A DNA stretch of 63,712 bases, counting the filler. It is 7 parts of 7 records of this genome, joined end to end, with 100 filler letters (N's around TTAATTAATTAA, not from the genome) between each part and the next. Parts side by side here need not be neighbours in the genome. Positions count along the whole stretch, not along the records: positions 1 to 18,704 come from SRR20825010_1586; 6 more parts are not named here. One strand, written 5' to 3'. The position numbers were made by a program, and so were the translations under genes. Below the pieces are notes generated by a model that was given only the letters and a program-made list of their open reading frames with translations, was not told the DNA's origin and did no database searches. This document shows, piece by piece, positions 1 through 63,712 of this stretch; position 1 is the stretch's first letter; every line of letters begins with the position of its first letter.

Positions 1-162
1 TGAAAAAATGACTTTTTTATCGTCTGACATATTCTTTGATTTCTGGTTAAATTCAAAGTTAGCAAAAGCAAGAGAATCAATTGTAGTCGAAAAGAAATGT
101 TTCTAACAAAAAACGCCCAAGAAATCTTGAGCGTTCACTTTATTAAGGTAAAATTTTATTTT

Positions 163-441
163 TCAATGAAATGCTGTTCCTGTAGATAGTTTTACAATAT
201 AGTTTACGACAATAATCGCCGTACTTAAAGAAAACAGTATTACAACAGCTTTTGGTCCTCTCTTCCATTTAAAACTCAAGTGTCCAATTGTTACCAGAAC
301 ACAAAGAATGAAAGGAATTGTAGCGGGAAACATTTTGATGGAACCTAATACATCTCCTTCAAACAAAAGCACAAAAGAACGTTGAAAACCGCATGTTAAG
401 CAATCGAATCCAAAGTGCGCTTTCCAGCTACATTCTATCAA
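163..441 (-). CDS. DUF2752-family small membrane protein
   Basis: Motif C-x-x-K-x-x-FG-x-DC-x-x-CG-x-QRS followed by two hydrophobic helices; lies next to CCC-motif membrane proteins, as is usual in Bacteroidota. Confidence 0.8.
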   Translation of the reverse strand: MIECSWKAHFGFDCLTCGFQRSFVLLFEGDVLGSIKMFPATIPFILCVLVTIGHLSFKWKRGPKAVVILFSLSTAIIVVNYIVKLSTGTAFH

Positions 442-797
442 AATCTAGAGTAAGAAGAGCCAGCCACAACTCCGATGATGATTAAAATAGCAAATAAGAA
501 ATATAATCCTGAAAGACATGTTCCGATGATTGCACAAATGTAACCTGCTTTTGCTGTGTTGTAAGAGGTTTGATAAACCTGAGGATTTGAGTTATAAGTT
601 GCTTTCGCTTTTTTATGCATCCCAAGTGCTATTAATCCGCAGATAAGTCCTGGAACACCATACAACCAGCACGTTGCAATCGATATAATCCCCAAGGCCA
701 AGATCCCTCCTGCGTTTGGAACAGGGCGTTGGTCTCCGTAGTTTGTATTTTGATTTCCAGTAACTCCTGGATCTAGTAAATCGTTTTGTTCTGACAT
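438..797 (-). CDS. CCC-motif/DUF4190-like membrane protein (paralog 1)
   Basis: PNA..IL.LGI.SI..C..YG..GLICG.IAL and AG.ICAIIGT motifs; two hydrophobic segments. Confidence 0.75.
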   Translation of the reverse strand: MSEQNDLLDPGVTGNQNTNYGDQRPVPNAGGILALGIISIATCWLYGVPGLICGLIALGMHKKAKATYNSNPQVYQTSYNTAKAGYICAIIGTCLSGLYFLFAILIIIGVVAGSSYSRF

Positions 798-819
798 AGT
801 GATATTAGTTTATTGATTA

Positions 820-1185
820 TTAATAATGTGATAAATTGTTTACAAATGAGAGGAATACTATCAGCCAAATAATCGCAGCTGCGAAAAATAATGCTGAGAG
901 TGAAGTTCCTATGATTGCACAAATTTGACCCGCTTTGGCATTTTTAAAAGAAGCTTCGTACTTGGCTGGATTGGTATCATTCACAGCTTTCGCTTTTTTA
1001 AATAGAATGAGGGCTATTATGCCACAAATCAATCCTGGAAGCCCATACATGAAGCATCCGACAATTGAGCAAATTCCTAGTACAAGGACAGCATTTGCAT
1101 TGGGAACTGGTTGTTGGGACTCATATCCACCAGTGTTATTACTTCCAGAAACTCCTGGATCGAGTAAATCGTCTAATTCTGACAT
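820..1185 (-). CDS. CCC-motif/DUF4190-like membrane protein (paralog 2)
   Basis: Clearly paralogous to 438..797 (DLLDPGV, PVPNA, YG.PGLICG, AKAG.ICAIIGT). Confidence 0.75.
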   Translation of the reverse strand: MSELDDLLDPGVSGSNNTGGYESQQPVPNANAVLVLGICSIVGCFMYGLPGLICGIIALILFKKAKAVNDTNPAKYEASFKNAKAGQICAIIGTSLSALFFAAAIIWLIVFLSFVNNLSHY

Positions 1186-1190
1186 TCAAT

Positions 1191-1706
1191 TTATTTTAAA
1201 TGCTTGTAGTTTACACCATACATAATGATGAAACCGGCGGCAAAGATAACATTGATTGCTATACCAAGCGCTCCAAAATTTGCTAGCCATCCAGTCATCA
1301 AATATTGCATTGCAAAAGCGCTAACAATCACAGGAATAATCCATCCTGGAATGTAAAGGAAGAATCCAACTTTTTTAAGTTTCCACATCATAAGTGCTCC
1401 AATTAAGCACAAAGCACTTCCTATCAGGTTTGCCCAGTTCGAGTAGGTTGTCCAGCGTTCCATTTCTTCAAAATTAAATCCGAAAACGTCACCGAGAGGG
1501 TTATTGTCCATTTGTCGCTGAGCAATTCGCATGGATGCTTGGTTTACCCCAGAGAACAATAAACCAAACAATGCCGCAAGTACACCAAAACCTGAGCCGA
1601 CAAATGTTAGAATACATAAAACAGTTAAAAAAACAGGTCGCGCTGGTGGCGTGTACACATAATTGCCTGTAGACGTATTATCGAGTAAATCTTTAGAATC
1701 TTCCAT
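1191..1706 (-). CDS. hypothetical multi-pass membrane protein
   Basis: RPVFLTVLCILTF motif, about four hydrophobic segments, co-oriented in the operon. Confidence 0.7.
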   Translation of the reverse strand: MEDSKDLLDNTSTGNYVYTPPARPVFLTVLCILTFVGSGFGVLAALFGLLFSGVNQASMRIAQRQMDNNPLGDVFGFNFEEMERWTTYSNWANLIGSALCLIGALMMWKLKKVGFFLYIPGWIIPVIVSAFAMQYLMTGWLANFGALGIAINVIFAAGFIIMYGVNYKHLK

Positions 1707-1769
1707 GAATATTGGTTTATAGTTAACACATAGATAAGAAATATTTCCTTTTTAGAGGCAATTCAAATG

Positions 1770-1803
1770 AAAAAAGGGTCTCTTCTTTCGAAGAAACCCT
1801 TTT
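1770..1803 (-). terminator. intrinsic terminator
   Basis: AAAAGGG..TCTTC / GAAGA..CCCTTTT hairpin with a T-tract on the minus strand, just after the stop of 1822..2166. Confidence 0.6.
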
Positions 1804-1821
1804 AATATTAATTAATTGATC

Positions 1822-2166
1822 TTAATTATTCTCATTGAACATATCGCTAAGCTCTTGCTGATCGATATTGTTTAAACGATCAAATCCAGCCTCCATCGCA
1901 GCATTTACCGCCATGATAGCAATAATTGTCCAAACAACTCCAAGGATTAGACCGATAATCCCCATAACTAGACCGGCTTTAGCCTTGCCTTTAGTTGAAG
2001 CCAAATCTGGATCCGCCTTAACTTTGTTGAGGGCAACAATACCAAAAATAATCGCCAATAAACCACATAAAGCGGCTATCCATCCAGTTAAAAACAACGC
2101 GATTGAAATAATTCCTAAAACGAGGGCAGCTACTGCCATACCGTTTTTCTTTTGCATTTCTGACAT
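1822..2166 (-). CDS. DUF4190-family membrane protein
   Basis: KNGMAVAALVLGIISI...LAIIFGIVAL...GKAKAGLVMGIIG pattern. Confidence 0.8.
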   Translation of the reverse strand: MSEMQKKNGMAVAALVLGIISIALFLTGWIAALCGLLAIIFGIVALNKVKADPDLASTKGKAKAGLVMGIIGLILGVVWTIIAIMAVNAAMEAGFDRLNNIDQQELSDMFNENN

Positions 2167-2318
2167 AATAATAGTTTAATAGTTGAGGTCAAATATATAA
2201 AAAACCCGTTTGGAGAACACTTAGATCAAAAAAAAAATAGGTAAAACTATTAACAATTGATCCTTAATAATGTTCAAAACTGCAAATGCTTAATGTCTTA
2301 AAAGACTGATAAATCGCA

Positions 2319-3791
2319 TTAGATAAGAATTCCAATAACTGAAACATCGTCGACCTGTTCTGCACTTCCCTTCCATTCAGCAAAGTGATTTTCGAGACGT
2401 TCTTTCACCTCTATCATTGATTCCCCATAAGAACTGAGTAACAAGTTCTTTAATTCCTGCATTCCCATTTTTTTTCCACGACTTCCTCCGAATTGATCCG
2501 CAAACCCGTCTGAGAAAAGAAAAATGACATCTCCTTTTTTTAATTGAATGTGATCTACATTAAAAACACTCTTTTTTGCATGTCTTCCAATCGGTTGTCT
2601 GGTTGATGGTATTTTCAAAAGTTCCCCATTTGAAAGCACTAAAATTCCATTGTTCGCCCCAGAGAACTCTAGAGTTAACGTATTTTTATCAAGGTTACAG
2701 AGGGCAATGTCCATCCCATCATATCCTTTTGAAAAGCGACCAGAAACAAGATCATCGACCTGCCCCAAAAAGCTTCCCGTTGAATTAAACTCCCCTAAGG
2801 TCATAATTCGATTCATTGCATTTGAGCACACTACACTCACCATTGCACCTGGAACTCCATGCCCTGTACAATCACCCAAAGCGAAGAAAACATTATCACC
2901 CGATTCTTCCAACCAATAAAAATCTCCAGAGACTATGTCTTTAGGTAAATAAACAATAAAATGATCACTAAAATTTGTCGAAAACTTCGGTCTTGGAGGA
3001 AGGAATGCTTCTTGAATATTTAGTGCATATCGAATTGAATCATTAATATCTCTATTTTTTGTCTCAATCTCTGTTTTCTGACGAATAAGCAGTTTTTTTT
3101 GCTCTTGATCATTCCTTAAGATTTTTCGAGCGTAAATGGAAAGTACAACTGCGAGACTAGCTATAATAAGTAGCGTAATTAAAATTGCCTCCAAGTAATC
3201 TTTTCGAACCATCATCATGAACTTCGAAAAGTCTACATCAGCTTCTAGGACGCAGACTAAGTCACCGGCCTTGTTTTTCACTGGATGAAAAGCAGACAGC
3301 CAAACCCCATTTTCGGATGAATACCTTGGAAGTGTACCTCCTATTTCCATTTTATCCACTAACTCTTTCGGAAAACGCACGTATTCATGGCGGAAATAAA
3401 CATTTTCACCCGAGCGAATTCCCTGAACAAAGATTCTTTTTTCCTGATCGTATGTGAGTGTATAAATGGGCTGTTCTAGGTGATTAATTTTAGCCACCTG
3501 AGAAAACAGTGCATTGTACATCAAATAGGTACTGTCATCTGAAATTGAATGTATTCCATCTTTTTCAGGATATTTGTTCAACATTCTTTCTACTGCATCT
3601 CCGTCCATGACTAACGCCAGTGAACTAACGATTGATTTCAACTTGTCGTATTGTCGAATTTCCTGAAGTTTGAGTGCATTGTAATAACCAAAAGTGATAT
3701 AAAATCCAGAAATACCAATAATTAGAAGGTAAATTACCAACATAATTCTAGTGGCAGTATTCCGTATGATCTGTCTGATTAAACTACTCAA
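2319..3791 (-). CDS. membrane sensor with SpoIIE/PP2C phosphatase domain
   Basis: Two TM helices flanking an extracytoplasmic domain; PKDIVSGDFYW, DCTGHGVPGA, DGMD, SDGFADQFGG and QVDD motifs. Confidence 0.9.
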   Translation of the reverse strand: MSSLIRQIIRNTATRIMLVIYLLIIGISGFYITFGYYNALKLQEIRQYDKLKSIVSSLALVMDGDAVERMLNKYPEKDGIHSISDDSTYLMYNALFSQVAKINHLEQPIYTLTYDQEKRIFVQGIRSGENVYFRHEYVRFPKELVDKMEIGGTLPRYSSENGVWLSAFHPVKNKAGDLVCVLEADVDFSKFMMMVRKDYLEAILITLLIIASLAVVLSIYARKILRNDQEQKKLLIRQKTEIETKNRDINDSIRYALNIQEAFLPPRPKFSTNFSDHFIVYLPKDIVSGDFYWLEESGDNVFFALGDCTGHGVPGAMVSVVCSNAMNRIMTLGEFNSTGSFLGQVDDLVSGRFSKGYDGMDIALCNLDKNTLTLEFSGANNGILVLSNGELLKIPSTRQPIGRHAKKSVFNVDHIQLKKGDVIFLFSDGFADQFGGSRGKKMGMQELKNLLLSSYGESMIEVKERLENHFAEWKGSAEQVDDVSVIGILI

Positions 3792-3915
3792 GGCGTTTTA
3801 ATTTTAATTTAACGGTTCAACGATAAAGATGCTCAAACTTTTTGAATGTAATTCTTTAGACGAGAATCTTTTGAAAAATCGACGAACATACTTACCTTAA
3901 CTTCAAATTTTAACC

Positions 3916-4539
3916 ATGTCAAGATTTATCGCTCCTCTTTTTCTTCTGCTGTTGTTATTCTCTTGTAATAAGGGAACTCCCAGTTTTGTTATTAATGGAA
4001 ATATTTTAGACCTTACATTTGGACAGCCGCTTGAGGGCGCTGATGTAAAGCTGTTTCAACTTTCTATTGGGAGTTCTTCATATAAGCAAATTGCATCGAC
4101 ACAAACTGGAAGTGATGGCAGTTATTCATTTGAATTTAACCGCGATAAAACAGAATCTTACATTATTCAAGTTTCGAAAAATGATTACTTTTCTAAGGAA
4201 GATGAATTTTCTCTTTCCGATTTATCAATTAAGGAAACGAACTATAGAAACTTCTTTGTAACTGCTAAATCGTGGGTGAATTTACGTTTTGTACATACAA
4301 GTGGAAGTCAATCGGATGTTTTGAAATACATAAAACAAGAAGGTAAGCAAGAATGCGACGATTGCTGTCCAACTACGTATCAGTATGTAAACGGATTGAT
4401 CGATACGTCAATTTACTGTATCAACGATGGAAACACGACGTATTCATACATTTACTGGTTGTTAAACACTACACAACAAGGAAGTAAGTCAATTACAACT
4501 GTACCTTTCGATACCGTCGAATTAGTTCTGAGCTACTAA
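3916..4539 (+). CDS. lipoprotein with carboxypeptidase-regulatory-like domain
   Basis: Lipobox LLFSC; PLEGADVKL...TGSDGSYSF transthyretin-like pattern. Confidence 0.7.
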   Translation: MSRFIAPLFLLLLLFSCNKGTPSFVINGNILDLTFGQPLEGADVKLFQLSIGSSSYKQIASTQTGSDGSYSFEFNRDKTESYIIQVSKNDYFSKEDEFSLSDLSIKETNYRNFFVTAKSWVNLRFVHTSGSQSDVLKYIKQEGKQECDDCCPTTYQYVNGLIDTSIYCINDGNTTYSYIYWLLNTTQQGSKSITTVPFDTVELVLSY

Positions 4540-5465
4540 TATTTTCGGAGTTTAATGGAGGTCGAATATTCAGGTGATTGAATTGTCACTAGATAAATCC
4601 CTTCAATTAAACCGTTCAAATTCATTTCTATTGTTTGCCTTCCTTCTCCGAGTTCACCCGAATACAGGTTTTTAACTAGTTCTCCAGCAAGATTAAACAA
4701 TTTGATCTGCGCATTGATATCTTGAGGTAATTCTAGTTCCAATTGCGATGCCTCTCTCGCTGGATTAGGGAAGACTTTGGCCGAAAACTCTACTTTAACT
4801 TCCGATTCCGTACTATCAATATCCTCCTGAACATATTCAATAAATGATGGCGTGAAACCCATTCCACCCAACCTCATGATGTCTCTGTTAACATCCTCAA
4901 ACTCCATTGGCTCATACCTCATAGCACCTTGAATGTTTTCAATTGGAAAATCAGGAACTATTTGAATCACTTCGATCTCAGCTTTACCTACTTTCGGAAT
5001 TACTGTTGGAACTGCTTGTACATTTTCAGTACTGACAACTAACGTGTCATTCTGGAGTTTTGGGACCTCATTTTTTTCATGAATCAAGGATTGTCCAGCA
5101 GTTTGAATTTCGCCGAATTTCCGTTTTTCTTCTTCATTACAGCTAAATAGTGTAAATCCGAAAGCGACAATTAGAGAGAAGATTAAAATACTTTGAAACG
5201 AACGTTTATTGTTTCTCTCCCAAGCACGAAAATCAACGTTCATGGTTTCCAAAGTACTCGGGGAAATTCTTCCACAAAGGCTCCCTGATTGATTATTCAA
5301 TAAAACTTGTTTGATTTCCATCGGTGATTTTCCGCTAAAATCGTAGACTTCAAGAGAACATTTTTTACAAAAAGCTCCCAATTCTGTAGGTGTCATCTTG
5401 TTCCAATCTTCAGAACAAGGCTTGTCAATATAGATTCCCATGGCGTTGATTTTGATCCTGTACAT
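4536..5465 (-). CDS. T9SS type A sorting domain protein with N-terminal Cys motif
   Basis: C-terminal VFPNPA...LFNLAGELV...GIYLVTI domain; N-terminal PCSEDW..M...FCKKC..EVYDF...CG motif. Confidence 0.8.
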   Translation of the reverse strand: MYRIKINAMGIYIDKPCSEDWNKMTPTELGAFCKKCSLEVYDFSGKSPMEIKQVLLNNQSGSLCGRISPSTLETMNVDFRAWERNNKRSFQSILIFSLIVAFGFTLFSCNEEEKRKFGEIQTAGQSLIHEKNEVPKLQNDTLVVSTENVQAVPTVIPKVGKAEIEVIQIVPDFPIENIQGAMRYEPMEFEDVNRDIMRLGGMGFTPSFIEYVQEDIDSTESEVKVEFSAKVFPNPAREASQLELELPQDINAQIKLFNLAGELVKNLYSGELGEGRQTIEMNLNGLIEGIYLVTIQSPEYSTSIKLRKY

Positions 5466-5507
5466 GCAAGATGCACATTTGGTTCAAAATCCACAGAAGC
5501 GCTTTAT

Positions 5508-7019
5508 TTATTCGTCTTCGAGATTTGCTCTAAGTTTCTGTCTTAACTGTCGCACGTATGTTTCGCTGATATACTTCAAGTAATTCGGAGTACTTTTCGT
5601 GATACATTTTGTGTAGTGCTTCAAGCGATGCTCGATGTGGTCTTTCAACATTTCCATAAGTTCAAGCCCATGAAAATAATCTTCCGCCGCATCACAAATT
5701 ACTTTAAAGTGATTCTCAAGAGATAAATCTACTGCCTCTTTCCCTTTTAATCCGCGGTCAACGCAATCGTAGTAAACATCTTTGATACTGAATTCTTCCA
5801 GTTCTTTAACGTTTAAAATTTCTTCTGATCCTCTAGGGAATTCAAATTCTGTTTCAAATTCTAGATCCTCTGTTTCGCTTAATCTTGCTTCTAAGAACCT
5901 ATCTGGAAAACGGAAGGCATCTTGCCAATTCAAATAATCTTGCCACAAGCCGAATCGTCGAACATTATTCCCTAAGTCGATGACCTTAAATCGGTCTTTT
6001 TTAGGCAGCTTTCGCGATCCACGCCCGATCATCTGGTGATACAATGTTAAAGAACGCGTGGCTCTATTTAGTATAATTGTCTCAACTGTTGGCTCATCAA
6101 ATCCTGTTGTCAAAATCCCAACTGACGAAAGAATCGCATCAGGTGTTTTCTTAAACCAGCTCAATACATCTTTTCTATCCTTATCGCTAAATGTTGAATC
6201 CAAGTGTCGAATTGGGAAACCGCGTTTTTTAAACGTTTCCTCAACACGAAGAGATGTATCAATTCCTGAGTTAAAAATCAACGTCTTATTCCCTACTGCA
6301 ACTTCTTCATAAGCAAAAAGTAACTTTTCTTGCATGAAATAGTTCCCGTAAACCACGTCAGAGCTACTTACTGTAAAGTCGCCATTCGAACCAATTTTCA
6401 AACCGTGAAGGTTTACATCGTATGTATATGAATCCGCATCCGCCAAGTATCCCGATTCGATAAGAGAAGAAATGCTTTCACCAACTAGTAACTTATTATA
6501 GTTATCGTTTAGGGGAAGTGCTTTGTTACTGCTCAAAGGTGTCGCTGTTACACCAAGTATATTTGCATTCTCATAATACTGGAAAATCTTTCTAAAGCTA
6601 TTATAGTGCGCCTCATCAACAATTACCAGGCCTACACCTTTGATAAAGTTCTCATCGTCGCTTAATCGGTTGTTTAGTGTTTCAACCATTGCAATGAAGC
6701 AGTTAAATTCCGTTTGATCAGGAATCGTCTTTACCTCGCTGTTAATGATCTTATTTCCAACACCAATTGCCGAAAGTTGCTTTGATGTCTGAACAGAAAG
6801 TTCAATCCTATGTGTTAAAATAAGTACCTTTTCATTCGTTTGCTCAATGTAATTCCGAGCAATTTCAGAGAAAATCACGGTCTTACCTCCACCCGTAGGT
6901 AATTGAAACAAAAGATTGAAATCTTTCCCATTATCATGAAGTTCTTTTAGAAGTAATTTTACTGTTTTCTCCTGAAAAGGGTAAAGCACTTTGGCTTCGT
7001 AAAGTTCCGTATCAATCAT
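5508..7019 (-). CDS. SF2 DEAD/DEAH-box helicase (RadD/ResIII-like)
   Basis: LPTGGGKT, DEAH, TATP, TTGFD and QMIGRGSR motifs. Confidence 0.9.
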   Translation of the reverse strand: MIDTELYEAKVLYPFQEKTVKLLLKELHDNGKDFNLLFQLPTGGGKTVIFSEIARNYIEQTNEKVLILTHRIELSVQTSKQLSAIGVGNKIINSEVKTIPDQTEFNCFIAMVETLNNRLSDDENFIKGVGLVIVDEAHYNSFRKIFQYYENANILGVTATPLSSNKALPLNDNYNKLLVGESISSLIESGYLADADSYTYDVNLHGLKIGSNGDFTVSSSDVVYGNYFMQEKLLFAYEEVAVGNKTLIFNSGIDTSLRVEETFKKRGFPIRHLDSTFSDKDRKDVLSWFKKTPDAILSSVGILTTGFDEPTVETIILNRATRSLTLYHQMIGRGSRKLPKKDRFKVIDLGNNVRRFGLWQDYLNWQDAFRFPDRFLEARLSETEDLEFETEFEFPRGSEEILNVKELEEFSIKDVYYDCVDRGLKGKEAVDLSLENHFKVICDAAEDYFHGLELMEMLKDHIEHRLKHYTKCITKSTPNYLKYISETYVRQLRQKLRANLEDE

Positions 7020-7167
7020 ATTTTTTCCTGCAAAAATGCGGCTACAAAGCTAGTGTCTTTTTAATGAAAACACAAATTAAAGTGCTTTATTCGGAGAATT
7101 AAATACTTGAATTCCTAAGCTTGCCTCTTCTAAGGAGAAAAGCGACCCAACATATTTCGCGAAATGT

Positions 7168-7175
7168 TACTTTTG
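7168..7175 (+). promoter_or_regulatory. Bacteroidota -7 promoter box (TAnnTTTG) upstream of trxB
   Basis: TACTTTTG about 40 nt before the ATG. Confidence 0.5.
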
Positions 7176-7212
7176 TTCCTACGTCTAAAGAATAAACATT
7201 AGTTAAAATAAA

Positions 7213-8163
7213 ATGAGCGAAATAGAAAAAGTAAAGTGCTTAATTATTGGTTCTGGCCCTGCTGGATTTACGGCTGCAATATATGCAGCAAGAGCTGATA
7301 TGAAGCCTGTCTTATATCAAGGAATGCAGCCTGGAGGACAGCTTACAACAACAAATGAAGTAGAAAATTTCCCTGGTTATCCGGATGGTGTAACTGGTCC
7401 AGAAATGATGATTCAACTTGAAGCGCAAGCAAAAAGATTTGAAACAGATGTTCGTTTTGGATTCATAAACAAGGTTGATTTCTCTGGTGATGTTCATAAG
7501 GCTTGGGTAGAAGATGGTACTGAAATTCATGCAGATACAATCATTATCTCAACTGGAGCTTCAGCTAAGTATTTAGGTCTAGAAAGTGAACAACACTATT
7601 TGAAAATTGGTGGTGGGGTTTCAGCGTGTGCGGTTTGTGATGGGTTCTTTTACCGTGGTCAAGAAACAGTAATTGTTGGCGCTGGAGATTCAGCGTGTGA
7701 AGAGGCACACTACCTTTCAAAATTATGCACAAAAGTAACCATGTTGGTTCGTCGTGATGAGTTTAGAGCTTCAAAAATCATGGCAGAACGTGTTAAGAAT
7801 ACGCCAAATATTGAAATCTTATTCAACACGAATACGGATGAAGTTTTAGGTGATGGACAAGGTGTAACTGGTGTTCGTGTGAAAAATTCAGTAACGGGAG
7901 AATTGAAAGAAATTCCTTGTACAGGTTTCTTCGTAGCGATTGGTCACAAACCAAATACGGACATATTTAAGGATTATATTAACCTAGATGAAACAGGTTA
8001 CATTAAATACGAGCAAGCTGGAACCTCGAAAACGAATGTGCCTGGAGTTTTCGTAGCAGGTGATGCAGCGGATAAAACATATCGTCAAGCTGTTACTGCG
8101 GCAGGAACGGGATGTATGGCAGCATTGGATGCAGAGCGTTACTTAGCAGCTAAAGGACACTAA
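7213..8163 (+). CDS. trxB: thioredoxin-disulfide reductase
   Basis: GSGPAG, GGQLTTT, CAVCDG active site, YRQAVTAAGTGC. Confidence 0.97.
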   Translation: MSEIEKVKCLIIGSGPAGFTAAIYAARADMKPVLYQGMQPGGQLTTTNEVENFPGYPDGVTGPEMMIQLEAQAKRFETDVRFGFINKVDFSGDVHKAWVEDGTEIHADTIIISTGASAKYLGLESEQHYLKIGGGVSACAVCDGFFYRGQETVIVGAGDSACEEAHYLSKLCTKVTMLVRRDEFRASKIMAERVKNTPNIEILFNTNTDEVLGDGQGVTGVRVKNSVTGELKEIPCTGFFVAIGHKPNTDIFKDYINLDETGYIKYEQAGTSKTNVPGVFVAGDAADKTYRQAVTAAGTGCMAALDAERYLAAKGH

Positions 8164-8182
8164 TCCTCGTAAACATTATTGT

Positions 8183-8220
8183 AAAAAGAGCGGTGAATTT
8201 GAATTCACCGCTCTTTTTTT
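8183..8220. terminator. bidirectional intrinsic terminator
   Basis: AAAAAGAGCGGTGAATT / AATTCACCGCTCTTTTT perfect inverted repeat between convergent genes. Confidence 0.85.
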
Positions 8221-8262
8221 GCTTTTATCTTTCTCTTGGAAAACTATGAGTCAAATCGACTC

Positions 8263-9324
8263 TTATGGTTGAATAAATCGCGTTTTTTCGGTTATTTCTA
8301 TGGGATTGTCATTGTACCAATAAATAAACCCAGACCATTTATCACTGTTTGCCTCTAGCCAAGTTTTAAATTCATCTTCATTTCCTTTCATCATCAACCA
8401 ATGATTGTATGCTTCAAAATGCCCTTCTTTCTTTACTTTTTTCTGGTATTCGAAAAGTACAATTGGAAATGTTTCATTGTGTCCCGCTTCGTAATACTGA
8501 TCTACAAACGTCGTGCGAACTTTATTCAACGATCCAATTGTAACGTCCTTCATTAGAGCACAACTAATTGAAAAAATGGGTGCATAAACAGAAAGGCCAT
8601 AAGGCAATTTGAAATTCTCAAGATCATTGAGTACTATTTTATCACTTGAGATATCAATTCTCATTGAGGTGTCGCTAGTGATCGTAATTGCCTTTGTATA
8701 GGTATCGAAAATCTCTTGGCTAATTTGCTCTGTTCTTTTCGATCCTCTTTCGAGATTCATAAATAGTTCAGCATAAATTAAACCTAAATATCGATCCTCT
8801 GAATTCATGTAAATTCTTGCACACCAATAGTAGTTTGATGGAAACTCAGGATCTTCAAGTGTCCCTTTTATGTAATAATCGAGCGCTGCATTAAACTTGT
8901 CATTCGCCAGTTCCATATTTCCGCGCTCCAAATATAACTCCCCTGATTTCGGGAATTTCTTGAGTCCTTCTTCATAGGTTTTGATTGCCAAATCGGATTG
9001 TCCGTTATAGTCGTAAGTATTTCCTAATAATTGGTAAGCGCGAGGGAATGTATTTTTATCATCCGTGATCTTTTGCAAAATGGAAATCGCTTTTTTGTAG
9101 TCTTTTTTTAGCGTGTATGCAAATCCCATCTCGTATTGATAGTCCAAATTCTTTGGATCTAGCTTTTGCGCTTTTTTCAAAAGAACAATCGATTCCTCAA
9201 TTTCTCCTTTATCCATTTTTTCGATGGCAGTTATACAAAGGTCTCTTGCTTCTTTTTCTTTCTCCGTTTGTGCTGCTACAGCTAAAGGTAACACACAGAA
9301 TAGTAGAACGTAAATGGCTTTCAT
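8263..9324 (-). CDS. secreted TPR-repeat protein
   Basis: Signal peptide MKAIYVLLFCVLPLAVAAQ (start moved to ATG 9324); several TPR motifs. Confidence 0.8.
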   Translation of the reverse strand: MKAIYVLLFCVLPLAVAAQTEKEKEARDLCITAIEKMDKGEIEESIVLLKKAQKLDPKNLDYQYEMGFAYTLKKDYKKAISILQKITDDKNTFPRAYQLLGNTYDYNGQSDLAIKTYEEGLKKFPKSGELYLERGNMELANDKFNAALDYYIKGTLEDPEFPSNYYWCARIYMNSEDRYLGLIYAELFMNLERGSKRTEQISQEIFDTYTKAITITSDTSMRIDISSDKIVLNDLENFKLPYGLSVYAPIFSISCALMKDVTIGSLNKVRTTFVDQYYEAGHNETFPIVLFEYQKKVKKEGHFEAYNHWLMMKGNEDEFKTWLEANSDKWSGFIYWYNDNPIEITEKTRFIQP

Positions 9325-9384
9325 AGTTGAATGTTTTTTGCTACGAATTTTAAGATGATTAATCACTGACTGCTTTAATTAGTT

Positions 9385-10107
9385 TTACATTCCCGAATCA
9401 AGAAGGTCATTATCGTCTAAACGAATCGTTGCCACTCCACTTTGTAATTTTGACAAAAGCACTTCCATTTTGTGGTATTCCTTAATCATTTTAACTGCAA
9501 AAATTGCAGCAATGATAGAGATCGACGATGCAACTATACTTAGAAAACCGAATATAATTTGACCATCAATATCGTTGATTTTATCGCCTTGATTAGCGAT
9601 GGCTCCCAAAATTGAAGAGATTATCCACAAAGTCCACCAAACACCTGCTATTTTCATTCTCTTGGGATTTGCTTCGATCAATCCTTCTGCTACTAACAAA
9701 CCTTCCGTTTTTGTGAAGAGTTCTTTAGCAATCTGGAATGGTCCAAACCAGCTAAAAACAGGAATAAACCAAGCTCCAGCAGCCCATCCCTCGCTATACT
9801 GAAGTCCATTTGTTAATTGGTGTAAATTCCAATAAGCCCGTCTGAACCACATTATGAAATACACTATGGCAATGACGTTTACAGCGAGTAGAATCAATCC
9901 TCCAAACCCAAGTAGTATAAGCACAGGTCCAGACTGTAAACCTTCTGATAAATAAGTAAGATTTCCATATTCTAAATTCTTTAAGTCAAAAAGTACTTTT
10001 ATTGAATAGAGTTCAATTATCAATCCTAATATTACACCTCCAAGAATAAACCACATTGTTAATATGGCGTTCTTAGAACGTTGCTCGTTATCTTTCAGTT
10101 TAATCAT
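9385..10107 (-). CDS. DUF4328-family membrane protein
   Basis: FIMWFRRAYWNL...SEGWAAGAWFIP...P.QI..EL...WW.LW pattern. Confidence 0.8.
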   Translation of the reverse strand: MIKLKDNEQRSKNAILTMWFILGGVILGLIIELYSIKVLFDLKNLEYGNLTYLSEGLQSGPVLILLGFGGLILLAVNVIAIVYFIMWFRRAYWNLHQLTNGLQYSEGWAAGAWFIPVFSWFGPFQIAKELFTKTEGLLVAEGLIEANPKRMKIAGVWWTLWIISSILGAIANQGDKINDIDGQIIFGFLSIVASSISIIAAIFAVKMIKEYHKMEVLLSKLQSGVATIRLDDNDLLDSGM

Positions 10108-10146
10108 GATTAGTTTTTTTGATGCTAATATCAGTAAAAAAAGTAA

Positions 10147-10788
10147 TTACTTCACCTTATCTTGAAGCATTGGTACAAAACTGAACACTCCCAAATCGTC
10201 TTCGAGAAATCCATTTTCGGTTTTAACAATTAGTTTCATCATTTGCTCGGCGCCTTCTCCCACGGGAATAATCATTAATCCACCTAATTTAAGTTGATCT
10301 ACCAAATCCATTGGAATTTCTGGCGCACCGCATGTAATAATGATTTTATCAAACGGAGCAAATGTCGGCAAGCCTTTATAACCATCTCCAAAGCTAAGTC
10401 TAGCGTTGAAATTAAAATGTCGCACCATTTCTTTTGCTTTCAAATGAAGCGGACGATGACGTTCGATACTGAACACTTTCGCTCCCATTTCGCACAAAAT
10501 GCACGTTTGAAACCCAGATCCAGAACCAATTTCAAGGATCTTCTCCCCTTTTTGGATATCCAGAAGCATTGTTTGAAATGCTACGGTATACGGGTGACTG
10601 ATCGTTTGTCCTGACCCGATTTGAAATGCCATATTCGTATACGCCTGCTCTGCAAACGCGTTGTCTAAGAAAAAGTGACGAGGAATGGAATCAAATGCAT
10701 TTAACACTCTCTCATCGGAAATTCCCTTTTCTCTAAGCTCAGAGATTAACTTTCGACGCATTCCTTTATATCTGTACGAATCTTGCAT
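10147..10788 (-). CDS. pcm: protein-L-isoaspartate O-methyltransferase
   Basis: IPRHFF, GQTISHPY, LEIGSGSGFQ, APFDKI and FVPM motifs. Confidence 0.95.
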   Translation of the reverse strand: MQDSYRYKGMRRKLISELREKGISDERVLNAFDSIPRHFFLDNAFAEQAYTNMAFQIGSGQTISHPYTVAFQTMLLDIQKGEKILEIGSGSGFQTCILCEMGAKVFSIERHRPLHLKAKEMVRHFNFNARLSFGDGYKGLPTFAPFDKIIITCGAPEIPMDLVDQLKLGGLMIIPVGEGAEQMMKLIVKTENGFLEDDLGVFSFVPMLQDKVK

Positions 10789-10926
10789 GGTGCAAATTTA
10801 ACGCTATCTGATCAACTTCTTCTGAGAGAATATAAACATTTCACTGTGGATTATCTCCGTGTATTTGTGCTTCACGCCGTTCATCAAGAAATCGCGAATC
10901 GTGTTAAAGTCACAAAACAGAATGTG

Positions 10927-10934
10927 TATATTTG
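10927..10934 (+). promoter_or_regulatory. Bacteroidota -7 promoter box
   Basis: TATATTTG about 22 nt upstream of ATG 10957; a divergent copy (TAAATTTG, minus strand 10793-10800) precedes pcm. Confidence 0.5.
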
Positions 10935-10956
10935 AGCCACTTAAGAAAATTGAACT

Positions 10957-12600
10957 ATGGCTATTTCTCCGAAGGAACTAGAATTTAATAAGAATGACGA
11001 TGAAATGCGCCTCAAGATTTCTGCACTTGAGCGCGAATTGGGAAAGATCTATGAGGGCGGTGGAAAAAAACGCATCGAAAAACTTCATAGTCAAGGTAAG
11101 TTAACTGCAAGAGAGCGCATTGACTTATTATTGGATCCAGACGCTGAAAGAATTGAAATTGGCGCGATAGCTGGTTACGGAATGTATAAAGAGCACGGCG
11201 GATGTCCATCTGGAGGCGTTGTTGTTGTGATTGGATATGTAAGCGGGAAGCAATGTATTGTTGTTGCGAATGATGCTACAGTAAAAGCTGGTGCATGGTT
11301 TCCAATCACAGGAAAAAAGAACCTTCGAGCTCAAGAGATTGCGATGGAGAATCGTTTACCGATTATCTATTTGGTAGATTCTGCGGGAGTATTCCTTCCG
11401 ATGCAAGATGAAATTTTCCCTGACAAAGAGCACTTCGGGAGAATTTTCCGAAACAATGCTGTAATGAGTTCTATGGGAATTGTTCAAATAGCTGCCGTTA
11501 TGGGAAGTTGTGTCGCAGGTGGCGCGTACTTACCTATCATGTCTGACGAATCCTTAATTGTAAATAAAACTGGAACTATTTTCCTTGCAGGTTCTTACCT
11601 CGTTAAGGCAGCCATTGGTGAATCGATTGATAATGAGACATTGGGTGGAGCGACAACGCACACTGAAATTTCTGGCGTATGCGATTACAACGTAGAGACA
11701 GATGAGGAATGTTTGTCTACGATTCGCGATTTAATGGATAAAATCGGTCAACCTGAAAATGCAGGATTTGATAGAAAAGAATCGGCTCCTCCGAAAGAAA
11801 ATGAGCGCGATATTTATGGAATCCTTCCTGCAGATCGTTCGAAACCGTACAATGTCCGCGATATTATCAACTGCCTAGTAGATGATTCTAAATTTACGGA
11901 GTACAAAGAAAATTATGGTCAATCCATCGTGTGCGGATATGCACGTGTAGATGGTTGGAGCGTTGGAATTGTAGCGAATCAGCGAGAGATTGTGAAAAAC
12001 GCAAAAGGCGAAATGCAATTTGGCGGAGTGATCTATTCTGATTCAGCGGACAAATCTGCGCGATTTATAATGAATTGTAATCAAAAGAACATTCCCCTCG
12101 TATTTATTCAGGATGTTACTGGATTTATGGTGGGATCGAAAAGTGAACACGGTGGAATCATCAAAGACGGTGCGAAAATGGTGAGTGCCATGGCGAATTC
12201 TGTCGTTCCTAAGTTCACGATCATCACAGGAAATTCATACGGAGCTGGAAACTACGCGATGTGCGGAAAGGCTTACGATCCACGTTTAATCGTTGCATGG
12301 CCAACTGCTGAACTTGCTGTAATGAGCGGTGCAGCTGCGGCAAAAGTATTGTTGCAAATTGAAGTAGCATCGTTGAAATCGAAAGGAGAAGAAATTACTC
12401 CTGAACGCGAGAAAGAACTCTTTGATACAATTAAAAACAGGTACGACGAACAAATTTCGCCTTATTATGCGGCAAGTAGATTATGGGTCGATGCAATCAT
12501 TAATCCACTAGAAACGCGAAAAGTGATCTCTATGGGAATTGAGATGGCGAGTCATAAAAAGGCAGAGAAACCATATAACGTTGGTGTTATTCAAACATGA
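10957..12600 (+). CDS. acyl-CoA carboxylase carboxyltransferase subunit (methylcrotonyl-CoA carboxylase beta-like)
   Basis: GKLTARERI, ANDATVKAG, GSCVAGGAY and SYGAGNYAMCG motifs. Confidence 0.92.
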   Translation: MAISPKELEFNKNDDEMRLKISALERELGKIYEGGGKKRIEKLHSQGKLTARERIDLLLDPDAERIEIGAIAGYGMYKEHGGCPSGGVVVVIGYVSGKQCIVVANDATVKAGAWFPITGKKNLRAQEIAMENRLPIIYLVDSAGVFLPMQDEIFPDKEHFGRIFRNNAVMSSMGIVQIAAVMGSCVAGGAYLPIMSDESLIVNKTGTIFLAGSYLVKAAIGESIDNETLGGATTHTEISGVCDYNVETDEECLSTIRDLMDKIGQPENAGFDRKESAPPKENERDIYGILPADRSKPYNVRDIINCLVDDSKFTEYKENYGQSIVCGYARVDGWSVGIVANQREIVKNAKGEMQFGGVIYSDSADKSARFIMNCNQKNIPLVFIQDVTGFMVGSKSEHGGIIKDGAKMVSAMANSVVPKFTIITGNSYGAGNYAMCGKAYDPRLIVAWPTAELAVMSGAAAAKVLLQIEVASLKSKGEEITPEREKELFDTIKNRYDEQISPYYAASRLWVDAIINPLETRKVISMGIEMASHKKAEKPYNVGVIQT

Positions 12601-12604
12601 GAAT

Positions 12605-13066
12605 ATGATTTTAGATTGGCAAATAAAACACTATCGCGATTTAACGCTGAATGAATTTCATGACATTATAGCGTTGAGATTAAACGCATTTGTCGTAGAA
12701 CAAAACTGTCCGTATTTAGATTTGGATGGAAAGGACAAAAAAGCGTACCATATCATCTGTAGAGATGGTAAAGGTGATATCGTAGCAACAGCAAGGATTC
12801 TTCCTCCAGGAATCGCCTATTCAAATGTGGCAGTTGGAAGAGTTGTTACCAGCGAAGGGATTCGTGGACACGGCGTTGGACATGAGTTAATGGAAAAAGC
12901 AATGGATTTTTGTCTCCTCGAATTCGGGAACGAGCCAATTCGCATTTCGGCACAGAAACATTTGGAAAACTATTACGGCAAGCATAAATTTTTAACGACA
13001 GGAAAAGAGTACTTGGAAGATGGAATTCCACACGTAGAAATGCTCTTTGAACCAAAAAACAACTAA
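12605..13066 (+). CDS. ElaA-like GNAT acetyltransferase
   Basis: FVVEQNCPYLDLDGKD, GRVV and YLEDGIPH motifs; start moved to in-frame ATG 12605. Confidence 0.88.
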   Translation: MILDWQIKHYRDLTLNEFHDIIALRLNAFVVEQNCPYLDLDGKDKKAYHIICRDGKGDIVATARILPPGIAYSNVAVGRVVTSEGIRGHGVGHELMEKAMDFCLLEFGNEPIRISAQKHLENYYGKHKFLTTGKEYLEDGIPHVEMLFEPKNN

Positions 13067-13068
13067 AC

Positions 13069-15144
13069 ATGAAATATACTTTATTAACATTCGCGGCGCT
13101 TAGTCTCGTAGCATGCGACTCAATTAAGAAAGGATCGCAAGAAACAGTTGCTGAAGCTGTGGAAACTGCAACTCCTAAGCCACCGCGCGAAGGTGCGTCG
13201 ATAGATCTTGGTTACATGAACAATGCTGTTCGTCCACAAGATGACTTCTTTGAGTTCGCAAACGGAACTTGGATGAAAAGTAATCCAGTGCCTGCTTCTG
13301 AATCACGTTGGGGAAGTTTCAACGAATTGGATCAATCCAACAAAACGAAACTCACGACTATTTTAGAGGCCGCAAAAGCCAACCAAGGACAAAAAGGTTC
13401 TATGAATCAAATTCTTGGTTCGTATTATTCTTCGTACACAAACATGGAAGTCCGTGAGAAATTTGGTTTTTCTCCGATCGCTGAGGAATTAGAAATTATC
13501 CGTAAAGCGAATTCAAAGAAAGACCTTTTCATGATCGTTTCTGATCACCATGTATATGGAATTGGTTCTCTTTTCGGTTTTGGAGTTGGACAAGATTTGA
13601 AGGATGTTGATAATCACATTTCTTACTTCGGTCAAGGTGGAATTGGCTTGCCAAATAGAGATTATTATTTCTCCGAAGACAAAGCAGAAATCCTGAGAGA
13701 ATACAAAAGACATATCTCAATCATGATTGGTATGACTGATATGGAAGAAGGTACAACGGTGGATGAATTCGCGACTTCTGTTATCAACTTTGAAAAACAA
13801 CTTGCGGAAAGCATGATGCGTCCTGCGGAATTAAGAAGCCCAGAGAAAACGTACAATAAAATGCACCGTAATGAATTAGCATCTTATTTGGGAGGTTTTA
13901 ATTTCGATGGATATTTGAAAGGAATTGGAAGCATGGCTTTCGACTCAGTAATTGTGGCTCAGCCAGATTTCGCGAAGAAAATTGCCGTGATGATGAACGA
14001 CGTATCATTAAGCGATTGGAAAAACTACCTTAAATGGCAAGTATTGAATCACTACGCAGGAAGTTTGAGTTCGTCTTTTGTAGACCAAAATTTCGAATTC
14101 TACGGAAAAGTATTGAGTGGAAAGAAAGAAATGAAGCCTATCAATGAGCGTGCAATCGATAATATTACTGGAAAATCATTTGGTGAATTACTCGGGAAAG
14201 CATTTGTTGAAAAGCACTACTCTAGTCAAGCACAGCAACGTGTAAACGAAATGGTTGACAATCTATTGGCTGTTTTCCAAGAGCGAATTGATGCTTTGGA
14301 CTGGATGTCTGGTGAAACAAAAACAGAAGCTTCGGTGAAACTTAATTCTATCGGAAGAAAACTCGGTTTCCCTAGTAAATGGGAAGATTTTAGTTCATTG
14401 GATTTCTCGAATGAAAGATATGTTCAGAATCTTAAAAATGTGGCCGCTTATGATCACAAAAAGAACATGAAGGAGTTGAACAAGCCTGTTGACAAAGAAG
14501 AATGGGGAATGCCAGCTCACATGGTGAACGCTTATTATCATCCATTATTGAATGAAATTGCTTTTCCAGCTGGAATTATGCAAGCTCCTTTCTTTAGTGA
14601 TTCGTATGAAGACGCTGTGAATTACGGTCGTATTGGAATGGTGATCGGACACGAATTTACGCATGGTTTTGACGATATGGGATCGAAATTTGCTGCCGAT
14701 GGATCATTTAGAAACTGGTGGACAGAAAGCGATCGTAAATTGTTTGAAGAGCGCACTGGAAAATTAGGAATGACGTTCGCAGGATTTTGTCCAATTGACG
14801 GTCACTGTGTAAATCCAGACTTAACGATGGGTGAAAACATCGCCGATCTCGGTGGATTAACAATGGCTTACTATGCTTACACTCGCACGAGTGAGTTCCA
14901 AGCAGGAGTGAAAAAATTGGGATATACTCCAGCGCAACGTTTCTTTATAGCCTACGCACAATTGTGGAAAATCAATTATACAGAAGAAGAATTGAAAAAC
15001 CGCATTGCGAATGATCCGCACTCACCTGGTATGTACCGTGTGAATGGACCTTTGATGAACTGCCCAGAATTTTTCGAAGCGTTCGACGTAAAAGAAGCGG
15101 ATCCGATGAGAAATTCAGAAGAAGAAATCAGTAAGATCTGGTAG
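13069..15144 (+). CDS. M13 (neprilysin/PepO-like) metallopeptidase, lipoprotein
   Basis: Lipobox LVAC; PQDDFF..ANG, VNAYY, HEFTH, GENIAD and DPHSP motifs. Confidence 0.95.
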   Translation: MKYTLLTFAALSLVACDSIKKGSQETVAEAVETATPKPPREGASIDLGYMNNAVRPQDDFFEFANGTWMKSNPVPASESRWGSFNELDQSNKTKLTTILEAAKANQGQKGSMNQILGSYYSSYTNMEVREKFGFSPIAEELEIIRKANSKKDLFMIVSDHHVYGIGSLFGFGVGQDLKDVDNHISYFGQGGIGLPNRDYYFSEDKAEILREYKRHISIMIGMTDMEEGTTVDEFATSVINFEKQLAESMMRPAELRSPEKTYNKMHRNELASYLGGFNFDGYLKGIGSMAFDSVIVAQPDFAKKIAVMMNDVSLSDWKNYLKWQVLNHYAGSLSSSFVDQNFEFYGKVLSGKKEMKPINERAIDNITGKSFGELLGKAFVEKHYSSQAQQRVNEMVDNLLAVFQERIDALDWMSGETKTEASVKLNSIGRKLGFPSKWEDFSSLDFSNERYVQNLKNVAAYDHKKNMKELNKPVDKEEWGMPAHMVNAYYHPLLNEIAFPAGIMQAPFFSDSYEDAVNYGRIGMVIGHEFTHGFDDMGSKFAADGSFRNWWTESDRKLFEERTGKLGMTFAGFCPIDGHCVNPDLTMGENIADLGGLTMAYYAYTRTSEFQAGVKKLGYTPAQRFFIAYAQLWKINYTEEELKNRIANDPHSPGMYRVNGPLMNCPEFFEAFDVKEADPMRNSEEEISKIW

Positions 15145-15170
15145 AACTCGTTCTGCAAGAAATAGAATTG

Positions 15171-15200
15171 AAAGCCATCTCATTGCGAGGTGGCTTTTTT
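15171..15200 (+). terminator. intrinsic terminator of the M13 peptidase gene
   Basis: AAAGCCATCTC / GAGGTGGCTTT hairpin followed by a T-tract. Confidence 0.8.
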
Positions 15201-15392
15201 GTTTTCAGGGAATGAAGGGGATTTGGTGTGTGAAAGGTAGATTCAAAAAAAGTAGATCAAAATGCCCTACTCTGCCGAAAAAAAGTAATTTAGGAGAGAT
15301 AATCTAACTGAAATCAAGTACTTGTAAGCATTTGTTTGTCGGATTAGTTCTTTGCCAGTCAGGTTTTGGCTGAGATTTGGCGGAGAGGATTT

Positions 15393-15437
15393 ATAAGTTG
15401 GCTAAACGCCATGGAGTTTAGCCAGTAGTTATGAGCA
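15393..15437 (+). mobile_element. attI-like (or minimal attC-like) recombination site at the head of the cassette array
   Basis: Palindrome TGGCTAAAC-GCCATGGA-GTTTAGCCA (15399-15424) followed by GTTATGAGCA (15428-15437), the reverse complement of 17768-17777. Confidence 0.55.
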
Positions 15438-15508
15438 ATATGCAATTGGCTCGGTGGAACATTAGAAAACATGCAGAGAGCACGCAGAATGCATAGGAAG
15501 TTGAATAC

Positions 15509-17734
15509 ATGAATAAAAAACAAATAGATATTTCATATTTATTGACCGGTCCAGAATCCATAGTTTCTCCGCCGGCGGACACGAGAATTAGCGAATTGCC
15601 AATCAATAAATTATCTTGGGTTGATTTCGAAAGGCTTTGTTTAAGGTTAGTTGAGGAAGAGCATTCAATTGAGAAATGCGAAATTTATGGTGTTTCCGGC
15701 AGTAAGCAAGAGGGTATCGATATTTTCGCATTCAAAAATACCGATAAATATGAGTGTTTTCAGTGCAAGAGATATCAAGCCATTTCACCTGGTCAACTTG
15801 ACGAAATTGTACATGACTTCAAGAAAGGTAACTGGTGTTCAAAAAGTGATAAATTTTATTTGTGCACAAGTCTCAAGTTAAATTCAACAAGTCTGCAGGA
15901 TAAATTCAATTCGCTAAGGTCTGATCTAAAAAAGATCGGCATTGACTTTGTTAAATGGGATAGCGTCCAGATTAACAGAATTCTGAAAAAGCATCCCACA
16001 ATAGTACGTAATTATTTCGGGGATGTCTGGTGCAAATTGTTTTGTGGTGAGTCTCATGAAGACCCTAATACATTGATAATAGACCAATTCAGAAATGAAT
16101 TAGCTGAAATAAAACAACTACTAATTGGAGGACAAGACAGTAATAAACTGAATTCAATCATCCAAAAGGCCTATGATAAAGAACACTATTGGGTTGAATC
16201 TGAAATGGTGTTCGCGTTCAATCAAGCACTTGAACAATACAATGCGACTATCGTTGATAAGAGAGATAAATTTTCTTCTACTCAAAGAATTATCCAGTCA
16301 ATTTTTAATCTGTCAGAGTTAAATGAAATCGTTGACGACTGGGTTAAAGATTCATTTTCACCGGAAAACCTTGATCATATACGTTTTATTCAAAGTGGAT
16401 TATTCGCATTTAGCTGCTTAGAGAAAATTCCAAAGGATATATTAAAGGATTTAAAGCTATTGAATTGGTGTCCAATTCATCATGGTTATTTCTCAGGTCA
16501 TCTTGCTAGTTTTATTGCTGAGATTAAGTTATCAATGGATTTGAAATTGGATTTAGTCGAAACATATCGCTCAGATCGATATCTATTCGAAAACCTTACG
16601 CGAATAATTAGTTCAGTGAAGAGATTTTTAGAATACGATGTAAACGAACTTTACGTTGAAAAACCAACGGCCTCTATTGTTAGAAATTTACCTAGAAATT
16701 TTGTTCTAATCATAACTTCCACTGACCTAAGCCTTCGAAACCCAAAAAAAATAGATCAGATATATGCAAAGTTACCATTAGATAGACAATTAAGAGTATC
16801 TAGCGTCGAGGTTGTTAGAACTTTGAATTCAACCCTTATAGTTGGTATCAACGCTCGAGATTGTTTTTATTGGAATCCAGAGCAAGATTTAACAGCCAAT
16901 TTCTTTTATCATGCACCAGAAAATGAGAGAATTGATGACATTTTTTGCAAAATTGAAGACGATGGGTCAATTCAAACGATAGTTCAGATTGAAGAAAAAA
17001 TAATGGTGTTTAATGAATTCCGTCATTTAAAGAATTATTATTTAGATTTCTATCTCAAGTTGACTCCCTTTAATTTGGGGTTTGTTGGGATCGGAAATAA
17101 TTACCTCAATAGTACTGGAGAATTAGTATATCAAATTTCTGACGATTTTCAAATTAATCCAATAATAACAATTGAATCAATTAGATCGAGTATTTGGGAC
17201 TTCAAAGAAATTAATGAATGGCTGAAATCATTCGAACTAAGTAAAGAAGCCTCATTTCTTTTTAATTTGCAGAACATCAAACTTCAAAGAATTGATCACA
17301 ACGGTGAAGAGTTGATCTTACTACGTGGATCTACCAATGGTACTGGAGCTTTCCTTCTTATTCGTTTAGGAAAAGTCGAATATGAGATTTTGAATATTCA
17401 TCATCTAAAGGAATCAATTTCGATCGCAATAGATTACATCGAAAAGGGAGCTGATTTAGAACTTTACTGCGCGTATCTTGATTTAAATAGAAGAGATAGT
17501 GTATTTGAACATATTAAAATTAAAAACCACAGAACTTTTGCGTCTAAAACACTAACTAGAGAACGAAAGGACAATGATTGCCGAGATATTGTAGATATTT
17601 CGGTAGGCAAAAATGGATTTATATATCTCAATGAAATGGAAGAAAAAATTCTTGTATTCTCACTGCACAATGAAGAATTTGAAGAATATGATTTTAAAAG
17701 AGAACGAGTTCACTTCATGAAGTATTACAGTTAG
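15509..17734 (+). CDS. cassette 1: N-terminal Mrr-like PD-(D/E)xK nuclease domain fused to an unknown, probably beta-rich C-terminal region
   Basis: FERLC...YG..G..QEGIDI...FQCKRY...WD motif; no Walker A motif seen; C-terminal half made of short hydrophobic strands. Confidence 0.7.
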   Translation: MNKKQIDISYLLTGPESIVSPPADTRISELPINKLSWVDFERLCLRLVEEEHSIEKCEIYGVSGSKQEGIDIFAFKNTDKYECFQCKRYQAISPGQLDEIVHDFKKGNWCSKSDKFYLCTSLKLNSTSLQDKFNSLRSDLKKIGIDFVKWDSVQINRILKKHPTIVRNYFGDVWCKLFCGESHEDPNTLIIDQFRNELAEIKQLLIGGQDSNKLNSIIQKAYDKEHYWVESEMVFAFNQALEQYNATIVDKRDKFSSTQRIIQSIFNLSELNEIVDDWVKDSFSPENLDHIRFIQSGLFAFSCLEKIPKDILKDLKLLNWCPIHHGYFSGHLASFIAEIKLSMDLKLDLVETYRSDRYLFENLTRIISSVKRFLEYDVNELYVEKPTASIVRNLPRNFVLIITSTDLSLRNPKKIDQIYAKLPLDRQLRVSSVEVVRTLNSTLIVGINARDCFYWNPEQDLTANFFYHAPENERIDDIFCKIEDDGSIQTIVQIEEKIMVFNEFRHLKNYYLDFYLKLTPFNLGFVGIGNNYLNSTGELVYQISDDFQINPIITIESIRSSIWDFKEINEWLKSFELSKEASFLFNLQNIKLQRIDHNGEELILLRGSTNGTGAFLLIRLGKVEYEILNIHHLKESISIAIDYIEKGADLELYCAYLDLNRRDSVFEHIKIKNHRTFASKTLTRERKDNDCRDIVDISVGKNGFIYLNEMEEKILVFSLHNEEFEEYDFKRERVHFMKYYS

Positions 17735-17767
17735 TAGAGCAATCAAATTACGAAATATTATAAATCA

Positions 17768-17845
17768 TGCTCATAACACTAGCTAAGAAAACATAGCCGC
17801 CCCTGCGGGGACGGCAACGTTTCTTAGCTTTGTCCGTTATGTGCA
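17768..17845 (+). mobile_element. attC-like site 1 (imperfect hairpin)
   Basis: TGCTCATAAC-act-AGCTAAGAAA...GCCG-CCCC-tgc-GGGG-a-CGGC...TTTCTTAGCT-ttgtcc-GTTATGTGCA. Confidence 0.75.
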
Positions 17846-17883
17846 ACTGACCATTACTCAAAAACCATAGATTGTAAACCATT

Positions 17884-18216
17884 ATGGATAATCAGCAAGC
17901 AAAATTGAAATATTTGGATGAAAAAGTCTTTTACAATTTGAATAATCTTAACGATGGATTTGATGCCGATTCAATTAAGTATTTTAATGCTGAAGAGTTT
18001 GAAATTGTGTTGACCCGTATAACCGAGCTTAATCTCGGTGTATACGGGATTGAACCATGGTTAAATGGTGAGTTCTATAACGTGTTAACTTGTGAGGATT
18101 ATAATAAAAAGCCTACTGATCCAGAATGGTACATTACTGCATTTAATCAATTCAAGTCTTCGAACCCAAAATTGCAATTCTCGGCATCATATTATATTCC
18201 ATCTACTAAATTTTAG
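17884..18216 (+). CDS. cassette 2 ORF A, hypothetical protein
   Basis: 110-aa ORF starting 48 nt after the GTT box; no family recognised. Confidence 0.7.
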   Translation: MDNQQAKLKYLDEKVFYNLNNLNDGFDADSIKYFNAEEFEIVLTRITELNLGVYGIEPWLNGEFYNVLTCEDYNKKPTDPEWYITAFNQFKSSNPKLQFSASYYIPSTKF

Positions 18217-18218
18217 TT

Positions 18219-18527
18219 ATGCAGAAACTCTGGTGCTGGAGATGTAAAATGGAAATTCCTATGCTTGACAAGGACGAGTTTGCCATTGCAAGTAAATTAT
18301 ATGGAGATGCGTTTAAGAAAACTGGAATACCACTTAAAGATCGGTTCAAACCACTACTCGAATACTACGAATCCGTGACTGGTTTCAAAGAGACTGTCCC
18401 CAATGCAGTAATGCACCACTGTATAGATCATCATGGACCTCCCTGTGAAAAATGTGGTAAACCATATCGCACTCCGCAGGCATCATTTTGTGCAGCTTGC
18501 GGAAATAAACGTGAAGGAAGCACATAA
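18219..18527 (+). CDS. cassette 2 ORF B, small Cys-rich (zinc-ribbon-like) protein
   Basis: Three CxxC pairs (CWRC, CEKC, CAAC); its TAA stop lies inside the CATAAC box of site 2. Confidence 0.75.
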   Translation: MQKLWCWRCKMEIPMLDKDEFAIASKLYGDAFKKTGIPLKDRFKPLLEYYESVTGFKETVPNAVMHHCIDHHGPPCEKCGKPYRTPQASFCAACGNKREGST

Positions 18528-18652
18528 CAAAGGCTTAAAAAGCATACGGGTTTATGCTTCGGACAATCAATTTTGGTTTGAAAACTATTCCTATCTTTAA
18601 AATAAAACCTTGGTAAAGAGTCCGTACGACTTTCTAGCCTCGGTCGTTATTA
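18520..18652 (+). mobile_element. attC-like site 2 (imperfect hairpin with long loop)
   Basis: GCACATAAC-aa-AGGCTTAAAAAGCATACGG...CCGTACGACTTTCTAGCCT-cggtc-GTTATTA. Confidence 0.72.
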
Positions 18653-18654
18653 CA

Positions 18655-18704
18655 ATGATAATCACTACCAAGCGGAATAAGATGTATTTAAAAATAGGAC
18701 TTGT
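18655..18704 (+). CDS. probable start of a cassette 3 ORF, cut by the contig end
   Basis: In-frame ATGs at 18655 and 18682 (MIITTKRNKMYLKIGL...), open to the gap. Confidence 0.35.
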
Positions 18705-18804
18705 NNNNNNNNNNNNNNNNNNNNNNNNNNNNNNNNNNNNNNNNNNNNTTAATTAATTAANNNNNNNNNNNNNNNNNNNNNNNNNNNNNNNNNNNNNNNN
18801 NNNN
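18705..18804. other. artificial contig spacer
   Basis: N-run + TTAATTAATTAA (stops in all six frames) + N-run. Confidence 0.98.
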
Positions 18805-21296
18805 AAATTGAACCATGTTGAAACAGTAATCGTGTTGAATGTCTCAGTTAATGCTGCTGTTGCAATTTGTCCATCTACCCCATCCAAATAGTAGGCCGAA
18901 TTTTCGTTACCAAATCGGTCGGTAGCTAATGAAGCACCGCCAAGTGGAGCGGCATCATAACCGTTACCAGATTCATCATTTGTGTTGCTGTTGAAAGGGT
19001 AATAAGCGACTACCCCAGGGCAGTTGAATACGTCTCCGGTAATCTTCCAGCCATAATCCTCGATTAAAGAATTACGTGCAGTGCCACTTCCACAATAAGG
19101 CGCACCATTAGCACCAAAAACAACTCCAGTTGGAATTTGAGTTTCCCCTGCATCAAGGCTCGCCCAGCCAATCAGGGTATTGTCATAATTACCCAACGAA
19201 AGATTGGTTCCGCTGAAAATCCCATCGAAATTACCAACCTTGGAAATGTCCCAACTACTCAAATCCTGATCAAAACTGAGTGCACCCCAAAACACATATG
19301 GCATATTCAAAACGTTTGAAACATTCCAATTACCAATTGGCTGATTAAAACTTTCGGCATATTGGAACATTTGCGACATTTCTTGCACAGCGGACACATC
19401 CCAGCTGCTTATATCCTGATTGAAACTGGTAGCTCCGTTAAACATATTGTGCATATAGATGACGTTGGCCACATTCCAAGCGCTGATGTTGGTATTAAAA
19501 ACGATGTTGCTTTGGAACATCCCAGCCATGGATGTACAAGCCGACACATCCCAGCTACTAATATCTCCCATAGAAGAGGTGCCCGTATGAGCAAACATAT
19601 TATCCATGTTTTGTACATTGGCAACATTCCAAGAGCTTAAGTCCTCATTAAAACTCGCACTAAAAAACATGCTCGCCATACTCTCGACACTGGACACATC
19701 CCAATCTTTTAGATTGCCCCCTGTAAAAGCTAAGTTTTTAAACATGTGTGCCATGTTGGTAACTTGTGAAAGGTTTGGAGCATCCATCGCATTAATGGCA
19801 AATCCGTTTCGAACATCCCCGAAGGCACCTTCCATGGAACCCCAAACAATATCTCCCCATTGTTCTACGCTTCGTAATTCATCCGTGGATACACCTGAAA
19901 AATTATAATTTGCCATAAATCGGGGAAAATCACCGGTAATTGATACCGTTTTAATTCCCTGTGTAGCATAGGTATGTGAAACATTCCCTGTTTGATTGGT
20001 AAGTATTGTGCCGTCACCCCAGTCAATGTCAAAATCGTAAGCAACACCGTCAACAGCGGCTATTTCTATTGTTAAATCCGGGGCTGTAACTTCCCATGTG
20101 GTGATGAAGGCAGTGTTTGAGGTTTCCTGATAAAGCGCCTCGATTTCGGAACCTGAAAGAACGCGATTGTAGATGCGGATATCGTCGACGGCACCTTGAA
20201 AAGCCCAATTAGTGCCAATTCCAAATTCAGTATCAACTGCCGTATTCAATGCAATGTCCGATGTGGCATTCAGGACTCCATCCAGATACAGCGTCACCGC
20301 TGTTCCATTGTAGGTTACCGCATAATGATGCCATGCGTTATCACCATTAACACTACCATTCAGATCACCGTTATGCCCCCAAAACCACGTCTCATTCCCA
20401 CTGTTACGTCCAATTCCAAATTGCTGACCTTGGACGCTATTGGATCCATATCCAAAAAGTAATTTTGGTAAGTTAGTTTCAGCATCTACACGCATCCAGC
20501 CCATAATGGTCCTTGAATCCGATCCCGTAGGAAAGTTGCTTGTAGGCCCTGTGATATTATCATTGACCCCATCCAGCTGATACGCGGCATCAAGGTTACC
20601 AAACCGGTCAGTTGTTAGGGCTGATTCGAATACTGTTGCATGATTGGCATTGCCTGATTCGTCGTTGGCATTGCCATTAAAGGGATAGTAGGCAATTAAA
20701 TTTGCAGAGGAATTCGGCAATTGTACTTCCCGTATTGCCCTTGCATTGCCTATTGCCGATTTAGGGTCGTTATATTCATCCCCAGTATCAAAATATTTCC
20801 CCCAGGCACCACTCAAATTCCCCTCAGAAGAACTCCAATAAAACCCAGTCTGAAAATTTCCAATGGACTCAAGATGTAGGTTGGTATAAATGGCCCTTAA
20901 TTCGTCCATAGAAGGCAAAAACCAATCATCATATCCACTTGAGACAAAATCATCAGCCAATTTGGCTACATAAGTGCCTTCTCCTTGAGCCGCAATTATC
21001 GTTGAAGTATTAATTACTCCATCGCCAATAGCCTGACCTGTTGCTCCAATATCAATATTTGAACCGTTAGACCAGGCATTGAGTGTGGCTCCTGAATTAT
21101 TCAAATCAGTTGAAGCAGCTACCAAGCCTGTTAATCCATCCGGGGAAGTATAAAACACGTATCCTCCTTCAAAAAAATCACCAACCGAAACTTGAGCCGA
21201 TCCTGCCGTGAAGGAAAACAAAAGCGCAATCGTGAATGCCTGTGAAATCCGTTTGAATGTTGGATGAAATACTTTTTTAGTAAAAATGCTAATCAT
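18805..21296 (-). CDS. large secreted surface protein: DUF1566-like, LamG and DUF285/BspA-like repeats, then a second LamG (3' truncated)
   Basis: Signal peptide; GYDDWFLPS.DEL...YWSSSE; two AYYPFN.N.NDESGN...TDRFGN units; repeated WDVS.V..M..MF...FN units. Confidence 0.85.
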
Positions 21297-21343
21297 ATAT
21301 ATAGCGGTTATTTTTTATATCTGTTTTGCTCTTAGATTTCGGA

Positions 21344-22060
21344 TCAATTCCCCGGTATGGGTGGATCGGGCAATAAACTACCACCGGATTCCCCACCGCC
21401 TCCTCCGAGCAATACTACACCAGCCCCGGCAGCCAGCACTCCACCAGCCCCTACCACCAAAATCGCAGAACCGCCTTTGACAGAGACGAGGTGATCTTCA
21501 GAGTACAATTCATTTTGGTTCGTGGGAGTTACGCGGATTTCATACGATCCTTTAGGCATTTTCTTTGGAAGATCTGTCGTGTAGCTCGTTCCCCTGTGAT
21601 TTTTAACAATGGATTTGAACAAGGTATTGCCTTGATACATTTCCACATCGTACCAGCCCGAATCGTGGTAATCCTTCCAGGAAATGGTCACGGACTTGCC
21701 GCGCTTTAATTTGCTCCCCACAGTTGATACCTCCACCGGAAACAAAGTGGCCTCCGCTACAAATTTGAATTGGATAGACCCTTTAAAGTTGCCAATGACC
21801 TGCTTTCCGTCAAAGGAGACATCCATAGGTACTCCGGGTTTAATTGAAGCCAGGTTCAGCCCGAGCGCTTTAGTGTAGTTATCAGCAGATGAATATACTT
21901 TGAGGGCGTAATTCTCGCGTGAAGAATGATGATACTCAATAAGGCAGGTGAAAGAAACGGTTCCATCCGGCTTGACATCCAGGTTATTGACTCGCAGGTT
22001 CTGACCTTTGATCTGAAAGAACCCAAACACGATCAATGCGGCGATTAAGTGGCGTTGCAT
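21344..22060 (-). CDS. hypothetical exported protein with Gly/Pro-rich hydrophobic C-terminus
   Basis: Signal-like N-terminus MQRHLIAALIVFG (start moved to 22060); ends ...GGGGGESGGSLLPDPPIPGN. Confidence 0.7.
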   Translation of the reverse strand: MQRHLIAALIVFGFFQIKGQNLRVNNLDVKPDGTVSFTCLIEYHHSSRENYALKVYSSADNYTKALGLNLASIKPGVPMDVSFDGKQVIGNFKGSIQFKFVAEATLFPVEVSTVGSKLKRGKSVTISWKDYHDSGWYDVEMYQGNTLFKSIVKNHRGTSYTTDLPKKMPKGSYEIRVTPTNQNELYSEDHLVSVKGGSAILVVGAGGVLAAGAGVVLLGGGGGESGGSLLPDPPIPGN

Positions 22061-22339
22061 AGTTGATTTTAAGGTTAATGTGAGTGCATTAGAAACAAAC
22101 ACGCTCATTACTTCATCCCGGGATAGCACCCTATGTCAACACTTGAAATGGCGGATTTTCTAAAAATACTCACAAAATAACACGGAAGATAACAAAAGCT
22201 TTGATCTAATAGGACATTATATCTCCGAAATCAGGCAGGTCGAAAACCGCAAATAACCTGCTGTGGATGACGGTTTTAGCTCCAAAGTGTCGTATCTTTT
22301 TTGACCAGAATATACTGGTGACTGTAGCCGTGCACGCAT

Positions 22340-22362
22340 AAAAAAAGGCCCGACGGCCTTTT
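22340..22362 (-). terminator. intrinsic terminator
   Basis: AAAAGGCC-cgac-GGCCTTTT hairpin with a T-tract on the minus strand after 22384..23415. Confidence 0.7.
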
Positions 22363-22383
22363 CCTTATTTTGCTTCAAATCCC

Positions 22384-23415
22384 TTATGGAACGGCGATTT
22401 CTCCCAGATCATTCCAATTTATTTCCTCCCAGTCAAACACACCATTGCCTGAACCTTTCAAAAGTGCATCTAAATCCACCGAGAAAGTGATTGCGTCCCC
22501 GATTCCAAGTTCAATATCAGGGTCAATATCCACAAGCTGATTTATTCGAGCGCCCGTATAGTAGTCATAGTAATTCAAGCTAAGGGACTTGATCGTTTTC
22601 GGAAGCACGTAAAAATGCTTCTCCTGCTGCCAATCGAGGTACGTGTAGATGTAATTATAATCGTATTGTGGCTCCACAAATTCCCCATCCAAAAACGAAT
22701 AGTCCATGCCATCCTGCGTTTCGAATTGAAGCTCCAGCCAACCCTGATCTGTTGCCGAAGTGTTTGGCTTTTTTACGGTGATTCTAGCTGAGATATTCTC
22801 CATACTCATTACCAGCTCCTGATCATCTTCGTTCAGGTAAATCACCTCCTGGCCAACATATATCGGTCCTTGGCTTACGAACGAGTTGTCCAATCGGGGA
22901 GAATGTGTGAACACAGTGGAATCCGGATGGCCCCCATCGTTGTGCTTGCCATCGCCATTGCTTCCGTCTGTCTGACCATCATCCCCATTCTTGTAATAAT
23001 ATTGATAGTAGTAGAAGTCCGCTGTGGCAGCCAAAACGGTATATTCACCCACTCCCAGTTTTGGAATGAAAATGGTATCAGGGATAGATCTTTCGAAATA
23101 GTAAAAATCCATCGCCATATCTACCAATGAATCTTCCATGTAGTAGTAATCCATGTAATTGTAGTAGTGCTGCTCATAGGCCACCTTACCTTCCGAATCC
23201 AAAATCATGATGGTGAGGCTCTTCACATCCTCCGGGGTAGAGCTCGCCTGACGACCATTCGCCGGAGAAAAAGTATAGGTCAATGACTTGTTGATTCCGG
23301 TGATAAAAAAACCATGCTCTCCACTACTTAGTTTGTCCTGATCTTCCAGACCGGTGCTGCATCCAACCAGAATTAAAACGGCAACAATTGCCAGGGTGTA
23401 ATTTAATGTCTTCAT
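22384..23415 (-). CDS. lipoprotein, possibly FimB/Mfa2 (type V pilin)-like
   Basis: Lipobox LVGC; DVKSLTIMILDSEGK...L.VGEYTVLA pattern; Tyr/Asp-rich. Confidence 0.55.
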   Translation of the reverse strand: MKTLNYTLAIVAVLILVGCSTGLEDQDKLSSGEHGFFITGINKSLTYTFSPANGRQASSTPEDVKSLTIMILDSEGKVAYEQHYYNYMDYYYMEDSLVDMAMDFYYFERSIPDTIFIPKLGVGEYTVLAATADFYYYQYYYKNGDDGQTDGSNGDGKHNDGGHPDSTVFTHSPRLDNSFVSQGPIYVGQEVIYLNEDDQELVMSMENISARITVKKPNTSATDQGWLELQFETQDGMDYSFLDGEFVEPQYDYNYIYTYLDWQQEKHFYVLPKTIKSLSLNYYDYYTGARINQLVDIDPDIELGIGDAITFSVDLDALLKGSGNGVFDWEEINWNDLGEIAVP

Positions 23416-23534
23416 TTTAGGGCGATTTAATAACTAATAAAGTTACAAAATTTTGAAACAAATCTCTAAGCTTCCTATCTATGACACTTTCCCTTTATTT
23501 TTGGTTGGACAACCCACCCGTCATGTGAACAGCT

Positions 23535-25793
23535 ATGATCAAAAGTGCCTTCGTATCCACCCTCCTCTTCATTGCAATTAAGGCATTCCCCCAAATCACC
23601 GTGGATGGCACCATTTATGATCAACTCAATAACCACCCGTTAGTGGGTGCCCATATTTTCAGCCCTGTCGATTCTGCAGTTACAGACCATCTGGGCAAGT
23701 TTAAAATAGAAATAAAATCAAGACCTTCCGTTCTCCATTACACTTCCCTCGGGTATGCACGCGGTAGTGCAAACGTCACAACGGATGCCCCGATTATCAT
23801 CCGCATGGTTCCTGCCCAAGTGGAGCTGGACCAGGTGATTGTCAGTTCCGGGCTCAAAGAAGACAAAGTCATCAATACATCAGCCAGTGTGGCTTTGATC
23901 ACCGCCGACCATCTGAAACGAGACCAGCCGTTTTCCATTGTCAACTCCATGAACCGGATACCAGGCGTTTTTATGCATTCGGGCACGCTGAACACGAACC
24001 GGATTACCCTACGCGGAATGGGGTCGAGAAGCCTCTTTGCGACAGACAAGGTGAAGGCCTACTACGATCAGGTGCCACTCACCGATGGAAGTGGCAATTC
24101 GGCCATCGAAGATTTGGATCAAAGCCTGATGGAGCGTATCGAAATCGTGAAAGGGCCAAACTCCAGCACCTACGGATCTGGCCTGGGTGGAGTTATCATC
24201 CTTCGAAGCAAGCAACCTGAAATGGACGAGACAGCCATGAAGGAAAGTTTAACAATCGGATCTTTCGGCACAAAAAGATGGCTAAACCAATTTACCCACA
24301 ACACCAGTTCCCTATCCCTTAACCTTATCCATACCCTAACCGAATCAGACGGATATCGTGACAACAATAATTACAAAAAACAACAAACTGGCCTCACTGG
24401 ACGGCACTACTTTAAAAATGACAGCTACTTAAATTTTATCGGAGTTTACACCGACCTGTTTTCGCAAATCCCCAGTTCGCTAAATGAAGCCGATTTCAAA
24501 AACAATCCAAAAGCAGCAGCAGCCAACTGGAAGGAAGCCCAGGGATACGAGGACTATGAACGAAGTTTTATCGGGCTCAGCTACCACTACAAGCCCACCA
24601 AACACCTATCTGTTTCCCATGCTTTCAATTTTCAAAATAAAAACAATTATGAACCGGCTCCCGGCCCGTTTGTAAATATCATGGATGATCGCACGGGAGG
24701 CTTTGGCTCAAGAAATCTGATTCATTACAGCAAAGAAAAATTTACCCTGTCCGGAGGATTTGAGTTTTTCCTCGATCAGAATGAAATCCAAATGTTTCGA
24801 AACCTTCACTCACCTACCTCCAACGGAAGTATTAAGGGAGCGGAATACAGCCACCTGGAAGAAAAACGAGGCTATGTAAATAGCTTCTGTGAAATAAGCT
24901 ATCGTCCAACCGAAAAGATAAAACTGGTTGGGGGGCTCAATTTCAACAAAACAAACTACCGCTTATTAGATCGTTTCAACACTGGAACGGAAGACATTTC
25001 GGGTAGCTATGGGTTCGACGGCATTTGGTCGCCACGAATCGGATCGGTATTCCATCTCACTCCCAACGTGCATTGGTTTACAACTATCAGCCACGGGTTT
25101 TCCCCTCCCAATCTGGAACAAACCCTATATCCGGACGGTCAGATCAATACCGACATCCAACCGGAAACGGGCTGGAATTTCGAATCTGGCATCCGGGGAA
25201 CTGTGGGTGGCTTTTCCTATGACGTGGCTGCCTATTTCATGGACATCAAAAACCTGCTCGTAAATCAGCGAACGGAGGAAGATGTTTACATCGGGGTAAA
25301 TGCCGGAAGAAACCACCATTTCGGATCAGATGTCAATTTGGGATACATTTGGAAGCTTGAGAATGGTTCTGCATTGAACCTGTTTAGCAACCTATCTGTC
25401 ATGCATTTCCGATTCAAAGAATTCGTAAACGAGGAAATTGACTATTCAGGAAATAAGTTAACCGGGGTACCCGGCGTAACGGTGAACGCTGGAGTGGAAT
25501 GGATAAGCGCTACTGGCTTTTATGGAAATATAAACTCCCAGTACAGCGGGAAAATGCCAATAACGGATCAAAACGATATCGAATCGAAGGATTATCTCAT
25601 TGTCCGGTCTAAAGTCGGATATGCCATTCAAATCAAGAAATTCCAACTTGATTTGAATGTGGGAATAGACAACCTAACCAACAAGAAATATGCATCCATG
25701 CTCTTGATCAACTCAGGAACCGGGAGGTATTACTACCCCGGTTTGCCAAGAAATTATTATGGCGGTGTGAGCCTGAAATATCGCTTCCGGTAA
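23535..25793 (+). CDS. TonB-dependent receptor
   Basis: N-terminal carboxypeptidase-like domain, plug (RIEIVKGP.S..YG), C-terminal NLTNKKY...PGLPRNYYGGVSLKYRF. Confidence 0.93.
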   Translation: MIKSAFVSTLLFIAIKAFPQITVDGTIYDQLNNHPLVGAHIFSPVDSAVTDHLGKFKIEIKSRPSVLHYTSLGYARGSANVTTDAPIIIRMVPAQVELDQVIVSSGLKEDKVINTSASVALITADHLKRDQPFSIVNSMNRIPGVFMHSGTLNTNRITLRGMGSRSLFATDKVKAYYDQVPLTDGSGNSAIEDLDQSLMERIEIVKGPNSSTYGSGLGGVIILRSKQPEMDETAMKESLTIGSFGTKRWLNQFTHNTSSLSLNLIHTLTESDGYRDNNNYKKQQTGLTGRHYFKNDSYLNFIGVYTDLFSQIPSSLNEADFKNNPKAAAANWKEAQGYEDYERSFIGLSYHYKPTKHLSVSHAFNFQNKNNYEPAPGPFVNIMDDRTGGFGSRNLIHYSKEKFTLSGGFEFFLDQNEIQMFRNLHSPTSNGSIKGAEYSHLEEKRGYVNSFCEISYRPTEKIKLVGGLNFNKTNYRLLDRFNTGTEDISGSYGFDGIWSPRIGSVFHLTPNVHWFTTISHGFSPPNLEQTLYPDGQINTDIQPETGWNFESGIRGTVGGFSYDVAAYFMDIKNLLVNQRTEEDVYIGVNAGRNHHFGSDVNLGYIWKLENGSALNLFSNLSVMHFRFKEFVNEEIDYSGNKLTGVPGVTVNAGVEWISATGFYGNINSQYSGKMPITDQNDIESKDYLIVRSKVGYAIQIKKFQLDLNVGIDNLTNKKYASMLLINSGTGRYYYPGLPRNYYGGVSLKYRFR

Positions 25794-25825
25794 TCGCTGA
25801 ACCCGCTTTGCTTATTGCTTATTTC

Positions 25826-25999
25826 TCATTTCTCAAATCGCTTGAAAAGCGTAATGGCATTGTGTCCACCAAAACCAAAAGTATTGCTCAAAGCCACCTT
25901 CACATCTGTTTTCACGGCTTTTCCCAAAACAATATCCAAACCTTCTGGAGCTTCAGAATCCAATTCGGTTGTGTTGATGGTGGGTGGTACTATACCATC
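25826..25999 (-). CDS. fabF: beta-ketoacyl-ACP synthase II, 3' end only
   Basis: My translation: DGIVPPTINTTELD...VALSNTFGFGGHNAITLFKRFEK*; absent from the ORF track. Confidence 0.85.
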   Translation of the reverse strand, partial: DGIVPPTINTTELDSEAPEGLDIVLGKAVKTDVKVALSNTFGFGGHNAITLFKRFEK

Positions 26000-26000
26000 C

Positions 26001-26100
26001 NNNNNNNNNNNNNNNNNNNNNNNNNNNNNNNNNNNNNNNNNNNNTTAATTAATTAANNNNNNNNNNNNNNNNNNNNNNNNNNNNNNNNNNNNNNNNNNNN
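26001..26100. other. artificial contig spacer
   Basis: N-run + TTAATTAATTAA + N-run. Confidence 0.98.
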
Positions 26101-26101
26101 T

Positions 26102-26158
26102 CCTAATTTTGCAGTCTCTTTATCGGAGAGTATAACGAATCCCATCAAGTATTTATAA
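26102..26158 (+). CDS. 3' end of a probable Nif3-like dinuclear metal centre protein
   Basis: PNFAVSLSESITNPIKYL*; usual upstream neighbour of the zinc-ribbon coiled-coil gene. Confidence 0.6.
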   Translation, partial: PNFAVSLSESITNPIKYL

Positions 26159-26163
26159 AATAT

Positions 26164-26943
26164 ATGGCGAATAAGAAAGAAAGCACTGTAGAGGACAAAT
26201 TAAGGGCGCTGTACGATTTACAGCTTATCGACTCCAGAGTGGATGAAATCCGCAACGTTAGAGGCGAACTACCTTTGGAAGTACAGGACTTGGAAGACGA
26301 AGTTCTTGGTCTTAAAACAAGGTTGGACAAATTAAAAACGGACGTTGAAACCGTTAACTTTGAGATTACAGCAAAGAAAAACCTTATCGACGAGTCCAAG
26401 GCGCTTATCAAAAAATATAGCGAGCAGCAGAAAAATGTTAGGAACAGCCGCGAGTTCAATTCGTTGACCAAAGAGGTAGAGTTCCAAGAGTTGGAGATTC
26501 AGTTGGCCGAAAAGAACATAAAAGAGTTCAAAGCGCAGATTGAGCAGAAAAAAGAGGTTATCGCACAGACCAAGGAGAAATTGTCTGAGAGAGAAGGTCA
26601 CCTAAAACATAAAAAAGGTGAATTGGATGCCATTCTTGCCGAAACCGAAAAAGAAGAAAAAGCTCTTTTGAAAAAATCCGAAGAGTACGAAGAAAAAATC
26701 GAAGACCGTTTGGTAAAGGCTTACAAAAGAATCCGACACAACGTGAAAAACGGTTTGGCCGTAGTTCCTGTTGAGCGTGGCGCTTCCGGAGGTTCTTTCT
26801 TTACCATTCCACCACAGGTACAGGTTGAGATTGCTTCCCGTAAAAAAATCATCACCGATGAGCATAGTGGAAGAATCCTGGTCGACCCACTTTTAGCTGA
26901 AGAGGAGCAAGATAGAATGGAAAAACTTTTTGCGAAGCTTTAA
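26164..26943 (+). CDS. coiled-coil protein with C4 zinc-ribbon-like (DUF164) domain, Cys-less variant
   Basis: LYDLQLIDSRVDEI, a long coiled coil, then GLAVVPV...GASGGSF...ITDEHSGRIL. Confidence 0.85.
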   Translation: MANKKESTVEDKLRALYDLQLIDSRVDEIRNVRGELPLEVQDLEDEVLGLKTRLDKLKTDVETVNFEITAKKNLIDESKALIKKYSEQQKNVRNSREFNSLTKEVEFQELEIQLAEKNIKEFKAQIEQKKEVIAQTKEKLSEREGHLKHKKGELDAILAETEKEEKALLKKSEEYEEKIEDRLVKAYKRIRHNVKNGLAVVPVERGASGGSFFTIPPQVQVEIASRKKIITDEHSGRILVDPLLAEEEQDRMEKLFAKL

Positions 26944-26964
26944 GCTGGTCTAAAGTAAACTAAT

Positions 26965-26994
26965 AAAAAAGCCACCTTTTTTAGGTGGCTTTTT
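26965..26994. terminator. bidirectional intrinsic terminator
   Basis: AAAAAGCCACCT / AGGTGGCTTTTT between convergent genes. Confidence 0.85.
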
Positions 26995-27023
26995 CTTTTG
27001 ATATAAATACGTTTTAAATCTGC

Positions 27024-28373
27024 TTAACTGTCATTTAAAAGTGCCAATATTTTTTCCTCCACTTCTTTAGAGTCCCATTTTTCCTCAATATTGGGCATTT
27101 GCATCACCTGTTTCATAATTGTTTCTTGCATATCCCCTATCGCCAATGCTTCGGAATAAGGTCTATCCGAAAAAGTGACACGGCTATATACGGGCACCCA
27201 TTTTTCCGGATGCTTGGCAGCAAAGTGCTTTTCAATTTTCTTCTGTAACAAAAATTTTGGGTCGGCCGTTTTACTACTCATCTCCACAAAGTTTCTGTAA
27301 CTGAGCTCAGCAATCGCGTCCGCATTTGGCTTCCTTTCTTCTTGATATTCAGAAAAAATAGTATCCCAATCATCTCCATGCTTATCCATAAGCTTATTCA
27401 GCACGTAGATATCCTCAAAGCCAGCATTCATCCCTTGTCCATAAAAAGGAACTATCGCATGCGCAGAATCGCCTACCAGCGCCACTTTGTCCCAATAGGT
27501 CCAAGGGTAGCACTTCATGGTCACCATAGCACTTGTAGGGTGATTAAAAAAGTCTTTGGTAAGGTCTTCTATGTCTTTGCGCACGTTAGGAAAGTACTTC
27601 TTAAAAAACTCCCTAGCATCATTCTCTGTTTTTATGCTCTCAAAAGAAACCCCTCCTTCAAAAGGTAAAAACAAGGTACAGGTAAAACTACCATCAATAT
27701 TGGGCATGGCAATGAGCATAAATTCACCACGGGGCCAAATATGGAATGAGTTCTTGTCCAACTTATGTGTTCCGTCCTCATTTGCAGGTATGGTAAGCTC
27801 CTTGTAACCTACATCGATGAAATTCTGGGAATAATTGAACCTGCTACGACGCTGCATTTTATGACGAACACGGGAAAATGCCCCATCACATCCAAAAATC
27901 ACATCATACTGATATTCCTTCCATTCACTCTTTTCCGTTTCTCCTGTATAAATTTTAGCCTCGGGCAAATCCACGTCCCAGACCTTTTCATTAAATCTAA
28001 AAGTGGCTCCTTCTTCCTCGGCCAAGTCTATCATTCGCTTATTCAGGACACCTCGGGATATGGACCAAATGGCTTCTCCATCTTTACCATATTTTTGGAA
28101 ATACATGGGCTTATCGTTCACGTGCATCGCCCGTTTATCCAGTGGAATGGCAATATCCTTAATTTTATCTCCTATCCCAACCTCATCGAGCGAACGCCAG
28201 CCCCTATTGCTCATGGCCAAGTTAATCGACCTTCCTGAAAACTTGATAGTCCTAATATCCGGTCTCCTATCAAAAACGGTAACCGTATGTCCATTTTTTC
28301 GAAGATAAATTGCTAAAAGGGAGCCCACCAATCCGGAACCGATGATGGCTATATTTTTTGAAGTCTGTGCCAT
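27024..28373 (-). CDS. kmo: kynurenine 3-monooxygenase
   Basis: GSGLVG, GRSINLAMSNRG, HIWPRG.FMLIA and AHAIVPFYGQGMNAGFED motifs. Confidence 0.92.
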   Translation of the reverse strand: MAQTSKNIAIIGSGLVGSLLAIYLRKNGHTVTVFDRRPDIRTIKFSGRSINLAMSNRGWRSLDEVGIGDKIKDIAIPLDKRAMHVNDKPMYFQKYGKDGEAIWSISRGVLNKRMIDLAEEEGATFRFNEKVWDVDLPEAKIYTGETEKSEWKEYQYDVIFGCDGAFSRVRHKMQRRSRFNYSQNFIDVGYKELTIPANEDGTHKLDKNSFHIWPRGEFMLIAMPNIDGSFTCTLFLPFEGGVSFESIKTENDAREFFKKYFPNVRKDIEDLTKDFFNHPTSAMVTMKCYPWTYWDKVALVGDSAHAIVPFYGQGMNAGFEDIYVLNKLMDKHGDDWDTIFSEYQEERKPNADAIAELSYRNFVEMSSKTADPKFLLQKKIEKHFAAKHPEKWVPVYSRVTFSDRPYSEALAIGDMQETIMKQVMQMPNIEEKWDSKEVEEKILALLNDS

Positions 28374-28513
28374 AGATGCCCAATGGGCTGAATTCTGATT
28401 AAAAGAATAAAAATAAGCATTTTGTAGGTTAAACCGGGGAATCTGAATTATTCAAAAAGCTCTTTCAATATTCTGTTTAATATTTTTGTATTTTTATTAA
28501 ACAATAAAATAAA

Positions 28514-28663
28514 TTGACACATAAGAAACCGCATTTACCCACCAAAATATGTCCTGTTTGCAAAAGGCCCTTCACTTGGCGGAAAAAATGGGCCAAGGAC
28601 TGGGAACAGGTAATCTATTGTAGTGAACGGTGCAGAAAAAATAAAAACAAACATGAAGACTAG
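28514..28663 (+). CDS. DUF2256-family small protein
   Basis: My translation from [52 protein letters not shown]; below the ORF-track length cutoff. Confidence 0.85.
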
Positions 28664-29951
28664 CCTTATTTGGTTCGGAAACAATCTACGTGTTCTTGAC
28701 AATGAAGCGTTGTATAGGGCTGCACAGTCCAATCGTGTGGTTGCCGTCTATTTTTTTGACCCCAGACAATTCGAGTTAAATTCCTTTGGTTTCAAAAAAA
28801 CAGAACGTTTCAGGGCGAAATTTTTACTGGAAACGGTACATCAGCTTCAAAAGAATCTAGAAGAACTCAACATTACCTTGCTCGTTTACCATGAAAAACC
28901 TGAAGACCGAATTCCCGAGTTGGTAGAACAATTCAATATCAATCATATTTTTCTTCAGCATGAGTGGACTTCGGAGGAGAACCAAGTGATTCAAAACGTT
29001 CAAGACCGTTTACCTAAGACCGTATCACTCCACAAAACATTCGACCAGTTCCTTTTTCATCCCGAGGACATTCCTTTTGATTCTTACTCACAGATTCCGC
29101 AGGTTTTTACGGTTTTCCGCAAAAAGTGCGAGAAACACGTTCAGGTAAGCCCTTGTTTTGAGAAACCGAAAGTATTTCCAAAGGAAAATCGGATAGGTCC
29201 CCCTAAAAATCTCCCTAGTTTACATGACTTGGGATTTTCTTCCTTTGATACGGACGATAGATCGGCCTTCCCTTTTATTGGTGGTGAAAACAATACGCTA
29301 CATCGAATGCAACATTACTTCTGGGATACCAAAAAACTGGCTTACTACAAAAAAACCAGAAACGGACTCGTAGGCACGGATTACAGTTCCAAATTTTCAC
29401 CATGGCTGGCCAATGGCAGTATTTCCGCCCGTACCATTTATTGGGAGGTAAAACGCTTTGAAAACGAAATCAAGAAAAATCAGGATACCTACTGGTTGAT
29501 TTTTGAACTGATATGGCGTGATTACTTCAAGTACGTTTCCTTAAAACATGGCAACCAGATTTTTAAAATTGATGGCATCCTTCAAAAGGAGTATGACTGG
29601 CATTCGAACGAAGCCGCTAAACGTGACTGGATCAACGGAGAAACGGATGATGACTTTGTCAATGCCAATATGATAGAGCTCAAAAAGACCGGTTGGATGA
29701 GCAACCGTGGCCGACAGAACGTGGCCAGTTATTGGTCCAAACATCTTACACAGGATTGGCGTATTGGAGCCTCCTATTTTGAAGCCATGCTCATTGATTA
29801 CGATGTGCATAGCAATTGGGGCAATTGGATGTACAACAGTGGCGTGGGGAACGACCCGAGGAACAGGATCTTTAATACCAAAAGGCAAGCAGAACGCTAC
29901 GACCCGAACAAAAAATTCCAGAGCCTTTGGCTCCAACCTACTTTATTTTGA
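28653..29951 (+). CDS. DASH-family cryptochrome
   Basis: [42 protein letters not shown] and [13 protein letters not shown] motifs. Confidence 0.93.
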
Positions 29952-29954
29952 TTC

Positions 29955-31487
29955 ATGAAAACACTCAGACTTATCCTCGGTGACCAGCTTAATCTATCGC
30001 ACAGTTGGCTGGACCAAGAGAACGATCACCATATTTACCTGATGGCCGAAATGCGGCAAGAGACGGATTATGTAAAGCATCATATCCAAAAAGTGGTCGG
30101 TTTTTTCCGTGCCATGAGAAATTTTGCGGATGCTTTGGAAAAAAAGGGTCATAACGTAGTATATTTTAAAATCGGTGATAAAAACAATCCCCAAAACCTG
30201 CCCGATCTTATTGACCAAACCATTTCTGAACACAAGATTGAAAAGTTTGAATACCAATTGCCCGATGAATACCGATTGGACCAACAGCTTAAGAAAATTT
30301 GTAAATCCATATCCATTCCTTCGGAGGCTTTTGACACGGAGCACTTCTACACGAAAAGGGATGAGCTAAAAAATCATTTTAAGGGCAAAAAACAATTGTT
30401 AATGGAAAGTTTTTATCGGATGATGCGAAAGAAGCACAACATTCTGATGGAGAACGACCAACCTGAAGGTGGAAAATGGAATTTTGACCAGAGCAACCGT
30501 AAAAAATGGGACGGTTCCCCTAGCATTCCAAAGGAACTGTCATTCAACGCGGATGTTACCGAACTACTGGAAGAAATCAAAAGTGCAGAGGTAAACACTT
30601 TTGGGAACATTGATGCCAAAAACTTTCCTTGGCCCACCTCCTACCAAGAATGTACGGAGCTATTGGATTTTTTCTGTTCGAGACTATTGACCTATTTCGG
30701 GGACTATCAGGATGCATTGCATACCCAAGAGAAATACTTGTTCCATTCCCGATTGTCCTTCGCGATGAACAGTAAAATGCTGTCGCCAAAAGAAGTCATC
30801 AACACCGTGGTGGAACACTATTACGAGCATAAAGATGATATCGATATTTCGCAAGTCGAGGGATTTATCCGCCAGATATTGGGTTGGCGGGAATATATGC
30901 GCGGTGTGTATTGGAAAGAAATGCCAAACTATGCTGAATTGAACAAACTGGAGAACCATAATCCGCTCCCGGATTTCTTTTGGACGGGGAAAACCAAAAT
31001 GAACTGTCTGCACAATGCCATTGCCCAGAGTTTGGACAATGCCTACGCTCACCATATTCAACGTTTGATGGTTATTGGAAACTATGCTTTGCTGACACAG
31101 GTAAACCCGGACGAAGTGGATGCATGGTATCTAGGTGTATATATAGATGCCATTGAATGGGTAGAGATTACCAACACCAGAGGAATGAGCCAATTTGCGG
31201 ATGGGGGCCTTGTAGCCACCAAACCTTATGTGAGTAGCGCCAATTACATTAATAAGATGGGCAATTATTGTAAGGAATGTTCCTATAGTCATACAGTTAA
31301 GTCGGGAGAGAAATCCTGTCCGTTCAATTCATTGTACTGGAATTTTTTGGAAGAGAAGAAATCACATTTTAAGAACAACCAACGCATGTCGATGATGTTG
31401 AGCTTGCTGGAAAAAAAAAGTCAGCAGGAACTTTCTGAATTAAAGGAACGAGCGGAAAAAATCATACAAAATCCCGACGATTTTTGA
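29955..31487 (+). CDS. FeS-type bacterial cryptochrome/(6-4) photolyase (PhrB/CryB-like)
   Basis: LILGDQL, GGKWNFD, RQILGWREY and YAHHIQRLM motifs; Cys ligands (NC, C..C, CPF). Confidence 0.92.
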   Translation: MKTLRLILGDQLNLSHSWLDQENDHHIYLMAEMRQETDYVKHHIQKVVGFFRAMRNFADALEKKGHNVVYFKIGDKNNPQNLPDLIDQTISEHKIEKFEYQLPDEYRLDQQLKKICKSISIPSEAFDTEHFYTKRDELKNHFKGKKQLLMESFYRMMRKKHNILMENDQPEGGKWNFDQSNRKKWDGSPSIPKELSFNADVTELLEEIKSAEVNTFGNIDAKNFPWPTSYQECTELLDFFCSRLLTYFGDYQDALHTQEKYLFHSRLSFAMNSKMLSPKEVINTVVEHYYEHKDDIDISQVEGFIRQILGWREYMRGVYWKEMPNYAELNKLENHNPLPDFFWTGKTKMNCLHNAIAQSLDNAYAHHIQRLMVIGNYALLTQVNPDEVDAWYLGVYIDAIEWVEITNTRGMSQFADGGLVATKPYVSSANYINKMGNYCKECSYSHTVKSGEKSCPFNSLYWNFLEEKKSHFKNNQRMSMMLSLLEKKSQQELSELKERAEKIIQNPDDF

Positions 31488-31570
31488 TTTTAACAATTCT
31501 TTAAAATCTGTGGGCTGCTACCTTGTCGTATATCTAACAAATAAAATATTCCGCTACGGCGCCTATATAT

Positions 31571-31605
31571 AAAAAGTCCTTCACAATACGTTGCGAAGGA
31601 CTTTT
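31571..31605. terminator. intrinsic terminator
   Basis: AAAAGTCCTTC / GAAGGACTTTT between convergent genes. Confidence 0.8.
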
Positions 31606-31630
31606 CACTTTTTAAGAGTTATGGTCTTAT

Positions 31631-32176
31631 TTACAAGATTCCATCCACAATACCATATTCAACGGATTCTTCGGCACTCATCCAGTAATCGCGATCAAAA
31701 TCTTTCATTACCTTGTCATAAGGCTGTCCACAATTCTCAGATAGAATTTTAGCGCCCAGTTCCTTGGTCTTGATGATTTCCCTTGCCTGAATCTCAATAT
31801 TTGAGGCCTGCCCCCTTGCACCACCACTTGGCTGGTGAATCATGACACGGGCGTGCGGCTGGATAAACCTTCTGCCCTTTTCGCCCACCGATAAAAGTAT
31901 GGAACCCATAGAGGCGGCCAAACCAGAACAAACGGTAGACACAGGGCTTTTTATTTGTTTAATGGTATCGTAAATAGCAAAACCAGAGGTTACATATCCT
32001 CCCGGGCTATTGATAATCAATTGAATCTCCTTATTGTTCAACATATCCAAATACAGCAACCGGTCGATTACGTGCTTTGCAGAATCATCATCTACTTGGC
32101 CCCACAAAAACACTTTGCGGTCGTCTAACAGTTTTTCTTGAATCAATTCCTGAACTTTTCCTTTTTTTGAACTCAT
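31631..32176 (-). CDS. clpP: ClpP-family protease subunit
   Basis: INSPGG, GLAASMG, MIHQP and DRDYWMSAEE..EYG motifs. Confidence 0.93.
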   Translation of the reverse strand: MSSKKGKVQELIQEKLLDDRKVFLWGQVDDDSAKHVIDRLLYLDMLNNKEIQLIINSPGGYVTSGFAIYDTIKQIKSPVSTVCSGLAASMGSILLSVGEKGRRFIQPHARVMIHQPSGGARGQASNIEIQAREIIKTKELGAKILSENCGQPYDKVMKDFDRDYWMSAEESVEYGIVDGIL

Positions 32177-32252
32177 TTTTTACGTGTTGTAAGACTTCAA
32201 AAATAATCAAATTCCAAGGAAGTTACCGCACTTGTTTTTCACAATGGCCGTA

Positions 32253-33080
32253 TTATGATTTTATCTGCACCTTTTGCGATACCACATCCTTGATCGGGAT
32301 AACGTACTTTCCGCTTCTTGTCTCCAAAGTCAAACTATTGTTTTCTATGGATTTAATGACTCCTTCATCATCCCCTATAACTATTCTATCGCCTACCACA
32401 TATGTCTTTCGGGTGTAAAATGCCCTAAGGATATCGGCAACAATTTCTTTGGATCCCAATCCTACCCCCAAAGCAAATGCCAAAAGGAAAGAGCCCAGAA
32501 TCAATGTGATATTATTGGTAATAATAGTGGTATCGACACCTGCCTGGTTCAATGCGGTGATGGACATAAAGATGACGATCACATAGAAAAACAAGTTGCT
32601 TACGATATTGGAACCTCCAAATTCCAGTGAATCGAACAAACGCTTGACCGTCTTCTTCACAAAATTACCGATGTAGAACCCGAGCATCAATAGTGCCAAA
32701 GCGCTAAAGAACTTAGGAAGATAATGTAAGAGGTTGCCAATTTCCTTGGATATGATTTTCCAATCCAAAATATCAGCAGCTACGATCAAAAACACCAAAA
32801 TCAAAAACCACCGAACAAACCCCAAAATAATTTTTATGATATCTACATTGAGGTCTCCTTTGCCGGTGACGTCCATGCCATTGATCTTATCATTGAGCAT
32901 ATCCACTTTGGCCAGTTTAAGGATTTTCTTCAGAAGGAAGAGTACAATTTTGATAACGATCCAACCTAAAATCAAAATAATGATAGCGCCCAATATTTTT
33001 GGGAGGGCCAGCGCCATCTCTTTGCCCATGCCAGACAGGGACTCCAGGGTCACATTTTTCCATTCATTAATAGTCTCCAT
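32253..33080 (-). CDS. TM-helix/MscS-like mechanosensitive channel protein
   Basis: Two LPK..A...L TM-helix repeats, ALNQAGVD, C-terminal VGD.I...EG.I..I beta domain. Confidence 0.8.
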   Translation of the reverse strand: METINEWKNVTLESLSGMGKEMALALPKILGAIIILILGWIVIKIVLFLLKKILKLAKVDMLNDKINGMDVTGKGDLNVDIIKIILGFVRWFLILVFLIVAADILDWKIISKEIGNLLHYLPKFFSALALLMLGFYIGNFVKKTVKRLFDSLEFGGSNIVSNLFFYVIVIFMSITALNQAGVDTTIITNNITLILGSFLLAFALGVGLGSKEIVADILRAFYTRKTYVVGDRIVIGDDEGVIKSIENNSLTLETRSGKYVIPIKDVVSQKVQIKS

Positions 33081-33114
33081 AGTTGTTGTTTATTTATAGT
33101 GTTCTGTTAGTTGA

Positions 33115-33303
33115 TTAGTTGTCACCCATTGTTCGGAAAAGCTTACGCAAAGCACTGCCCAAATTAATCGAGAACAATGAAGCCATGTCCATGATCAACT
33201 TTGCGGCAGCAATGTCGTTCATCACTTTTTGCTTCATTTCCGGTGGGGCCTCGTGCAAGGAAGCCTCCAGCTCTTTGAATGGGTTTTTGTGTTTCTTTGC
33301 CAT
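33115..33303 (-). CDS. small hypothetical protein abutting the ECF sigma gene
   Basis: ATG directly follows the sigma stop codon; NPFK...P..MKQKVM.DI. Confidence 0.65.
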   Translation of the reverse strand: MAKKHKNPFKELEASLHEAPPEMKQKVMNDIAAAKLIMDMASLFSINLGSALRKLFRTMGDN

Positions 33304-33978
33304 CTATTCGAGGGTATTATAGATTTCCAATAGTCTTTCTTTGGCTCTTTTAAGCCGCATTTTTACTGCGCTCTCCCCTATATCCAATAAGTTTACCAGT
33401 TCCTTTATACTGGCTCCGTCCTGATACTTTAACAATAAAATGGACCGCTCTTCAGCGGAGATGATTTCTAGGCATTTCTTGAGTTTATCGGCTTTCATCT
33501 CAAACAACCTCTCATCGGGCACCTCTTCTGTAAGTTTGTATTCCGAACTTTCTACCTGTACGGATTTGTCCCGAATTTTAAGTTGCTTGTTCCGATTTAC
33601 ATAGTTCACACAAAAATTATAGGTAAAAGAATATAGCCATGTAGAAAACTTCGATTTTCCCTTAAAGGTCCGAAGTTTGATAAATAATTGAAGAAAGACA
33701 TCTTGGGTCAAGTCTTCCGCCTCGTCCGCAGATTTCGCAAATCCGTAACATTTGTTATAGACCATTTTCACATAGCGGTCATACAACTTCCCAAAGAGCA
33801 TAGGGTCATTGTCCGCCACAATCTGTTTTACTAATTCCTCATCAGAAAGATGTACGTATAAGTCTTCCTTTTCCAAAAACGCTTTGTCGGGGTTACTTAT
33901 AAGTATTAGAAACAAGTTTTTTAAAAAAGTCACTTCAAAAACAGATTTATGGGTCAGGCTTTTTAAAATGGGGCGCAA
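33304..33978 (-). CDS. ECF sigma-70 factor (start uncertain)
   Basis: AEDLTQDVF, FSTWLY and ESAVKMRLKRAK motifs. Confidence 0.9.
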   Translation of the reverse strand: MRPILKSLTHKSVFEVTFLKNLFLILISNPDKAFLEKEDLYVHLSDEELVKQIVADNDPMLFGKLYDRYVKMVYNKCYGFAKSADEAEDLTQDVFLQLFIKLRTFKGKSKFSTWLYSFTYNFCVNYVNRNKQLKIRDKSVQVESSEYKLTEEVPDERLFEMKADKLKKCLEIISAEERSILLLKYQDGASIKELVNLLDIGESAVKMRLKRAKERLLEIYNTLE

Positions 33979-34018
33979 AATAACGGATTTTCACACTATA
34001 TTTGGTTAAAAATCAGAT

Positions 34019-34708
34019 ATGAAGACCTATTACATCGTTGGATTGTTCGCTATTTTATTTTTCGCATCCTGTAAAACGGAGCCAAAACAAAAAGAGGAGA
34101 CCCAAGAAGCGGCCGAAACCGATAAATCGGTCCCGGAACTTATTGCCGAAGCCCATGGTTTTGAAAACTGGTCGGCTGTGAAGGAAATCACATTTACCTT
34201 TAATGTAGATAGAGATTCCATGCATTTTGAACGCAGTTGGGACTGGAAACCCAAGAGCAACATGGTAACGGCCATTTCGGGGCCCGACACCCTTACATAC
34301 AATCGAAATTCCATGGACAGTATTGCCCAAAAAACAAACAGTGGTTTTATCAATGACAGATATTGGTTGATGGCCCCTTTTAATTTGATGTGGGACTCCG
34401 GCAATTATACCTACGAACATACAGCTGAGGCCACCGCTCCAATCAGCAAAGAGCCTATGCAAAAGCTCACCATAGTGTATGCCAACGAAGGTGGTTACAC
34501 TCCCGGTGATGCATATGATTTCTATTTTAAGGACGATTATATAATTCGCGAGTGGGCCTATCGAAAATCCAACCAAGAAGAGCCCAACTTGGTCTCCACT
34601 TGGGAAGATTATGTAGAGATGCAGGGATTGCAGTTATCGAAGCAGCACAATCGTCCCGAAGGTGGCACCAACTTATATTTCACCGGGCTTACGGTAAGCA
34701 AGGAGTAA
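34019..34708 (+). CDS. hypothetical lipoprotein
   Basis: Lipobox FASC; FINDRYWL and GGYTPGDAY motifs. Confidence 0.8.
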   Translation: MKTYYIVGLFAILFFASCKTEPKQKEETQEAAETDKSVPELIAEAHGFENWSAVKEITFTFNVDRDSMHFERSWDWKPKSNMVTAISGPDTLTYNRNSMDSIAQKTNSGFINDRYWLMAPFNLMWDSGNYTYEHTAEATAPISKEPMQKLTIVYANEGGYTPGDAYDFYFKDDYIIREWAYRKSNQEEPNLVSTWEDYVEMQGLQLSKQHNRPEGGTNLYFTGLTVSKE

Positions 34709-34843
34709 TAGCTTTCTTTGATTTTGTGGGCATAGTTTGCTCACAAAAAGCATTTTCAAAATTCTCCCCAGCGCTTAAAAATGATGTTTTCCATCGTTTA
34801 TTTTCCTATTTCGGGAAATGAAACTTTTGAAACAAAACTATAA

Positions 34844-36349
34844 ATGAGAATTAAAAACCTTATCATCCCATTATTTTGTCTGGTGACCATACATGTACAA
34901 GCACAGGATAATTGGCTCACCAAAAAACAAATAACAGAGGATGTTGAATTTTTGACCAAAACATTAAATGAAAAGTCTTCCTATGCTTATCTGAACGGTT
35001 TTGATTTCAACAAGGATTTTGAAAATTATCTTACATCGTTAAAAGATTCCACCCAACTTGAAAATTTCGGTTTGTTTATCACCAACACTTTGGCCAAAAT
35101 CGGGGATAGACATTCCGCTTTAAATGGCATTAGAGGCTACAGCCTAAACGAATCCTTATTCTTACCGTTTGTTTACGCACCTGTTAACGATAAAGTTGTT
35201 GTCCTGAATTATGATCAGGATAAAACCTTGAAAATCCTAAATCCCCGCTTCCCCTACCTCAAAAAGATTGATGGTCTCGACATAGATGAATTCTTGCAAA
35301 AAACGCGGCCAGAAGATATTAAGGCCCCCAAAGAGACCTATTTTACCCTAGCAGTTCGCGACATTAGGGACATACAAAAAAATTACATCCTATTGGACAA
35401 AGCACTACCGAAAGAAATCGAATTAACCCTTTCGGACGATTTATTCCAAAATGACACAACTTTAATCGTTCCTGTAATAGGTAAATCAGAACGGCAAAGA
35501 CCATGGGATGAAAAATTTGAAAGGGACTATCTTTTTATAAAGGACGAGGACTTCAACCAACCCGAAATTATTGATGGTCTATTTAGTTTGGACGACCAAA
35601 TCGCATACATCAAATTACCGGAAATGGTACGTAAGGATGAAGCTCCCCTACTTTTTGAGAAAGTCAATTCATTTATGAAATCGATTCGAAACGACAGCGA
35701 AGCCCTAATTATCGATGTCAGGGCCAATGGTGGCGGAACACGGGACTTGTTATATGAGTTTGCAAAATATTTGATTCACCCTGACTCCGTTCATGTTATA
35801 AATGTAGTCAAGCAAAGAGGGCCACTCCCCTTGCCAAAAGATTATAAAGAAAGCCTACACAGCCGATTTTTATATTCTTTTTCGGAATTGAATGACAGGG
35901 AACAGAAAAAGGTAACTGGGTTTTTGAAAAATTTCAACCCAATGTATGAATTGGATAACGCAAAGTACAGCGAATATCATTTTGGATTGTTGAATGGAGA
36001 GAAATTATCCACTGAAGGACTGTACTACAACAAGCCTATCTATATTTTGGCCAACGAAAAAACTTTTAGTGCCGCATCTGTTTTCGTCTCTGATTTCAAA
36101 GGAATTCCGAATATAAAAATTGTTGGGGTGACAACGGATGGTTCTAGTGGCAATAGCAATTGGGTCGACCTCCCAAATTCAAAATTGTTCGGGAAAATCA
36201 GTACAATGGTCTCCTTTCAAAAAAATGGAAAGGTTTTGGACGGTTACGGAACAACACCTGATATAAAAATAGAAAGGGACATGAACCAAGTGCTTTGGCA
36301 ATCGGACACACAACTTGAAAAGTTAAGAGCCCTGATAAAGGAAAAATAA
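34844..36349 (+). CDS. S41-family peptidase
   Basis: Signal peptide; LIIDVRANGGG, TFSAAS and G..PDI motifs. Confidence 0.85.
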   Translation: MRIKNLIIPLFCLVTIHVQAQDNWLTKKQITEDVEFLTKTLNEKSSYAYLNGFDFNKDFENYLTSLKDSTQLENFGLFITNTLAKIGDRHSALNGIRGYSLNESLFLPFVYAPVNDKVVVLNYDQDKTLKILNPRFPYLKKIDGLDIDEFLQKTRPEDIKAPKETYFTLAVRDIRDIQKNYILLDKALPKEIELTLSDDLFQNDTTLIVPVIGKSERQRPWDEKFERDYLFIKDEDFNQPEIIDGLFSLDDQIAYIKLPEMVRKDEAPLLFEKVNSFMKSIRNDSEALIIDVRANGGGTRDLLYEFAKYLIHPDSVHVINVVKQRGPLPLPKDYKESLHSRFLYSFSELNDREQKKVTGFLKNFNPMYELDNAKYSEYHFGLLNGEKLSTEGLYYNKPIYILANEKTFSAASVFVSDFKGIPNIKIVGVTTDGSSGNSNWVDLPNSKLFGKISTMVSFQKNGKVLDGYGTTPDIKIERDMNQVLWQSDTQLEKLRALIKEK

Positions 36350-36478
36350 CTGTCATCTAAGAAGTTGGTATGGCCGGAAACTGATAACTTAGAAAATCAT
36401 ATAACCTGCAATCGGCCAAATAATTCGTTACAGTTATGGAACATTGATCAATTCTGATATGAGCACATACAATTGATT

Positions 36479-37627
36479 TTATTTCCCCCTCCTTCGCAGA
36501 AAAAATGTAATCCCAAAAACCAAAAGGGCCATACACAGCAACAAGACAAAGCTATAGTTTAGAGAGGCACTTTCTGCAATAAACCCTAGAATAACAGGCC
36601 CCAACAAAAATCCGATATACCCGAACCCAGCTATAAAAGCAACACCTTGGGAAGAATCCACCCCTTTTACATTCCCTCCGATACGGAACAATTCGGGTAC
36701 TATGACCGAAAAGCCAAGACCGTTAAGAGCAAATCCAATTATGGACCAAGTAGTGTTTTGTGTCAGCACCAAAACAAAACCAATAGCAGCAATTAGTGCT
36801 CCCAACCCTACTATTCTTATGGGCCCAATTTTTGCGCTGATACCATCGCCCAGAAACCGACCTAAGGTCATAGTTGTGGAAAATGCCAAGAATCCCGCAC
36901 CAATAAGCAGCTCTGGTGCCATGGTCATTTCTTTGAGGTAAAGTGCGCTCCAATCTATAATGGCACCTTCGCTACCAAAGGATACAAACCCAATAATGCC
37001 AAGCAAAAGCAACGGCTTGAACAATTTTAGACTGAAAGGCTCCTTCTCTACTGGAGCGGCAACCACTTGGATATAATGTTTCTTTAGAAAAAAATTGATG
37101 ATAAATACCAACACCACGGTAACGCCCATGTGCAACACAGGGTTTCCAATCACAGGAATCAGGAAACTGCCCAGGCCTACCAAAATACCGCCCAAACTAA
37201 AAAAGCCATGGGCCGCGGACATAAAGTTTTGTTTGTCTTCCTTTTCAATCTCGGTGACCAAAGTGTTTATGGCTATATCTATAAATCCATTGCTCGCCCC
37301 AAAAAGGTACAAAGCTGCCATCAGCATATAATAATTGGGAGCCATTAGCGGCAACATTGCTGTTACCGAAGCAAATATTACCCCGTACCATGACGACCTT
37401 CCGACCCCAAATTTATTGATGACCTTGGAAGCCACAGGGAAAATAGTGAAAACCCCCAGCGACAAGCAGAACAGGGCTATGCCCAAATCTGCTTTATTTA
37501 TATCCAGTTTTTCCTTTACGGTGGGAATATAAATGGCCCATGTCCCAAACCAAATATTGATACTGGTAAATACCCATGCCACTCCAAAATATCTTGGATT
37601 GGACAGAATAAGCCATAGGGATTTCAT
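36479..37627 (-). CDS. MFS transporter
   Basis: About 12 hydrophobic segments; HGFFSLG, EGAIIDW and GRFLGD motifs. Confidence 0.9.
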   Translation of the reverse strand: MKSLWLILSNPRYFGVAWVFTSINIWFGTWAIYIPTVKEKLDINKADLGIALFCLSLGVFTIFPVASKVINKFGVGRSSWYGVIFASVTAMLPLMAPNYYMLMAALYLFGASNGFIDIAINTLVTEIEKEDKQNFMSAAHGFFSLGGILVGLGSFLIPVIGNPVLHMGVTVVLVFIINFFLKKHYIQVVAAPVEKEPFSLKLFKPLLLLGIIGFVSFGSEGAIIDWSALYLKEMTMAPELLIGAGFLAFSTTMTLGRFLGDGISAKIGPIRIVGLGALIAAIGFVLVLTQNTTWSIIGFALNGLGFSVIVPELFRIGGNVKGVDSSQGVAFIAGFGYIGFLLGPVILGFIAESASLNYSFVLLLCMALLVFGITFFLRRRGK

Positions 37628-37668
37628 CTAATGGTGGTGTTTAGTCGGTTCATTTAGTGCATTGGTTC

Positions 37669-38937
37669 TTATTTGCTCTGTATACCCTCTTTTAAGATTT
37701 GTCCAAAACGATACATATCCTCATACGAACAGTACAATGGAGCAGGTGCCAGTCGGATAACATTCGGCTCCCTCCAATCGGTGATCACACCTTTTTTCAT
37801 TAAATAGTCAAAAATGGATTTCCCTTCGCCGTGCAAAAACACGGAGAGTTGACATCCTCTGTCCGCAGGAGTGATAATTTCAAATGTGCTATCTACTTCC
37901 TTATCTATCTCGTGGAGTACATATTCCAGATAGGCCACAATGGTCTTTTGTTTTTCGATTAGTGCATCCATACCCACTTCATCAAATAGTTCCAGAGAGG
38001 CCAAATAGGGAGCTACGGACAAAATGGGCGGATTGCTCAGTTGCCATGCGTCGGCGGTTTCAATAGGGTCGAACTCCGGCTTCATTAAAAAACGTGTCTC
38101 TTTTTTGGTTCCCCACCAGCCTTCAAAACGGGGGATGTCCTCTTTGCCCAAGTGTTTTTCGTGCACAAAGACTCCCGATGCGTTCCCCGGGCCACTGTTC
38201 ATGTATTTATAGCTGCACCAAGCGGCAAAATCAGCACCCCAATCGTGCAGGTTCAATTTGATGTTTCCAACGCCGTGGGCCAAATCCCAACCAACAAAGG
38301 CACCAACATCCTTGCCTGCTTTGGTAATGGTTTTCATATCCAATACTTGCCCATTATAATAATTGACACCACCCATCAACACCAAAGCCAGCTCATCCCC
38401 CACTTCATTTATTTTTTGGATGATATCCCCGGTACGCCATGCATGTTCCCCATCTCGTTTTTTCACTTCTACTATGGCATCCTCGGGATTCAGTCCGTGA
38501 TAACGCACCTGACTTTGCAACATATATTGGTCGGACGGAAACGCCTTCTCTTCGCAGATTATCTTGAACCGTTTTTCGGTGGGTCGGTAAAAGGACACCA
38601 TCAACAAATGAAGGTTTACGGTTAGGGTGTTCATCACCGAAATTTCCTTGGGTTTTGCCCCTACGACCTTACCCAAACCCTCGGCCAGTCTTTCGTGATA
38701 GTCCCACCAAGGCTTATCAGCATAAAAGTGTCCTTCGACAGCGAGCTCTCGCCAGTCCTTCATAACCTCATCAACAAACTTTTGGGTACGTTTGGGTTGA
38801 AGCCCAAGTGAGTTGCCCGTAAAATAGATTACATCCTTTCCGTTGACTTGTGGATAGTGGAATTCATTTCTATAGGAAGCCAATGCATCGGAAGCATCGA
38901 GCTTTTTGGCATATTCAAGCGTATTCTCGAATGTCAT
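37669..38937 (-). CDS. kynU: kynureninase
   Basis: GNSLGLQP, MNTLTVNLH, DLAH, WCSYKY and WQLSNPP motifs. Confidence 0.96.
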   Translation of the reverse strand: MTFENTLEYAKKLDASDALASYRNEFHYPQVNGKDVIYFTGNSLGLQPKRTQKFVDEVMKDWRELAVEGHFYADKPWWDYHERLAEGLGKVVGAKPKEISVMNTLTVNLHLLMVSFYRPTEKRFKIICEEKAFPSDQYMLQSQVRYHGLNPEDAIVEVKKRDGEHAWRTGDIIQKINEVGDELALVLMGGVNYYNGQVLDMKTITKAGKDVGAFVGWDLAHGVGNIKLNLHDWGADFAAWCSYKYMNSGPGNASGVFVHEKHLGKEDIPRFEGWWGTKKETRFLMKPEFDPIETADAWQLSNPPILSVAPYLASLELFDEVGMDALIEKQKTIVAYLEYVLHEIDKEVDSTFEIITPADRGCQLSVFLHGEGKSIFDYLMKKGVITDWREPNVIRLAPAPLYCSYEDMYRFGQILKEGIQSK

Positions 38938-38994
38938 TCTATTTTGGTTTTCATCAAAAATACAATTTGTAGCAGTAATGTGATCAAAAGAAAA

Positions 38995-39480
38995 TTACTC
39001 CAAACGCATTTCGATGATGTGCTTTTTAAATCCTACTTTTTCATAAGCCTTGATTGCCGGTAGGTTTTCATTGTAGACCGTCAATCGGATTTCCTTATAA
39101 CCTTGGTCCAGGGACCATTGTTTAAGCCCATCCACAATCTGAGCATTGATTCCCTTCCCCCGAAAATTTTCATCGGTATACATAAAACCCAAATATGCGT
39201 AAAACTCATGGTCCAGATAATGCCTTGCTCTTTTGGGAATGGCGTAGCCAGAAGCCACGACCCCACCATCTATCTCTGCGACCAAAACACATGCTTTTGT
39301 ATCCTGAATCATTTCTCCAATATCGTAATAACTGATAGGTCCTTCTTTTATAGTAACATCAAAAGGACGCTCTGCCTTTATGATTTCCTGTTCAAAGTTG
39401 AGGAGCTTGGGCAAGTCTTCCAATGTGGCGGTTCGTATACTTACCTTTGGTAACGTCATGAGGTTCTTTTGTTTTATCAA
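38995..39480 (-). CDS. GNAT acetyltransferase
   Basis: FRGKGI and N.PAIKAYEKVGF motifs. Confidence 0.85.
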   Translation of the reverse strand: MIKQKNLMTLPKVSIRTATLEDLPKLLNFEQEIIKAERPFDVTIKEGPISYYDIGEMIQDTKACVLVAEIDGGVVASGYAIPKRARHYLDHEFYAYLGFMYTDENFRGKGINAQIVDGLKQWSLDQGYKEIRLTVYNENLPAIKAYEKVGFKKHIIEMRLE

Positions 39481-39524
39481 GCAGTCAATGTAGTTCTTTT
39501 CTATATTTTTGCGAAAAATATATC

Positions 39525-40166
39525 ATGCATTTCCTATCGCCCATTTTGGAGAGTTATATTGCCAACAGTTCGGAGGACGAGCCCAAATTATTGCAGGAAC
39601 TTACCCGAGAAACGCACTTAAAGGTGGTGCAGCCCAGAATGATCACCGGGCATTTTCAAGGTAGGGTGTTAAGCATGTTGTCCAAGGTCATCAACCCCAA
39701 ATATATTTTGGAAATTGGCACCTACACGGGCTATTCGGCCTTGTGTTTGGCGGAAGGGCTTCAAAAAGATGGGAAACTGCATACCATTGAGGTGAACGAG
39801 GAACTCCATGAAATGCAGCGCAGGTATTTTGACAGAAGCGGGTTTGGCCCTCAAATCAAACAACATATTGGAGATGCACTTGATATTGTTCCCGAGCTTG
39901 ACCCAACTTTTGACCTTGTTTTTATTGATGCGCAAAAGGTAAACTACGATGCCTATTTTGAAGCTGTCATCCAAAAAACGAGACCTGGCAGTGTTATTCT
40001 TTCTGACAATGTGCTGTGGTCCGGAAAAGTGGTGGAACCGTTACAAAAATCGGACAGGGCCACTGCTGTATTGCTCGAATACAATCAAAAATTAAAAGAA
40101 GATCCTAGAGTGGAAACCGTATTGTTGCCCATTAGGGACGGACTGACGTTGAGTAGGGTGCTATAA
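39525..40166 (+). CDS. class I SAM-dependent O-methyltransferase
   Basis: LEIGTYTGYSA, FDLVFIDA, DNVLWSG and PIRDG motifs. Confidence 0.92.
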   Translation: MHFLSPILESYIANSSEDEPKLLQELTRETHLKVVQPRMITGHFQGRVLSMLSKVINPKYILEIGTYTGYSALCLAEGLQKDGKLHTIEVNEELHEMQRRYFDRSGFGPQIKQHIGDALDIVPELDPTFDLVFIDAQKVNYDAYFEAVIQKTRPGSVILSDNVLWSGKVVEPLQKSDRATAVLLEYNQKLKEDPRVETVLLPIRDGLTLSRVL

Positions 40167-40704
40167 ATCGTTGGTAAATCCAGAAGAAAAGTAATCCGGA
40201 CAAAATCCCAACTATCATTCCAACGATAATATCAATGGGGAAATGCACGCCTACGTAAATACGGCTCATGGCAAACAATAGAGGCCAGATAAAAAAGAGG
40301 GTCGCCCATTTTACCTTATGTCTTAAAAAGAGAAATACCAATGTGGTTATAGAAAATGAACTGGAGGCATGGCCAGAGAAAAAGCTATAATCCGTTGGAC
40401 TTTTCAAAATACGGATCAGGGTGTTGATCTCTTCCGTATTATTGGGCCTTAGCCTAGCCACCGACACCTTGGTGATATGGGTAATGGCCGTGATAAAGAC
40501 CACCAAGCCCAGCACGGTGAGAAACTTGTACAAAGCTTCGGTTTTGGAAAACTTCAGGTAAAAAAGAAGGAGAAAAAGGATAAATAATGGTATCCAAGTG
40601 GAAATATTGGTAACGGTAGACCAGAAAACGTCGTAATCCTCTATGCCCAGTGCGTTGAGATAAACAAAAGTGTCCCTATCCCATTTGAGCAATTTTTCCA
40701 ACAT
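40132..40704 (-). CDS. PAP2-family phosphatase
   Basis: K...ARLRP, SF.SGHA and SRIYVGVHFP.D motifs. Confidence 0.9.
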   Translation of the reverse strand: MLEKLLKWDRDTFVYLNALGIEDYDVFWSTVTNISTWIPLFILFLLLFYLKFSKTEALYKFLTVLGLVVFITAITHITKVSVARLRPNNTEEINTLIRILKSPTDYSFFSGHASSSFSITTLVFLFLRHKVKWATLFFIWPLLFAMSRIYVGVHFPIDIIVGMIVGILSGLLFFWIYQRFIAPYSTSVRP

Positions 40705-40710
40705 AGAATT

Positions 40711-40986
40711 CTACTTGTTCAGATCTCTTTTGATGGAACCGGAAACTTCGTTCACATTCTTCTTTACATCGTCGATTTCCTTACGGATGTTCTTTGTGAA
40801 ATCGGTATCCACATCATCCGCACTTTTCTGTATTTCCCGTTTAATATCGTCCGTTGCGTCCTTAAGTTGACGCATTCCTTTCCCGAGGCCCTTGGCGATA
40901 CCGGGAATCTTGTCCGCACCAAACACCATCACCACTATAAATAGGATGAAAAAAATCTCGGCTCCACTAATAAATAGAAATTGCAT
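40711..40986 (-). CDS. tatA: TatA/TatB-family translocase subunit
   Basis: E......VMVFGADKIP.IAKGLGKGMRQLKDA. Confidence 0.85.
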   Translation of the reverse strand: MQFLFISGAEIFFILFIVVMVFGADKIPGIAKGLGKGMRQLKDATDDIKREIQKSADDVDTDFTKNIRKEIDDVKKNVNEVSGSIKRDLNK

Positions 40987-41019
40987 GGCACAAATATAAT
41001 CAGAACTTCATTCCAAAAT

Positions 41020-41047
41020 AAAAAAAGCCCCGTGAAATCACGGGGCT
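41020..41047 (-). terminator. intrinsic terminator
   Basis: AGCCCCGTGA / TCACGGGGCT with a T-tract on the minus strand. Confidence 0.8.
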
Positions 41048-41066
41048 CTTAACATAGTTTTTTATG

Positions 41067-43385
41067 TTACCTGTCTCCTTTGATATTTTCCTTGAATTTA
41101 TCAAAGTCGGACTTCTCGTCTTTCTTGGGCCAAGCGTTGTTGGTAGTGTCGATATCCGCAGTTTCCAATTTTGGATCTACTACAATCCCCACCAATTCTT
41201 TTTGGGTGGCCATTACCCGTTTTACCTCAGCATCGTTCTTTCTCCAGATTTCTGGTGGATACGTGATGTTCTCGGTAGTTCCATCCGCGTAGGTATACTC
41301 TACGATCAATGGCATTGGTATTCCTCCTGGCTTATCAAAAGTGATCTCGTAAAAATACTTTGGCTCCTTGACCTGGGCTCTTTCGGCTTCGGTCATGTTA
41401 TCCATCATAAATTCCTTAAGGTTTTTGGAAGTCTCGGTCGGGGATTTTCCTTTTAGCTCCGGAGCAAAGTCCTCACTATCTTCCTCGGCCAAATATACCA
41501 ATGGTGGTAGGTCGGCTTCGGTAAGGTTTCTATCGGCCATATATTTTTCCATTTCCTTGGTAGGCTTGTTGGACACATAGTATTTTTTAACACCGGATAC
41601 ACCGATATCTACATAATCGGTAGTGTAGAACCAGCTTCTCCAGAACCAATCCAAATCCACTGCGGAAGCATCTTCCATGGTGCGGAAGAAATCCTCTGGG
41701 GTCGGATGCTTGAACATCCAACGTTGGGCGTAGGTTTGGAAAGCATGATCGAACAATTCTTCTCCCATTACGGTTTCCCTTAAGATATTAAGTGCCGTTG
41801 CCGGTTTACCGTAGGCGTTTGGACCCAATTGATACACATTTTCCGGGTTGGACATGATAGGGGAAATGTAACTTTGGTCTCCTGCCATATAAAGCACAAT
41901 ATCCGCTGCTTTTCCTCTTCTTGATGGATATTCGCTGTTGGGGGCTATCACTTCAGGATAGTTTTTACCGAATTCCTGTTCTGCCAAATATTGGGCAAAG
42001 GTGTTGATTCCTTCATCCATCCATCCCCATTGACGCTCATCGGAATTAACGATCATAGGAAAGTAATTATGGCCGACCTCGTGGATGATCACACTGATCA
42101 TTCCATATTTTACCCTGTCGGAATACGTACCATCCTCATTCGGACGTCCGTAGTTCCAGCAAATCATCGGATATTCCATTCCCTGGTTCTTTGCGTGAAC
42201 GGAAATGGCTTTGTGGTAAGGGTAATCAAAAGTATGCTTTGAATAGGTCTGCAAGGTCTGCACCACGGCTTTGGTGGACAGTTCCTCCCAAAGTGGGTTT
42301 CCTTCTTTTGGATAAAGGGAAACTGCCATTACATCTTTGTTGCCTATTTTAACGGCCTGCATGTCCCAAACAAATTTTCTGGACGAGGCAAATGCGTAAT
42401 CCCTCACATTGGCTGCTTTGAACTTCCATGTCTTGGTGTCGGTAGAAAACCCTTTTTCCGCTGCTTCTGCCTCTTCTTGGGTTACAATGATCACGGGCTT
42501 ATCGTATGATTTTTTGGCCTGCTTGTAACGCTTCATCATTTCTTTGGAGAACACTTCATCTCTGTTTTGAAGTTCTCCTGTTGCATCCAATACGTGGTCT
42601 GCAGGTACAGTGATGCTTACTTCGTAGTTACCAAATGGCAACGCGAACTCTCCGCTTCCCCAGAACTGGTGGTTCTGCCATCCCTCTACATCGCTGTAAA
42701 CGGCCATTCTTGGGAAAAACTGTGCGATGACATAAGCACGGTTCCCGTCTTTTGGAAAATACTCGTAACCGGAACGTGCCCTATCCACAGTATGGTCTGG
42801 AATATTGTACCACCATTTGATGGAGAATGAAACTTTCTCCCCGCTTTTTAACGGTTCGGGGATATTGATCCTCATCATGGTCTGGTTGATGGTGTAAGAC
42901 AATGGCTTTCCGCTGGCATCGGTAACCGATTGTATATTGAAACCACCATCGAACGGCTCACTTATATAGGTCTGGGCAAAGTTGTCCGCCGTATAGGCGA
43001 TATTTACACCATTGCCGTCCCGCAAAGGAGACTTAGAATCTTTGGCCCGCACGTTTTGATCTAATTGCACCCAAAGAAACTCCAAATCGTCCGGCGAATT
43101 ATTCTGGTACGTAATCGTTTCTTCCCCACTGATCTTCGCGTTCTTGTCATCCAACTGGATGTCCATTACGTAGTCCGCCTGCTGTTGATAATAATCAGGG
43201 CCTGGGGCACCTGAGGCGGAACGGTACGTGTTGGGAGTGGAAAACTCCTCATACAATTGTTTGAATCTACTTTGGTTGTAATGACCGGGCTCCCGCTTTT
43301 CTTTCACGTCCCCTTCTTCTTGAGCCATAACGACGGCTCCAACAAGGAACAAGACAGAAGCTAAGCAATACTTGAATCTGTTCAT
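41067..43385 (-). CDS. M1-family metallopeptidase
   Basis: Signal peptide from ATG 43385; GMEYP and HEVGH...WMDEG motifs. Confidence 0.92.
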   Translation of the reverse strand: MNRFKYCLASVLFLVGAVVMAQEEGDVKEKREPGHYNQSRFKQLYEEFSTPNTYRSASGAPGPDYYQQQADYVMDIQLDDKNAKISGEETITYQNNSPDDLEFLWVQLDQNVRAKDSKSPLRDGNGVNIAYTADNFAQTYISEPFDGGFNIQSVTDASGKPLSYTINQTMMRINIPEPLKSGEKVSFSIKWWYNIPDHTVDRARSGYEYFPKDGNRAYVIAQFFPRMAVYSDVEGWQNHQFWGSGEFALPFGNYEVSITVPADHVLDATGELQNRDEVFSKEMMKRYKQAKKSYDKPVIIVTQEEAEAAEKGFSTDTKTWKFKAANVRDYAFASSRKFVWDMQAVKIGNKDVMAVSLYPKEGNPLWEELSTKAVVQTLQTYSKHTFDYPYHKAISVHAKNQGMEYPMICWNYGRPNEDGTYSDRVKYGMISVIIHEVGHNYFPMIVNSDERQWGWMDEGINTFAQYLAEQEFGKNYPEVIAPNSEYPSRRGKAADIVLYMAGDQSYISPIMSNPENVYQLGPNAYGKPATALNILRETVMGEELFDHAFQTYAQRWMFKHPTPEDFFRTMEDASAVDLDWFWRSWFYTTDYVDIGVSGVKKYYVSNKPTKEMEKYMADRNLTEADLPPLVYLAEEDSEDFAPELKGKSPTETSKNLKEFMMDNMTEAERAQVKEPKYFYEITFDKPGGIPMPLIVEYTYADGTTENITYPPEIWRKNDAEVKRVMATQKELVGIVVDPKLETADIDTTNNAWPKKDEKSDFDKFKENIKGDR

Positions 43386-43446
43386 TTTTTTATCTGATTT
43401 AATAGCGGTGAAAAATAACATATTTTAACCAATTGTTAAGAATACA

Positions 43447-43965
43447 TCATAAGTTTAACATTCCTTTGTTGTTCTGACGGATCAGCATAAAACTTTTTTT
43501 GTTTCCGTTCCATTTGACATGTACTATATTCTGCTGATCATCAAAGAGATCCATAAGCACTTCGTTCTGTATGGTCATGCTTTTTGTTTCCGATAACTTT
43601 ACATTGGGAATTTCCAGATAACAGATCACCATATCGTTATCGTAGCGTTTTCCCAAAAAATTATATTGAACAGGCTCACCATCCAGTTCTATCGCAAACT
43701 TTGTCCTAAAATATTTTTCGATGTACTCGTCCGCCAACTTGGATTCCTTTGGCGTGGCCAATTTCGCCTCAATGTCATACCGTTCTTTCAGCAATTTATC
43801 GAGGTCGTCTATAAAGACCCTACTGGTAACCTGGAACGCGCTATCATCTTTGGAATAGGCGATATTGGTAACACTTACATAATATTTATGGGCGGATGAA
43901 AAGGATAGCAACAACAACATTACCAAAGGTAAAAATGCCATCCTTCCTTTTTTTAGTGTCATCAT
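43447..43965 (-). CDS. DUF6702-like exported protein
   Basis: Signal peptide, then HKYYVSVT...R.FIDD...QQNIVH. Confidence 0.75.
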   Translation of the reverse strand: MMTLKKGRMAFLPLVMLLLLSFSSAHKYYVSVTNIAYSKDDSAFQVTSRVFIDDLDKLLKERYDIEAKLATPKESKLADEYIEKYFRTKFAIELDGEPVQYNFLGKRYDNDMVICYLEIPNVKLSETKSMTIQNEVLMDLFDDQQNIVHVKWNGNKKSFMLIRQNNKGMLNL

Positions 43966-44040
43966 GTGGTATTGGGCTTTAATTGCACAGCAATGTTACA
44001 GTTTTAGAAATCTTTCTGCAATTTACCTGCCAAACTTTTA

Positions 44041-44087
44041 TCGGACATCGGACATCGGACATCAGACATCAGACATCAGACATCAGA
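44041..44087 (+). repeat. heptamer tandem repeat (TCGGACA)3(TCAGACA)3+
   Basis: Read directly; runs into the contig end. Confidence 0.9.
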
Positions 44088-44187
44088 NNNNNNNNNNNNN
44101 NNNNNNNNNNNNNNNNNNNNNNNNNNNNNNNTTAATTAATTAANNNNNNNNNNNNNNNNNNNNNNNNNNNNNNNNNNNNNNNNNNNN
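44088..44187. other. artificial contig spacer
   Basis: N-run + TTAATTAATTAA + N-run. Confidence 0.98.
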
Positions 44188-44188
44188 C

Positions 44189-44284
44189 ACCCGCAAGAAG
44201 GCCGCCAAGAAGGCCACTCGCAAAAAGGCCACCCGCAAGAAGTCCACTCGCCGGAAGGCCGCCAAGAAGGGCGCCACCGGCTGA
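44189..44284 (+). CDS. Lys/Arg/Ala-rich (histone H1-like) C-terminal tail of a truncated gene
   Basis: TRKKAAKKATRKKATRKKSTRRKAAKKGATG*. Confidence 0.7.
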   Translation, partial: TRKKAAKKATRKKATRKKSTRRKAAKKGATG

Positions 44285-44389
44285 GCGACAGCTTGCCCAG
44301 TCACTCTCGCGGGGTCGGCGTATGCCGGCCCCGCGTCACGTTTTGGGCCCCGGCGTTGCACGCATGGCCGATCCACGCAACACTCTGGC

Positions 44390-45004
44390 ATGAGCTCCAC
44401 ACCAGCCGAGGCCGTTCGCTCGCTCCGGGCCGCTGCGCAAGGACACCTGCTCGCAGACGCCAGCACCGTGCGGCCCGTCCTCTGGGTTCTTGACCGGCGA
44501 CGCGGCCAGCTCGTCTTCCCCATGCCGCGCGAGCTCGAGGACGTCACCGAGGCGCAGCTCATGATCCCCGAAGAGCACGACCCCAGGCTCGCCGCGCTGC
44601 TGTCGATCGAGGTCACCGACGCGCCGCCCGCCGCGGCCGAGATCCGGCACGAGGTCTACCACGGCGCCGCACGCGAAGCCCGATGGGCCGTCGCCACCAT
44701 CGAAGCGCTCCGCTACCACGGCGAGGCGTTCGACAGCGAAGCCCTCGAGCTCATCGACCCGCTCGCCGAGCACGAGCCGGCGCTCTGCCGCGGGCTCAAC
44801 GCCGACTCCCATCGCCTCGCCGAGATCTGCCGACACCACGCCGGCACCCGTGTGCCCAGGCCGGTCGCGGTCGGTGTGGACCCGGACGGCATCGATGTGC
44901 GCGCGCGCTTCGGCATCGTGCGTGTGGAGTTCGACGAGCACGCCACGACCCTCGACGAAGCGAACCAGGCCATCGCCAGGCTGGCCGCCGGGGCGGAGGC
45001 ATGA
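44390..45004 (+). CDS. split-barrel/DUF2470-like protein
   Basis: DPLAEHE..LC..LN...VGVDPDGIDVR....VRVEF pattern. Confidence 0.65.
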   Translation: MSSTPAEAVRSLRAAAQGHLLADASTVRPVLWVLDRRRGQLVFPMPRELEDVTEAQLMIPEEHDPRLAALLSIEVTDAPPAAAEIRHEVYHGAAREARWAVATIEALRYHGEAFDSEALELIDPLAEHEPALCRGLNADSHRLAEICRHHAGTRVPRPVAVGVDPDGIDVRARFGIVRVEFDEHATTLDEANQAIARLAAGAEA

Positions 45005-46281
45005 ACCCGGCCGCGGCAGCCCCCTCCCGCACCGAGGCCCCAGCGTTGCGCGAGGCGCACGCCCACCTCTACCAACTGGGACGCTCGCAGCAGATGCTCG
45101 AGCTCTCCGGGTGCGGCTCGGCCGACGAGCTGCTCGCGGCGTTCGCCGAGCGCTCCGGACAATCCACCGACGCCACCTGCCTGCTCGGGCAGGGCGCCCG
45201 GCCGGAGAGTTGGCCGGACCCCGCCTGGCCCGACCTGCACGCCTTCGACCGGGCAACGGGCAATATGCCGGCGCTGGCGTGGTGCTTCGACTACCACGCG
45301 CTGCTGGCCAACTCCGCCATGCTCGCCCACGCCGGGATCGACCGCCACACGCCTGACCCGCCCGGCGGGATCATCCAGCGGACGCCCGACGGGCAACCCA
45401 CCGGAGCGGTCTACGAGTCGGCCGCACTTCTGGTCTGGAACGCCGCGCCCGAGCCCGCCCCGGAGCACCGGCCGAGGATCCTCGCCGCCGCACTCGAAGC
45501 GCTCGGCCGCTTCGAGGAGATCCACGACCTCAAGGCCCAGCCTTGGCTCGGGCCGGTGCTCCGCACCGTGCTGCTGTCCTGCGCGCGCGCCACCAGCGTC
45601 GTGCTCTTCCCCCTCGTCGAAGACCTCGACGCGACACTCGCCACACGGGCCGAGTGGGAGTCAGCGCACCTCCGCCTCGGCGGGGCCAAGATCTTCGTGG
45701 ACGGCACGCTCAACTCACGAACCGCGTGGATGCTCCACCCCTACGCCGACGGCCGCCCCGACCACCCCCGCGGCACGCCGATGATGACGCCGCGGCAGAT
45801 CGAGGACGCCGTGCGCCAGTGCGACGCCGCCGGCCTGCCGCTGGCCGCCCACGCCATCGGCGACGGCGCAGTCCGGGCCGTGCTCGACGCGATCGAGACC
45901 GTCCGGCCCAAAGCACGCGGCTTCCGGATCGAGCACGCCGAGATCATCGACGAGGCCGACGTGCCCCGGTTCGCCGAGCTCGGCGTGATCGCCAGCGTCC
46001 AGCCGTGCCACCTCCTCTACGACATCGAGGCCCTCCGCAAAGCCATGCCCGACCGGCTCGACCGGGTGCTCCCCCTCCGCGAGCTGATCGACGCCGGGTG
46101 TACGCCCGGCAGCTCGCTGCTCTTCGGCTCGGATGTCCCGATCGTGAGGTCCGACCCGGAGGACTCGATCCTCGCCGCGACCGCCAGGCGGCGGGCCGAC
46201 ATGCGCGCGCAGGACGCCATCTCGCCGGAACAGGCGATCACCGAAGATGAGGCGTGGCGCTGCTTCCGCGCCGATGCCTGA
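45001..46281 (+). CDS. amidohydrolase (Amidohydro_3/YtcJ-like)
   Basis: EAHAH, KIFVDGTLNSRTA, HAIGD, RIEHA and FGSD motifs; ATG 45001 overlaps the upstream stop. Confidence 0.88.
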   Translation: MNPAAAAPSRTEAPALREAHAHLYQLGRSQQMLELSGCGSADELLAAFAERSGQSTDATCLLGQGARPESWPDPAWPDLHAFDRATGNMPALAWCFDYHALLANSAMLAHAGIDRHTPDPPGGIIQRTPDGQPTGAVYESAALLVWNAAPEPAPEHRPRILAAALEALGRFEEIHDLKAQPWLGPVLRTVLLSCARATSVVLFPLVEDLDATLATRAEWESAHLRLGGAKIFVDGTLNSRTAWMLHPYADGRPDHPRGTPMMTPRQIEDAVRQCDAAGLPLAAHAIGDGAVRAVLDAIETVRPKARGFRIEHAEIIDEADVPRFAELGVIASVQPCHLLYDIEALRKAMPDRLDRVLPLRELIDAGCTPGSSLLFGSDVPIVRSDPEDSILAATARRRADMRAQDAISPEQAITEDEAWRCFRADA

Positions 46282-46306
46282 AACCATCGCCGAGAGCGGC
46301 GAACGC

Positions 46307-46525
46307 CTATCTGGGCTTGTGCCGACTCAGCAGCCGGCTGATCAGCCAGAACTGGGCGAACACGCCGGGGATCCGCATCACGCGGAAGCCCCCGCGCACG
46401 CCCTTGGGCAGCTCGTCGCGCTCGCTCTGGGCACGGGCGCTGTTGGCGAGCGCCTCGCCGAGCCGGCGTGACGGGTCGGCGGAGCGCCCGGAGACCTTCT
46501 CGTACAGCTTCGGATCGATGACCAT
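46307..46525 (-). CDS. small hypothetical protein (72 aa)
   Basis: MVIDPKLYEKVSGRSADP...; fills the intergenic gap; GGAGG upstream on the minus strand. Confidence 0.5.
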   Translation of the reverse strand: MVIDPKLYEKVSGRSADPSRRLGEALANSARAQSERDELPKGVRGGFRVMRIPGVFAQFWLISRLLSRHKPR

Positions 46526-46663
46526 GGGGTGTCCTCCCTGCCGCGGCGGTGTCCTGGCCCCGCAGCCTGTGACCAGCCTACCCGGGGTCATCCCGTGCCA
46601 CAAGAGCCCCGTACAATACAAACGGGTGCTCCAGCATTGTCGGAGCCACCCGGGAGGCTGACC

Positions 46664-47512
46664 ATGCGAGCGGACATCAGGTACACCGATGTGATCGACG
46701 GCGAAGAGTTCGCCCGGGCCCAGGCCGCGGCCGACCGCGCGGCCTTCCAGCACGCCAACGAGATCGACCCCGAGACCTTCTATTGCACCCAGCACTTCGA
46801 CCGCTACACCCAGGAGGACCACGACGTGTGGGCCACGCTGGTCGACCGCCGCATGGAGCTGCTCGAGGAGCAGGCCTCCGAAGTATTCCTCGACGGCGTC
46901 CGCCAGCTCGGACTCGACGAGGACCACGTGCCCAAGGTCGAATACGTCAACTCGCGTCTCGCCGCCCTCACGGGCTGGCAGAGCCGCCCGGTGCCCGGGT
47001 ACCTCCCCGCCAAGGCCTTCTTTGCCTGTCTTGCCAGGCGACAGTTCCCCACCACGATCGTGATCCGCCCGAAGGAGAAGCTGGAGTACCTGCCAGAGCC
47101 TGACATCTTTCATGACGTCTTCGGCCACGTGCCGCTGCACGCCGACCCGGTCTTCGCCGAGTTCCTCCAGACCTACGGCAAGGCCGCCCTGCTCTGCGAC
47201 GACCCCTACCACATCGAACGCCTCGGCCGCCTGTTCTGGTTCACCGTCGAGTTCGGGCTCATCCGCGAGCACGGCAAGGTGAAGCTGTACGGCTCGGGCC
47301 TGATCTCCAGCATCGGCGAGAGCCTGCACGCCCTCGAGAGCGACGATGTGGACCGCCGCCCCTTCGACATGGACCGCGTCTGCGACACCCCCTTCGAGAT
47401 CGACCACTACCAGCCGGTGCTCTACGTGCTGGAGAGCTTCGAGGAGCTGCGAGACTCGATGAACGACTACGCCGAGCAGGTGCTGGGCAAAGAAGCGCTC
47501 CAGACGGCCTGA
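46664..47512 (+). CDS. phhA: phenylalanine 4-monooxygenase
   Basis: YLPEPDIFHDVFGHVP, WFTVEFGL, YGSGLISSIGE and YQP motifs; GGAGG before ATG 46664. Confidence 0.9.
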   Translation: MRADIRYTDVIDGEEFARAQAAADRAAFQHANEIDPETFYCTQHFDRYTQEDHDVWATLVDRRMELLEEQASEVFLDGVRQLGLDEDHVPKVEYVNSRLAALTGWQSRPVPGYLPAKAFFACLARRQFPTTIVIRPKEKLEYLPEPDIFHDVFGHVPLHADPVFAEFLQTYGKAALLCDDPYHIERLGRLFWFTVEFGLIREHGKVKLYGSGLISSIGESLHALESDDVDRRPFDMDRVCDTPFEIDHYQPVLYVLESFEELRDSMNDYAEQVLGKEALQTA

Positions 47513-47731
47513 CAGCACCACCAACGCCGGAAATACCCGCCCCCGGGGCGAGCGCGAGGCTTGCCCTCCCCCTTCGCGCCCCGAATACTTCTCCGCGGCG
47601 ATTCCTCGGCATGGGTCGGCCGCGGGGGCTCGGGAGGCACCCGCGGACGAAGGGGCCGGGCGAGCAGACGTCAGCGATCGCACCCGCCCCGGGGCCACAC
47701 CCCGCGGGCCCCCACGACCGGACACCGACCC

Positions 47732-49729
47732 ATGACACGACTTGCACAACCCAACGCGGGTGAGGCTGTCACACCGGCCAACGCCGATTCCACCCCCGAC
47801 GGCTGGTCCGCGGCCGACGCGCTGCAGCTCTACGGCATCCCCTCGTGGGGCGGCGGCTATTTCGGGATCAACGAGCTCGGCCACCTGGTCGTCCAGCCCG
47901 AGCAGGACCCCGGCCGCCAGATCGACCTCCACGAGCTGATCGAAGGCCTCGCCGAGCGCGACATCGGCACGCCGGTCATGATCCGCTGCACCGACGTGCT
48001 GCGCCACAGGCTCCGCGAGATCCGCAAGGCCTTCAACAACGCCATCGCCGACCACAGCTACAAGGGCAACTACTCCTGCATCTACCCGATCAAGGTCAAC
48101 CAGCAGCGGCACCTGTGTGAGGACCTCCGCGACGCGGCGGCCGACCTCGGATTCGGGTTCGAGGCCGGCAGCAAGCCGGAGCTGCTCGCGGTCATGGCCC
48201 TGACCGAGGGCCTGCCCGAGATGCCCATCGTCTGCAACGGCTTCAAGGACTCGGAGTTCATCGAGACGGTGATCCTCGCCGGCAAGCTCGGCCGCCACGT
48301 CATCCCGGTCGTCGAGCGCTTCAGCGACCTCGAGCTGATCGTCAAGCACGCCGAGGCCTACGGCGTCCGCCCCCGCATCGGTGTCCGCACCAAGCCCAGC
48401 GCCAAGGGCGTCGGCCGCTGGGAGAGCTCCGCCGGGATGCGCTCCAAGTTCGGCCTCACCGCCACCGAGCTGCTCCGCGCGGTCGAGTTCCTCAAGAAGC
48501 ACGACATGGCCGACTGCCTGAACATGATCCACTTCCATATCGGGAGTCAGGTCGGCGACATCCGGCGGATCAAGGCGGCGGTCAACGAGCTGGCCCACAT
48601 CTACTGCGAACTGACCAAGCTCGGGGCCGGGCTCGACACCATCGACGTCGGCGGCGGCATGGGCATCGACTACGACGGCAGCCTCTCCAACAGCCCCTCC
48701 AGCGTCAACTACACCGTGGACGAGTACGCCGCGGACATCGTCTACCGCATCAAGAGCGCCTGCGAGGCCAACCACATCGAGCACCCCCGCATCTTCTCCG
48801 AGTCCGGCCGCGCGATGGTCAGCCACTGCTCGATGCTGGTCTTCGACGTGCTCGGCGCCAGCACCTTCCCCACCGACGCCGACGCCGCGTCGGTCAAGAA
48901 GCTGCTGGAGGCCGAGGGCGAACGCCCGCAGCCGGTCCTCGAACTCATCGACGCCTACGAGGCGATCGAGAAGCCCCGCGTCAACCTCGTCGAGATCTAC
49001 CACGACGCCGTGCAGGCGATCGATGAGGCCATGAACCTCTTCAACCTCGGCTACCTCAGCCTGCCTATCCGCTCGGCCTCGGAGAAACTCTTCTGGACGA
49101 TCGGCAAGCGGGTGCTCGACCTGGCCCGCGAGAAGGGCGAGCTGCCCGACGACCTTATCGACCTGCCCCGCCGCCTCAGCGACATCTACTACGCCAACCT
49201 CTCCATCTTCCAGACCCTGCCCGACCACTGGGCCATCGACCAGCTCTTCCCCATCTGCCCGATCCACAAGCTCGACGAGGAGCCCACCCGCCGCGGCATC
49301 CTCGCCGACATCACCTGCGACTCCGACGGCCAGATCGACAAGTTCATCGACCGACGCGAAAACTCCAAGCCCATCCTCGAGCTCCACAAGCTCGAGTCCG
49401 GCGAGACCTACTACATCGGCATCTTCCTGCTCGGTGCCTATCAGGAGGTGCTGGGCGACCTGCACAACCTCTACGGCGACACCCACGTCGTCCACGTCTC
49501 CTTCGACGAGTCCGAGGGTGCCGGCGACTGGAACATCGACGAGGTCATCGAGGGCGACACCGTCAAGGAGGTCCTCTCCTACGTCCAGTACGACCCCGAA
49601 TCGCTGGTCAAGGCCATGCGCCGCGAGGTCGAGCGGGCCGTCAAGAACCGCACACTGAGCGTCCGCGAGGCCAAGAACCTGCTCAAGTTCTACAGCGAGG
49701 GCATGGAGGGGTACACCTATCTTGAGTGA
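47732..49729 (+). CDS. speA: biosynthetic arginine decarboxylase
   Basis: YPIKVNQ, EAGSKPEL, HFHIGSQ, DITCDSDG and GAYQEVLGDLHNL motifs. Confidence 0.96.
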   Translation: MTRLAQPNAGEAVTPANADSTPDGWSAADALQLYGIPSWGGGYFGINELGHLVVQPEQDPGRQIDLHELIEGLAERDIGTPVMIRCTDVLRHRLREIRKAFNNAIADHSYKGNYSCIYPIKVNQQRHLCEDLRDAAADLGFGFEAGSKPELLAVMALTEGLPEMPIVCNGFKDSEFIETVILAGKLGRHVIPVVERFSDLELIVKHAEAYGVRPRIGVRTKPSAKGVGRWESSAGMRSKFGLTATELLRAVEFLKKHDMADCLNMIHFHIGSQVGDIRRIKAAVNELAHIYCELTKLGAGLDTIDVGGGMGIDYDGSLSNSPSSVNYTVDEYAADIVYRIKSACEANHIEHPRIFSESGRAMVSHCSMLVFDVLGASTFPTDADAASVKKLLEAEGERPQPVLELIDAYEAIEKPRVNLVEIYHDAVQAIDEAMNLFNLGYLSLPIRSASEKLFWTIGKRVLDLAREKGELPDDLIDLPRRLSDIYYANLSIFQTLPDHWAIDQLFPICPIHKLDEEPTRRGILADITCDSDGQIDKFIDRRENSKPILELHKLESGETYYIGIFLLGAYQEVLGDLHNLYGDTHVVHVSFDESEGAGDWNIDEVIEGDTVKEVLSYVQYDPESLVKAMRREVERAVKNRTLSVREAKNLLKFYSEGMEGYTYLE

Positions 49730-49738
49730 TCCGCTCAC

Positions 49739-50293
49739 TCATTCGGCACGAACATCGGCGAGCGAATCCTCAAGCCCCATTCGCGATGCCCAGTGATCCA
49801 GATAGACCTCGTCGATCACGTCACGCGAGACTGTATACACGTGTCTGGCATCTCCGAACTGGCGTTCGCTGCCCCCGGATTCTGCCGCCCAACGAAGCTT
49901 CATCAGGATGGTGTCTTCGGGTGTCGAGACCCACAGCGGCCCGTCCTCCATCAGCACTTCCATCCGACGCTCGAACCGCTCACGATCGAATGGATCATCG
50001 GTCAACAGCCAGAAGTCAATCTTGTCGCCTTCCTGAACATCGAGGACATTGAACATGGCGCGATCCTGCACCGCGAGTTCGATCGCGTCCTCGCTGAAGT
50101 AAAACCTGTCTTCGGGGAACGCGGCGAGCAGACGCGAGATCTGTCGTGCCTCGAGGTTTACGACAAAGTCGATATCGTGCGTCGCACGGGGCTGGCCCTG
50201 AAGACTCGACGCGTACGAGCCGGTCAGCATGTAGGGCACGCTCGCGGCGTCAAGCGCCTCTACCGCGTGGCGGAGCAGTGCTAGCTGGCCCAT
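49739..50293 (-). CDS. nucleotidyltransferase-superfamily protein
   Basis: TGSYAS..QG.PRATHDID and TPEDTILMKL motifs. Confidence 0.75.
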   Translation of the reverse strand: MGQLALLRHAVEALDAASVPYMLTGSYASSLQGQPRATHDIDFVVNLEARQISRLLAAFPEDRFYFSEDAIELAVQDRAMFNVLDVQEGDKIDFWLLTDDPFDRERFERRMEVLMEDGPLWVSTPEDTILMKLRWAAESGGSERQFGDARHVYTVSRDVIDEVYLDHWASRMGLEDSLADVRAE

Positions 50294-50487
50294 CGCGCCC
50301 TCATCGCCACGACCCGCCGACGCAACTCCCGCTCATCCAGCCCCGGATGCCGCGAGCGGAGACCGGCGAGAGCCAAGGCCTTGGTCATCTCCGACAACTC
50401 CGCGGCCTTCCGGAGCCGCTGCTCCGGCGTCATCGACCGCAGCACCTCGATATACCGGTTCTCGTTCGGACGGGGCTTGGTGTCCAT
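50281..50487 (-). CDS. small partner protein of the nucleotidyltransferase
   Basis: RSMTPEQRL...ELS......AGLRSRHP; overlaps the start of the downstream gene. Confidence 0.7.
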   Translation of the reverse strand: MDTKPRPNENRYIEVLRSMTPEQRLRKAAELSEMTKALALAGLRSRHPGLDERELRRRVVAMRARWAS

Positions 50488-50625
50488 GGCGGCATTATAC
50501 GACGGCTCAAAGCCTTCCTAGAATCGGGAGTTCGTGGCCCGACACCCCCGGGCCCGCCAGTCCGACGAATCGACGCCACGGGGGGCCGGGCGACACGAGA
50601 GCCACACGCAAGAGAGGTCTCATCC

Positions 50626-51420
50626 ATGAAGCCGACCACCCAATGGACCAAGGGCGAGCTGCTCGCCAACCCCATCAGGCACATCGACATCACCAAGTTC
50701 GACGCCCGCCCGGTCGTCACCAGCTACCGCGAGATGGCCTACACCGCCCGCACCCTCGCCCGCGCCTCCGACATCTACTCCCAGATGCTCGCAGACAAAG
50801 ACTGCGCCGTCATCCTGACCCTCGCCGGCTCGCTGGTCTCCGCCGGCCTCAAGAAGGCCCTGATGACCCTCGTTGAGCACAACATGGTCGACGCCATCGT
50901 CTCCACCGGCGCCAACATCGTTGATCAGGACTTCTTCGAGGGCCTCGGCTTCAAGCACTACATGGCCCCCGGCTCGCCCGAGGCCCCGCCCGTCGACGAC
51001 ACCACCCTCCGCAACCTCATGATCGACCGCATCTACGACACCTACATCGACGAGGACGAGCTGCGCGAGTGCGACGACACCACGCAGAAGATCTTCGACG
51101 CCCTCCCCGCCGGGGCCTACTCCTCGCGCGAACTCATCGAGGCGATGGGCAAGTACCTCGCCGACAACCACCCGGACGCCGAATCCCTCGTCGCCACCTG
51201 CCACCGCAAGGGCGTCCCCATCTTCTGCCCCGCCTTCAGCGACTGCTCCGCCGGCTTCGGCCTCGTGCTCCACCGCGTCGAGCGCGCAGAACAGGGCAAG
51301 GAACCCATCACCGTCGACTCCGGCAAAGACTTCCACGAGGTCACCCAGATCAAGCTCGCCCACCCCGAGAGCGGCCTGCTCATGCTCGGCGGCGGCGTGC
51401 CGAAAAACTTCGCCCAGGAC
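50626..51420 (+). CDS. deoxyhypusine synthase-like (homospermidine biosynthesis) protein, 3' truncated
   Basis: DAIVSTGAN, IDRIYDTYI.E, PIFCPAFSD and GGGVPKNF motifs. Confidence 0.9.
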
Positions 51421-51520
51421 NNNNNNNNNNNNNNNNNNNNNNNNNNNNNNNNNNNNNNNNNNNNTTAATTAATTAANNNNNNNNNNNNNNNNNNNNNNNN
51501 NNNNNNNNNNNNNNNNNNNN
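51421..51520. other. artificial contig spacer
   Basis: N-run + TTAATTAATTAA + N-run. Confidence 0.98.
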
Positions 51521-51955
51521 CAGCGGGTTCTTGATCTCATGCGCCAGCATTTCCGCCATGCCGATGGCCGATTTTGCCGCCGATTTGACCGAATGGCTTT
51601 GCGTCATGCGCCCGGCCAGTTCACGCGGACTGATCAGCATGATCATCCAGCCCGGCTTGTCCGTCAGCGGTGCGATTTGCAGATTACAGACCAATGGTGG
51701 GCGGTTGCCGGTGCCGACGTCGACGTCATTCACAAATAGCGGCGTGCCCTGTTCGCGGGCACGCGCGAAACTTTCCTCCAGCGGTGCGTCAACCGCCAGC
51801 CGGTCCCAGATTGGCTGCCCGGTCAACCACTTGGCCGAGTTATTCATGAACCCTTCGGCGGCCGGGTTCAGATCGCCGATCTGGTCATTCTCGTCGATCA
51901 GGATTGCCGGAACTGGCAGTGACGACCAGATATTCGTGTCCAGTTCGCCCATCAC
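51521..51955 (-). CDS. ntrB: nitrogen-regulation sensor kinase, 5' part
   Basis: PAS domain, then GMAEMLAHEIKNPL H-box; directly downstream of dusB. Confidence 0.9.
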
Positions 51956-52932
51956 GCGACCTCCGCCTCGGCGCTCAGCGCCTCTGGCAGCAGGCTCAGG
52001 ACGGCACGCGTGTCCCGTTCAGTCAGCAGGCGTTTGCGCAACGTTGGCGGCGTGTTGGCGGCATCCATGTACCATCCCAGATGTTTGCGCGCGACACGGT
52101 TGCCCAGAGTGGCCCCGTAGAAGTCCAGCATGGCCTCATAGTGTCCGCAGACCATATCGATCAACGCACGGCCCCGGGGCACGTCCGGTTTTGGTGCGCC
52201 GTACAGGGCATGGGCAACTTGCGCCAACCGCCAAGGGGCCCCTTGCGCCCCGCGTCCGATCATGACGCCATCCGCCCCGGACAGGCGCAGCGCATCTTTG
52301 GCAGCGGAGGCGTCAACGACATCTCCGTTTGCAATTACAGGCACTTGCACAGCGCTCTTCACCTCATTTATGGCGGCCCAGTTGGCCGCACCCTTGTAAA
52401 ACTGACAGCGCGTGCGGCCATGAATGACGATCATCCTGACGCCTGCACCTTCGGCCCGGCGCGCCAGATCCGGCGCGTTCAAACAGTCCACATCCCAGCC
52501 AAGCCGCGTCTTTAGCGTCACTGGTAAATCCACCGCCGCAACAACCGCCTCTATCAGGCGCAGCGCGTGATCCGGCGCCCGCATCAGCGCCGACCCGGAC
52601 CATCCGCCGGTGACCTTCTTCGCCGGGCACCCCATGTTGATGTCGATCACCCGCGCACCCATATCGGCCACCCGGCGCGCCGCCTCTGCCATCGGTCCCG
52701 CCTCTCGACCGGCGATCTGCACCGACGTATTCTCTATCTGCGCGCCCAGTTCGGCCTTTTCCCGTGTGCCGGGGCGCGCGGTCAGAAATTCGCCGCTGGC
52801 GATCATCTCGGAAACGACAAGACCGGCGCCAAAGCGCGAAACAAGTGTGCGAAACGGCAGATCGGTGATTCCCGCCAGCGGTGCCAGCAAAACAGGAACG
52901 GTGATCTGCCGATCTCCAAGATCAAAGCCCAA
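51952..52932 (-). CDS. dusB: tRNA dihydrouridine synthase (NifR3-type)
   Basis: LAPLAGITD, DINMGCP, HGRTR and ANGD motifs; probable TTG start at 52932 with AAGGA upstream. Confidence 0.93.
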   Translation of the reverse strand: MGFDLGDRQITVPVLLAPLAGITDLPFRTLVSRFGAGLVVSEMIASGEFLTARPGTREKAELGAQIENTSVQIAGREAGPMAEAARRVADMGARVIDINMGCPAKKVTGGWSGSALMRAPDHALRLIEAVVAAVDLPVTLKTRLGWDVDCLNAPDLARRAEGAGVRMIVIHGRTRCQFYKGAANWAAINEVKSAVQVPVIANGDVVDASAAKDALRLSGADGVMIGRGAQGAPWRLAQVAHALYGAPKPDVPRGRALIDMVCGHYEAMLDFYGATLGNRVARKHLGWYMDAANTPPTLRKRLLTERDTRAVLSLLPEALSAEAEVA

Positions 52933-53015
52933 ATGCCCAGTCCTTGTGCAATGGCGAGCGTGTGCCCTCTGATCGTCAGATTTATGGGAAAACAGCGTTT
53001 TCCACAATCGGTCAG

Positions 53016-53061
53016 GCCCTTTTTCCGGGCGCATCCCCGCTATGCGCACAAAAAACAGGCA
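53016..53061. promoter_or_regulatory. tandem NtrC-like binding sites upstream of dusB-ntrB
   Basis: GCCC-TTTTTCC-GGGC (53016) and GCAC-AAAAAAC-AGGC (53046), 30 nt apart. Confidence 0.5.
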
Positions 53062-53129
53062 CACACTCCGACTGATTGCGCCATGGCCCGTCAAGGCCTA
53101 TGACAAAGAGCGAAAACGACGGGCAGGCC

Positions 53130-54260
53130 ATGAACACTGGGATCATCATCGTCGCCGCAGGCCGTGGCACGCGGGCTGGCGGGGAACTTCCGAAACAATG
53201 GCAATGCGTTGGCGGCCAACCCGTGGCGCGCTGGACGCTTGCGGCCTTTGCCGGGCGCGGGCCGATCGTCATGGTGATCCACCCCGACGACAGAGCCGAG
53301 GCCGAGGCAGCGGCGCAGGGACTGGATGTGCGGCTCGTTTCGGGGGGCGCAGAGCGGGCCGCATCTGTGCTGGCGGGGCTAGAGGCATTGGCGGATTTCG
53401 CGCTAGACAAGGTGCTGATCCATGACGTGGCGCGCCCTTGCGTGACTGCCACCGTCATAGAGGCGGTTCTGGCGGCGCTGGACACCCATGCGGGCGCGGC
53501 CCCGGCGCTGGCCGTTACGGATGCGCTGTGGACCGGCGATGCAGGGCAGGTATCGGGGACACAAGACCGCACCGGGCTGTTCCGCGCGCAGACCCCGCAA
53601 GGGTTTGATTTCGCACAAATCCTGTCCGCTCATCGCGCCCATACTGGCGGTGCGGCAGATGATGTGGCCGTGGCCCGTGCGGCGGGCATGACAGTGGCCA
53701 TCGTACCCGGCGACGAGGCCAACCTGAAAATCACCGAAGCGGGGGATTTTTCCCGTGCTGCCAAACAGTTGCGAGGGAATATGGATGTAAGGCTGGGCAA
53801 TGGGTTCGACGTGCACGCGTTTGAGGACGGTGACCATGTCATGCTCTGCGGCGTCGCCGTCCCGCACACGCACAAGCTCAAAGGGCATTCTGATGCCGAT
53901 GTGGGCATGCACGCGGTTACGGACGCCCTTTACGGTGCGCTGGCCGAGGGCGACATCGGACGGCACTTTCCTCCCTCCGATCCGAAGTGGAAGGGCGCCG
54001 AGAGTGCGATTTTCCTGCGTCATGCGGTCAATCTGGCCCGCGACCGTGGCTATGCAATCGGCAACATCGACCTGACGCTGATCTGCGAGCGACCAAAGAT
54101 CGGCCCACATGCCGCTGAAATGACATCGAAAATGGCAGATATCATGGATTTGGACAGCAGCCGCATATCGATCAAGGCCACCACGTCAGAACAGTTGGGC
54201 TTTACCGGACGCAAAGAAGGCATCGCCGCGCTGGCCACTGCAACACTGGTGTCCTCATGA
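53130..54260 (+). CDS. ispDF: bifunctional IspD/IspF
   Basis: AAGRGTR..PKQ, HDVARP and QTPQGF, then [22 protein letters not shown] and KATTSE. Confidence 0.96.
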
Positions 54261-54742
54261 GGTGGCTGGCCTCTGTCGGCGGTGTTGGATATCTGCGCCC
54301 CGCGCCGGGCACATGGGGCTCTTTGGCAGCGCTGCCGCTGGCCTACGGCGTGCACATGATTGGCGGCTTCTGGCTGTTGCTGGTGTTGACCATCGCCGCC
54401 TTCGGGTTGGGGTGGCTTGCGGTGATCAAACTGACAGCCGACGGTCACGGCGAAGATCCGTCATGGGTCGTTGTCGATGAACTGGTCGGCCAGTGGATCG
54501 CCCTGTTTCCAATCAGTTATGGAGCGATGCTGATGTCGGTTGATCTGTGGCGGCTATGGCCCGGCTGGATCGCGGGCTTTGTCCTGTTTCGGCTGTTCGA
54601 CATCTGGAAACCGTGGATCATTGGAGCTGTTGACCGTATGGGCACCCCATTGGGCGTTATGCTAGACGACGTGCTGGCGGGGATCCTCGCCGCGATGATC
54701 ACCGTTGTGCTGGCCGGGATCTCACATGGGATGCTGATGTGA
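54257..54742 (+). CDS. pgpA: phosphatidylglycerophosphatase A
   Basis: [25 protein letters not shown] and GVMLDD motifs. Confidence 0.93.
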
Positions 54743-55206
54743 CGATCGCGCAGCACATCGTCGAGAAGGCGACACAAACCGGCCAGACCGTCACCACCGC
54801 CGAAAGCTGTACCGGCGGCATGGTCGCCGCCGCGATCACCGATATTGCCGGATCTTCCGCTGCGTTTGAACGCGGCTTTGTCACCTACTCCAATCTGGCA
54901 AAGACCGAAATGCTGGGCGTGTCGCCCGCCACGCTGGAAGCGCATGGCGCGGTGTCGGAAGAGGTCGTGCGCGAAATGGCCATGGGCGCGCGGGGGGCGG
55001 CGCGGGCGGACGTGGCGGTGGCGATTAGCGGGATTGCCGGTCCCGGCGGGTCTGAATTCAAACCCGAGGGGCGGGTTTGCTACGGGCTGGCGACGGCCAA
55101 TGGCGTCACAACCCAGACCATCGATCATGGCGCCCTGGGTCGCGCAGAGGTGCGCGCGGCGGCACGGGACCACGCGTTGCGCCTGTTGATGTCGGGGCTT
55201 GGCTGA
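54739..55206 (+). CDS. CinA/PncC-family NMN amidohydrolase
   Basis: AESCTGG, GFVTYSN, HGAVS and SGIAGPGG motifs. Confidence 0.92.
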   Translation: MTIAQHIVEKATQTGQTVTTAESCTGGMVAAAITDIAGSSAAFERGFVTYSNLAKTEMLGVSPATLEAHGAVSEEVVREMAMGARGAARADVAVAISGIAGPGGSEFKPEGRVCYGLATANGVTTQTIDHGALGRAEVRAAARDHALRLLMSGLG

Positions 55207-55279
55207 ACCAAACGGCTCTGGACGGGTCGGGACACTGGTCAGAGCGCGCACCTACCAGCAGCGCAAGCGACTCAATCAC

Positions 55280-55325
55280 GCTCAATTTATCCGCATTCGC
55301 GATTTTTTACGCACAAATCCGTTGC
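55280..55325. promoter_or_regulatory. tandem NtrC-like binding sites upstream of amtB
   Basis: GCTC-AATTTAT-CCGC (55280) and GCAC-AAATCCG-TTGC (55311), 31 nt apart. Confidence 0.4.
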
Positions 55326-55431
55326 TCTTTGTGAAATGCTGGCATTTTACGCCACTTCTCGACGTCTTGCTGCTTTTTTCCGCAATCAAAATCCGCTTCC
55401 TGCCTGCCAACCTAACGGAGGGATGAGGGAT

Positions 55432-55598
55432 ATGAACGGAGCGGATACCGCCTGGATCATCGTGGCGACGGCGCTGGTGCTGTTTATGACATTGCCGGGG
55501 CTGGCGCTTTTTTACGGCGGGCTTGTGCGGTCACGGAACGTGTTGAGCGTCTTTATGCAGTGCTACGCCATCGCCTGTCTGATGAGCGTGCTGTGGTT
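55432..55598 (+). CDS. amtB: ammonium transporter, 5' part
   Basis: DTAWIIVATALVLFMTLPGLALFYGGLVRSRNVLS. Confidence 0.93.
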
Positions 55599-55698
55599 NN
55601 NNNNNNNNNNNNNNNNNNNNNNNNNNNNNNNNNNNNNNNNNNTTAATTAATTAANNNNNNNNNNNNNNNNNNNNNNNNNNNNNNNNNNNNNNNNNNNN
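55599..55698. other. artificial contig spacer
   Basis: N-run + TTAATTAATTAA + N-run. Confidence 0.98.
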
Positions 55699-56163
55699 GA
55701 CAGGCCCTGCCTGTTCAAATCCATGTTGCCGATGGCGGCCAACAATACCGGTGATGAAAACGCCATCGAACACATCATCGAATATAACGACGGCAAAAAA
55801 GGCGTTCATCGCTATGCCCGCCTGAATGGCGACCGCATCACGGGTGCACTTTTTGTCGGCCCGGATCGCCCCGCCCTTGGCCGGGACTGGATATCGGCAC
55901 TGCTGGGCAATGATGCGATCAGCGGCCCGGAACGCAATGCGCTTCTGGCGGGCCGCATGCCCGATGCCGGGGCCATCAATGATCGTTTGATCTGTTCGTG
56001 CTTCTCGGTCGGACTGGCCGCCATCACCCGCGCCATCCATGACCAGAATGCGGTCAGCACCGCCGATATCGGTCGCCTGTTGCAAGCCGGAACCGGATGC
56101 GGCTCCTGCCTGCCCGAACTCAAGGAGATTCTTGATGACGCATTACCGCGTGCCGCAGAATAA
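55699..56163 (+). CDS. nasA: assimilatory nitrate reductase catalytic subunit, 3' end (BFD-like 2Fe-2S domain)
   Basis: ICSCFSVG...AGTGCGSCLPEL motif; followed by a siroheme synthase gene. Confidence 0.8.
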   Translation, partial: DRPCLFKSMLPMAANNTGDENAIEHIIEYNDGKKGVHRYARLNGDRITGALFVGPDRPALGRDWISALLGNDAISGPERNALLAGRMPDAGAINDRLICSCFSVGLAAITRAIHDQNAVSTADIGRLLQAGTGCGSCLPELKEILDDALPRAAE

Positions 56164-57154
56164 GCAGCAGTATAAAACGGCCAAACCCGAAAACCTGTAT
56201 GGTCCTGAAACGGAAAACCGGGAAACCTTCCCCTTCTTCCCGGCCTTCGTCCATGTCACCGGTAAAAAGGTGGTGATACTGGGCGGGGGCGAGGTCGCGG
56301 CGGGCAAACTCCGCCTTTTGCTGCGTAGTCAGGCCGACATTACCGTCATCGCCCCGGAACTGTGCACCGACATCGCAACGATGGTCGATACCGGCGCGAT
56401 CCGTTGGGAAGCAGCCCCGTTTGTCGACACCATGCTAAATGGTGCGGTGATGATCTTTGATGCCGCCGATGACATGCATCTGACCCGCCGGGTCAAACTC
56501 GCGGCCAAACGGCGCAACATCCTTTTGAATGTCGTCGACAAGACCGAACATTGCGATTTCATCGTGCCAGCAATCCTTGACCGGGCACCGGTGATGGTCA
56601 CGATCTCGACGGGCGGCTGCGCCCCGGCACTGGCTCGCATCATCCGCCAACGCCTTGAAACCACCCTGCCCGCCTCGATGTCACAACTGGCAAGCCTCGC
56701 CCGCAGCGCGCGCCGTCGCGTTGCCGCCCACCTGCCCGACAATGTCGCAAGACAACGGTTCTGGACACATTTTTTCCAGAACGGTTTGCAGGACACCCAC
56801 CTGACGCAAAGCACCCCGCAGGATCTTGACGCCGCCCTGACCCGCTTCGTCCCCGAAGGCAGTTCCGCCACCGTTCCGGGCGGTCAGATCCTGCATGCCG
56901 ATGTAACGGCCGACAATGCCTTTGACCTTGCCCACGGCATTGCACGCGCGATCGAAACATCCGACATCATCTTCCACGTGCCTGGCATCGCGCCCGACAT
57001 CCTGGGCCTCGCCCGCCGCGACGCCACCGTGATCGAACTCGAAAGCAGCGGCGATGACGGAAACATTGATGACGACGCCCGCGAACGCCTGAAACACCAG
57101 GCCGCCTTTTTCGCCCGCCAAGGCAGCAATATCACCTGCCTTTATCGTAATTAG
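56135..57154 (+). CDS. precorrin-2 dehydrogenase/ferrochelatase (CysG N-terminal part) with degenerate methyltransferase remnant
   Basis: GGGEVAAGK, NVVD...CDF..PA and ISTGG.APALAR motifs; short tail lacks GAGPGD. Confidence 0.85.
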   Translation: MTHYRVPQNKQQYKTAKPENLYGPETENRETFPFFPAFVHVTGKKVVILGGGEVAAGKLRLLLRSQADITVIAPELCTDIATMVDTGAIRWEAAPFVDTMLNGAVMIFDAADDMHLTRRVKLAAKRRNILLNVVDKTEHCDFIVPAILDRAPVMVTISTGGCAPALARIIRQRLETTLPASMSQLASLARSARRRVAAHLPDNVARQRFWTHFFQNGLQDTHLTQSTPQDLDAALTRFVPEGSSATVPGGQILHADVTADNAFDLAHGIARAIETSDIIFHVPGIAPDILGLARRDATVIELESSGDDGNIDDDARERLKHQAAFFARQGSNITCLYRN

Positions 57155-58098
57155 GCCGCATGTAACCGTTCCAGATACCCCGGCATCGCATCACGCACCG
57201 ATCCCATCAGGATATCGGCCAGCCGCCGCACGATATCGCTTGGCTCGCTCTCAGAACCCAAAAGGTTAAGGTCAAGCGACGGCAGGGCCGGAAGCCCCCC
57301 ATCAATGACACGAAGATTGGCGGGCAATCCGATCGGTGTCCGCACCATGACGCCAAGCCCGGCCGCGGTTGCCGCCCACAACCCGCCAAGACTGGGACTG
57401 ACGAACGCCATCCGCCACGCAACCCCGGCCCGATCAAGCGCCGTTGTCGCGCAATCGCGTAACAGGCAGGGAGGCTCGAACGCAACAAGCGGCAGGGGAT
57501 CACCGCCTAAAGTCATCTGCCGCCCCCCTACATCATCCGGGGCCAGAAACGCGCCCCCGTCTTGCCCCGCTGCCGTGATCCAGCACATCGGGACTTCGGC
57601 AATACGGGCAATATAGGGTGCGGATGCTCTATCCATCCCCGGCTGCCCCCATGTCAGCGCCAGATCAATCTGCCCCTTTTCGATCCGCTCGATCAAATCG
57701 GCATTACGGCCAACCCGTGCCTCGATCCGCACTTTGGGATGGGCGCGGGCAAACTGCCCCAAAATGGCGGGCAAAAGCGCTTCACCAAAATCTTCCTGCA
57801 AACCCAGCCTGACCCAGCCCTCAAGGTCCGCACCATGCAGGGCGGTTGCCGCCTCGTCATTCAGGTCAAGCAAACGGCGCGCATAAGACAGCATGGTTTG
57901 CCCGGCATCCGTCAGCGCCAGATTACGCCCCGCTTTGCGAAAGATCGCCGTGCCAGCCTGTTCTTCAAGCTTTTTCATCTGCGCGCTGACCGCCGATGTC
58001 GAACGGCCCAGACGATCCGCCGCACGCGCATAACTGCCAAGGTCCATGCCCGTCACGAAACTGCGTAGCACATCAAGATCAAAATTTACGCGCCGCAT
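57151..58098 (-). CDS. LysR-family regulator
   Basis: HTH GSYARAADRLGRSTSAVSAQMKKLE and substrate-binding domain. Confidence 0.93.
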   Translation of the reverse strand: MRRVNFDLDVLRSFVTGMDLGSYARAADRLGRSTSAVSAQMKKLEEQAGTAIFRKAGRNLALTDAGQTMLSYARRLLDLNDEAATALHGADLEGWVRLGLQEDFGEALLPAILGQFARAHPKVRIEARVGRNADLIERIEKGQIDLALTWGQPGMDRASAPYIARIAEVPMCWITAAGQDGGAFLAPDDVGGRQMTLGGDPLPLVAFEPPCLLRDCATTALDRAGVAWRMAFVSPSLGGLWAATAAGLGVMVRTPIGLPANLRVIDGGLPALPSLDLNLLGSESEPSDIVRRLADILMGSVRDAMPGYLERLHAA

Positions 58099-58215
58099 CT
58101 CTCAATCCTGTTTTTCCGGACTATTAATTCAAAATAATCTGATTTTCAGGATTAAATTGCGCTGCGATAAGGAACACGTCAAGTCCTTCCGCCACATGAT
58201 CCAAAGAGGCCCATC

Positions 58216-58608
58216 ATGCCCTTCACCCGTATCTCGCTTCGCAAAGGCAAATCAGCCGAATATCTGCGCGCCGTTTCCGATGCGCTGCATCAGGCCCTGA
58301 CGGAAACCTTTCACGTCCCCAAAGATGACCGGTTTCAGGTCATTCATCAGCATGACGCTGCCGAACTCGACTTTGACCCGAATTACCTTTCTGGCCTGCG
58401 CAGTGACGATTTCATCCTGTTTGCCATTACCGCAGGCAAGCCGCGCGACACGGCAACAAAACGGAATTTCTACAAACGCCTGACCGACCTGTTGGCGCAA
58501 AAAGCCGATATACGCCCCGCCGACGTCATGATCGTGATCACCACCACCGCCTACGAGGACTGGTCATTCGGGAACGGCGTAATGGCAACCGATATCGCCC
58601 AATCCTGA
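58216..58608 (+). CDS. tautomerase-family protein
   Basis: N-terminal Pro (MPFTRI), VPKDDRFQ and EDWSFGNG motifs. Confidence 0.88.
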   Translation: MPFTRISLRKGKSAEYLRAVSDALHQALTETFHVPKDDRFQVIHQHDAAELDFDPNYLSGLRSDDFILFAITAGKPRDTATKRNFYKRLTDLLAQKADIRPADVMIVITTTAYEDWSFGNGVMATDIAQS

Positions 58609-58648
58609 TCTTCACGGTTTGAAATCCCGAACGGAACGGAGGCCAAAA

Positions 58649-59092
58649 ATGCCCAAAGAAAATCCGCTGGGCGGACAGCACCATCGCGCGCCCGAACATA
58701 TGACAATTCGTCGCGCCAACACTAATATCAGCGCTGTGCCAGACGGCATTTCGACCGGCCCGTTTAAGGTAGAGCCCCTTTTGCAAAGCTCCATTGACGG
58801 CGAAAATACAGCCATGCGCGCAATTGTCGGCCCCGGTGTCATCACACACTGGCACAGCCATCCGCGCGGACAACTGCTTTATGTCCTCTCGGGAAAGGGG
58901 CGTGCCTGTGTTGAGGGCGGCGAAATCGTCGATCTTCATCCCGGCGACAGCATCTGGTTCGCTCCTCATGAACGCCACTGGCACGGTGCCACCGATGACA
59001 TGACTTTCAGCTATCTCAGCATTCAGGCAATCGCGGACGGCGCATCTGTCCACTGGTTTGATCCGGTTACCGTCAAGGAGTACGCATCATGA
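58649..59092 (+). CDS. cupin-domain protein
   Basis: THWHSHPRGQ.LYV..G and PGD.IWF...ERHWHGA motifs. Confidence 0.88.
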   Translation: MPKENPLGGQHHRAPEHMTIRRANTNISAVPDGISTGPFKVEPLLQSSIDGENTAMRAIVGPGVITHWHSHPRGQLLYVLSGKGRACVEGGEIVDLHPGDSIWFAPHERHWHGATDDMTFSYLSIQAIADGASVHWFDPVTVKEYAS

Positions 59093-59658
59093 TCGCCATG
59101 CAATACAGCTTCACCCTGCCTGCCGATTACGACATGACCATCATTGATCGCCGTATCTCGGAAAAAGGCCCGATGCTGGACGGTTTCGCGCATCTGAAAT
59201 TCAAAGCCTACCTATCGGCACGAAAATCAGATACCGCCACAGGCAATCAGGAAAACCTGTATGCACCGTTCTACGTCTGGAACGATCCACAGGGCATCAG
59301 CAACTTTCTCTGCGGCCCCGGTTTCACCGGTCTTACCCAATCCTTTGGCCGCCCATCGGCCAAGACATGGATCGTCTGGGATTGCGATCTGGAGGCAGAT
59401 TTCAAAAATGCCCGCTTCGCCAGCCGCATGACATCGGCAATCGCGCCCGGCACCAATCTTGAGTCACTTCGCACTATCATCGGAAAATCGACGCCCCCCG
59501 TGCAAAAGAATCTGGCCGGTATTGTCACCGGTTTTGATCCGACATGCTGGACACGCGTTGATTTTCGCCTGTGGTTTGATCTGCCTGCCCCGGAAACAGT
59601 CGGCAACGCGACGATCTATTCCATCGGCCATATGTCGCTCGGCCAAGATCAAACCTGA
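59089..59658 (+). CDS. DUF4865-family protein
   Basis: MIAMQYSFTLPADYDM..I..R, LKFKAYL and NLYAPFY.W motifs. Confidence 0.8.
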   Translation: MIAMQYSFTLPADYDMTIIDRRISEKGPMLDGFAHLKFKAYLSARKSDTATGNQENLYAPFYVWNDPQGISNFLCGPGFTGLTQSFGRPSAKTWIVWDCDLEADFKNARFASRMTSAIAPGTNLESLRTIIGKSTPPVQKNLAGIVTGFDPTCWTRVDFRLWFDLPAPETVGNATIYSIGHMSLGQDQT

Positions 59659-60523
59659 CGCGTTAAAAACCGCGCAAGCCCGTCCATCGCCCTGTGAATG
59701 CGGTCTTCCGATACCGCATAACAGGCGCGGATATGGCCTGCCCCCTCTGGCCCGAATGCATCACCGGGCGCAAGGCCGATACCCTCGGATAGCAAAAGAT
59801 CCTTGGCAAAGGAAAGCGTATCCTCAACCCCATCAACCCGGAAAAACGCATAAAACGCGCCGTCTGCTTCGGGCAGGTGGATGCGGTTCATGTCGCGCAA
59901 ACGTTCGATGATTGCCGCGCGTGCACGGCTATATCTGGCACGCGAGCCCGCAACAAATTCCTCGCCCTGCTCAAGCGCCACAATCCCCGCCTGCTGAATG
60001 AACCCCGCCGGACAGGACACATTGAATTCCATCAGCTTTTCAAGTTCACGGCCAACCCCCTTGGGTGCAGTGATCCAGCCCAGACGCCAGCCCGTCATCG
60101 CCCAGCTTTTGGAAAAACTGTTGATCACCATGATCCGCGTATCGTCGCTGACATAGGGAACAAATGACGGGGCCACATCCGATCCGTCATAGATCAGGCG
60201 CGCATAAACCTCATCCGCGATCAGCCAGATGCCCCGTTCGGTGGCAAATTCGACCAGCTTTTTCTGGTCCTCCGCGGGCATCACCCAGCCGGTCGGATTA
60301 TTCGGCGAATTGATCAGGATTGCACGCGTATCGGGCGCACAGGCGGCAATGAATTCATCGATATCAAGCTGCCAGCCGTCATTCCCGGACCGCAACGGCA
60401 CCGTTGTCACCTGCGTACCCAGAACCTTTGGCATGGCAACGATGTTGGGCCAGATCGGGGCTGTGGTCACCATCCTGTCGCCCGCCTTCAGGATCGACTG
60501 CATCGCAATCATCAGGGCATTTA
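59649..60523 (-). CDS. class I/II PLP-dependent aminotransferase, 5' truncated
   Basis: NSPNNPTG, DEVY and NSFSKSWAMTGWRLGW motifs. Confidence 0.92.
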
Positions 60524-60623
60524 NNNNNNNNNNNNNNNNNNNNNNNNNNNNNNNNNNNNNNNNNNNNTTAATTAATTAANNNNNNNNNNNNNNNNNNNNN
60601 NNNNNNNNNNNNNNNNNNNNNNN
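60524..60623. other. artificial contig spacer
   Basis: N-run + TTAATTAATTAA + N-run. Confidence 0.98.
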
Positions 60624-62816
60624 ATATATCACTGAGCGCGGGTTTTCCGGATCCAACGCCAACAGGTCGACCACCGTATTGCGGTTGGTTTCGACCGAAT
60701 AGCGCCTGCGGTGGGTCATCACGCTGTCACCGATTTCCAGCGCGGCATCAAGGCTGCCCTGCGGCGCGCCCTTGGCAGAGAACACCGCCAGTAGATCGGA
60801 AATCTGAACACCCCGTTCCAACGCGCGGCCCATTGACATGAACCGCCAGCCGGAAAACCGGAACATGTTGTCATTCACCAGACCGGCAAATCCCGCCAAC
60901 TTGCGCAGCAACTGGCTGAGCGCGCGGCCGGTGGCATCGCCCGGCTCTACTGCCCCGGACAGCGCACGGGCGGCGGTCTCCAACTCATCCAGAGCGTACC
61001 AACCGTCATCCGAGAACCGATCACGCACCTTGCTCGCACAGCCGCGGGCATTCTCCAGCAGGGTCAGAAACAGATCCGGCATGGGTTGCGACAGATACAA
61101 CCCGCGCCCTTCCAGAAAGCGGCCCAACTGGTCGAACACGGGCATCGGCGTGCCGCCGTGATCCTCCAGCCGGAGGTGGTAGGCGCGCAGGGTCCGGGCA
61201 GTGAAATCCGCCCGTTCCACGTATCGGCCCAGCCAGAACAGGTTGTCTGCGGCCCGCGCGGGCAGACGTCCCGGCATCCGCCGCACGAAGGGCCCGGGCT
61301 GTTGACCCGACAGGGTGTCCGGCGCAACGGGACGGTCGCCCACGACCCAGACATCGGCCACCGACCCGCCGCTTTGCATGGCCAGCGCTGTGGGATCGCC
61401 GTTGCGTCCGATACGGGCATAACCGCCCGGCATCACGGTCCAGCCATCGCGCGTGCGCGCCGCAAAGACCCGCACCACCATGGGGCGTGGCACCAGCTTG
61501 CCGTCAATCATCGCCGGGGTCGTGGACAGCGTGACCGCCTCTTGCCCGACCAGATTGCCACCGTTCTTTTCCAACCAATCCAGCACCGGACCGCGCGCAT
61601 TGTCGCGAAACCGACCACCAAGCGCCGTTGTGCTGTCGTAGTCAAAGGGCAGATCGGTCGACAGCGCCGGCCCGATCATCATCCGTTCCAAATTGTCACG
61701 CACATAGGCGCGTTCCTTGGCCTGTCCGCACCACCAGGTGGCGATATTGGGCAGTTTCAGCCGCTCACCCAGCAGCGCCTCTGAAATGCGTGGCAAAAAG
61801 GCCATTAGCGCCCGCGCCTCCAGCACGCCGGAGCCTAGGCAATTCAACATAGTCACCGACCCAGATCGCAGGGCGCTGACCATCCCCGGCGTGCCCAACG
61901 CCGATGTCTCATCCAGTTCCAGCGGATCGGCAAAACGTGAATCAAGGCGACGCCACAGCACGCTGACCGGCTCCAGCCCGCTGATGGTGCGCACCATAAG
62001 GCGACCATCCACCGTCACCAGATCTTCAGACTCCAGCAAAAGGAACCCCAGATAGCGGGCGATATAGGCGTGTTCGAAATAGGTGTCAGTGTGCTGACCC
62101 GGGGTCAGGATCGCCACCTGCCCCTGCTCAGTGCCGCGCAATTGGGTCAACCGGTCCCGGAAACTGCGAAAGAACCCGGCGAGGCGTTGCACATTCGCCT
62201 CCGGGTAAAGTTCATGAAAGACACGCAGGGTGGCCATGCGGTTTTCCAAAGCAAAGCCACTGCCCGACGGTGCCTGTGTCCGATCGCCAAGCACCAGCCA
62301 ACTGCCGTCGGGCGAGCGCCCGATCTCAAAGGCCAGAAAATGCAGATAGTGTCCTGAGCGCGGCTTTACCCCAACCATCGGGTTCAGCCATTCTGGATTG
62401 CGCGCGATCAGCTGTGGCGGCAACAGCCCGCGTTTGACCAGATCGGCAGATCCGTACAGGTCCGCCATGGTGCGTTCCAGTAGCTCGGCACGCTGTTCGA
62501 TCCCGGCGGCAAGGTCGCGCCACTCTGTCTCTCCGATGATGACCGGAATGTGACTCAGCGGCCAATCCCGCAAGGCGGACTCGTCGCCCGTGTACTGGCG
62601 ATAGTAGACACCCGCGTCCTGCAAATACAGATCACCACGGGCAAAATCCTGTGCGACCTGGCCGGGATCGCGCCCCGCCAGATGATCAATCATCGGCTTC
62701 CACGCCGGACGCAGGGTACCGTCACGCCGCAACAATTCATCAGCCACCCCTTTGGGTGGCTGATAATGTTCCAGCGGCGCCTTGCGCGCCGGTGCAGCGG
62801 CGCCGGGGTCGACCAT
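60624..62816 (-). CDS. circularly permuted type 2 ATP-grasp + alpha-E fusion, 3' truncated
   Basis: DRTQAPSG.GFALENR, YFEHAY.ARYLG, DPLEL, NLFWLGRY.ER and NPRS motifs. Confidence 0.9.
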
Positions 62817-62818
62817 AG

Positions 62819-63712
62819 TCAGATCCAGGGGGCGCGGCGCAGATCAAGGGTCATTGGAAACTCCGGATGCGGGCTTTCGGTGGCAGGCTGATAAGTCCCC
62901 GGCGTATGCCCCTGTTTCTCGAACCGTGCAAGCCGACGGGCGTCTGCCTCATTGGTATTGACCGGGAACGTGTCGTAACTCCGCCCGCCCGGGTGCGCCA
63001 CATGATAGGTACATCCACCAATTGCCCGCCCCGACCATGTGTCGAAGATGTCAAAGATCAGCGGCGCATCCACCGGCAAAACCGGGTGCAACGCCTCTGC
63101 CGGTTGCCACGCCTTGAACCGCACGCCGCCCACGCGACGCCCGTTTTCCCCCGTCTGAGCCATCGGCACCTTGCGCTGATTGCAGCAGACAACATAGCGA
63201 TCCGGGTCAGAGGCGGTCAGTTGCACCTGCATTCGCTCAACCGAACTGTCGGTATAGCGCACCGTGCCACCGATTGCCCCGCGTTCGCCTAACACATGCC
63301 ATGGCTCCAGCGCCTGACGGACCTCAAGGTGAACGCCGTCAGCCTCTATCTCGCCGGCAAAGGGGAAACGGAATTCGCGCTGTGCCTCGTACCATTCCGG
63401 CCGCAGGTCGAAACCATGCTCCTTGAGATCGCTCAGAACATCCATGAAATCCGCCCAGACAAACTCTGGCAACATGAACCGGTCGTGCAGCGTGGTGCCC
63501 CAGCGCACTGGCTTGCCCTTGATCGGCGATTTCCACAACCGCACCAACAGCGCACGGATCAGGACCTGCTGTGCAAGGCTCATGCGTGGATCGGGCGGCA
63601 TCTCAAATCCGCGGAATTCCACCAGACCAAGACGCCCGGTCGGGCCGTCAGGGGAATACAGCTTGTCGATGCAGATCTCTGCCCGGTGGGTGTTGCCGGT
63701 CACGTCGATCAG
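62819..63712 (-). CDS. DUF2126/transglutaminase-family protein, 3' part
   Basis: [27 protein letters not shown] and YHVAHPGGR motifs. Confidence 0.9.

Follow-up and report, generated by a model that had tools for sequence, protein, structure and literature searches.

The stretch of DNA analysed here (the window) comprises 63,712 nucleotides of seven contigs joined end to end. The array contig runs into its own end, at an N/linker block that starts at 18705. Its last part, 15393-18704, holds three co-oriented ORFs that make up two complete cassettes and the start of a third. The features are given from the chromosomal flank to the contig end.

13069-15144, + strand: M13 peptidase gene (Pfam Peptidase_M13_N and Peptidase_M13), forming the upstream chromosomal flank, outside the array
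15170-15198, + strand: intrinsic-terminator-like hairpin of the peptidase gene
15393-15432, + strand: site A, the array head; a short hairpin GGCTAAAC / GTTTAGCC at 15399-15424, then AGTA, then the first GTT junction at 15428
15429-17836, + strand: cassette 1, from TTATGAGCA... to the G of the site B GTTAT box; holds ORF 15509-17734
17768-17844, + strand: site B, short attC-like; R'' 17768-17777, L'' 17781-17790, L' 17820-17829, R' 17836-17844
17837-18646, + strand: cassette 2, with adjacent ORFs 17884-18216 (110 aa) and 18219-18527 (102 aa, Cys-rich)
18520-18654, + strand: site C, long (135-nt) attC-like; third box GTTATTACA at 18646-18654
18647-18704, + strand: start of cassette 3; ATG at 18684; truncated where the contig stops

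The ORFs begin right after the terminator of a housekeeping peptidase, as the original prediction had it. The peptidase hairpin is the only + strand structure at a gene end that qualifies as an intrinsic terminator (a GC-rich stem, then a T-run), and no T-run follows sites B and C on the coding strand. The same prediction placed no recombinase gene at the head of the array, and a Pfam scan of the 36 window ORFs found no tyrosine recombinase (PF00589), which leaves a recombinase-free stretch of 15.4 kb upstream of the array. The adjacent integrase of a complete integron is absent from the window, in which the contig stops within the array. With its two or three sites, the array is in published terms a CALIN (attC sites clustered without an integron integrase), a class that IntegronFinder defines alongside sedentary chromosomal integrons (Cury et al. 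2016, PMC4889954; Neron et al. 2022). An Rfam 15 scan of 15100-18705 returned nothing except a chance sRNA match (E 6.8).

Each complete cassette begins with the complement of its own end. Cassette 1 starts with GTTATGAGCA (15428-15437), to which its R'' box, TGCTCATAAC (17768-17777), is an exact reverse complement; a repeat search of the array region also lists this pair. Likewise, cassette 2 starts with GTTATGTGC (17836-17844) and has the reverse complement, GCACATAAC (18520-18528), as its R''. Complementarity is exact at both junctions (2/2), for a total of nine variable positions beyond GTTAT. These junctions lie at G|TT, with each start complementing its own R''; the letters resolve the box, not the exact phosphodiester bond. 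All predicted boxes were found in place, and the TAA stop of ORF 18219-18527 does fall inside the CATAAC of the site C R'' box. The boxes form imperfect R''-L''...L'-R' inverted repeats with the conserved AAC...GTT of attC sites, the L arms of site B are complementary at 10/10 positions, and the ends of sites B and C align with each other as homologous sequences. A further claim, that the two boxes of one hairpin match each other less well, holds mainly for site C, where 4/9 positions differ; in site B only 1/9 differs.

As single-stranded DNA, site B forms a strong fold (z -6.3 and -6.8) around an asymmetric unpaired spacer. Taken whole, site C folds weakly (z -1.2 and -1.5) and only its outer stems pair. 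Long sites in general fold no better than shuffles when taken whole (z +0.5 to -2.9); their interiors are conserved in sequence, in contrast to classical attC sites. Site A yields DNA-fold z values of -4.3 and -4.0 and fits the right-half pattern TAGCY-N4-GTTAT, and the covariance model R1 does not recover it. It may be a minimal site that has degenerated, or else an attI-like junction. The resemblance of the array head (15381-15402) to the opening junction of genome G133, as a candidate attI-like motif, was too weak to claim. The wider pattern TAGCY-N(3-7)-GTTAT occurs five times in the window against 0.57 expected, with 4/5 of the occurrences within the sites. Inverted repeats are common in the 3.4 kb of the array (47 pairs of at least 9 nt), and a 10-nt repeat alone is not rare; the weight of those in the window comes from their position at the boxes, not from rarity.

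The product of cassette 1 is a 741-aa protein with a weak N-terminal Mrr-type restriction-endonuclease domain (Pfam Mrr_cat, 23.5 bits), for which PADLOC, NCBIfam and the ESM Atlas gave nothing usable. In cassette 2, the 110-aa protein has a sub-threshold Imm40 lead only (0.86). The Mrr-like nuclease-domain protein and the small two-gene module would fit the accessory or defence-like cargo of chromosomal integrons.

By itself the window is thin evidence, with two junctions and one strong hairpin; it is the relatives that settle the cassette reading. Covariance models R1 and R2, built from the window sites and run on related genomes, find co-oriented arrays in other Crocinitomicaceae genomes, some of them long. 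Site C itself is homologous to G004:C131:18501-18635 (96 bits). Cassette starts complement their own R'' boxes at 11/11 junctions in G133 (L110), 5/7 in G148 (L106), 5/7 in G004:C120 and 1/1 in L115. As read by eye from alignments, the total is 24/28 junctions (window 2/2, relatives 22/26), and 4/28 fail. The stems also co-vary: on an alignment fitted to the covariance model, 78% of R and L stem cells pair, versus 66% for shuffles and 27-42% for slid controls, and in 12/16 stem pairs both partners have changed. In 8/14 rows the two bases of the outermost R pair do not match, which is what a position beyond the crossover would predict. RNAalifold predicted no consensus structure on the model-fitted alignment A5.

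The sites form a Crocinitomicaceae-specific family with short (~80 nt) and long (~135 nt) forms. The long type is nearly confined to this family, with occurrences in 48/151 sampled Crocinitomicaceae genomes versus 2/150 other Bacteroidota; most genomes carry just 1-3 scattered long sites. Our literature search found no cassette arrays or attC sites described for Fluviicola or Crocinitomicaceae; it covered sources other than the IntegronFinder supplementary tables, which may list CALINs.

Homologues of the cassette 2 gene pair are adjacent in four other genomes and flanked by sites in L115, and the cassette recurs in G017 between different neighbours; in G042, the homologous pair has no site after it. 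In the G017 copy of cassette 2, a start GTTATGTGT accompanies an R'' ACACATAAC, a compensating change relative to the window pair given above. Site B has a second copy (73 nt, 6 differences), set in unrelated flanks on a different contig from the same runs. In a 106-nt contig, also from these runs, the right half of another site meets a stretch that differs from 18652-18704 at 2 positions, and the two abut at the GTTAT box. Assembled contigs of four runs, a source that drops rare forms, show neither joints nor skips nor circles. In run X5, which belongs to another study, the region is broken into 19 small pieces (>=99% identity) that reveal no other arrangement.

Variable cassettes downstream of the M13 peptidase in relatives had been put forward as a check. 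Among the more distant relatives compared, from genomes (80 loci, <=69% identity) and metagenomes (80 loci, <=79%), peptidase homologues at 57-79% identity are followed by other genes and no sites. Two site-pattern matches beside the peptidase in relatives were rejected as chance matches inside genes. Genome G001 matches the array contig weakly (71% over 195 nt), and its likeness is presumably to other contigs of the window.

A candidate enzyme comes from the relatives. In G133, G148 and G004:C9, a tyrosine recombinase lies directly upstream of the arrays and co-oriented with them, between housekeeping genes and the first cassette junction, with no IS91 transposase beside it. In G106, G127, G100 and G139, a long site lies 1-12 kb downstream of the recombinase on the same contig and strand, and in G004:C131 the recombinase gene is inside an array. 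The array-linked recombinase scores between Xer and IntI. Matches to TIGR02249 reach 191-202 bits, under the 265-bit cut-off, and leave model positions of about 177-239 unmatched; when the enzyme is aligned to IntI4 (2a3v), chain residues 211-246 are passed over. The array-linked enzymes of relatives lack the extra domain that IntI carries near patch III. As the window holds no recombinase, the link to such an enzyme is by analogy with genomes of <=69% M13 peptidase identity. Genome-level co-occurrence is weak (recombinase in 35/48 site-positive versus 65/103 site-negative genomes), and G025 has seven sites and no close recombinase homologue.

These sites might be standard attC sites served by a canonical IntI elsewhere, making the array an ordinary CALIN and the Xer-like recombinase near the relatives' arrays incidental. 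The boxes do fit the general ...AAC / GTT... core, the architecture is canonical (co-oriented ORFs, a site after the stop codon, an asymmetric spacer) and the source organism may have a canonical IntI in its own genome. We nonetheless consider this account unlikely. None of the 151 family genomes, several of them array-bearing, has a protein above the TIGR02249 cut-off, and every best match skips the insertion region, at model positions of about 180-238. The recombinase lies upstream of sites on the same strand in seven genomes, an association estimated as far above chance for sites scattered over 3-5 Mb, and the family specificity of the long site type also argues against it.

The sites could instead be the targets or ends of another mobile element, for example of IS91 type, with the co-located recombinases belonging to these parasites. 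G139 carries 14 near-identical copies of a related recombinase, each followed by a Y2_Tnp/Zn_Tnp_IS91 transposase, and two of the copies begin ~70 nt after sites; the recombinase gene within the G004:C131 array points the same way. Since the G139 recombinase is part of a multicopy IS91-type element beside sites, recombinases near sites are not all platform enzymes. As a general explanation, however, this is likewise unlikely: the recombinases of G133, G148 and G004:C9 adjoin no such transposase and sit ahead of the first junction, and the complementarity of start and R'' in 24/28 cassettes would go unexplained. Scarcely credible is a third account, in which the hairpins are a dispersed REP- or MITE-like repeat or terminators without mobility and the window complementarity is chance: the 1-3 scattered copies in most genomes, the sequence conservation of long sites and the commonness of 9-11 nt inverted repeats in AT-rich DNA here would suit it, but not complementarity at fixed positions in so many junctions (every one of 11 in one array), the compensating change between genomes, one gene pair between different neighbours or the lack of a coding-strand T-run after the sites.

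The window array is therefore probably an integron-type mobile gene-cassette array of a lineage-specific, IntI-less system. This agrees with the original prediction in its main points: an integron-like array, now joined by homologous co-oriented arrays with the same complementarity and by a cassette 2 found between other neighbours; and a distinct lineage-specific system, given a nearly family-confined long site type and a linked recombinase without the IntI-specific insertion. Crossover at the GTT box by a recombinase acting from elsewhere, also part of that prediction, is suggested by the complementarity of start and R'' in the homologous arrays. Each cassette would consist of one or two promoter-proximal ORFs and an attC-like site (R''-L''...L'-R', with conserved ...TAAC / GTTA...), and cassettes would follow one another head to tail, each joint falling at the R' GTT. 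Under such joining, the bases after GTT would travel with the downstream cassette and pair with its own R'' once it is circular. A tyrosine recombinase would presumably cut and rejoin the folded single strands of the sites, as IntI does. By analogy with relatives, this enzyme may be the Xer/IntI-intermediate recombinase that heads their arrays, co-oriented and without the IntI-specific insertion. In the source organism it would act in trans, whether encoded past the contig end or at a different locus.

The array shares many traits with chromosomal integrons and CALINs: co-oriented promoterless cassettes of one or two ORFs, R''/L''/L'/R' arms with an asymmetric unpaired spacer, a junction at the R' GTT with each cassette start pairing with its own R'', paralogous cassettes, and assemblies that break within arrays. 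Unlike in chromosomal integrons, the recombinase linked to the Crocinitomicaceae arrays has no IntI-specific insertion and points the same way as the cassettes, and the ~88-nt interior of the long sites is conserved in sequence and folds poorly. The arrays are also often small and dispersed, in a host family with almost no integrons reported in the portions of the literature available to us. Xer/dif modules offer another parallel, as discrete gene modules bounded by sites for an Xer-type recombinase. The pdif modules of Acinetobacter plasmids have short double-stranded sites, 28-bp cores whose orientation alternates; Xer/dif-type cores consist of two recombinase arms with a 6-8 bp spacer between them. 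The array sites are unlike these, being hairpins of 80-135 nt in one orientation with integron-type junctions.

Spirochaetota integrons of inverted orientation likewise have the integrase gene on the strand of the cassettes (Ghaly et al., archaeal-integron preprint); theirs carry the IntI additional domain, whereas the Crocinitomicaceae array recombinases do not. Insertion-less relatives of IntI have been catalogued as proteins, the 'integron-like' simple tyrosine recombinases (Smyshlyaev et al. 2021, PMC8138268). In the accessible parts of that study no cassette arrays or sites are attributed to these members. Our literature search found no insertion-less recombinase described at the head of attC arrays.

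What defines an integron integrase is an added domain, through which the enzyme reads extrahelical bases in folded attC sites; the surveys consulted decide integron status by this domain and report almost no integrons in Bacteroidota. It is an even question whether Crocinitomicaceae carry a second kind of integron, a cassette-capture platform with an Xer/IntI-intermediate recombinase that lacks the insertion regarded as indispensable for the recognition of folded attC sites, and with a site family of its own in which one form, of 135 nt, has a conserved interior. If they do, either hairpin-cassette recombination would not need the IntI domain or a proto-integron stage would have survived. The definition of integrons would then widen, and cassette pools that are now filed as orphan CALINs or missed would come into view. 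The system would also be a natural test case for the evolution of single-strand hairpin recombination from Xer-type enzymes. Finally, a common family of aquatic bacteria would be endowed with an added mechanism for shuffling genes.

The bin represented by the window (1–63,712) is mixed: N/TTAATTAATTAA linkers connect its seven contigs, which range from 37% to 68% GC. The array occupies the 3′ terminus of the first contig (1–18,704; GC 37%), which also carries chromosomal genes for an acetyl-CoA carboxyltransferase, a GNAT acetyltransferase and an M13 peptidase. The closest relatives of the peptidase belong to Crocinitomicaceae/Fluviicola MAGs (≤69% identity in genomes, ≤79% in metagenome contigs), and the predicted Bacteroidota host therefore stands. 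G001, a genome proposed as the nearest, proved to be no relative of this contig.

Features of the array and its upstream flank
13069–15144: M13 peptidase
15170–15198: terminator-like hairpin at the end of the peptidase gene
15393–15432: array-head hairpin (site A)
15509–17734: cassette 1, one 741-aa ORF
17768–17844: short attC-like site (site B)
17884–18216 and 18219–18527: cassette 2, ORFs of 110 and 102 aa
18520–18654: long attC-like site (site C)

AttC-like sites are read here as arms R''-L''...L'-R', and a cassette starts with the bases after GTT of the preceding R' box. On re-reading of the sequence, all box coordinates of the original prediction were correct. GTTATGAGCA (15428–15437) is the exact reverse complement of TGCTCATAAC (17768–17777), a match also listed as inverted-repeat pair I16, and GTTATGTGC (17836–17844) is that of GCACATAAC (18520–18528). 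A third GTTAT box occurs at 18646, and the TAA stop of ORF 18219–18527 lies, as predicted, within CATAAC. The two boxes of one site were said to match each other less well; a site's own boxes generally do differ at the variable junction positions, but those of site B differ at only one. Alignment of site B with site C is good at both ends. As single-stranded DNA, site B folds far better than shuffles (z −6.3 and −6.8), with an R stem, an asymmetric unpaired spacer and a long L stem. In site C the outer stems alone pair (z −1.2 and −1.5). The array head shares the right-half layout of the sites in a short hairpin, and is either a degenerate site or an attI-like junction. Evidence from the window by itself is modest, because it offers two junctions, the boxes of site B are near-identical and short inverted repeats are common in such AT-rich DNA (47 pairs of ≥9 nt in 3.4 kb). 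One further pair joins GATTTATAA (15388–15396), just left of the array head, to its exact reverse complement at 17758–17766, the 9 bases immediately left of the R'' of site B; with 47 such pairs present, this may be chance.

Assembled contigs of four public runs were aligned to 12000–18704. An identical contig of 18704 nt with the same terminal base is present in three runs from one study, possibly the source of the window contig. These runs also contain a 2.7-kb contig of similar depth, in which unrelated sequence flanks a 73-nt copy of site B with 6 differences, and a 106-nt contig in which the right half of another site is joined at the GTTAT box to a near copy of 18652–18704. The organism thus has at least two further sites, and its assembly is interrupted at the shared cassette start. 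The assembled contigs of the four runs, which cannot show rare forms, yielded neither joints nor circles.

Homologous sites in two related genomes were recovered by a degenerate right-half pattern search. A covariance model (R1) trained on sites B and C found no sites in the window beyond these two. In relatives, around the sites recovered by the pattern, it bore out the expectation of further copies, detecting co-oriented arrays in genome G004, whose contigs C120, C131 and C105 carry at least 11, 7 and 2 sites, respectively. With a second model from 16 sites (R2), long sites were detected in 48/151 sampled Crocinitomicaceae genomes versus 2/150 sampled across the rest of the phylum, the latter doubling as a specificity control; this distribution agrees with the proposal of a distinct lineage-specific system. 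G133, with at least 11 sites in 10 kb, and G148 carry dense arrays; in most other site-bearing genomes there are 1–3 scattered long sites. All such counts are lower bounds, since short sites score poorly with R1 and R2. Unlike classical attC sites, the long sites have an interior (∼88 of 135 nt) whose sequence is conserved from one genome to another, as seen in 18520–18654 and G004:C131:18501–18635, yet it shows no more folding than shuffled sequence. This interior might bind protein, contain a promoter or give rise to an RNA.

At the junctions, GTTA plus the next 6 bases of R' were compared by eye, in alignments, with R'' of the following site, reverse-complemented.

Junctions at which the cassette start matches the following R''
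G133 (locus L110): 11/11; 10 consecutive pairs (6 at 10/10, 4 at 9/10) and the first junction, an exact 9-mer
G148 (locus L106): 5/7; both misses span gaps >2 kb, possibly with an overlooked site
G004, contig C120: 5/7
G017 (locus L115): 1/1
Window: 2/2

Complementarity at 24/28 junctions is the footprint expected from cutting and rejoining at GTT of R', and upholds the crossover point originally proposed. The bases after GTT would belong to the downstream cassette and, when it is circular, would pair with its own R''. The R and L stems are supported by pair counting, carried out on an alignment fitted to the model: 78% of cells are paired versus 66% in shuffles and 27–42% with slid partners, and both-sided changes occur in 12/16 stem pairs. 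The outermost R pair is unpaired in 8/14 rows, matching expectation beyond the crossover.

Cassette 2 recurs elsewhere. Of 401 family genomes, 38 encode a homologue of the 110-aa protein and 10 a homologue of the 102-aa protein; the two are adjacent in four. In G017 the pair lies between a long and a short site, among cassettes that differ from those of the window. Its 5′ leader GTTATGTGTAACTGACCATTAC matches the window leader GTTATGTGCAACTGACCATTAC, and its R'' box is ACACATAAC versus GCACATAAC; start and R'' have thus changed together, ∼650 nt apart. G306 carries the 110-aa homologue inside another array, and G042 the pair with no site after it. The homologous two-gene cassettes of G017 and the window end in unrelated-looking sites, short in G017 (L115, G017:C269, 1632–1712) and long in the window (18520–18654), with R''/start boxes still matched, which suggests that site bodies are exchangeable independently of cargo. 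In the ESM Atlas the 110-aa protein resembles Imm40-family immunity proteins, though below threshold (0.86), and its partner is Cys-rich; this is no more than a lead to a possible immunity or toxin-related pair.

As predicted, no integrase is in view: a Pfam scan of 36 window ORFs revealed no tyrosine recombinase. Relatives encode one of 283–397 aa (PF00589 and PF13495) near their arrays.

Recombinase genes near arrays of relatives
G133 and G148: directly upstream of the arrays, same strand
G004, contig C9: at a contig end, with housekeeping genes on one side and the first weak sites on the other
G004, contig C131: inside an array
G106, G127, G100 and G139: same contig and strand, 1–12 kb upstream of a long site
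G139 (locus L122, G139:C1:1690000–1709999), 3377–5385 and 7015–9023: recombinase/IS91 element copies

Many other copies lie ∼1 kb or less from a contig end with the gene's 3′ end toward it, which suggests that assemblies break just downstream. The recombinase occurs in 35/48 site-positive versus 65/103 site-negative genomes, a weak genome-level link; the argument is based on position, not co-occurrence. In G133 (L110, G133:C6), a Bro-N domain ORF (6863–7690) separates the recombinase gene from the first cassette junction. Not all recombinases near sites are platform enzymes: in G139, a related 283-aa recombinase and an IS91-family transposase (Y2_Tnp and Zn_Tnp_IS91) form a two-gene element with 14 copies genome-wide. 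Two copies begin ∼70 nt past cassette sites, and the element seems to land beside such sites.

The array-linked recombinases are annotated publicly as XerD. In NCBIfam they score highest against a XerA-type family (216 and 222 bits; cut-off 220), with IntI, XerD and XerC close behind. The IntI profile TIGR02249 matches in two pieces, skipping model positions ∼177–239, and alignment to IntI4 skips chain residues 211–246; the IntI-specific insertion, which the original prediction had singled out for inspection, is thus absent. None of the 151 sampled family genomes has a hit above the TIGR02249 cut-off.

The array is real, and its proposed interpretation is both supported and extended. It shares the architecture and junction logic of integron cassettes and, having no integrase, is formally a CALIN (a cluster of attC sites lacking an integron integrase). 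Published work reports only In0 elements in Bacteroidetes, apart from one complete integron in Salinibacter. A search of article full texts found no description of such arrays in Crocinitomicaceae, though CALINs of these genomes may be listed in supplementary tables. IntI is defined by its additional domain in the archaeal-integron preprint of Ghaly et al., and this domain is absent from the linked recombinases, so the array falls outside the integron family as now defined. Smyshlyaev et al. (2021; PMC8138268) place insertion-less members in an ‘integron-like’ recombinase subgroup. Homology of the sites, their arrays, the signature at junctions, the recurrence of a cassette, and the location and insertion-less state of the recombinase are demonstrated; we infer that the linked recombinase recombines single-stranded hairpins and would act in trans on the window array. 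The system is best described as an integron variant whose site family is lineage-specific and whose recombinase is probably IntI-less.

Follow-up and report, generated by a model that had tools for sequence, protein, structure and literature searches.

The hairpin sites at the end of the first contig of the window (sites 1 and 2), together with a degenerate one to their left (site 0), are best read as attC-type sites of a widespread, integron-like family of Bacteroidota that has a geometry of its own and whose recombinase, in relatives, lacks the domain specific to IntI; we give this reading a probability of roughly 0.7. The window is the whole stretch of DNA analysed, 63,712 bases made of seven contigs joined by N-linkers, with contig 1 at positions 1-18704. 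The array at the end of contig 1 bounds at least two complete gene cassettes (Table 1), and its sites belong to a family in which stem pairs covary, cassette ends complement each other and the sites lie beside recombinase genes.

Sites and cassettes at the end of contig 1

The last 3.3 kb of contig 1 contain, in this order, an M13 peptidase gene, a terminator, site 0, the 741-aa ORF, site 1, the ORFs of 110 and 102 aa, site 2 and 50 nt leading to the contig end, while housekeeping genes are found upstream of the array. A T9SS sorting domain encoded upstream in contig 1 points to Bacteroidota, and the source is probably a Bacteroidota genome of the Crocinitomicaceae. One genome considered as kin of contig 1, G001, was ruled out, its conserved genes being only 65-71% identical and the locus absent; no IntI over the cut-off was found in G001. 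None of the three cassette proteins was assigned to a PADLOC family, and an Rfam search returned no attC match, just two chance-level matches to other families.

Table 1. Sites, cassettes and open reading frames of the array, in positions of the window.
Feature	Position	Strand	Description
Site 0	15393..15436	+	Direct reading; short, probably degenerate; left end of array
Cassette 1	15429..17836	+	One gene; from GTT of site 0 to GTT of site 1
741-aa ORF (cassette 1)	15509..17734	+	N-terminal Mrr_cat restriction-endonuclease-like domain (Pfam PF04471, E 6.4e-5)
Site 1	17768..17845 (78 nt)	+	Short class; AAC 17775-17777, GTT 17836-17838
Cassette 2	17837..18646	+	Two genes; start box GTTATGTGC
110-aa ORF (cassette 2)	17884-18216	+	
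102-aa zinc-ribbon protein (cassette 2)	18219-18527	+	
Site 2	18519..18655 (137 nt)	+	About 123-nt class; AAC 18526-18528, GTT 18646-18648
Cassette 3 (start only)	18647..18704	+	Ended by contig end

An earlier note on this DNA had described a spacing common to the two sites, AAC-N4-GCT on the left and AGC-N7-GTT on the right, and this was confirmed at 17775-17838 and 18526-18648. Over the window, the pattern AAC-N4-GCT-N(20-140)-AGC-N7-GTT gave three matches on the + strand and none on the - strand, the third match (7551-7635) being unrelated and inside a gene. The lengths given for the sites, about 78 and 133 nt, proved right for the first and wrong for the second, which measures 137 nt. Likewise, a left inner arm one base longer than the right was recovered in site 1, where spacers of 3 + 6 nt, counted from the first stem pair, flank a 10-bp stem followed by one bulged base (T on the bottom strand). 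In site 2 the extra base depends on the alignment, as its two 16-nt arms also align gap-free with 11 Watson-Crick pairs and 3 A.C positions, and its spacers from the first stem pair are 3 + 6 nt (or 2 + 5).

Folding of both strands, which the earlier note had proposed as a check, gave a strong hairpin for site 1 and one that is weak on energy for site 2. The hairpin of site 1 reaches -22.3 kcal/mol on the top strand (z -5.9) and -23.5 kcal/mol on the bottom strand (z -6.7), with 0 of 200 shuffles as good, and a further folding gave -21.6 and -23.1 kcal/mol, respectively; the recombining (bottom) strand of site 1 is predicted to be the - strand. For site 2 the energies were -12.0 kcal/mol (top) and -14.0 kcal/mol (bottom), which on energy alone is no significant hairpin (z -0.9 and -1.5). 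The bottom strand is the steadier one in both sites.

Site 0, which the earlier note does not list, comprises ATAAG instead of ATAAC, a spacer of 2 nt, 8 bp of stem around a loop of 8 nt, a second spacer of 4 nt and GTTATGAGC, the last being a box at 15428-15436 (GTT at 15428-15430) that starts cassette 1. The site model described below (R1) gave nothing outstanding on site 0 (7.3 bits, on the other strand). Besides, an interpretation of site 0 as an attI was rejected, as it is devoid of the GTTATA-type repeats of the putative attI found in a related locus (L142).

The boundaries of the two cassettes follow the logic of integron cassettes. Read in reverse complement, the left box of site 1, GCTCATAAC, matches GTTATGAGC, with which cassette 1 starts, at 9/9 nt, and that of site 2, GCACATAAC, likewise matches GTTATGTGC, the right box of site 1, at 9/9 nt. 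Since the left box complements the start of its own cassette in both cases, a circularised cassette would rebuild a perfect 9-bp outer box in the manner of integrons.

Site architecture and cassette logic in related Bacteroidota

Relatives were traced through the 102-aa zinc-ribbon protein, which yielded 377 relatives, the named ones mostly from Bacteroidota genera, and 80 named Bacteroidota loci around its homologues were taken for scanning. Many of these 80 loci carry one recognisable kind of site directly 3' of the stop codon. In an open scan of 853,669 nt, in which both spacer lengths were free (0-9 nt) and the reversed sequence served as control, the spacings (3,5), (3,6) and (3,7) were found four times, six times and once, respectively, against 0, 0 and 0 in the controls, with an excess nowhere else. 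A second, ungapped scan gave 16 versus 3 for (3,6) and 9 versus 1 for (3,5), that is 25 versus 4 together, and showed no excess at the classical spacing, with (5,5) at 0 versus 4 and (5,6) at 3 versus 2; sites scored as "0/6" read ..TAAC-AAC-stem and were taken as 3/6 from the neighbouring AAC.

A set of 25 bottom-strand sites, none of them from the window, was used for the consensus and for the analysis of covariation. The family consensus on the bottom strand reads AAC, 5-6 nt, a 16-bp stem, a variable part, the return stem, 3 nt and GTT. The 16-bp stem is predicted by RNAalifold, and the covariation check suggested in the earlier note turned out positive, with compensatory changes in 10 of the 16 pairs. 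Moreover, 97.9% of the stem cells are paired, against 84.4% after shuffling (0 of 500 as high) and 28-48% with slid partner columns; the seed sites came from a stem-based scan, so this paired share is partly given by construction, which is not the case for the compensatory changes. Two G.U wobbles are nearly invariant, at stem position 7 in all 25 sites and at position 12 in 24 of them, and they read as A.C mismatches on the top strand, so that the bottom strand folds better. Consistent with this, the bottom strand was steadier in 71 of 86 distinct sites, with 13 opposite cases and 2 ties, and the mean difference of 2.13 kcal/mol is of the same size as the 2.12 kcal/mol between bottom and top strands given for 263 attC sites in an excerpt of PMC5027507. 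The earlier note's view that structure-based recognition is conserved thus receives indirect support from the compensatory stem changes and from the steadier bottom strand.

Spacer lengths are equally regular, the short spacer measuring 3 nt in 86 of 86 distinct model matches (in an alignment fitted to the model) and the long spacer 6 nt in 52, 5 nt in 30 and other lengths in 4. Among 92 family matches, the triplets are AAC in 87 and GTT in 84, and the boxes otherwise vary (GTTGT, GTTAG, GTTAC and GTTAT were all found); it is true that the boxes of the window read GTTAT and not GTTRRRY, as had been pointed out, and this has little weight in a family that fixes GTT alone. In the Crocinitomicaceae, the probable family of the window, the position of the first stem pair varies, giving spacers of 2-4 versus 5-8 nt with a difference of 3-4 nt, which indicates that the conserved trait is the asymmetry and not a literal 4/7. 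The literal pattern ATAAC-N4-GCT...AGC-N7-GTTAT was also sought in 401 genomes of the order of G001, where it occurred in 43 genomes, at most three times in each and in no clusters; a backwards control matched many genomes too, and these matches were taken as chance level. Hence, from the proposal of a conserved 4/7 spacing, an asymmetry of about 3 nt (3 versus 5-6) survives in the larger set and the literal figures do not, and the stem irregularity, a bulged base in site 1, takes the form of G.T wobbles in most relatives.

The complementarity of cassette ends was examined in 68 of the 92 matches, from loci with at least three matches and without the L080 rows that repeat L128; 11 of the 68 were dropped for an AAC or GTT off the expected offset, and the remainder made up 43 cassettes, spread over 10 loci in 9 genomes. 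In 36 of these 43, the hexamer preceding AAC is perfectly complementary, in reverse, to the hexamer that follows the GTT where the same cassette begins (mean 5.77 of 6), compared with 1 of 43 (mean 2.21) for the adjacent box and 3% for random pairs.

Membership of the window's sites in this family was assessed with model R1, built from the 25 sites with the window excluded. R1 with default filters found neither site in the window; with the filters off, over the whole window, site 1 scored 20.6 bits (E 0.012) and site 2 13.2 bits (E 0.57), these being the only R1 matches at E<=1 in the window. Both matches are full length, on the - strand and free of indels in the spacer columns. Additionally, site 2 aligns column by column with the 123-nt class and is 77% identical (108 of 140 columns; shuffled 59%) to positions 6049-6187 of L142, an array in a Crocinitomicaceae MAG in which all four sites have ATAAC/GTTAT boxes like those of the window.

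These observations bear on the suggestion that the hairpins are terminators or repetitive palindromes unrelated to recombination, which share their spacing by chance. Such an explanation would accommodate the insignificant fold of site 2, the chance match of the literal pattern within the window and the scattered literal matches in one order, but it is already contradicted by the cassette logic (2/2 in the window and 36/43 in relatives), by the R1 matches and by the homologue of site 2, which lies in an array beside a recombinase, and together with the covariation and the other arrays beside recombinases this makes it very improbable.

A recombinase without the IntI-specific domain beside the arrays

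Family sites were found within about 3 kb of a recombinase gene in 8 of 8 loci (L066, L130, L131, L128, L142, L143, L144 and L057) from six genomes that were chosen for having sites. The site of L144 is weak (E 0.08), and the recombinase gene of L057 has an internal stop. At least 18 sites are present in L128, where the array ends about 1.9 kb from the recombinase gene, and L128 and L080 together amount to at least 22 sites in one genome. The exact 9-mer expected to start the first cassette was located in L142 (85 nt from the gene), L131 (78 nt) and L128 (167 nt), where GTTATA or GTATAT repeats precede it, and the stretch of 80-170 nt after the gene is regarded as a putative attI; no match to the exact 9-mer was obtained in the other three of the six loci examined for it. 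The recombinase profile matches 29 of 41 genomes in the family of G408, and 6 of 10 loci taken from that family reach a contig end within 3 kb, like the array of the window. In a sample of nine loci selected by recombinase first, R1 gave tandem downstream sites in three and no site at E<=0.1 in three others with at least 12 kb downstream, R1 being a weak detector here, and the remaining three had too little downstream sequence to tell.

The enzyme is a tyrosine recombinase of 355-386 aa in 4 of 5 genomes with arrays (355-405 aa with later finds). All seven recombinases analysed with TIGR02249 scored 200-211 bits, below the cut-off of 265, whereas the IntI1 control reached 508.6 bits in a single stretch. 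In genome searches, positions of about 2-184 and 240-315 of TIGR02249 were matched and the stretch between was skipped. Alignment with IntI1 (31-35% identity) revealed that about 44 residues, including the ALER motif, are missing in 4 of 4 recombinases, that the catalytic residues are kept and that 85-110 N-terminal residues are added. The missing stretch corresponds to the IntI-specific domain by which surveys define IntI, as excerpts of PMC4889954, an Archaea preprint and PMC2426708 describe it.

The N-terminal addition includes a domain of about 75 residues whose predicted fold is confident (pLDDT >90 over 70 residues). Its weak likenesses, to the N-terminal domain of T4 UvsW (Z 6.7-6.8), to that of XPB (Z 5.9-6.2) and to the HARP domain of SMARCAL1, serve as a lead only, given that a VIA-align Z below 8 counts as middling; a Foldseek search of the PDB with this domain gave no match at E<=0.001. 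The UvsW, XPB and SMARCAL1 domains bind branched or damaged DNA.

A domain search of contig 1 detected no recombinase gene, so that the window's locus may be a CALIN-like array without integrase or a part of an array distant from its enzyme. By analogy with the relatives, the recombinase acting on the window's sites would be of their extended type. The bottom strand would fold when single-stranded, and a dedicated tyrosine recombinase would bind the AAC/GTT box and the inner stem and cut at the conserved triplet, so that a cassette would leave or enter in circular form and restore its own site. The strands would be told apart by the wobbles together with the unequal spacers, a job done by extrahelical bases in classical integrons. 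Such an enzyme would be Xer/IntI-like, 355-405 aa long, free of the IntI-specific domain and equipped with an extra N-terminal domain, and in relatives its gene adjoins the putative attI and the array.

Alternatively, the sites could be real cassette sites recombined by the host's housekeeping XerC/XerD-type enzymes, as for IMEX elements and dif modules. In chromosome resolution, the target of Xer enzymes is dif, a short duplex site made up of two recombinase-binding arms around a short spacer. The array-linked enzyme is indeed Xer-like, with 200-230 bits on NF040815 (XerA; cut-off 220) and with XerA and VchIntIA as its best solved structures, no recombinase lies beside the window's array, and one genome with sites (G406) has no extended recombinase, only a 319-aa Xer-like match. 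Nevertheless, housekeeping enzymes are quite unlikely agents, considering that the extended recombinase adjoins the arrays in all eight loci, at 78-167 nt from the first cassette boundary in three loci, and that the sites are hairpins of 60-200 nt, unlike dif. The comparison with archaeal XerA/Xer proteins (NF040815; PDB 5hxy and 4a8e) reveals the same two sides, since the catalytic core finds its best match, by family and by fold, in these proteins, which have no IntI insertion, whereas the family enzyme is extended at its N-terminus and encoded beside long series of hairpin sites.

Relation to classical integrons

The family reading preferred here shares much with classical attC sites, such as those of class 1 integrons and Vibrio arrays: an imperfect palindrome with AAC/GTT boxes, an inner stem, unpaired spacers and a variable top, located 3' of promoterless ORFs in one orientation, with a left box that pairs with its own start box and a steadier bottom strand. 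The differences lie in the geometry, and it is by geometry that the family would depart from the canonical attC model. Class 1 attC sites of aadB, aadA2, dfrA5, aac(6')-Ib, dfrA12, cmlA1, aadA1 and qacL, taken from plasmid records as controls, have an AAC-side spacer of 5 nt in 8 of 8, a GTT-side spacer of 6 nt in 7 and 5 nt in one, and, in all eight, a base that bulges out behind the third base pair of the inner box. In the family, by contrast, the AAC-side spacer is 3 nt (2-3 in the window) and the net arm asymmetry is reversed; classical spacers are "usually five to six" nt per arm, in the wording of an excerpt of PMC5027507. Most family sites also lack the extrahelical base that follows the third base pair of the inner box. 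The extrahelical bases of the classical R''-L'' arm, the first of which lies within the L box and the last 6 bp farther along, are absent from a family stem that is continuous over 16 bp. In their place the family stem has two conserved G.T wobbles five positions apart, while site 1 carries a single bulge and site 2 needs none.

With respect to the enzyme, IntI (TIGR02249; IntI1 and VchIntIA, PDB 2a3v) and the family recombinase are both tyrosine recombinases with SAM-like and catalytic domains, encoded beside a putative attI and an array. The family enzyme differs in its score below the TIGR02249 cut-off, in its extra N-terminal domain and in lacking the IntI-specific domain, a stretch of about 35-44 residues near patch III (PMC4889954 and the Archaea preprint, in excerpt). 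It had been proposed that the spacer asymmetry reflects a different recombinase specificity, and this is supported indirectly by the 3-nt spacer, against 5 nt in class 1, and by the domain-less recombinases beside the arrays.

It could be argued that these are ordinary attC sites with the 3-nt spacer as tolerated variation, and that a classical IntI with the additional domain is encoded elsewhere in the genome. The boxes, the cassette logic and the steadier bottom strand are all classical, the strand difference in folding energy equals the published one (PMC5027507, excerpt), integrons have been reported in Bacteroidota (PMC8618304 and PMC9024848, each in excerpt) and the recombinase search of the window's organism covers contig 1 alone. 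Against this, none of the 10 related genomes with sites has a TIGR02249 match over the cut-off, the arrays adjoin the domain-less recombinase, and both the uniform 3-nt spacer and the missing bulge after 3 bp depart from class 1 and from the spacing in the literature, which renders a classical integron unlikely.

A broader proposal can be made tentatively, at somewhat less than even odds: a parallel Bacteroidota integron lineage may have been missed by surveys keyed to the IntI-specific domain and to the proteobacterial attC model. Its enzyme would never have had, or would have lost, the domain linked to recognition of attC structure; strand choice would depend on the G.T wobbles and the 6-versus-3 spacer, while either the distorted junction or the attI repeats may be what the N-terminal domain recognises. 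A search of the openly accessible literature brought up no account of cassette arrays in Bacteroidota that are paired with a domain-less recombinase, and Salinibacter is the only complete Bacteroidetes integron named in an excerpt of IntegronFinder 2.0.

The significance of such a lineage would lie in how recombination sites are recognised. In the textbook view, integrons exemplify recombination at sites that are read by shape and not by sequence, an ability that has been ascribed to a single additional domain of IntI together with the extrahelical bases that promote its binding. The family described here keeps the cassette logic and drops both, and would thus be a second structural solution to shape-based recombination, making testable which unpaired features strand choice truly needs. 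Besides, it would explain the apparent rarity of integrons in Bacteroidota, bring a large reservoir of hidden cassettes, defence-like genes among them, within reach of annotation and offer an orthogonal, structure-specific recombination system for engineering.

The order of an integron array, with cassettes in the same orientation from a recombinase-adjacent site, is found in the relatives, and in the window housekeeping genes take the upstream position. An array with no recombinase beside it resembles the CALIN elements of Cury et al. 2016 (PMC4889954), which, according to the excerpt used, are defined with the canonical attC model. Contig 1 is also present in three runs of one study (X1-X3), which may be the source of the window and whose assembled contigs, from which rare forms would have been dropped, include no excised, skipped or circular cassette forms. 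These runs contain a 2.7-kb contig with a site resembling site 1 (67/73 nt) in a different context, and another contig matching 18652-18704, the start of cassette 3, in which the letters before 18652 differ and end in another ...AGC-N7-GTTAT. The start of cassette 3 is therefore found after a different site, which explains the break of contig 1, and these second contexts are compatible with cassette shuffling.

Recombinase domain, copies and putative attI

The N-terminal domain of the recombinase, considered in locus L136 and its homologues, is without a Pfam family and is confidently predicted to fold as strand-strand-helix-strand-strand-helix-strand, and its top fold matches, of middling quality, are the domains at the N-termini of T4 UvsW and archaeal XPB. 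In the Crocinitomicaceae locus L142 (G408:C5), a putative attI lies about 85 nt past the recombinase stop and contains four GTTATA direct repeats immediately before the first cassette boundary GTTATAAAC, and GTATAT-like repeats occupy the equivalent position in L131 and L128. One Pontibacter genome carries three copies of the recombinase (L057, L143 and L144), each followed by sites, and one copy has a stop codon inside the gene. Besides, in Clostridium plasmid records, recombinases of the same NF040815-named group adjoin IS91-family transposases.

Cassette 2 gene pair

Both cassette 2 proteins are without a family in Pfam or PADLOC. Since the records place each of their relatives, P0001 (82%) and P0036 (85%), on a 1,886-nt contig, the two genes may travel together as a pair.

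Composition and other features of the window

Conserved genes of contig 1 are only 65-71% identical to those of the nominally nearest genome (G001), whereas G001 shares 34% of the words of the whole window, and therefore the seven contigs may not all come from one organism. Additionally, a 133-nt inverted repeat with the ends GTGCAAC ... GTTGCAC has a 7-bp inner stem and spacers of 0 and 5, and does not match R1, the model of Bacteroidota cassette sites. Four genes that encode small membrane proteins (MpPF26, DUF4190 or DUF4064 kind) also lie in tandem.

Coordinates of the features considered
Feature	Location	Strand
Recombinase N-terminal domain	L136:2326-2610	-
L057	G410:C4:180918-181715	
Two genes of cassette 2	window 17884-18527	
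Linkers N44-TTAATTAATTAA-N44 between contigs	window 18705-18804, 26001-26100, 44088-44187, 51421-51520, 55599-55698, 60524-60623	
Inverted repeat	window 63087-63226	
Membrane-protein genes	window 438-2166	-
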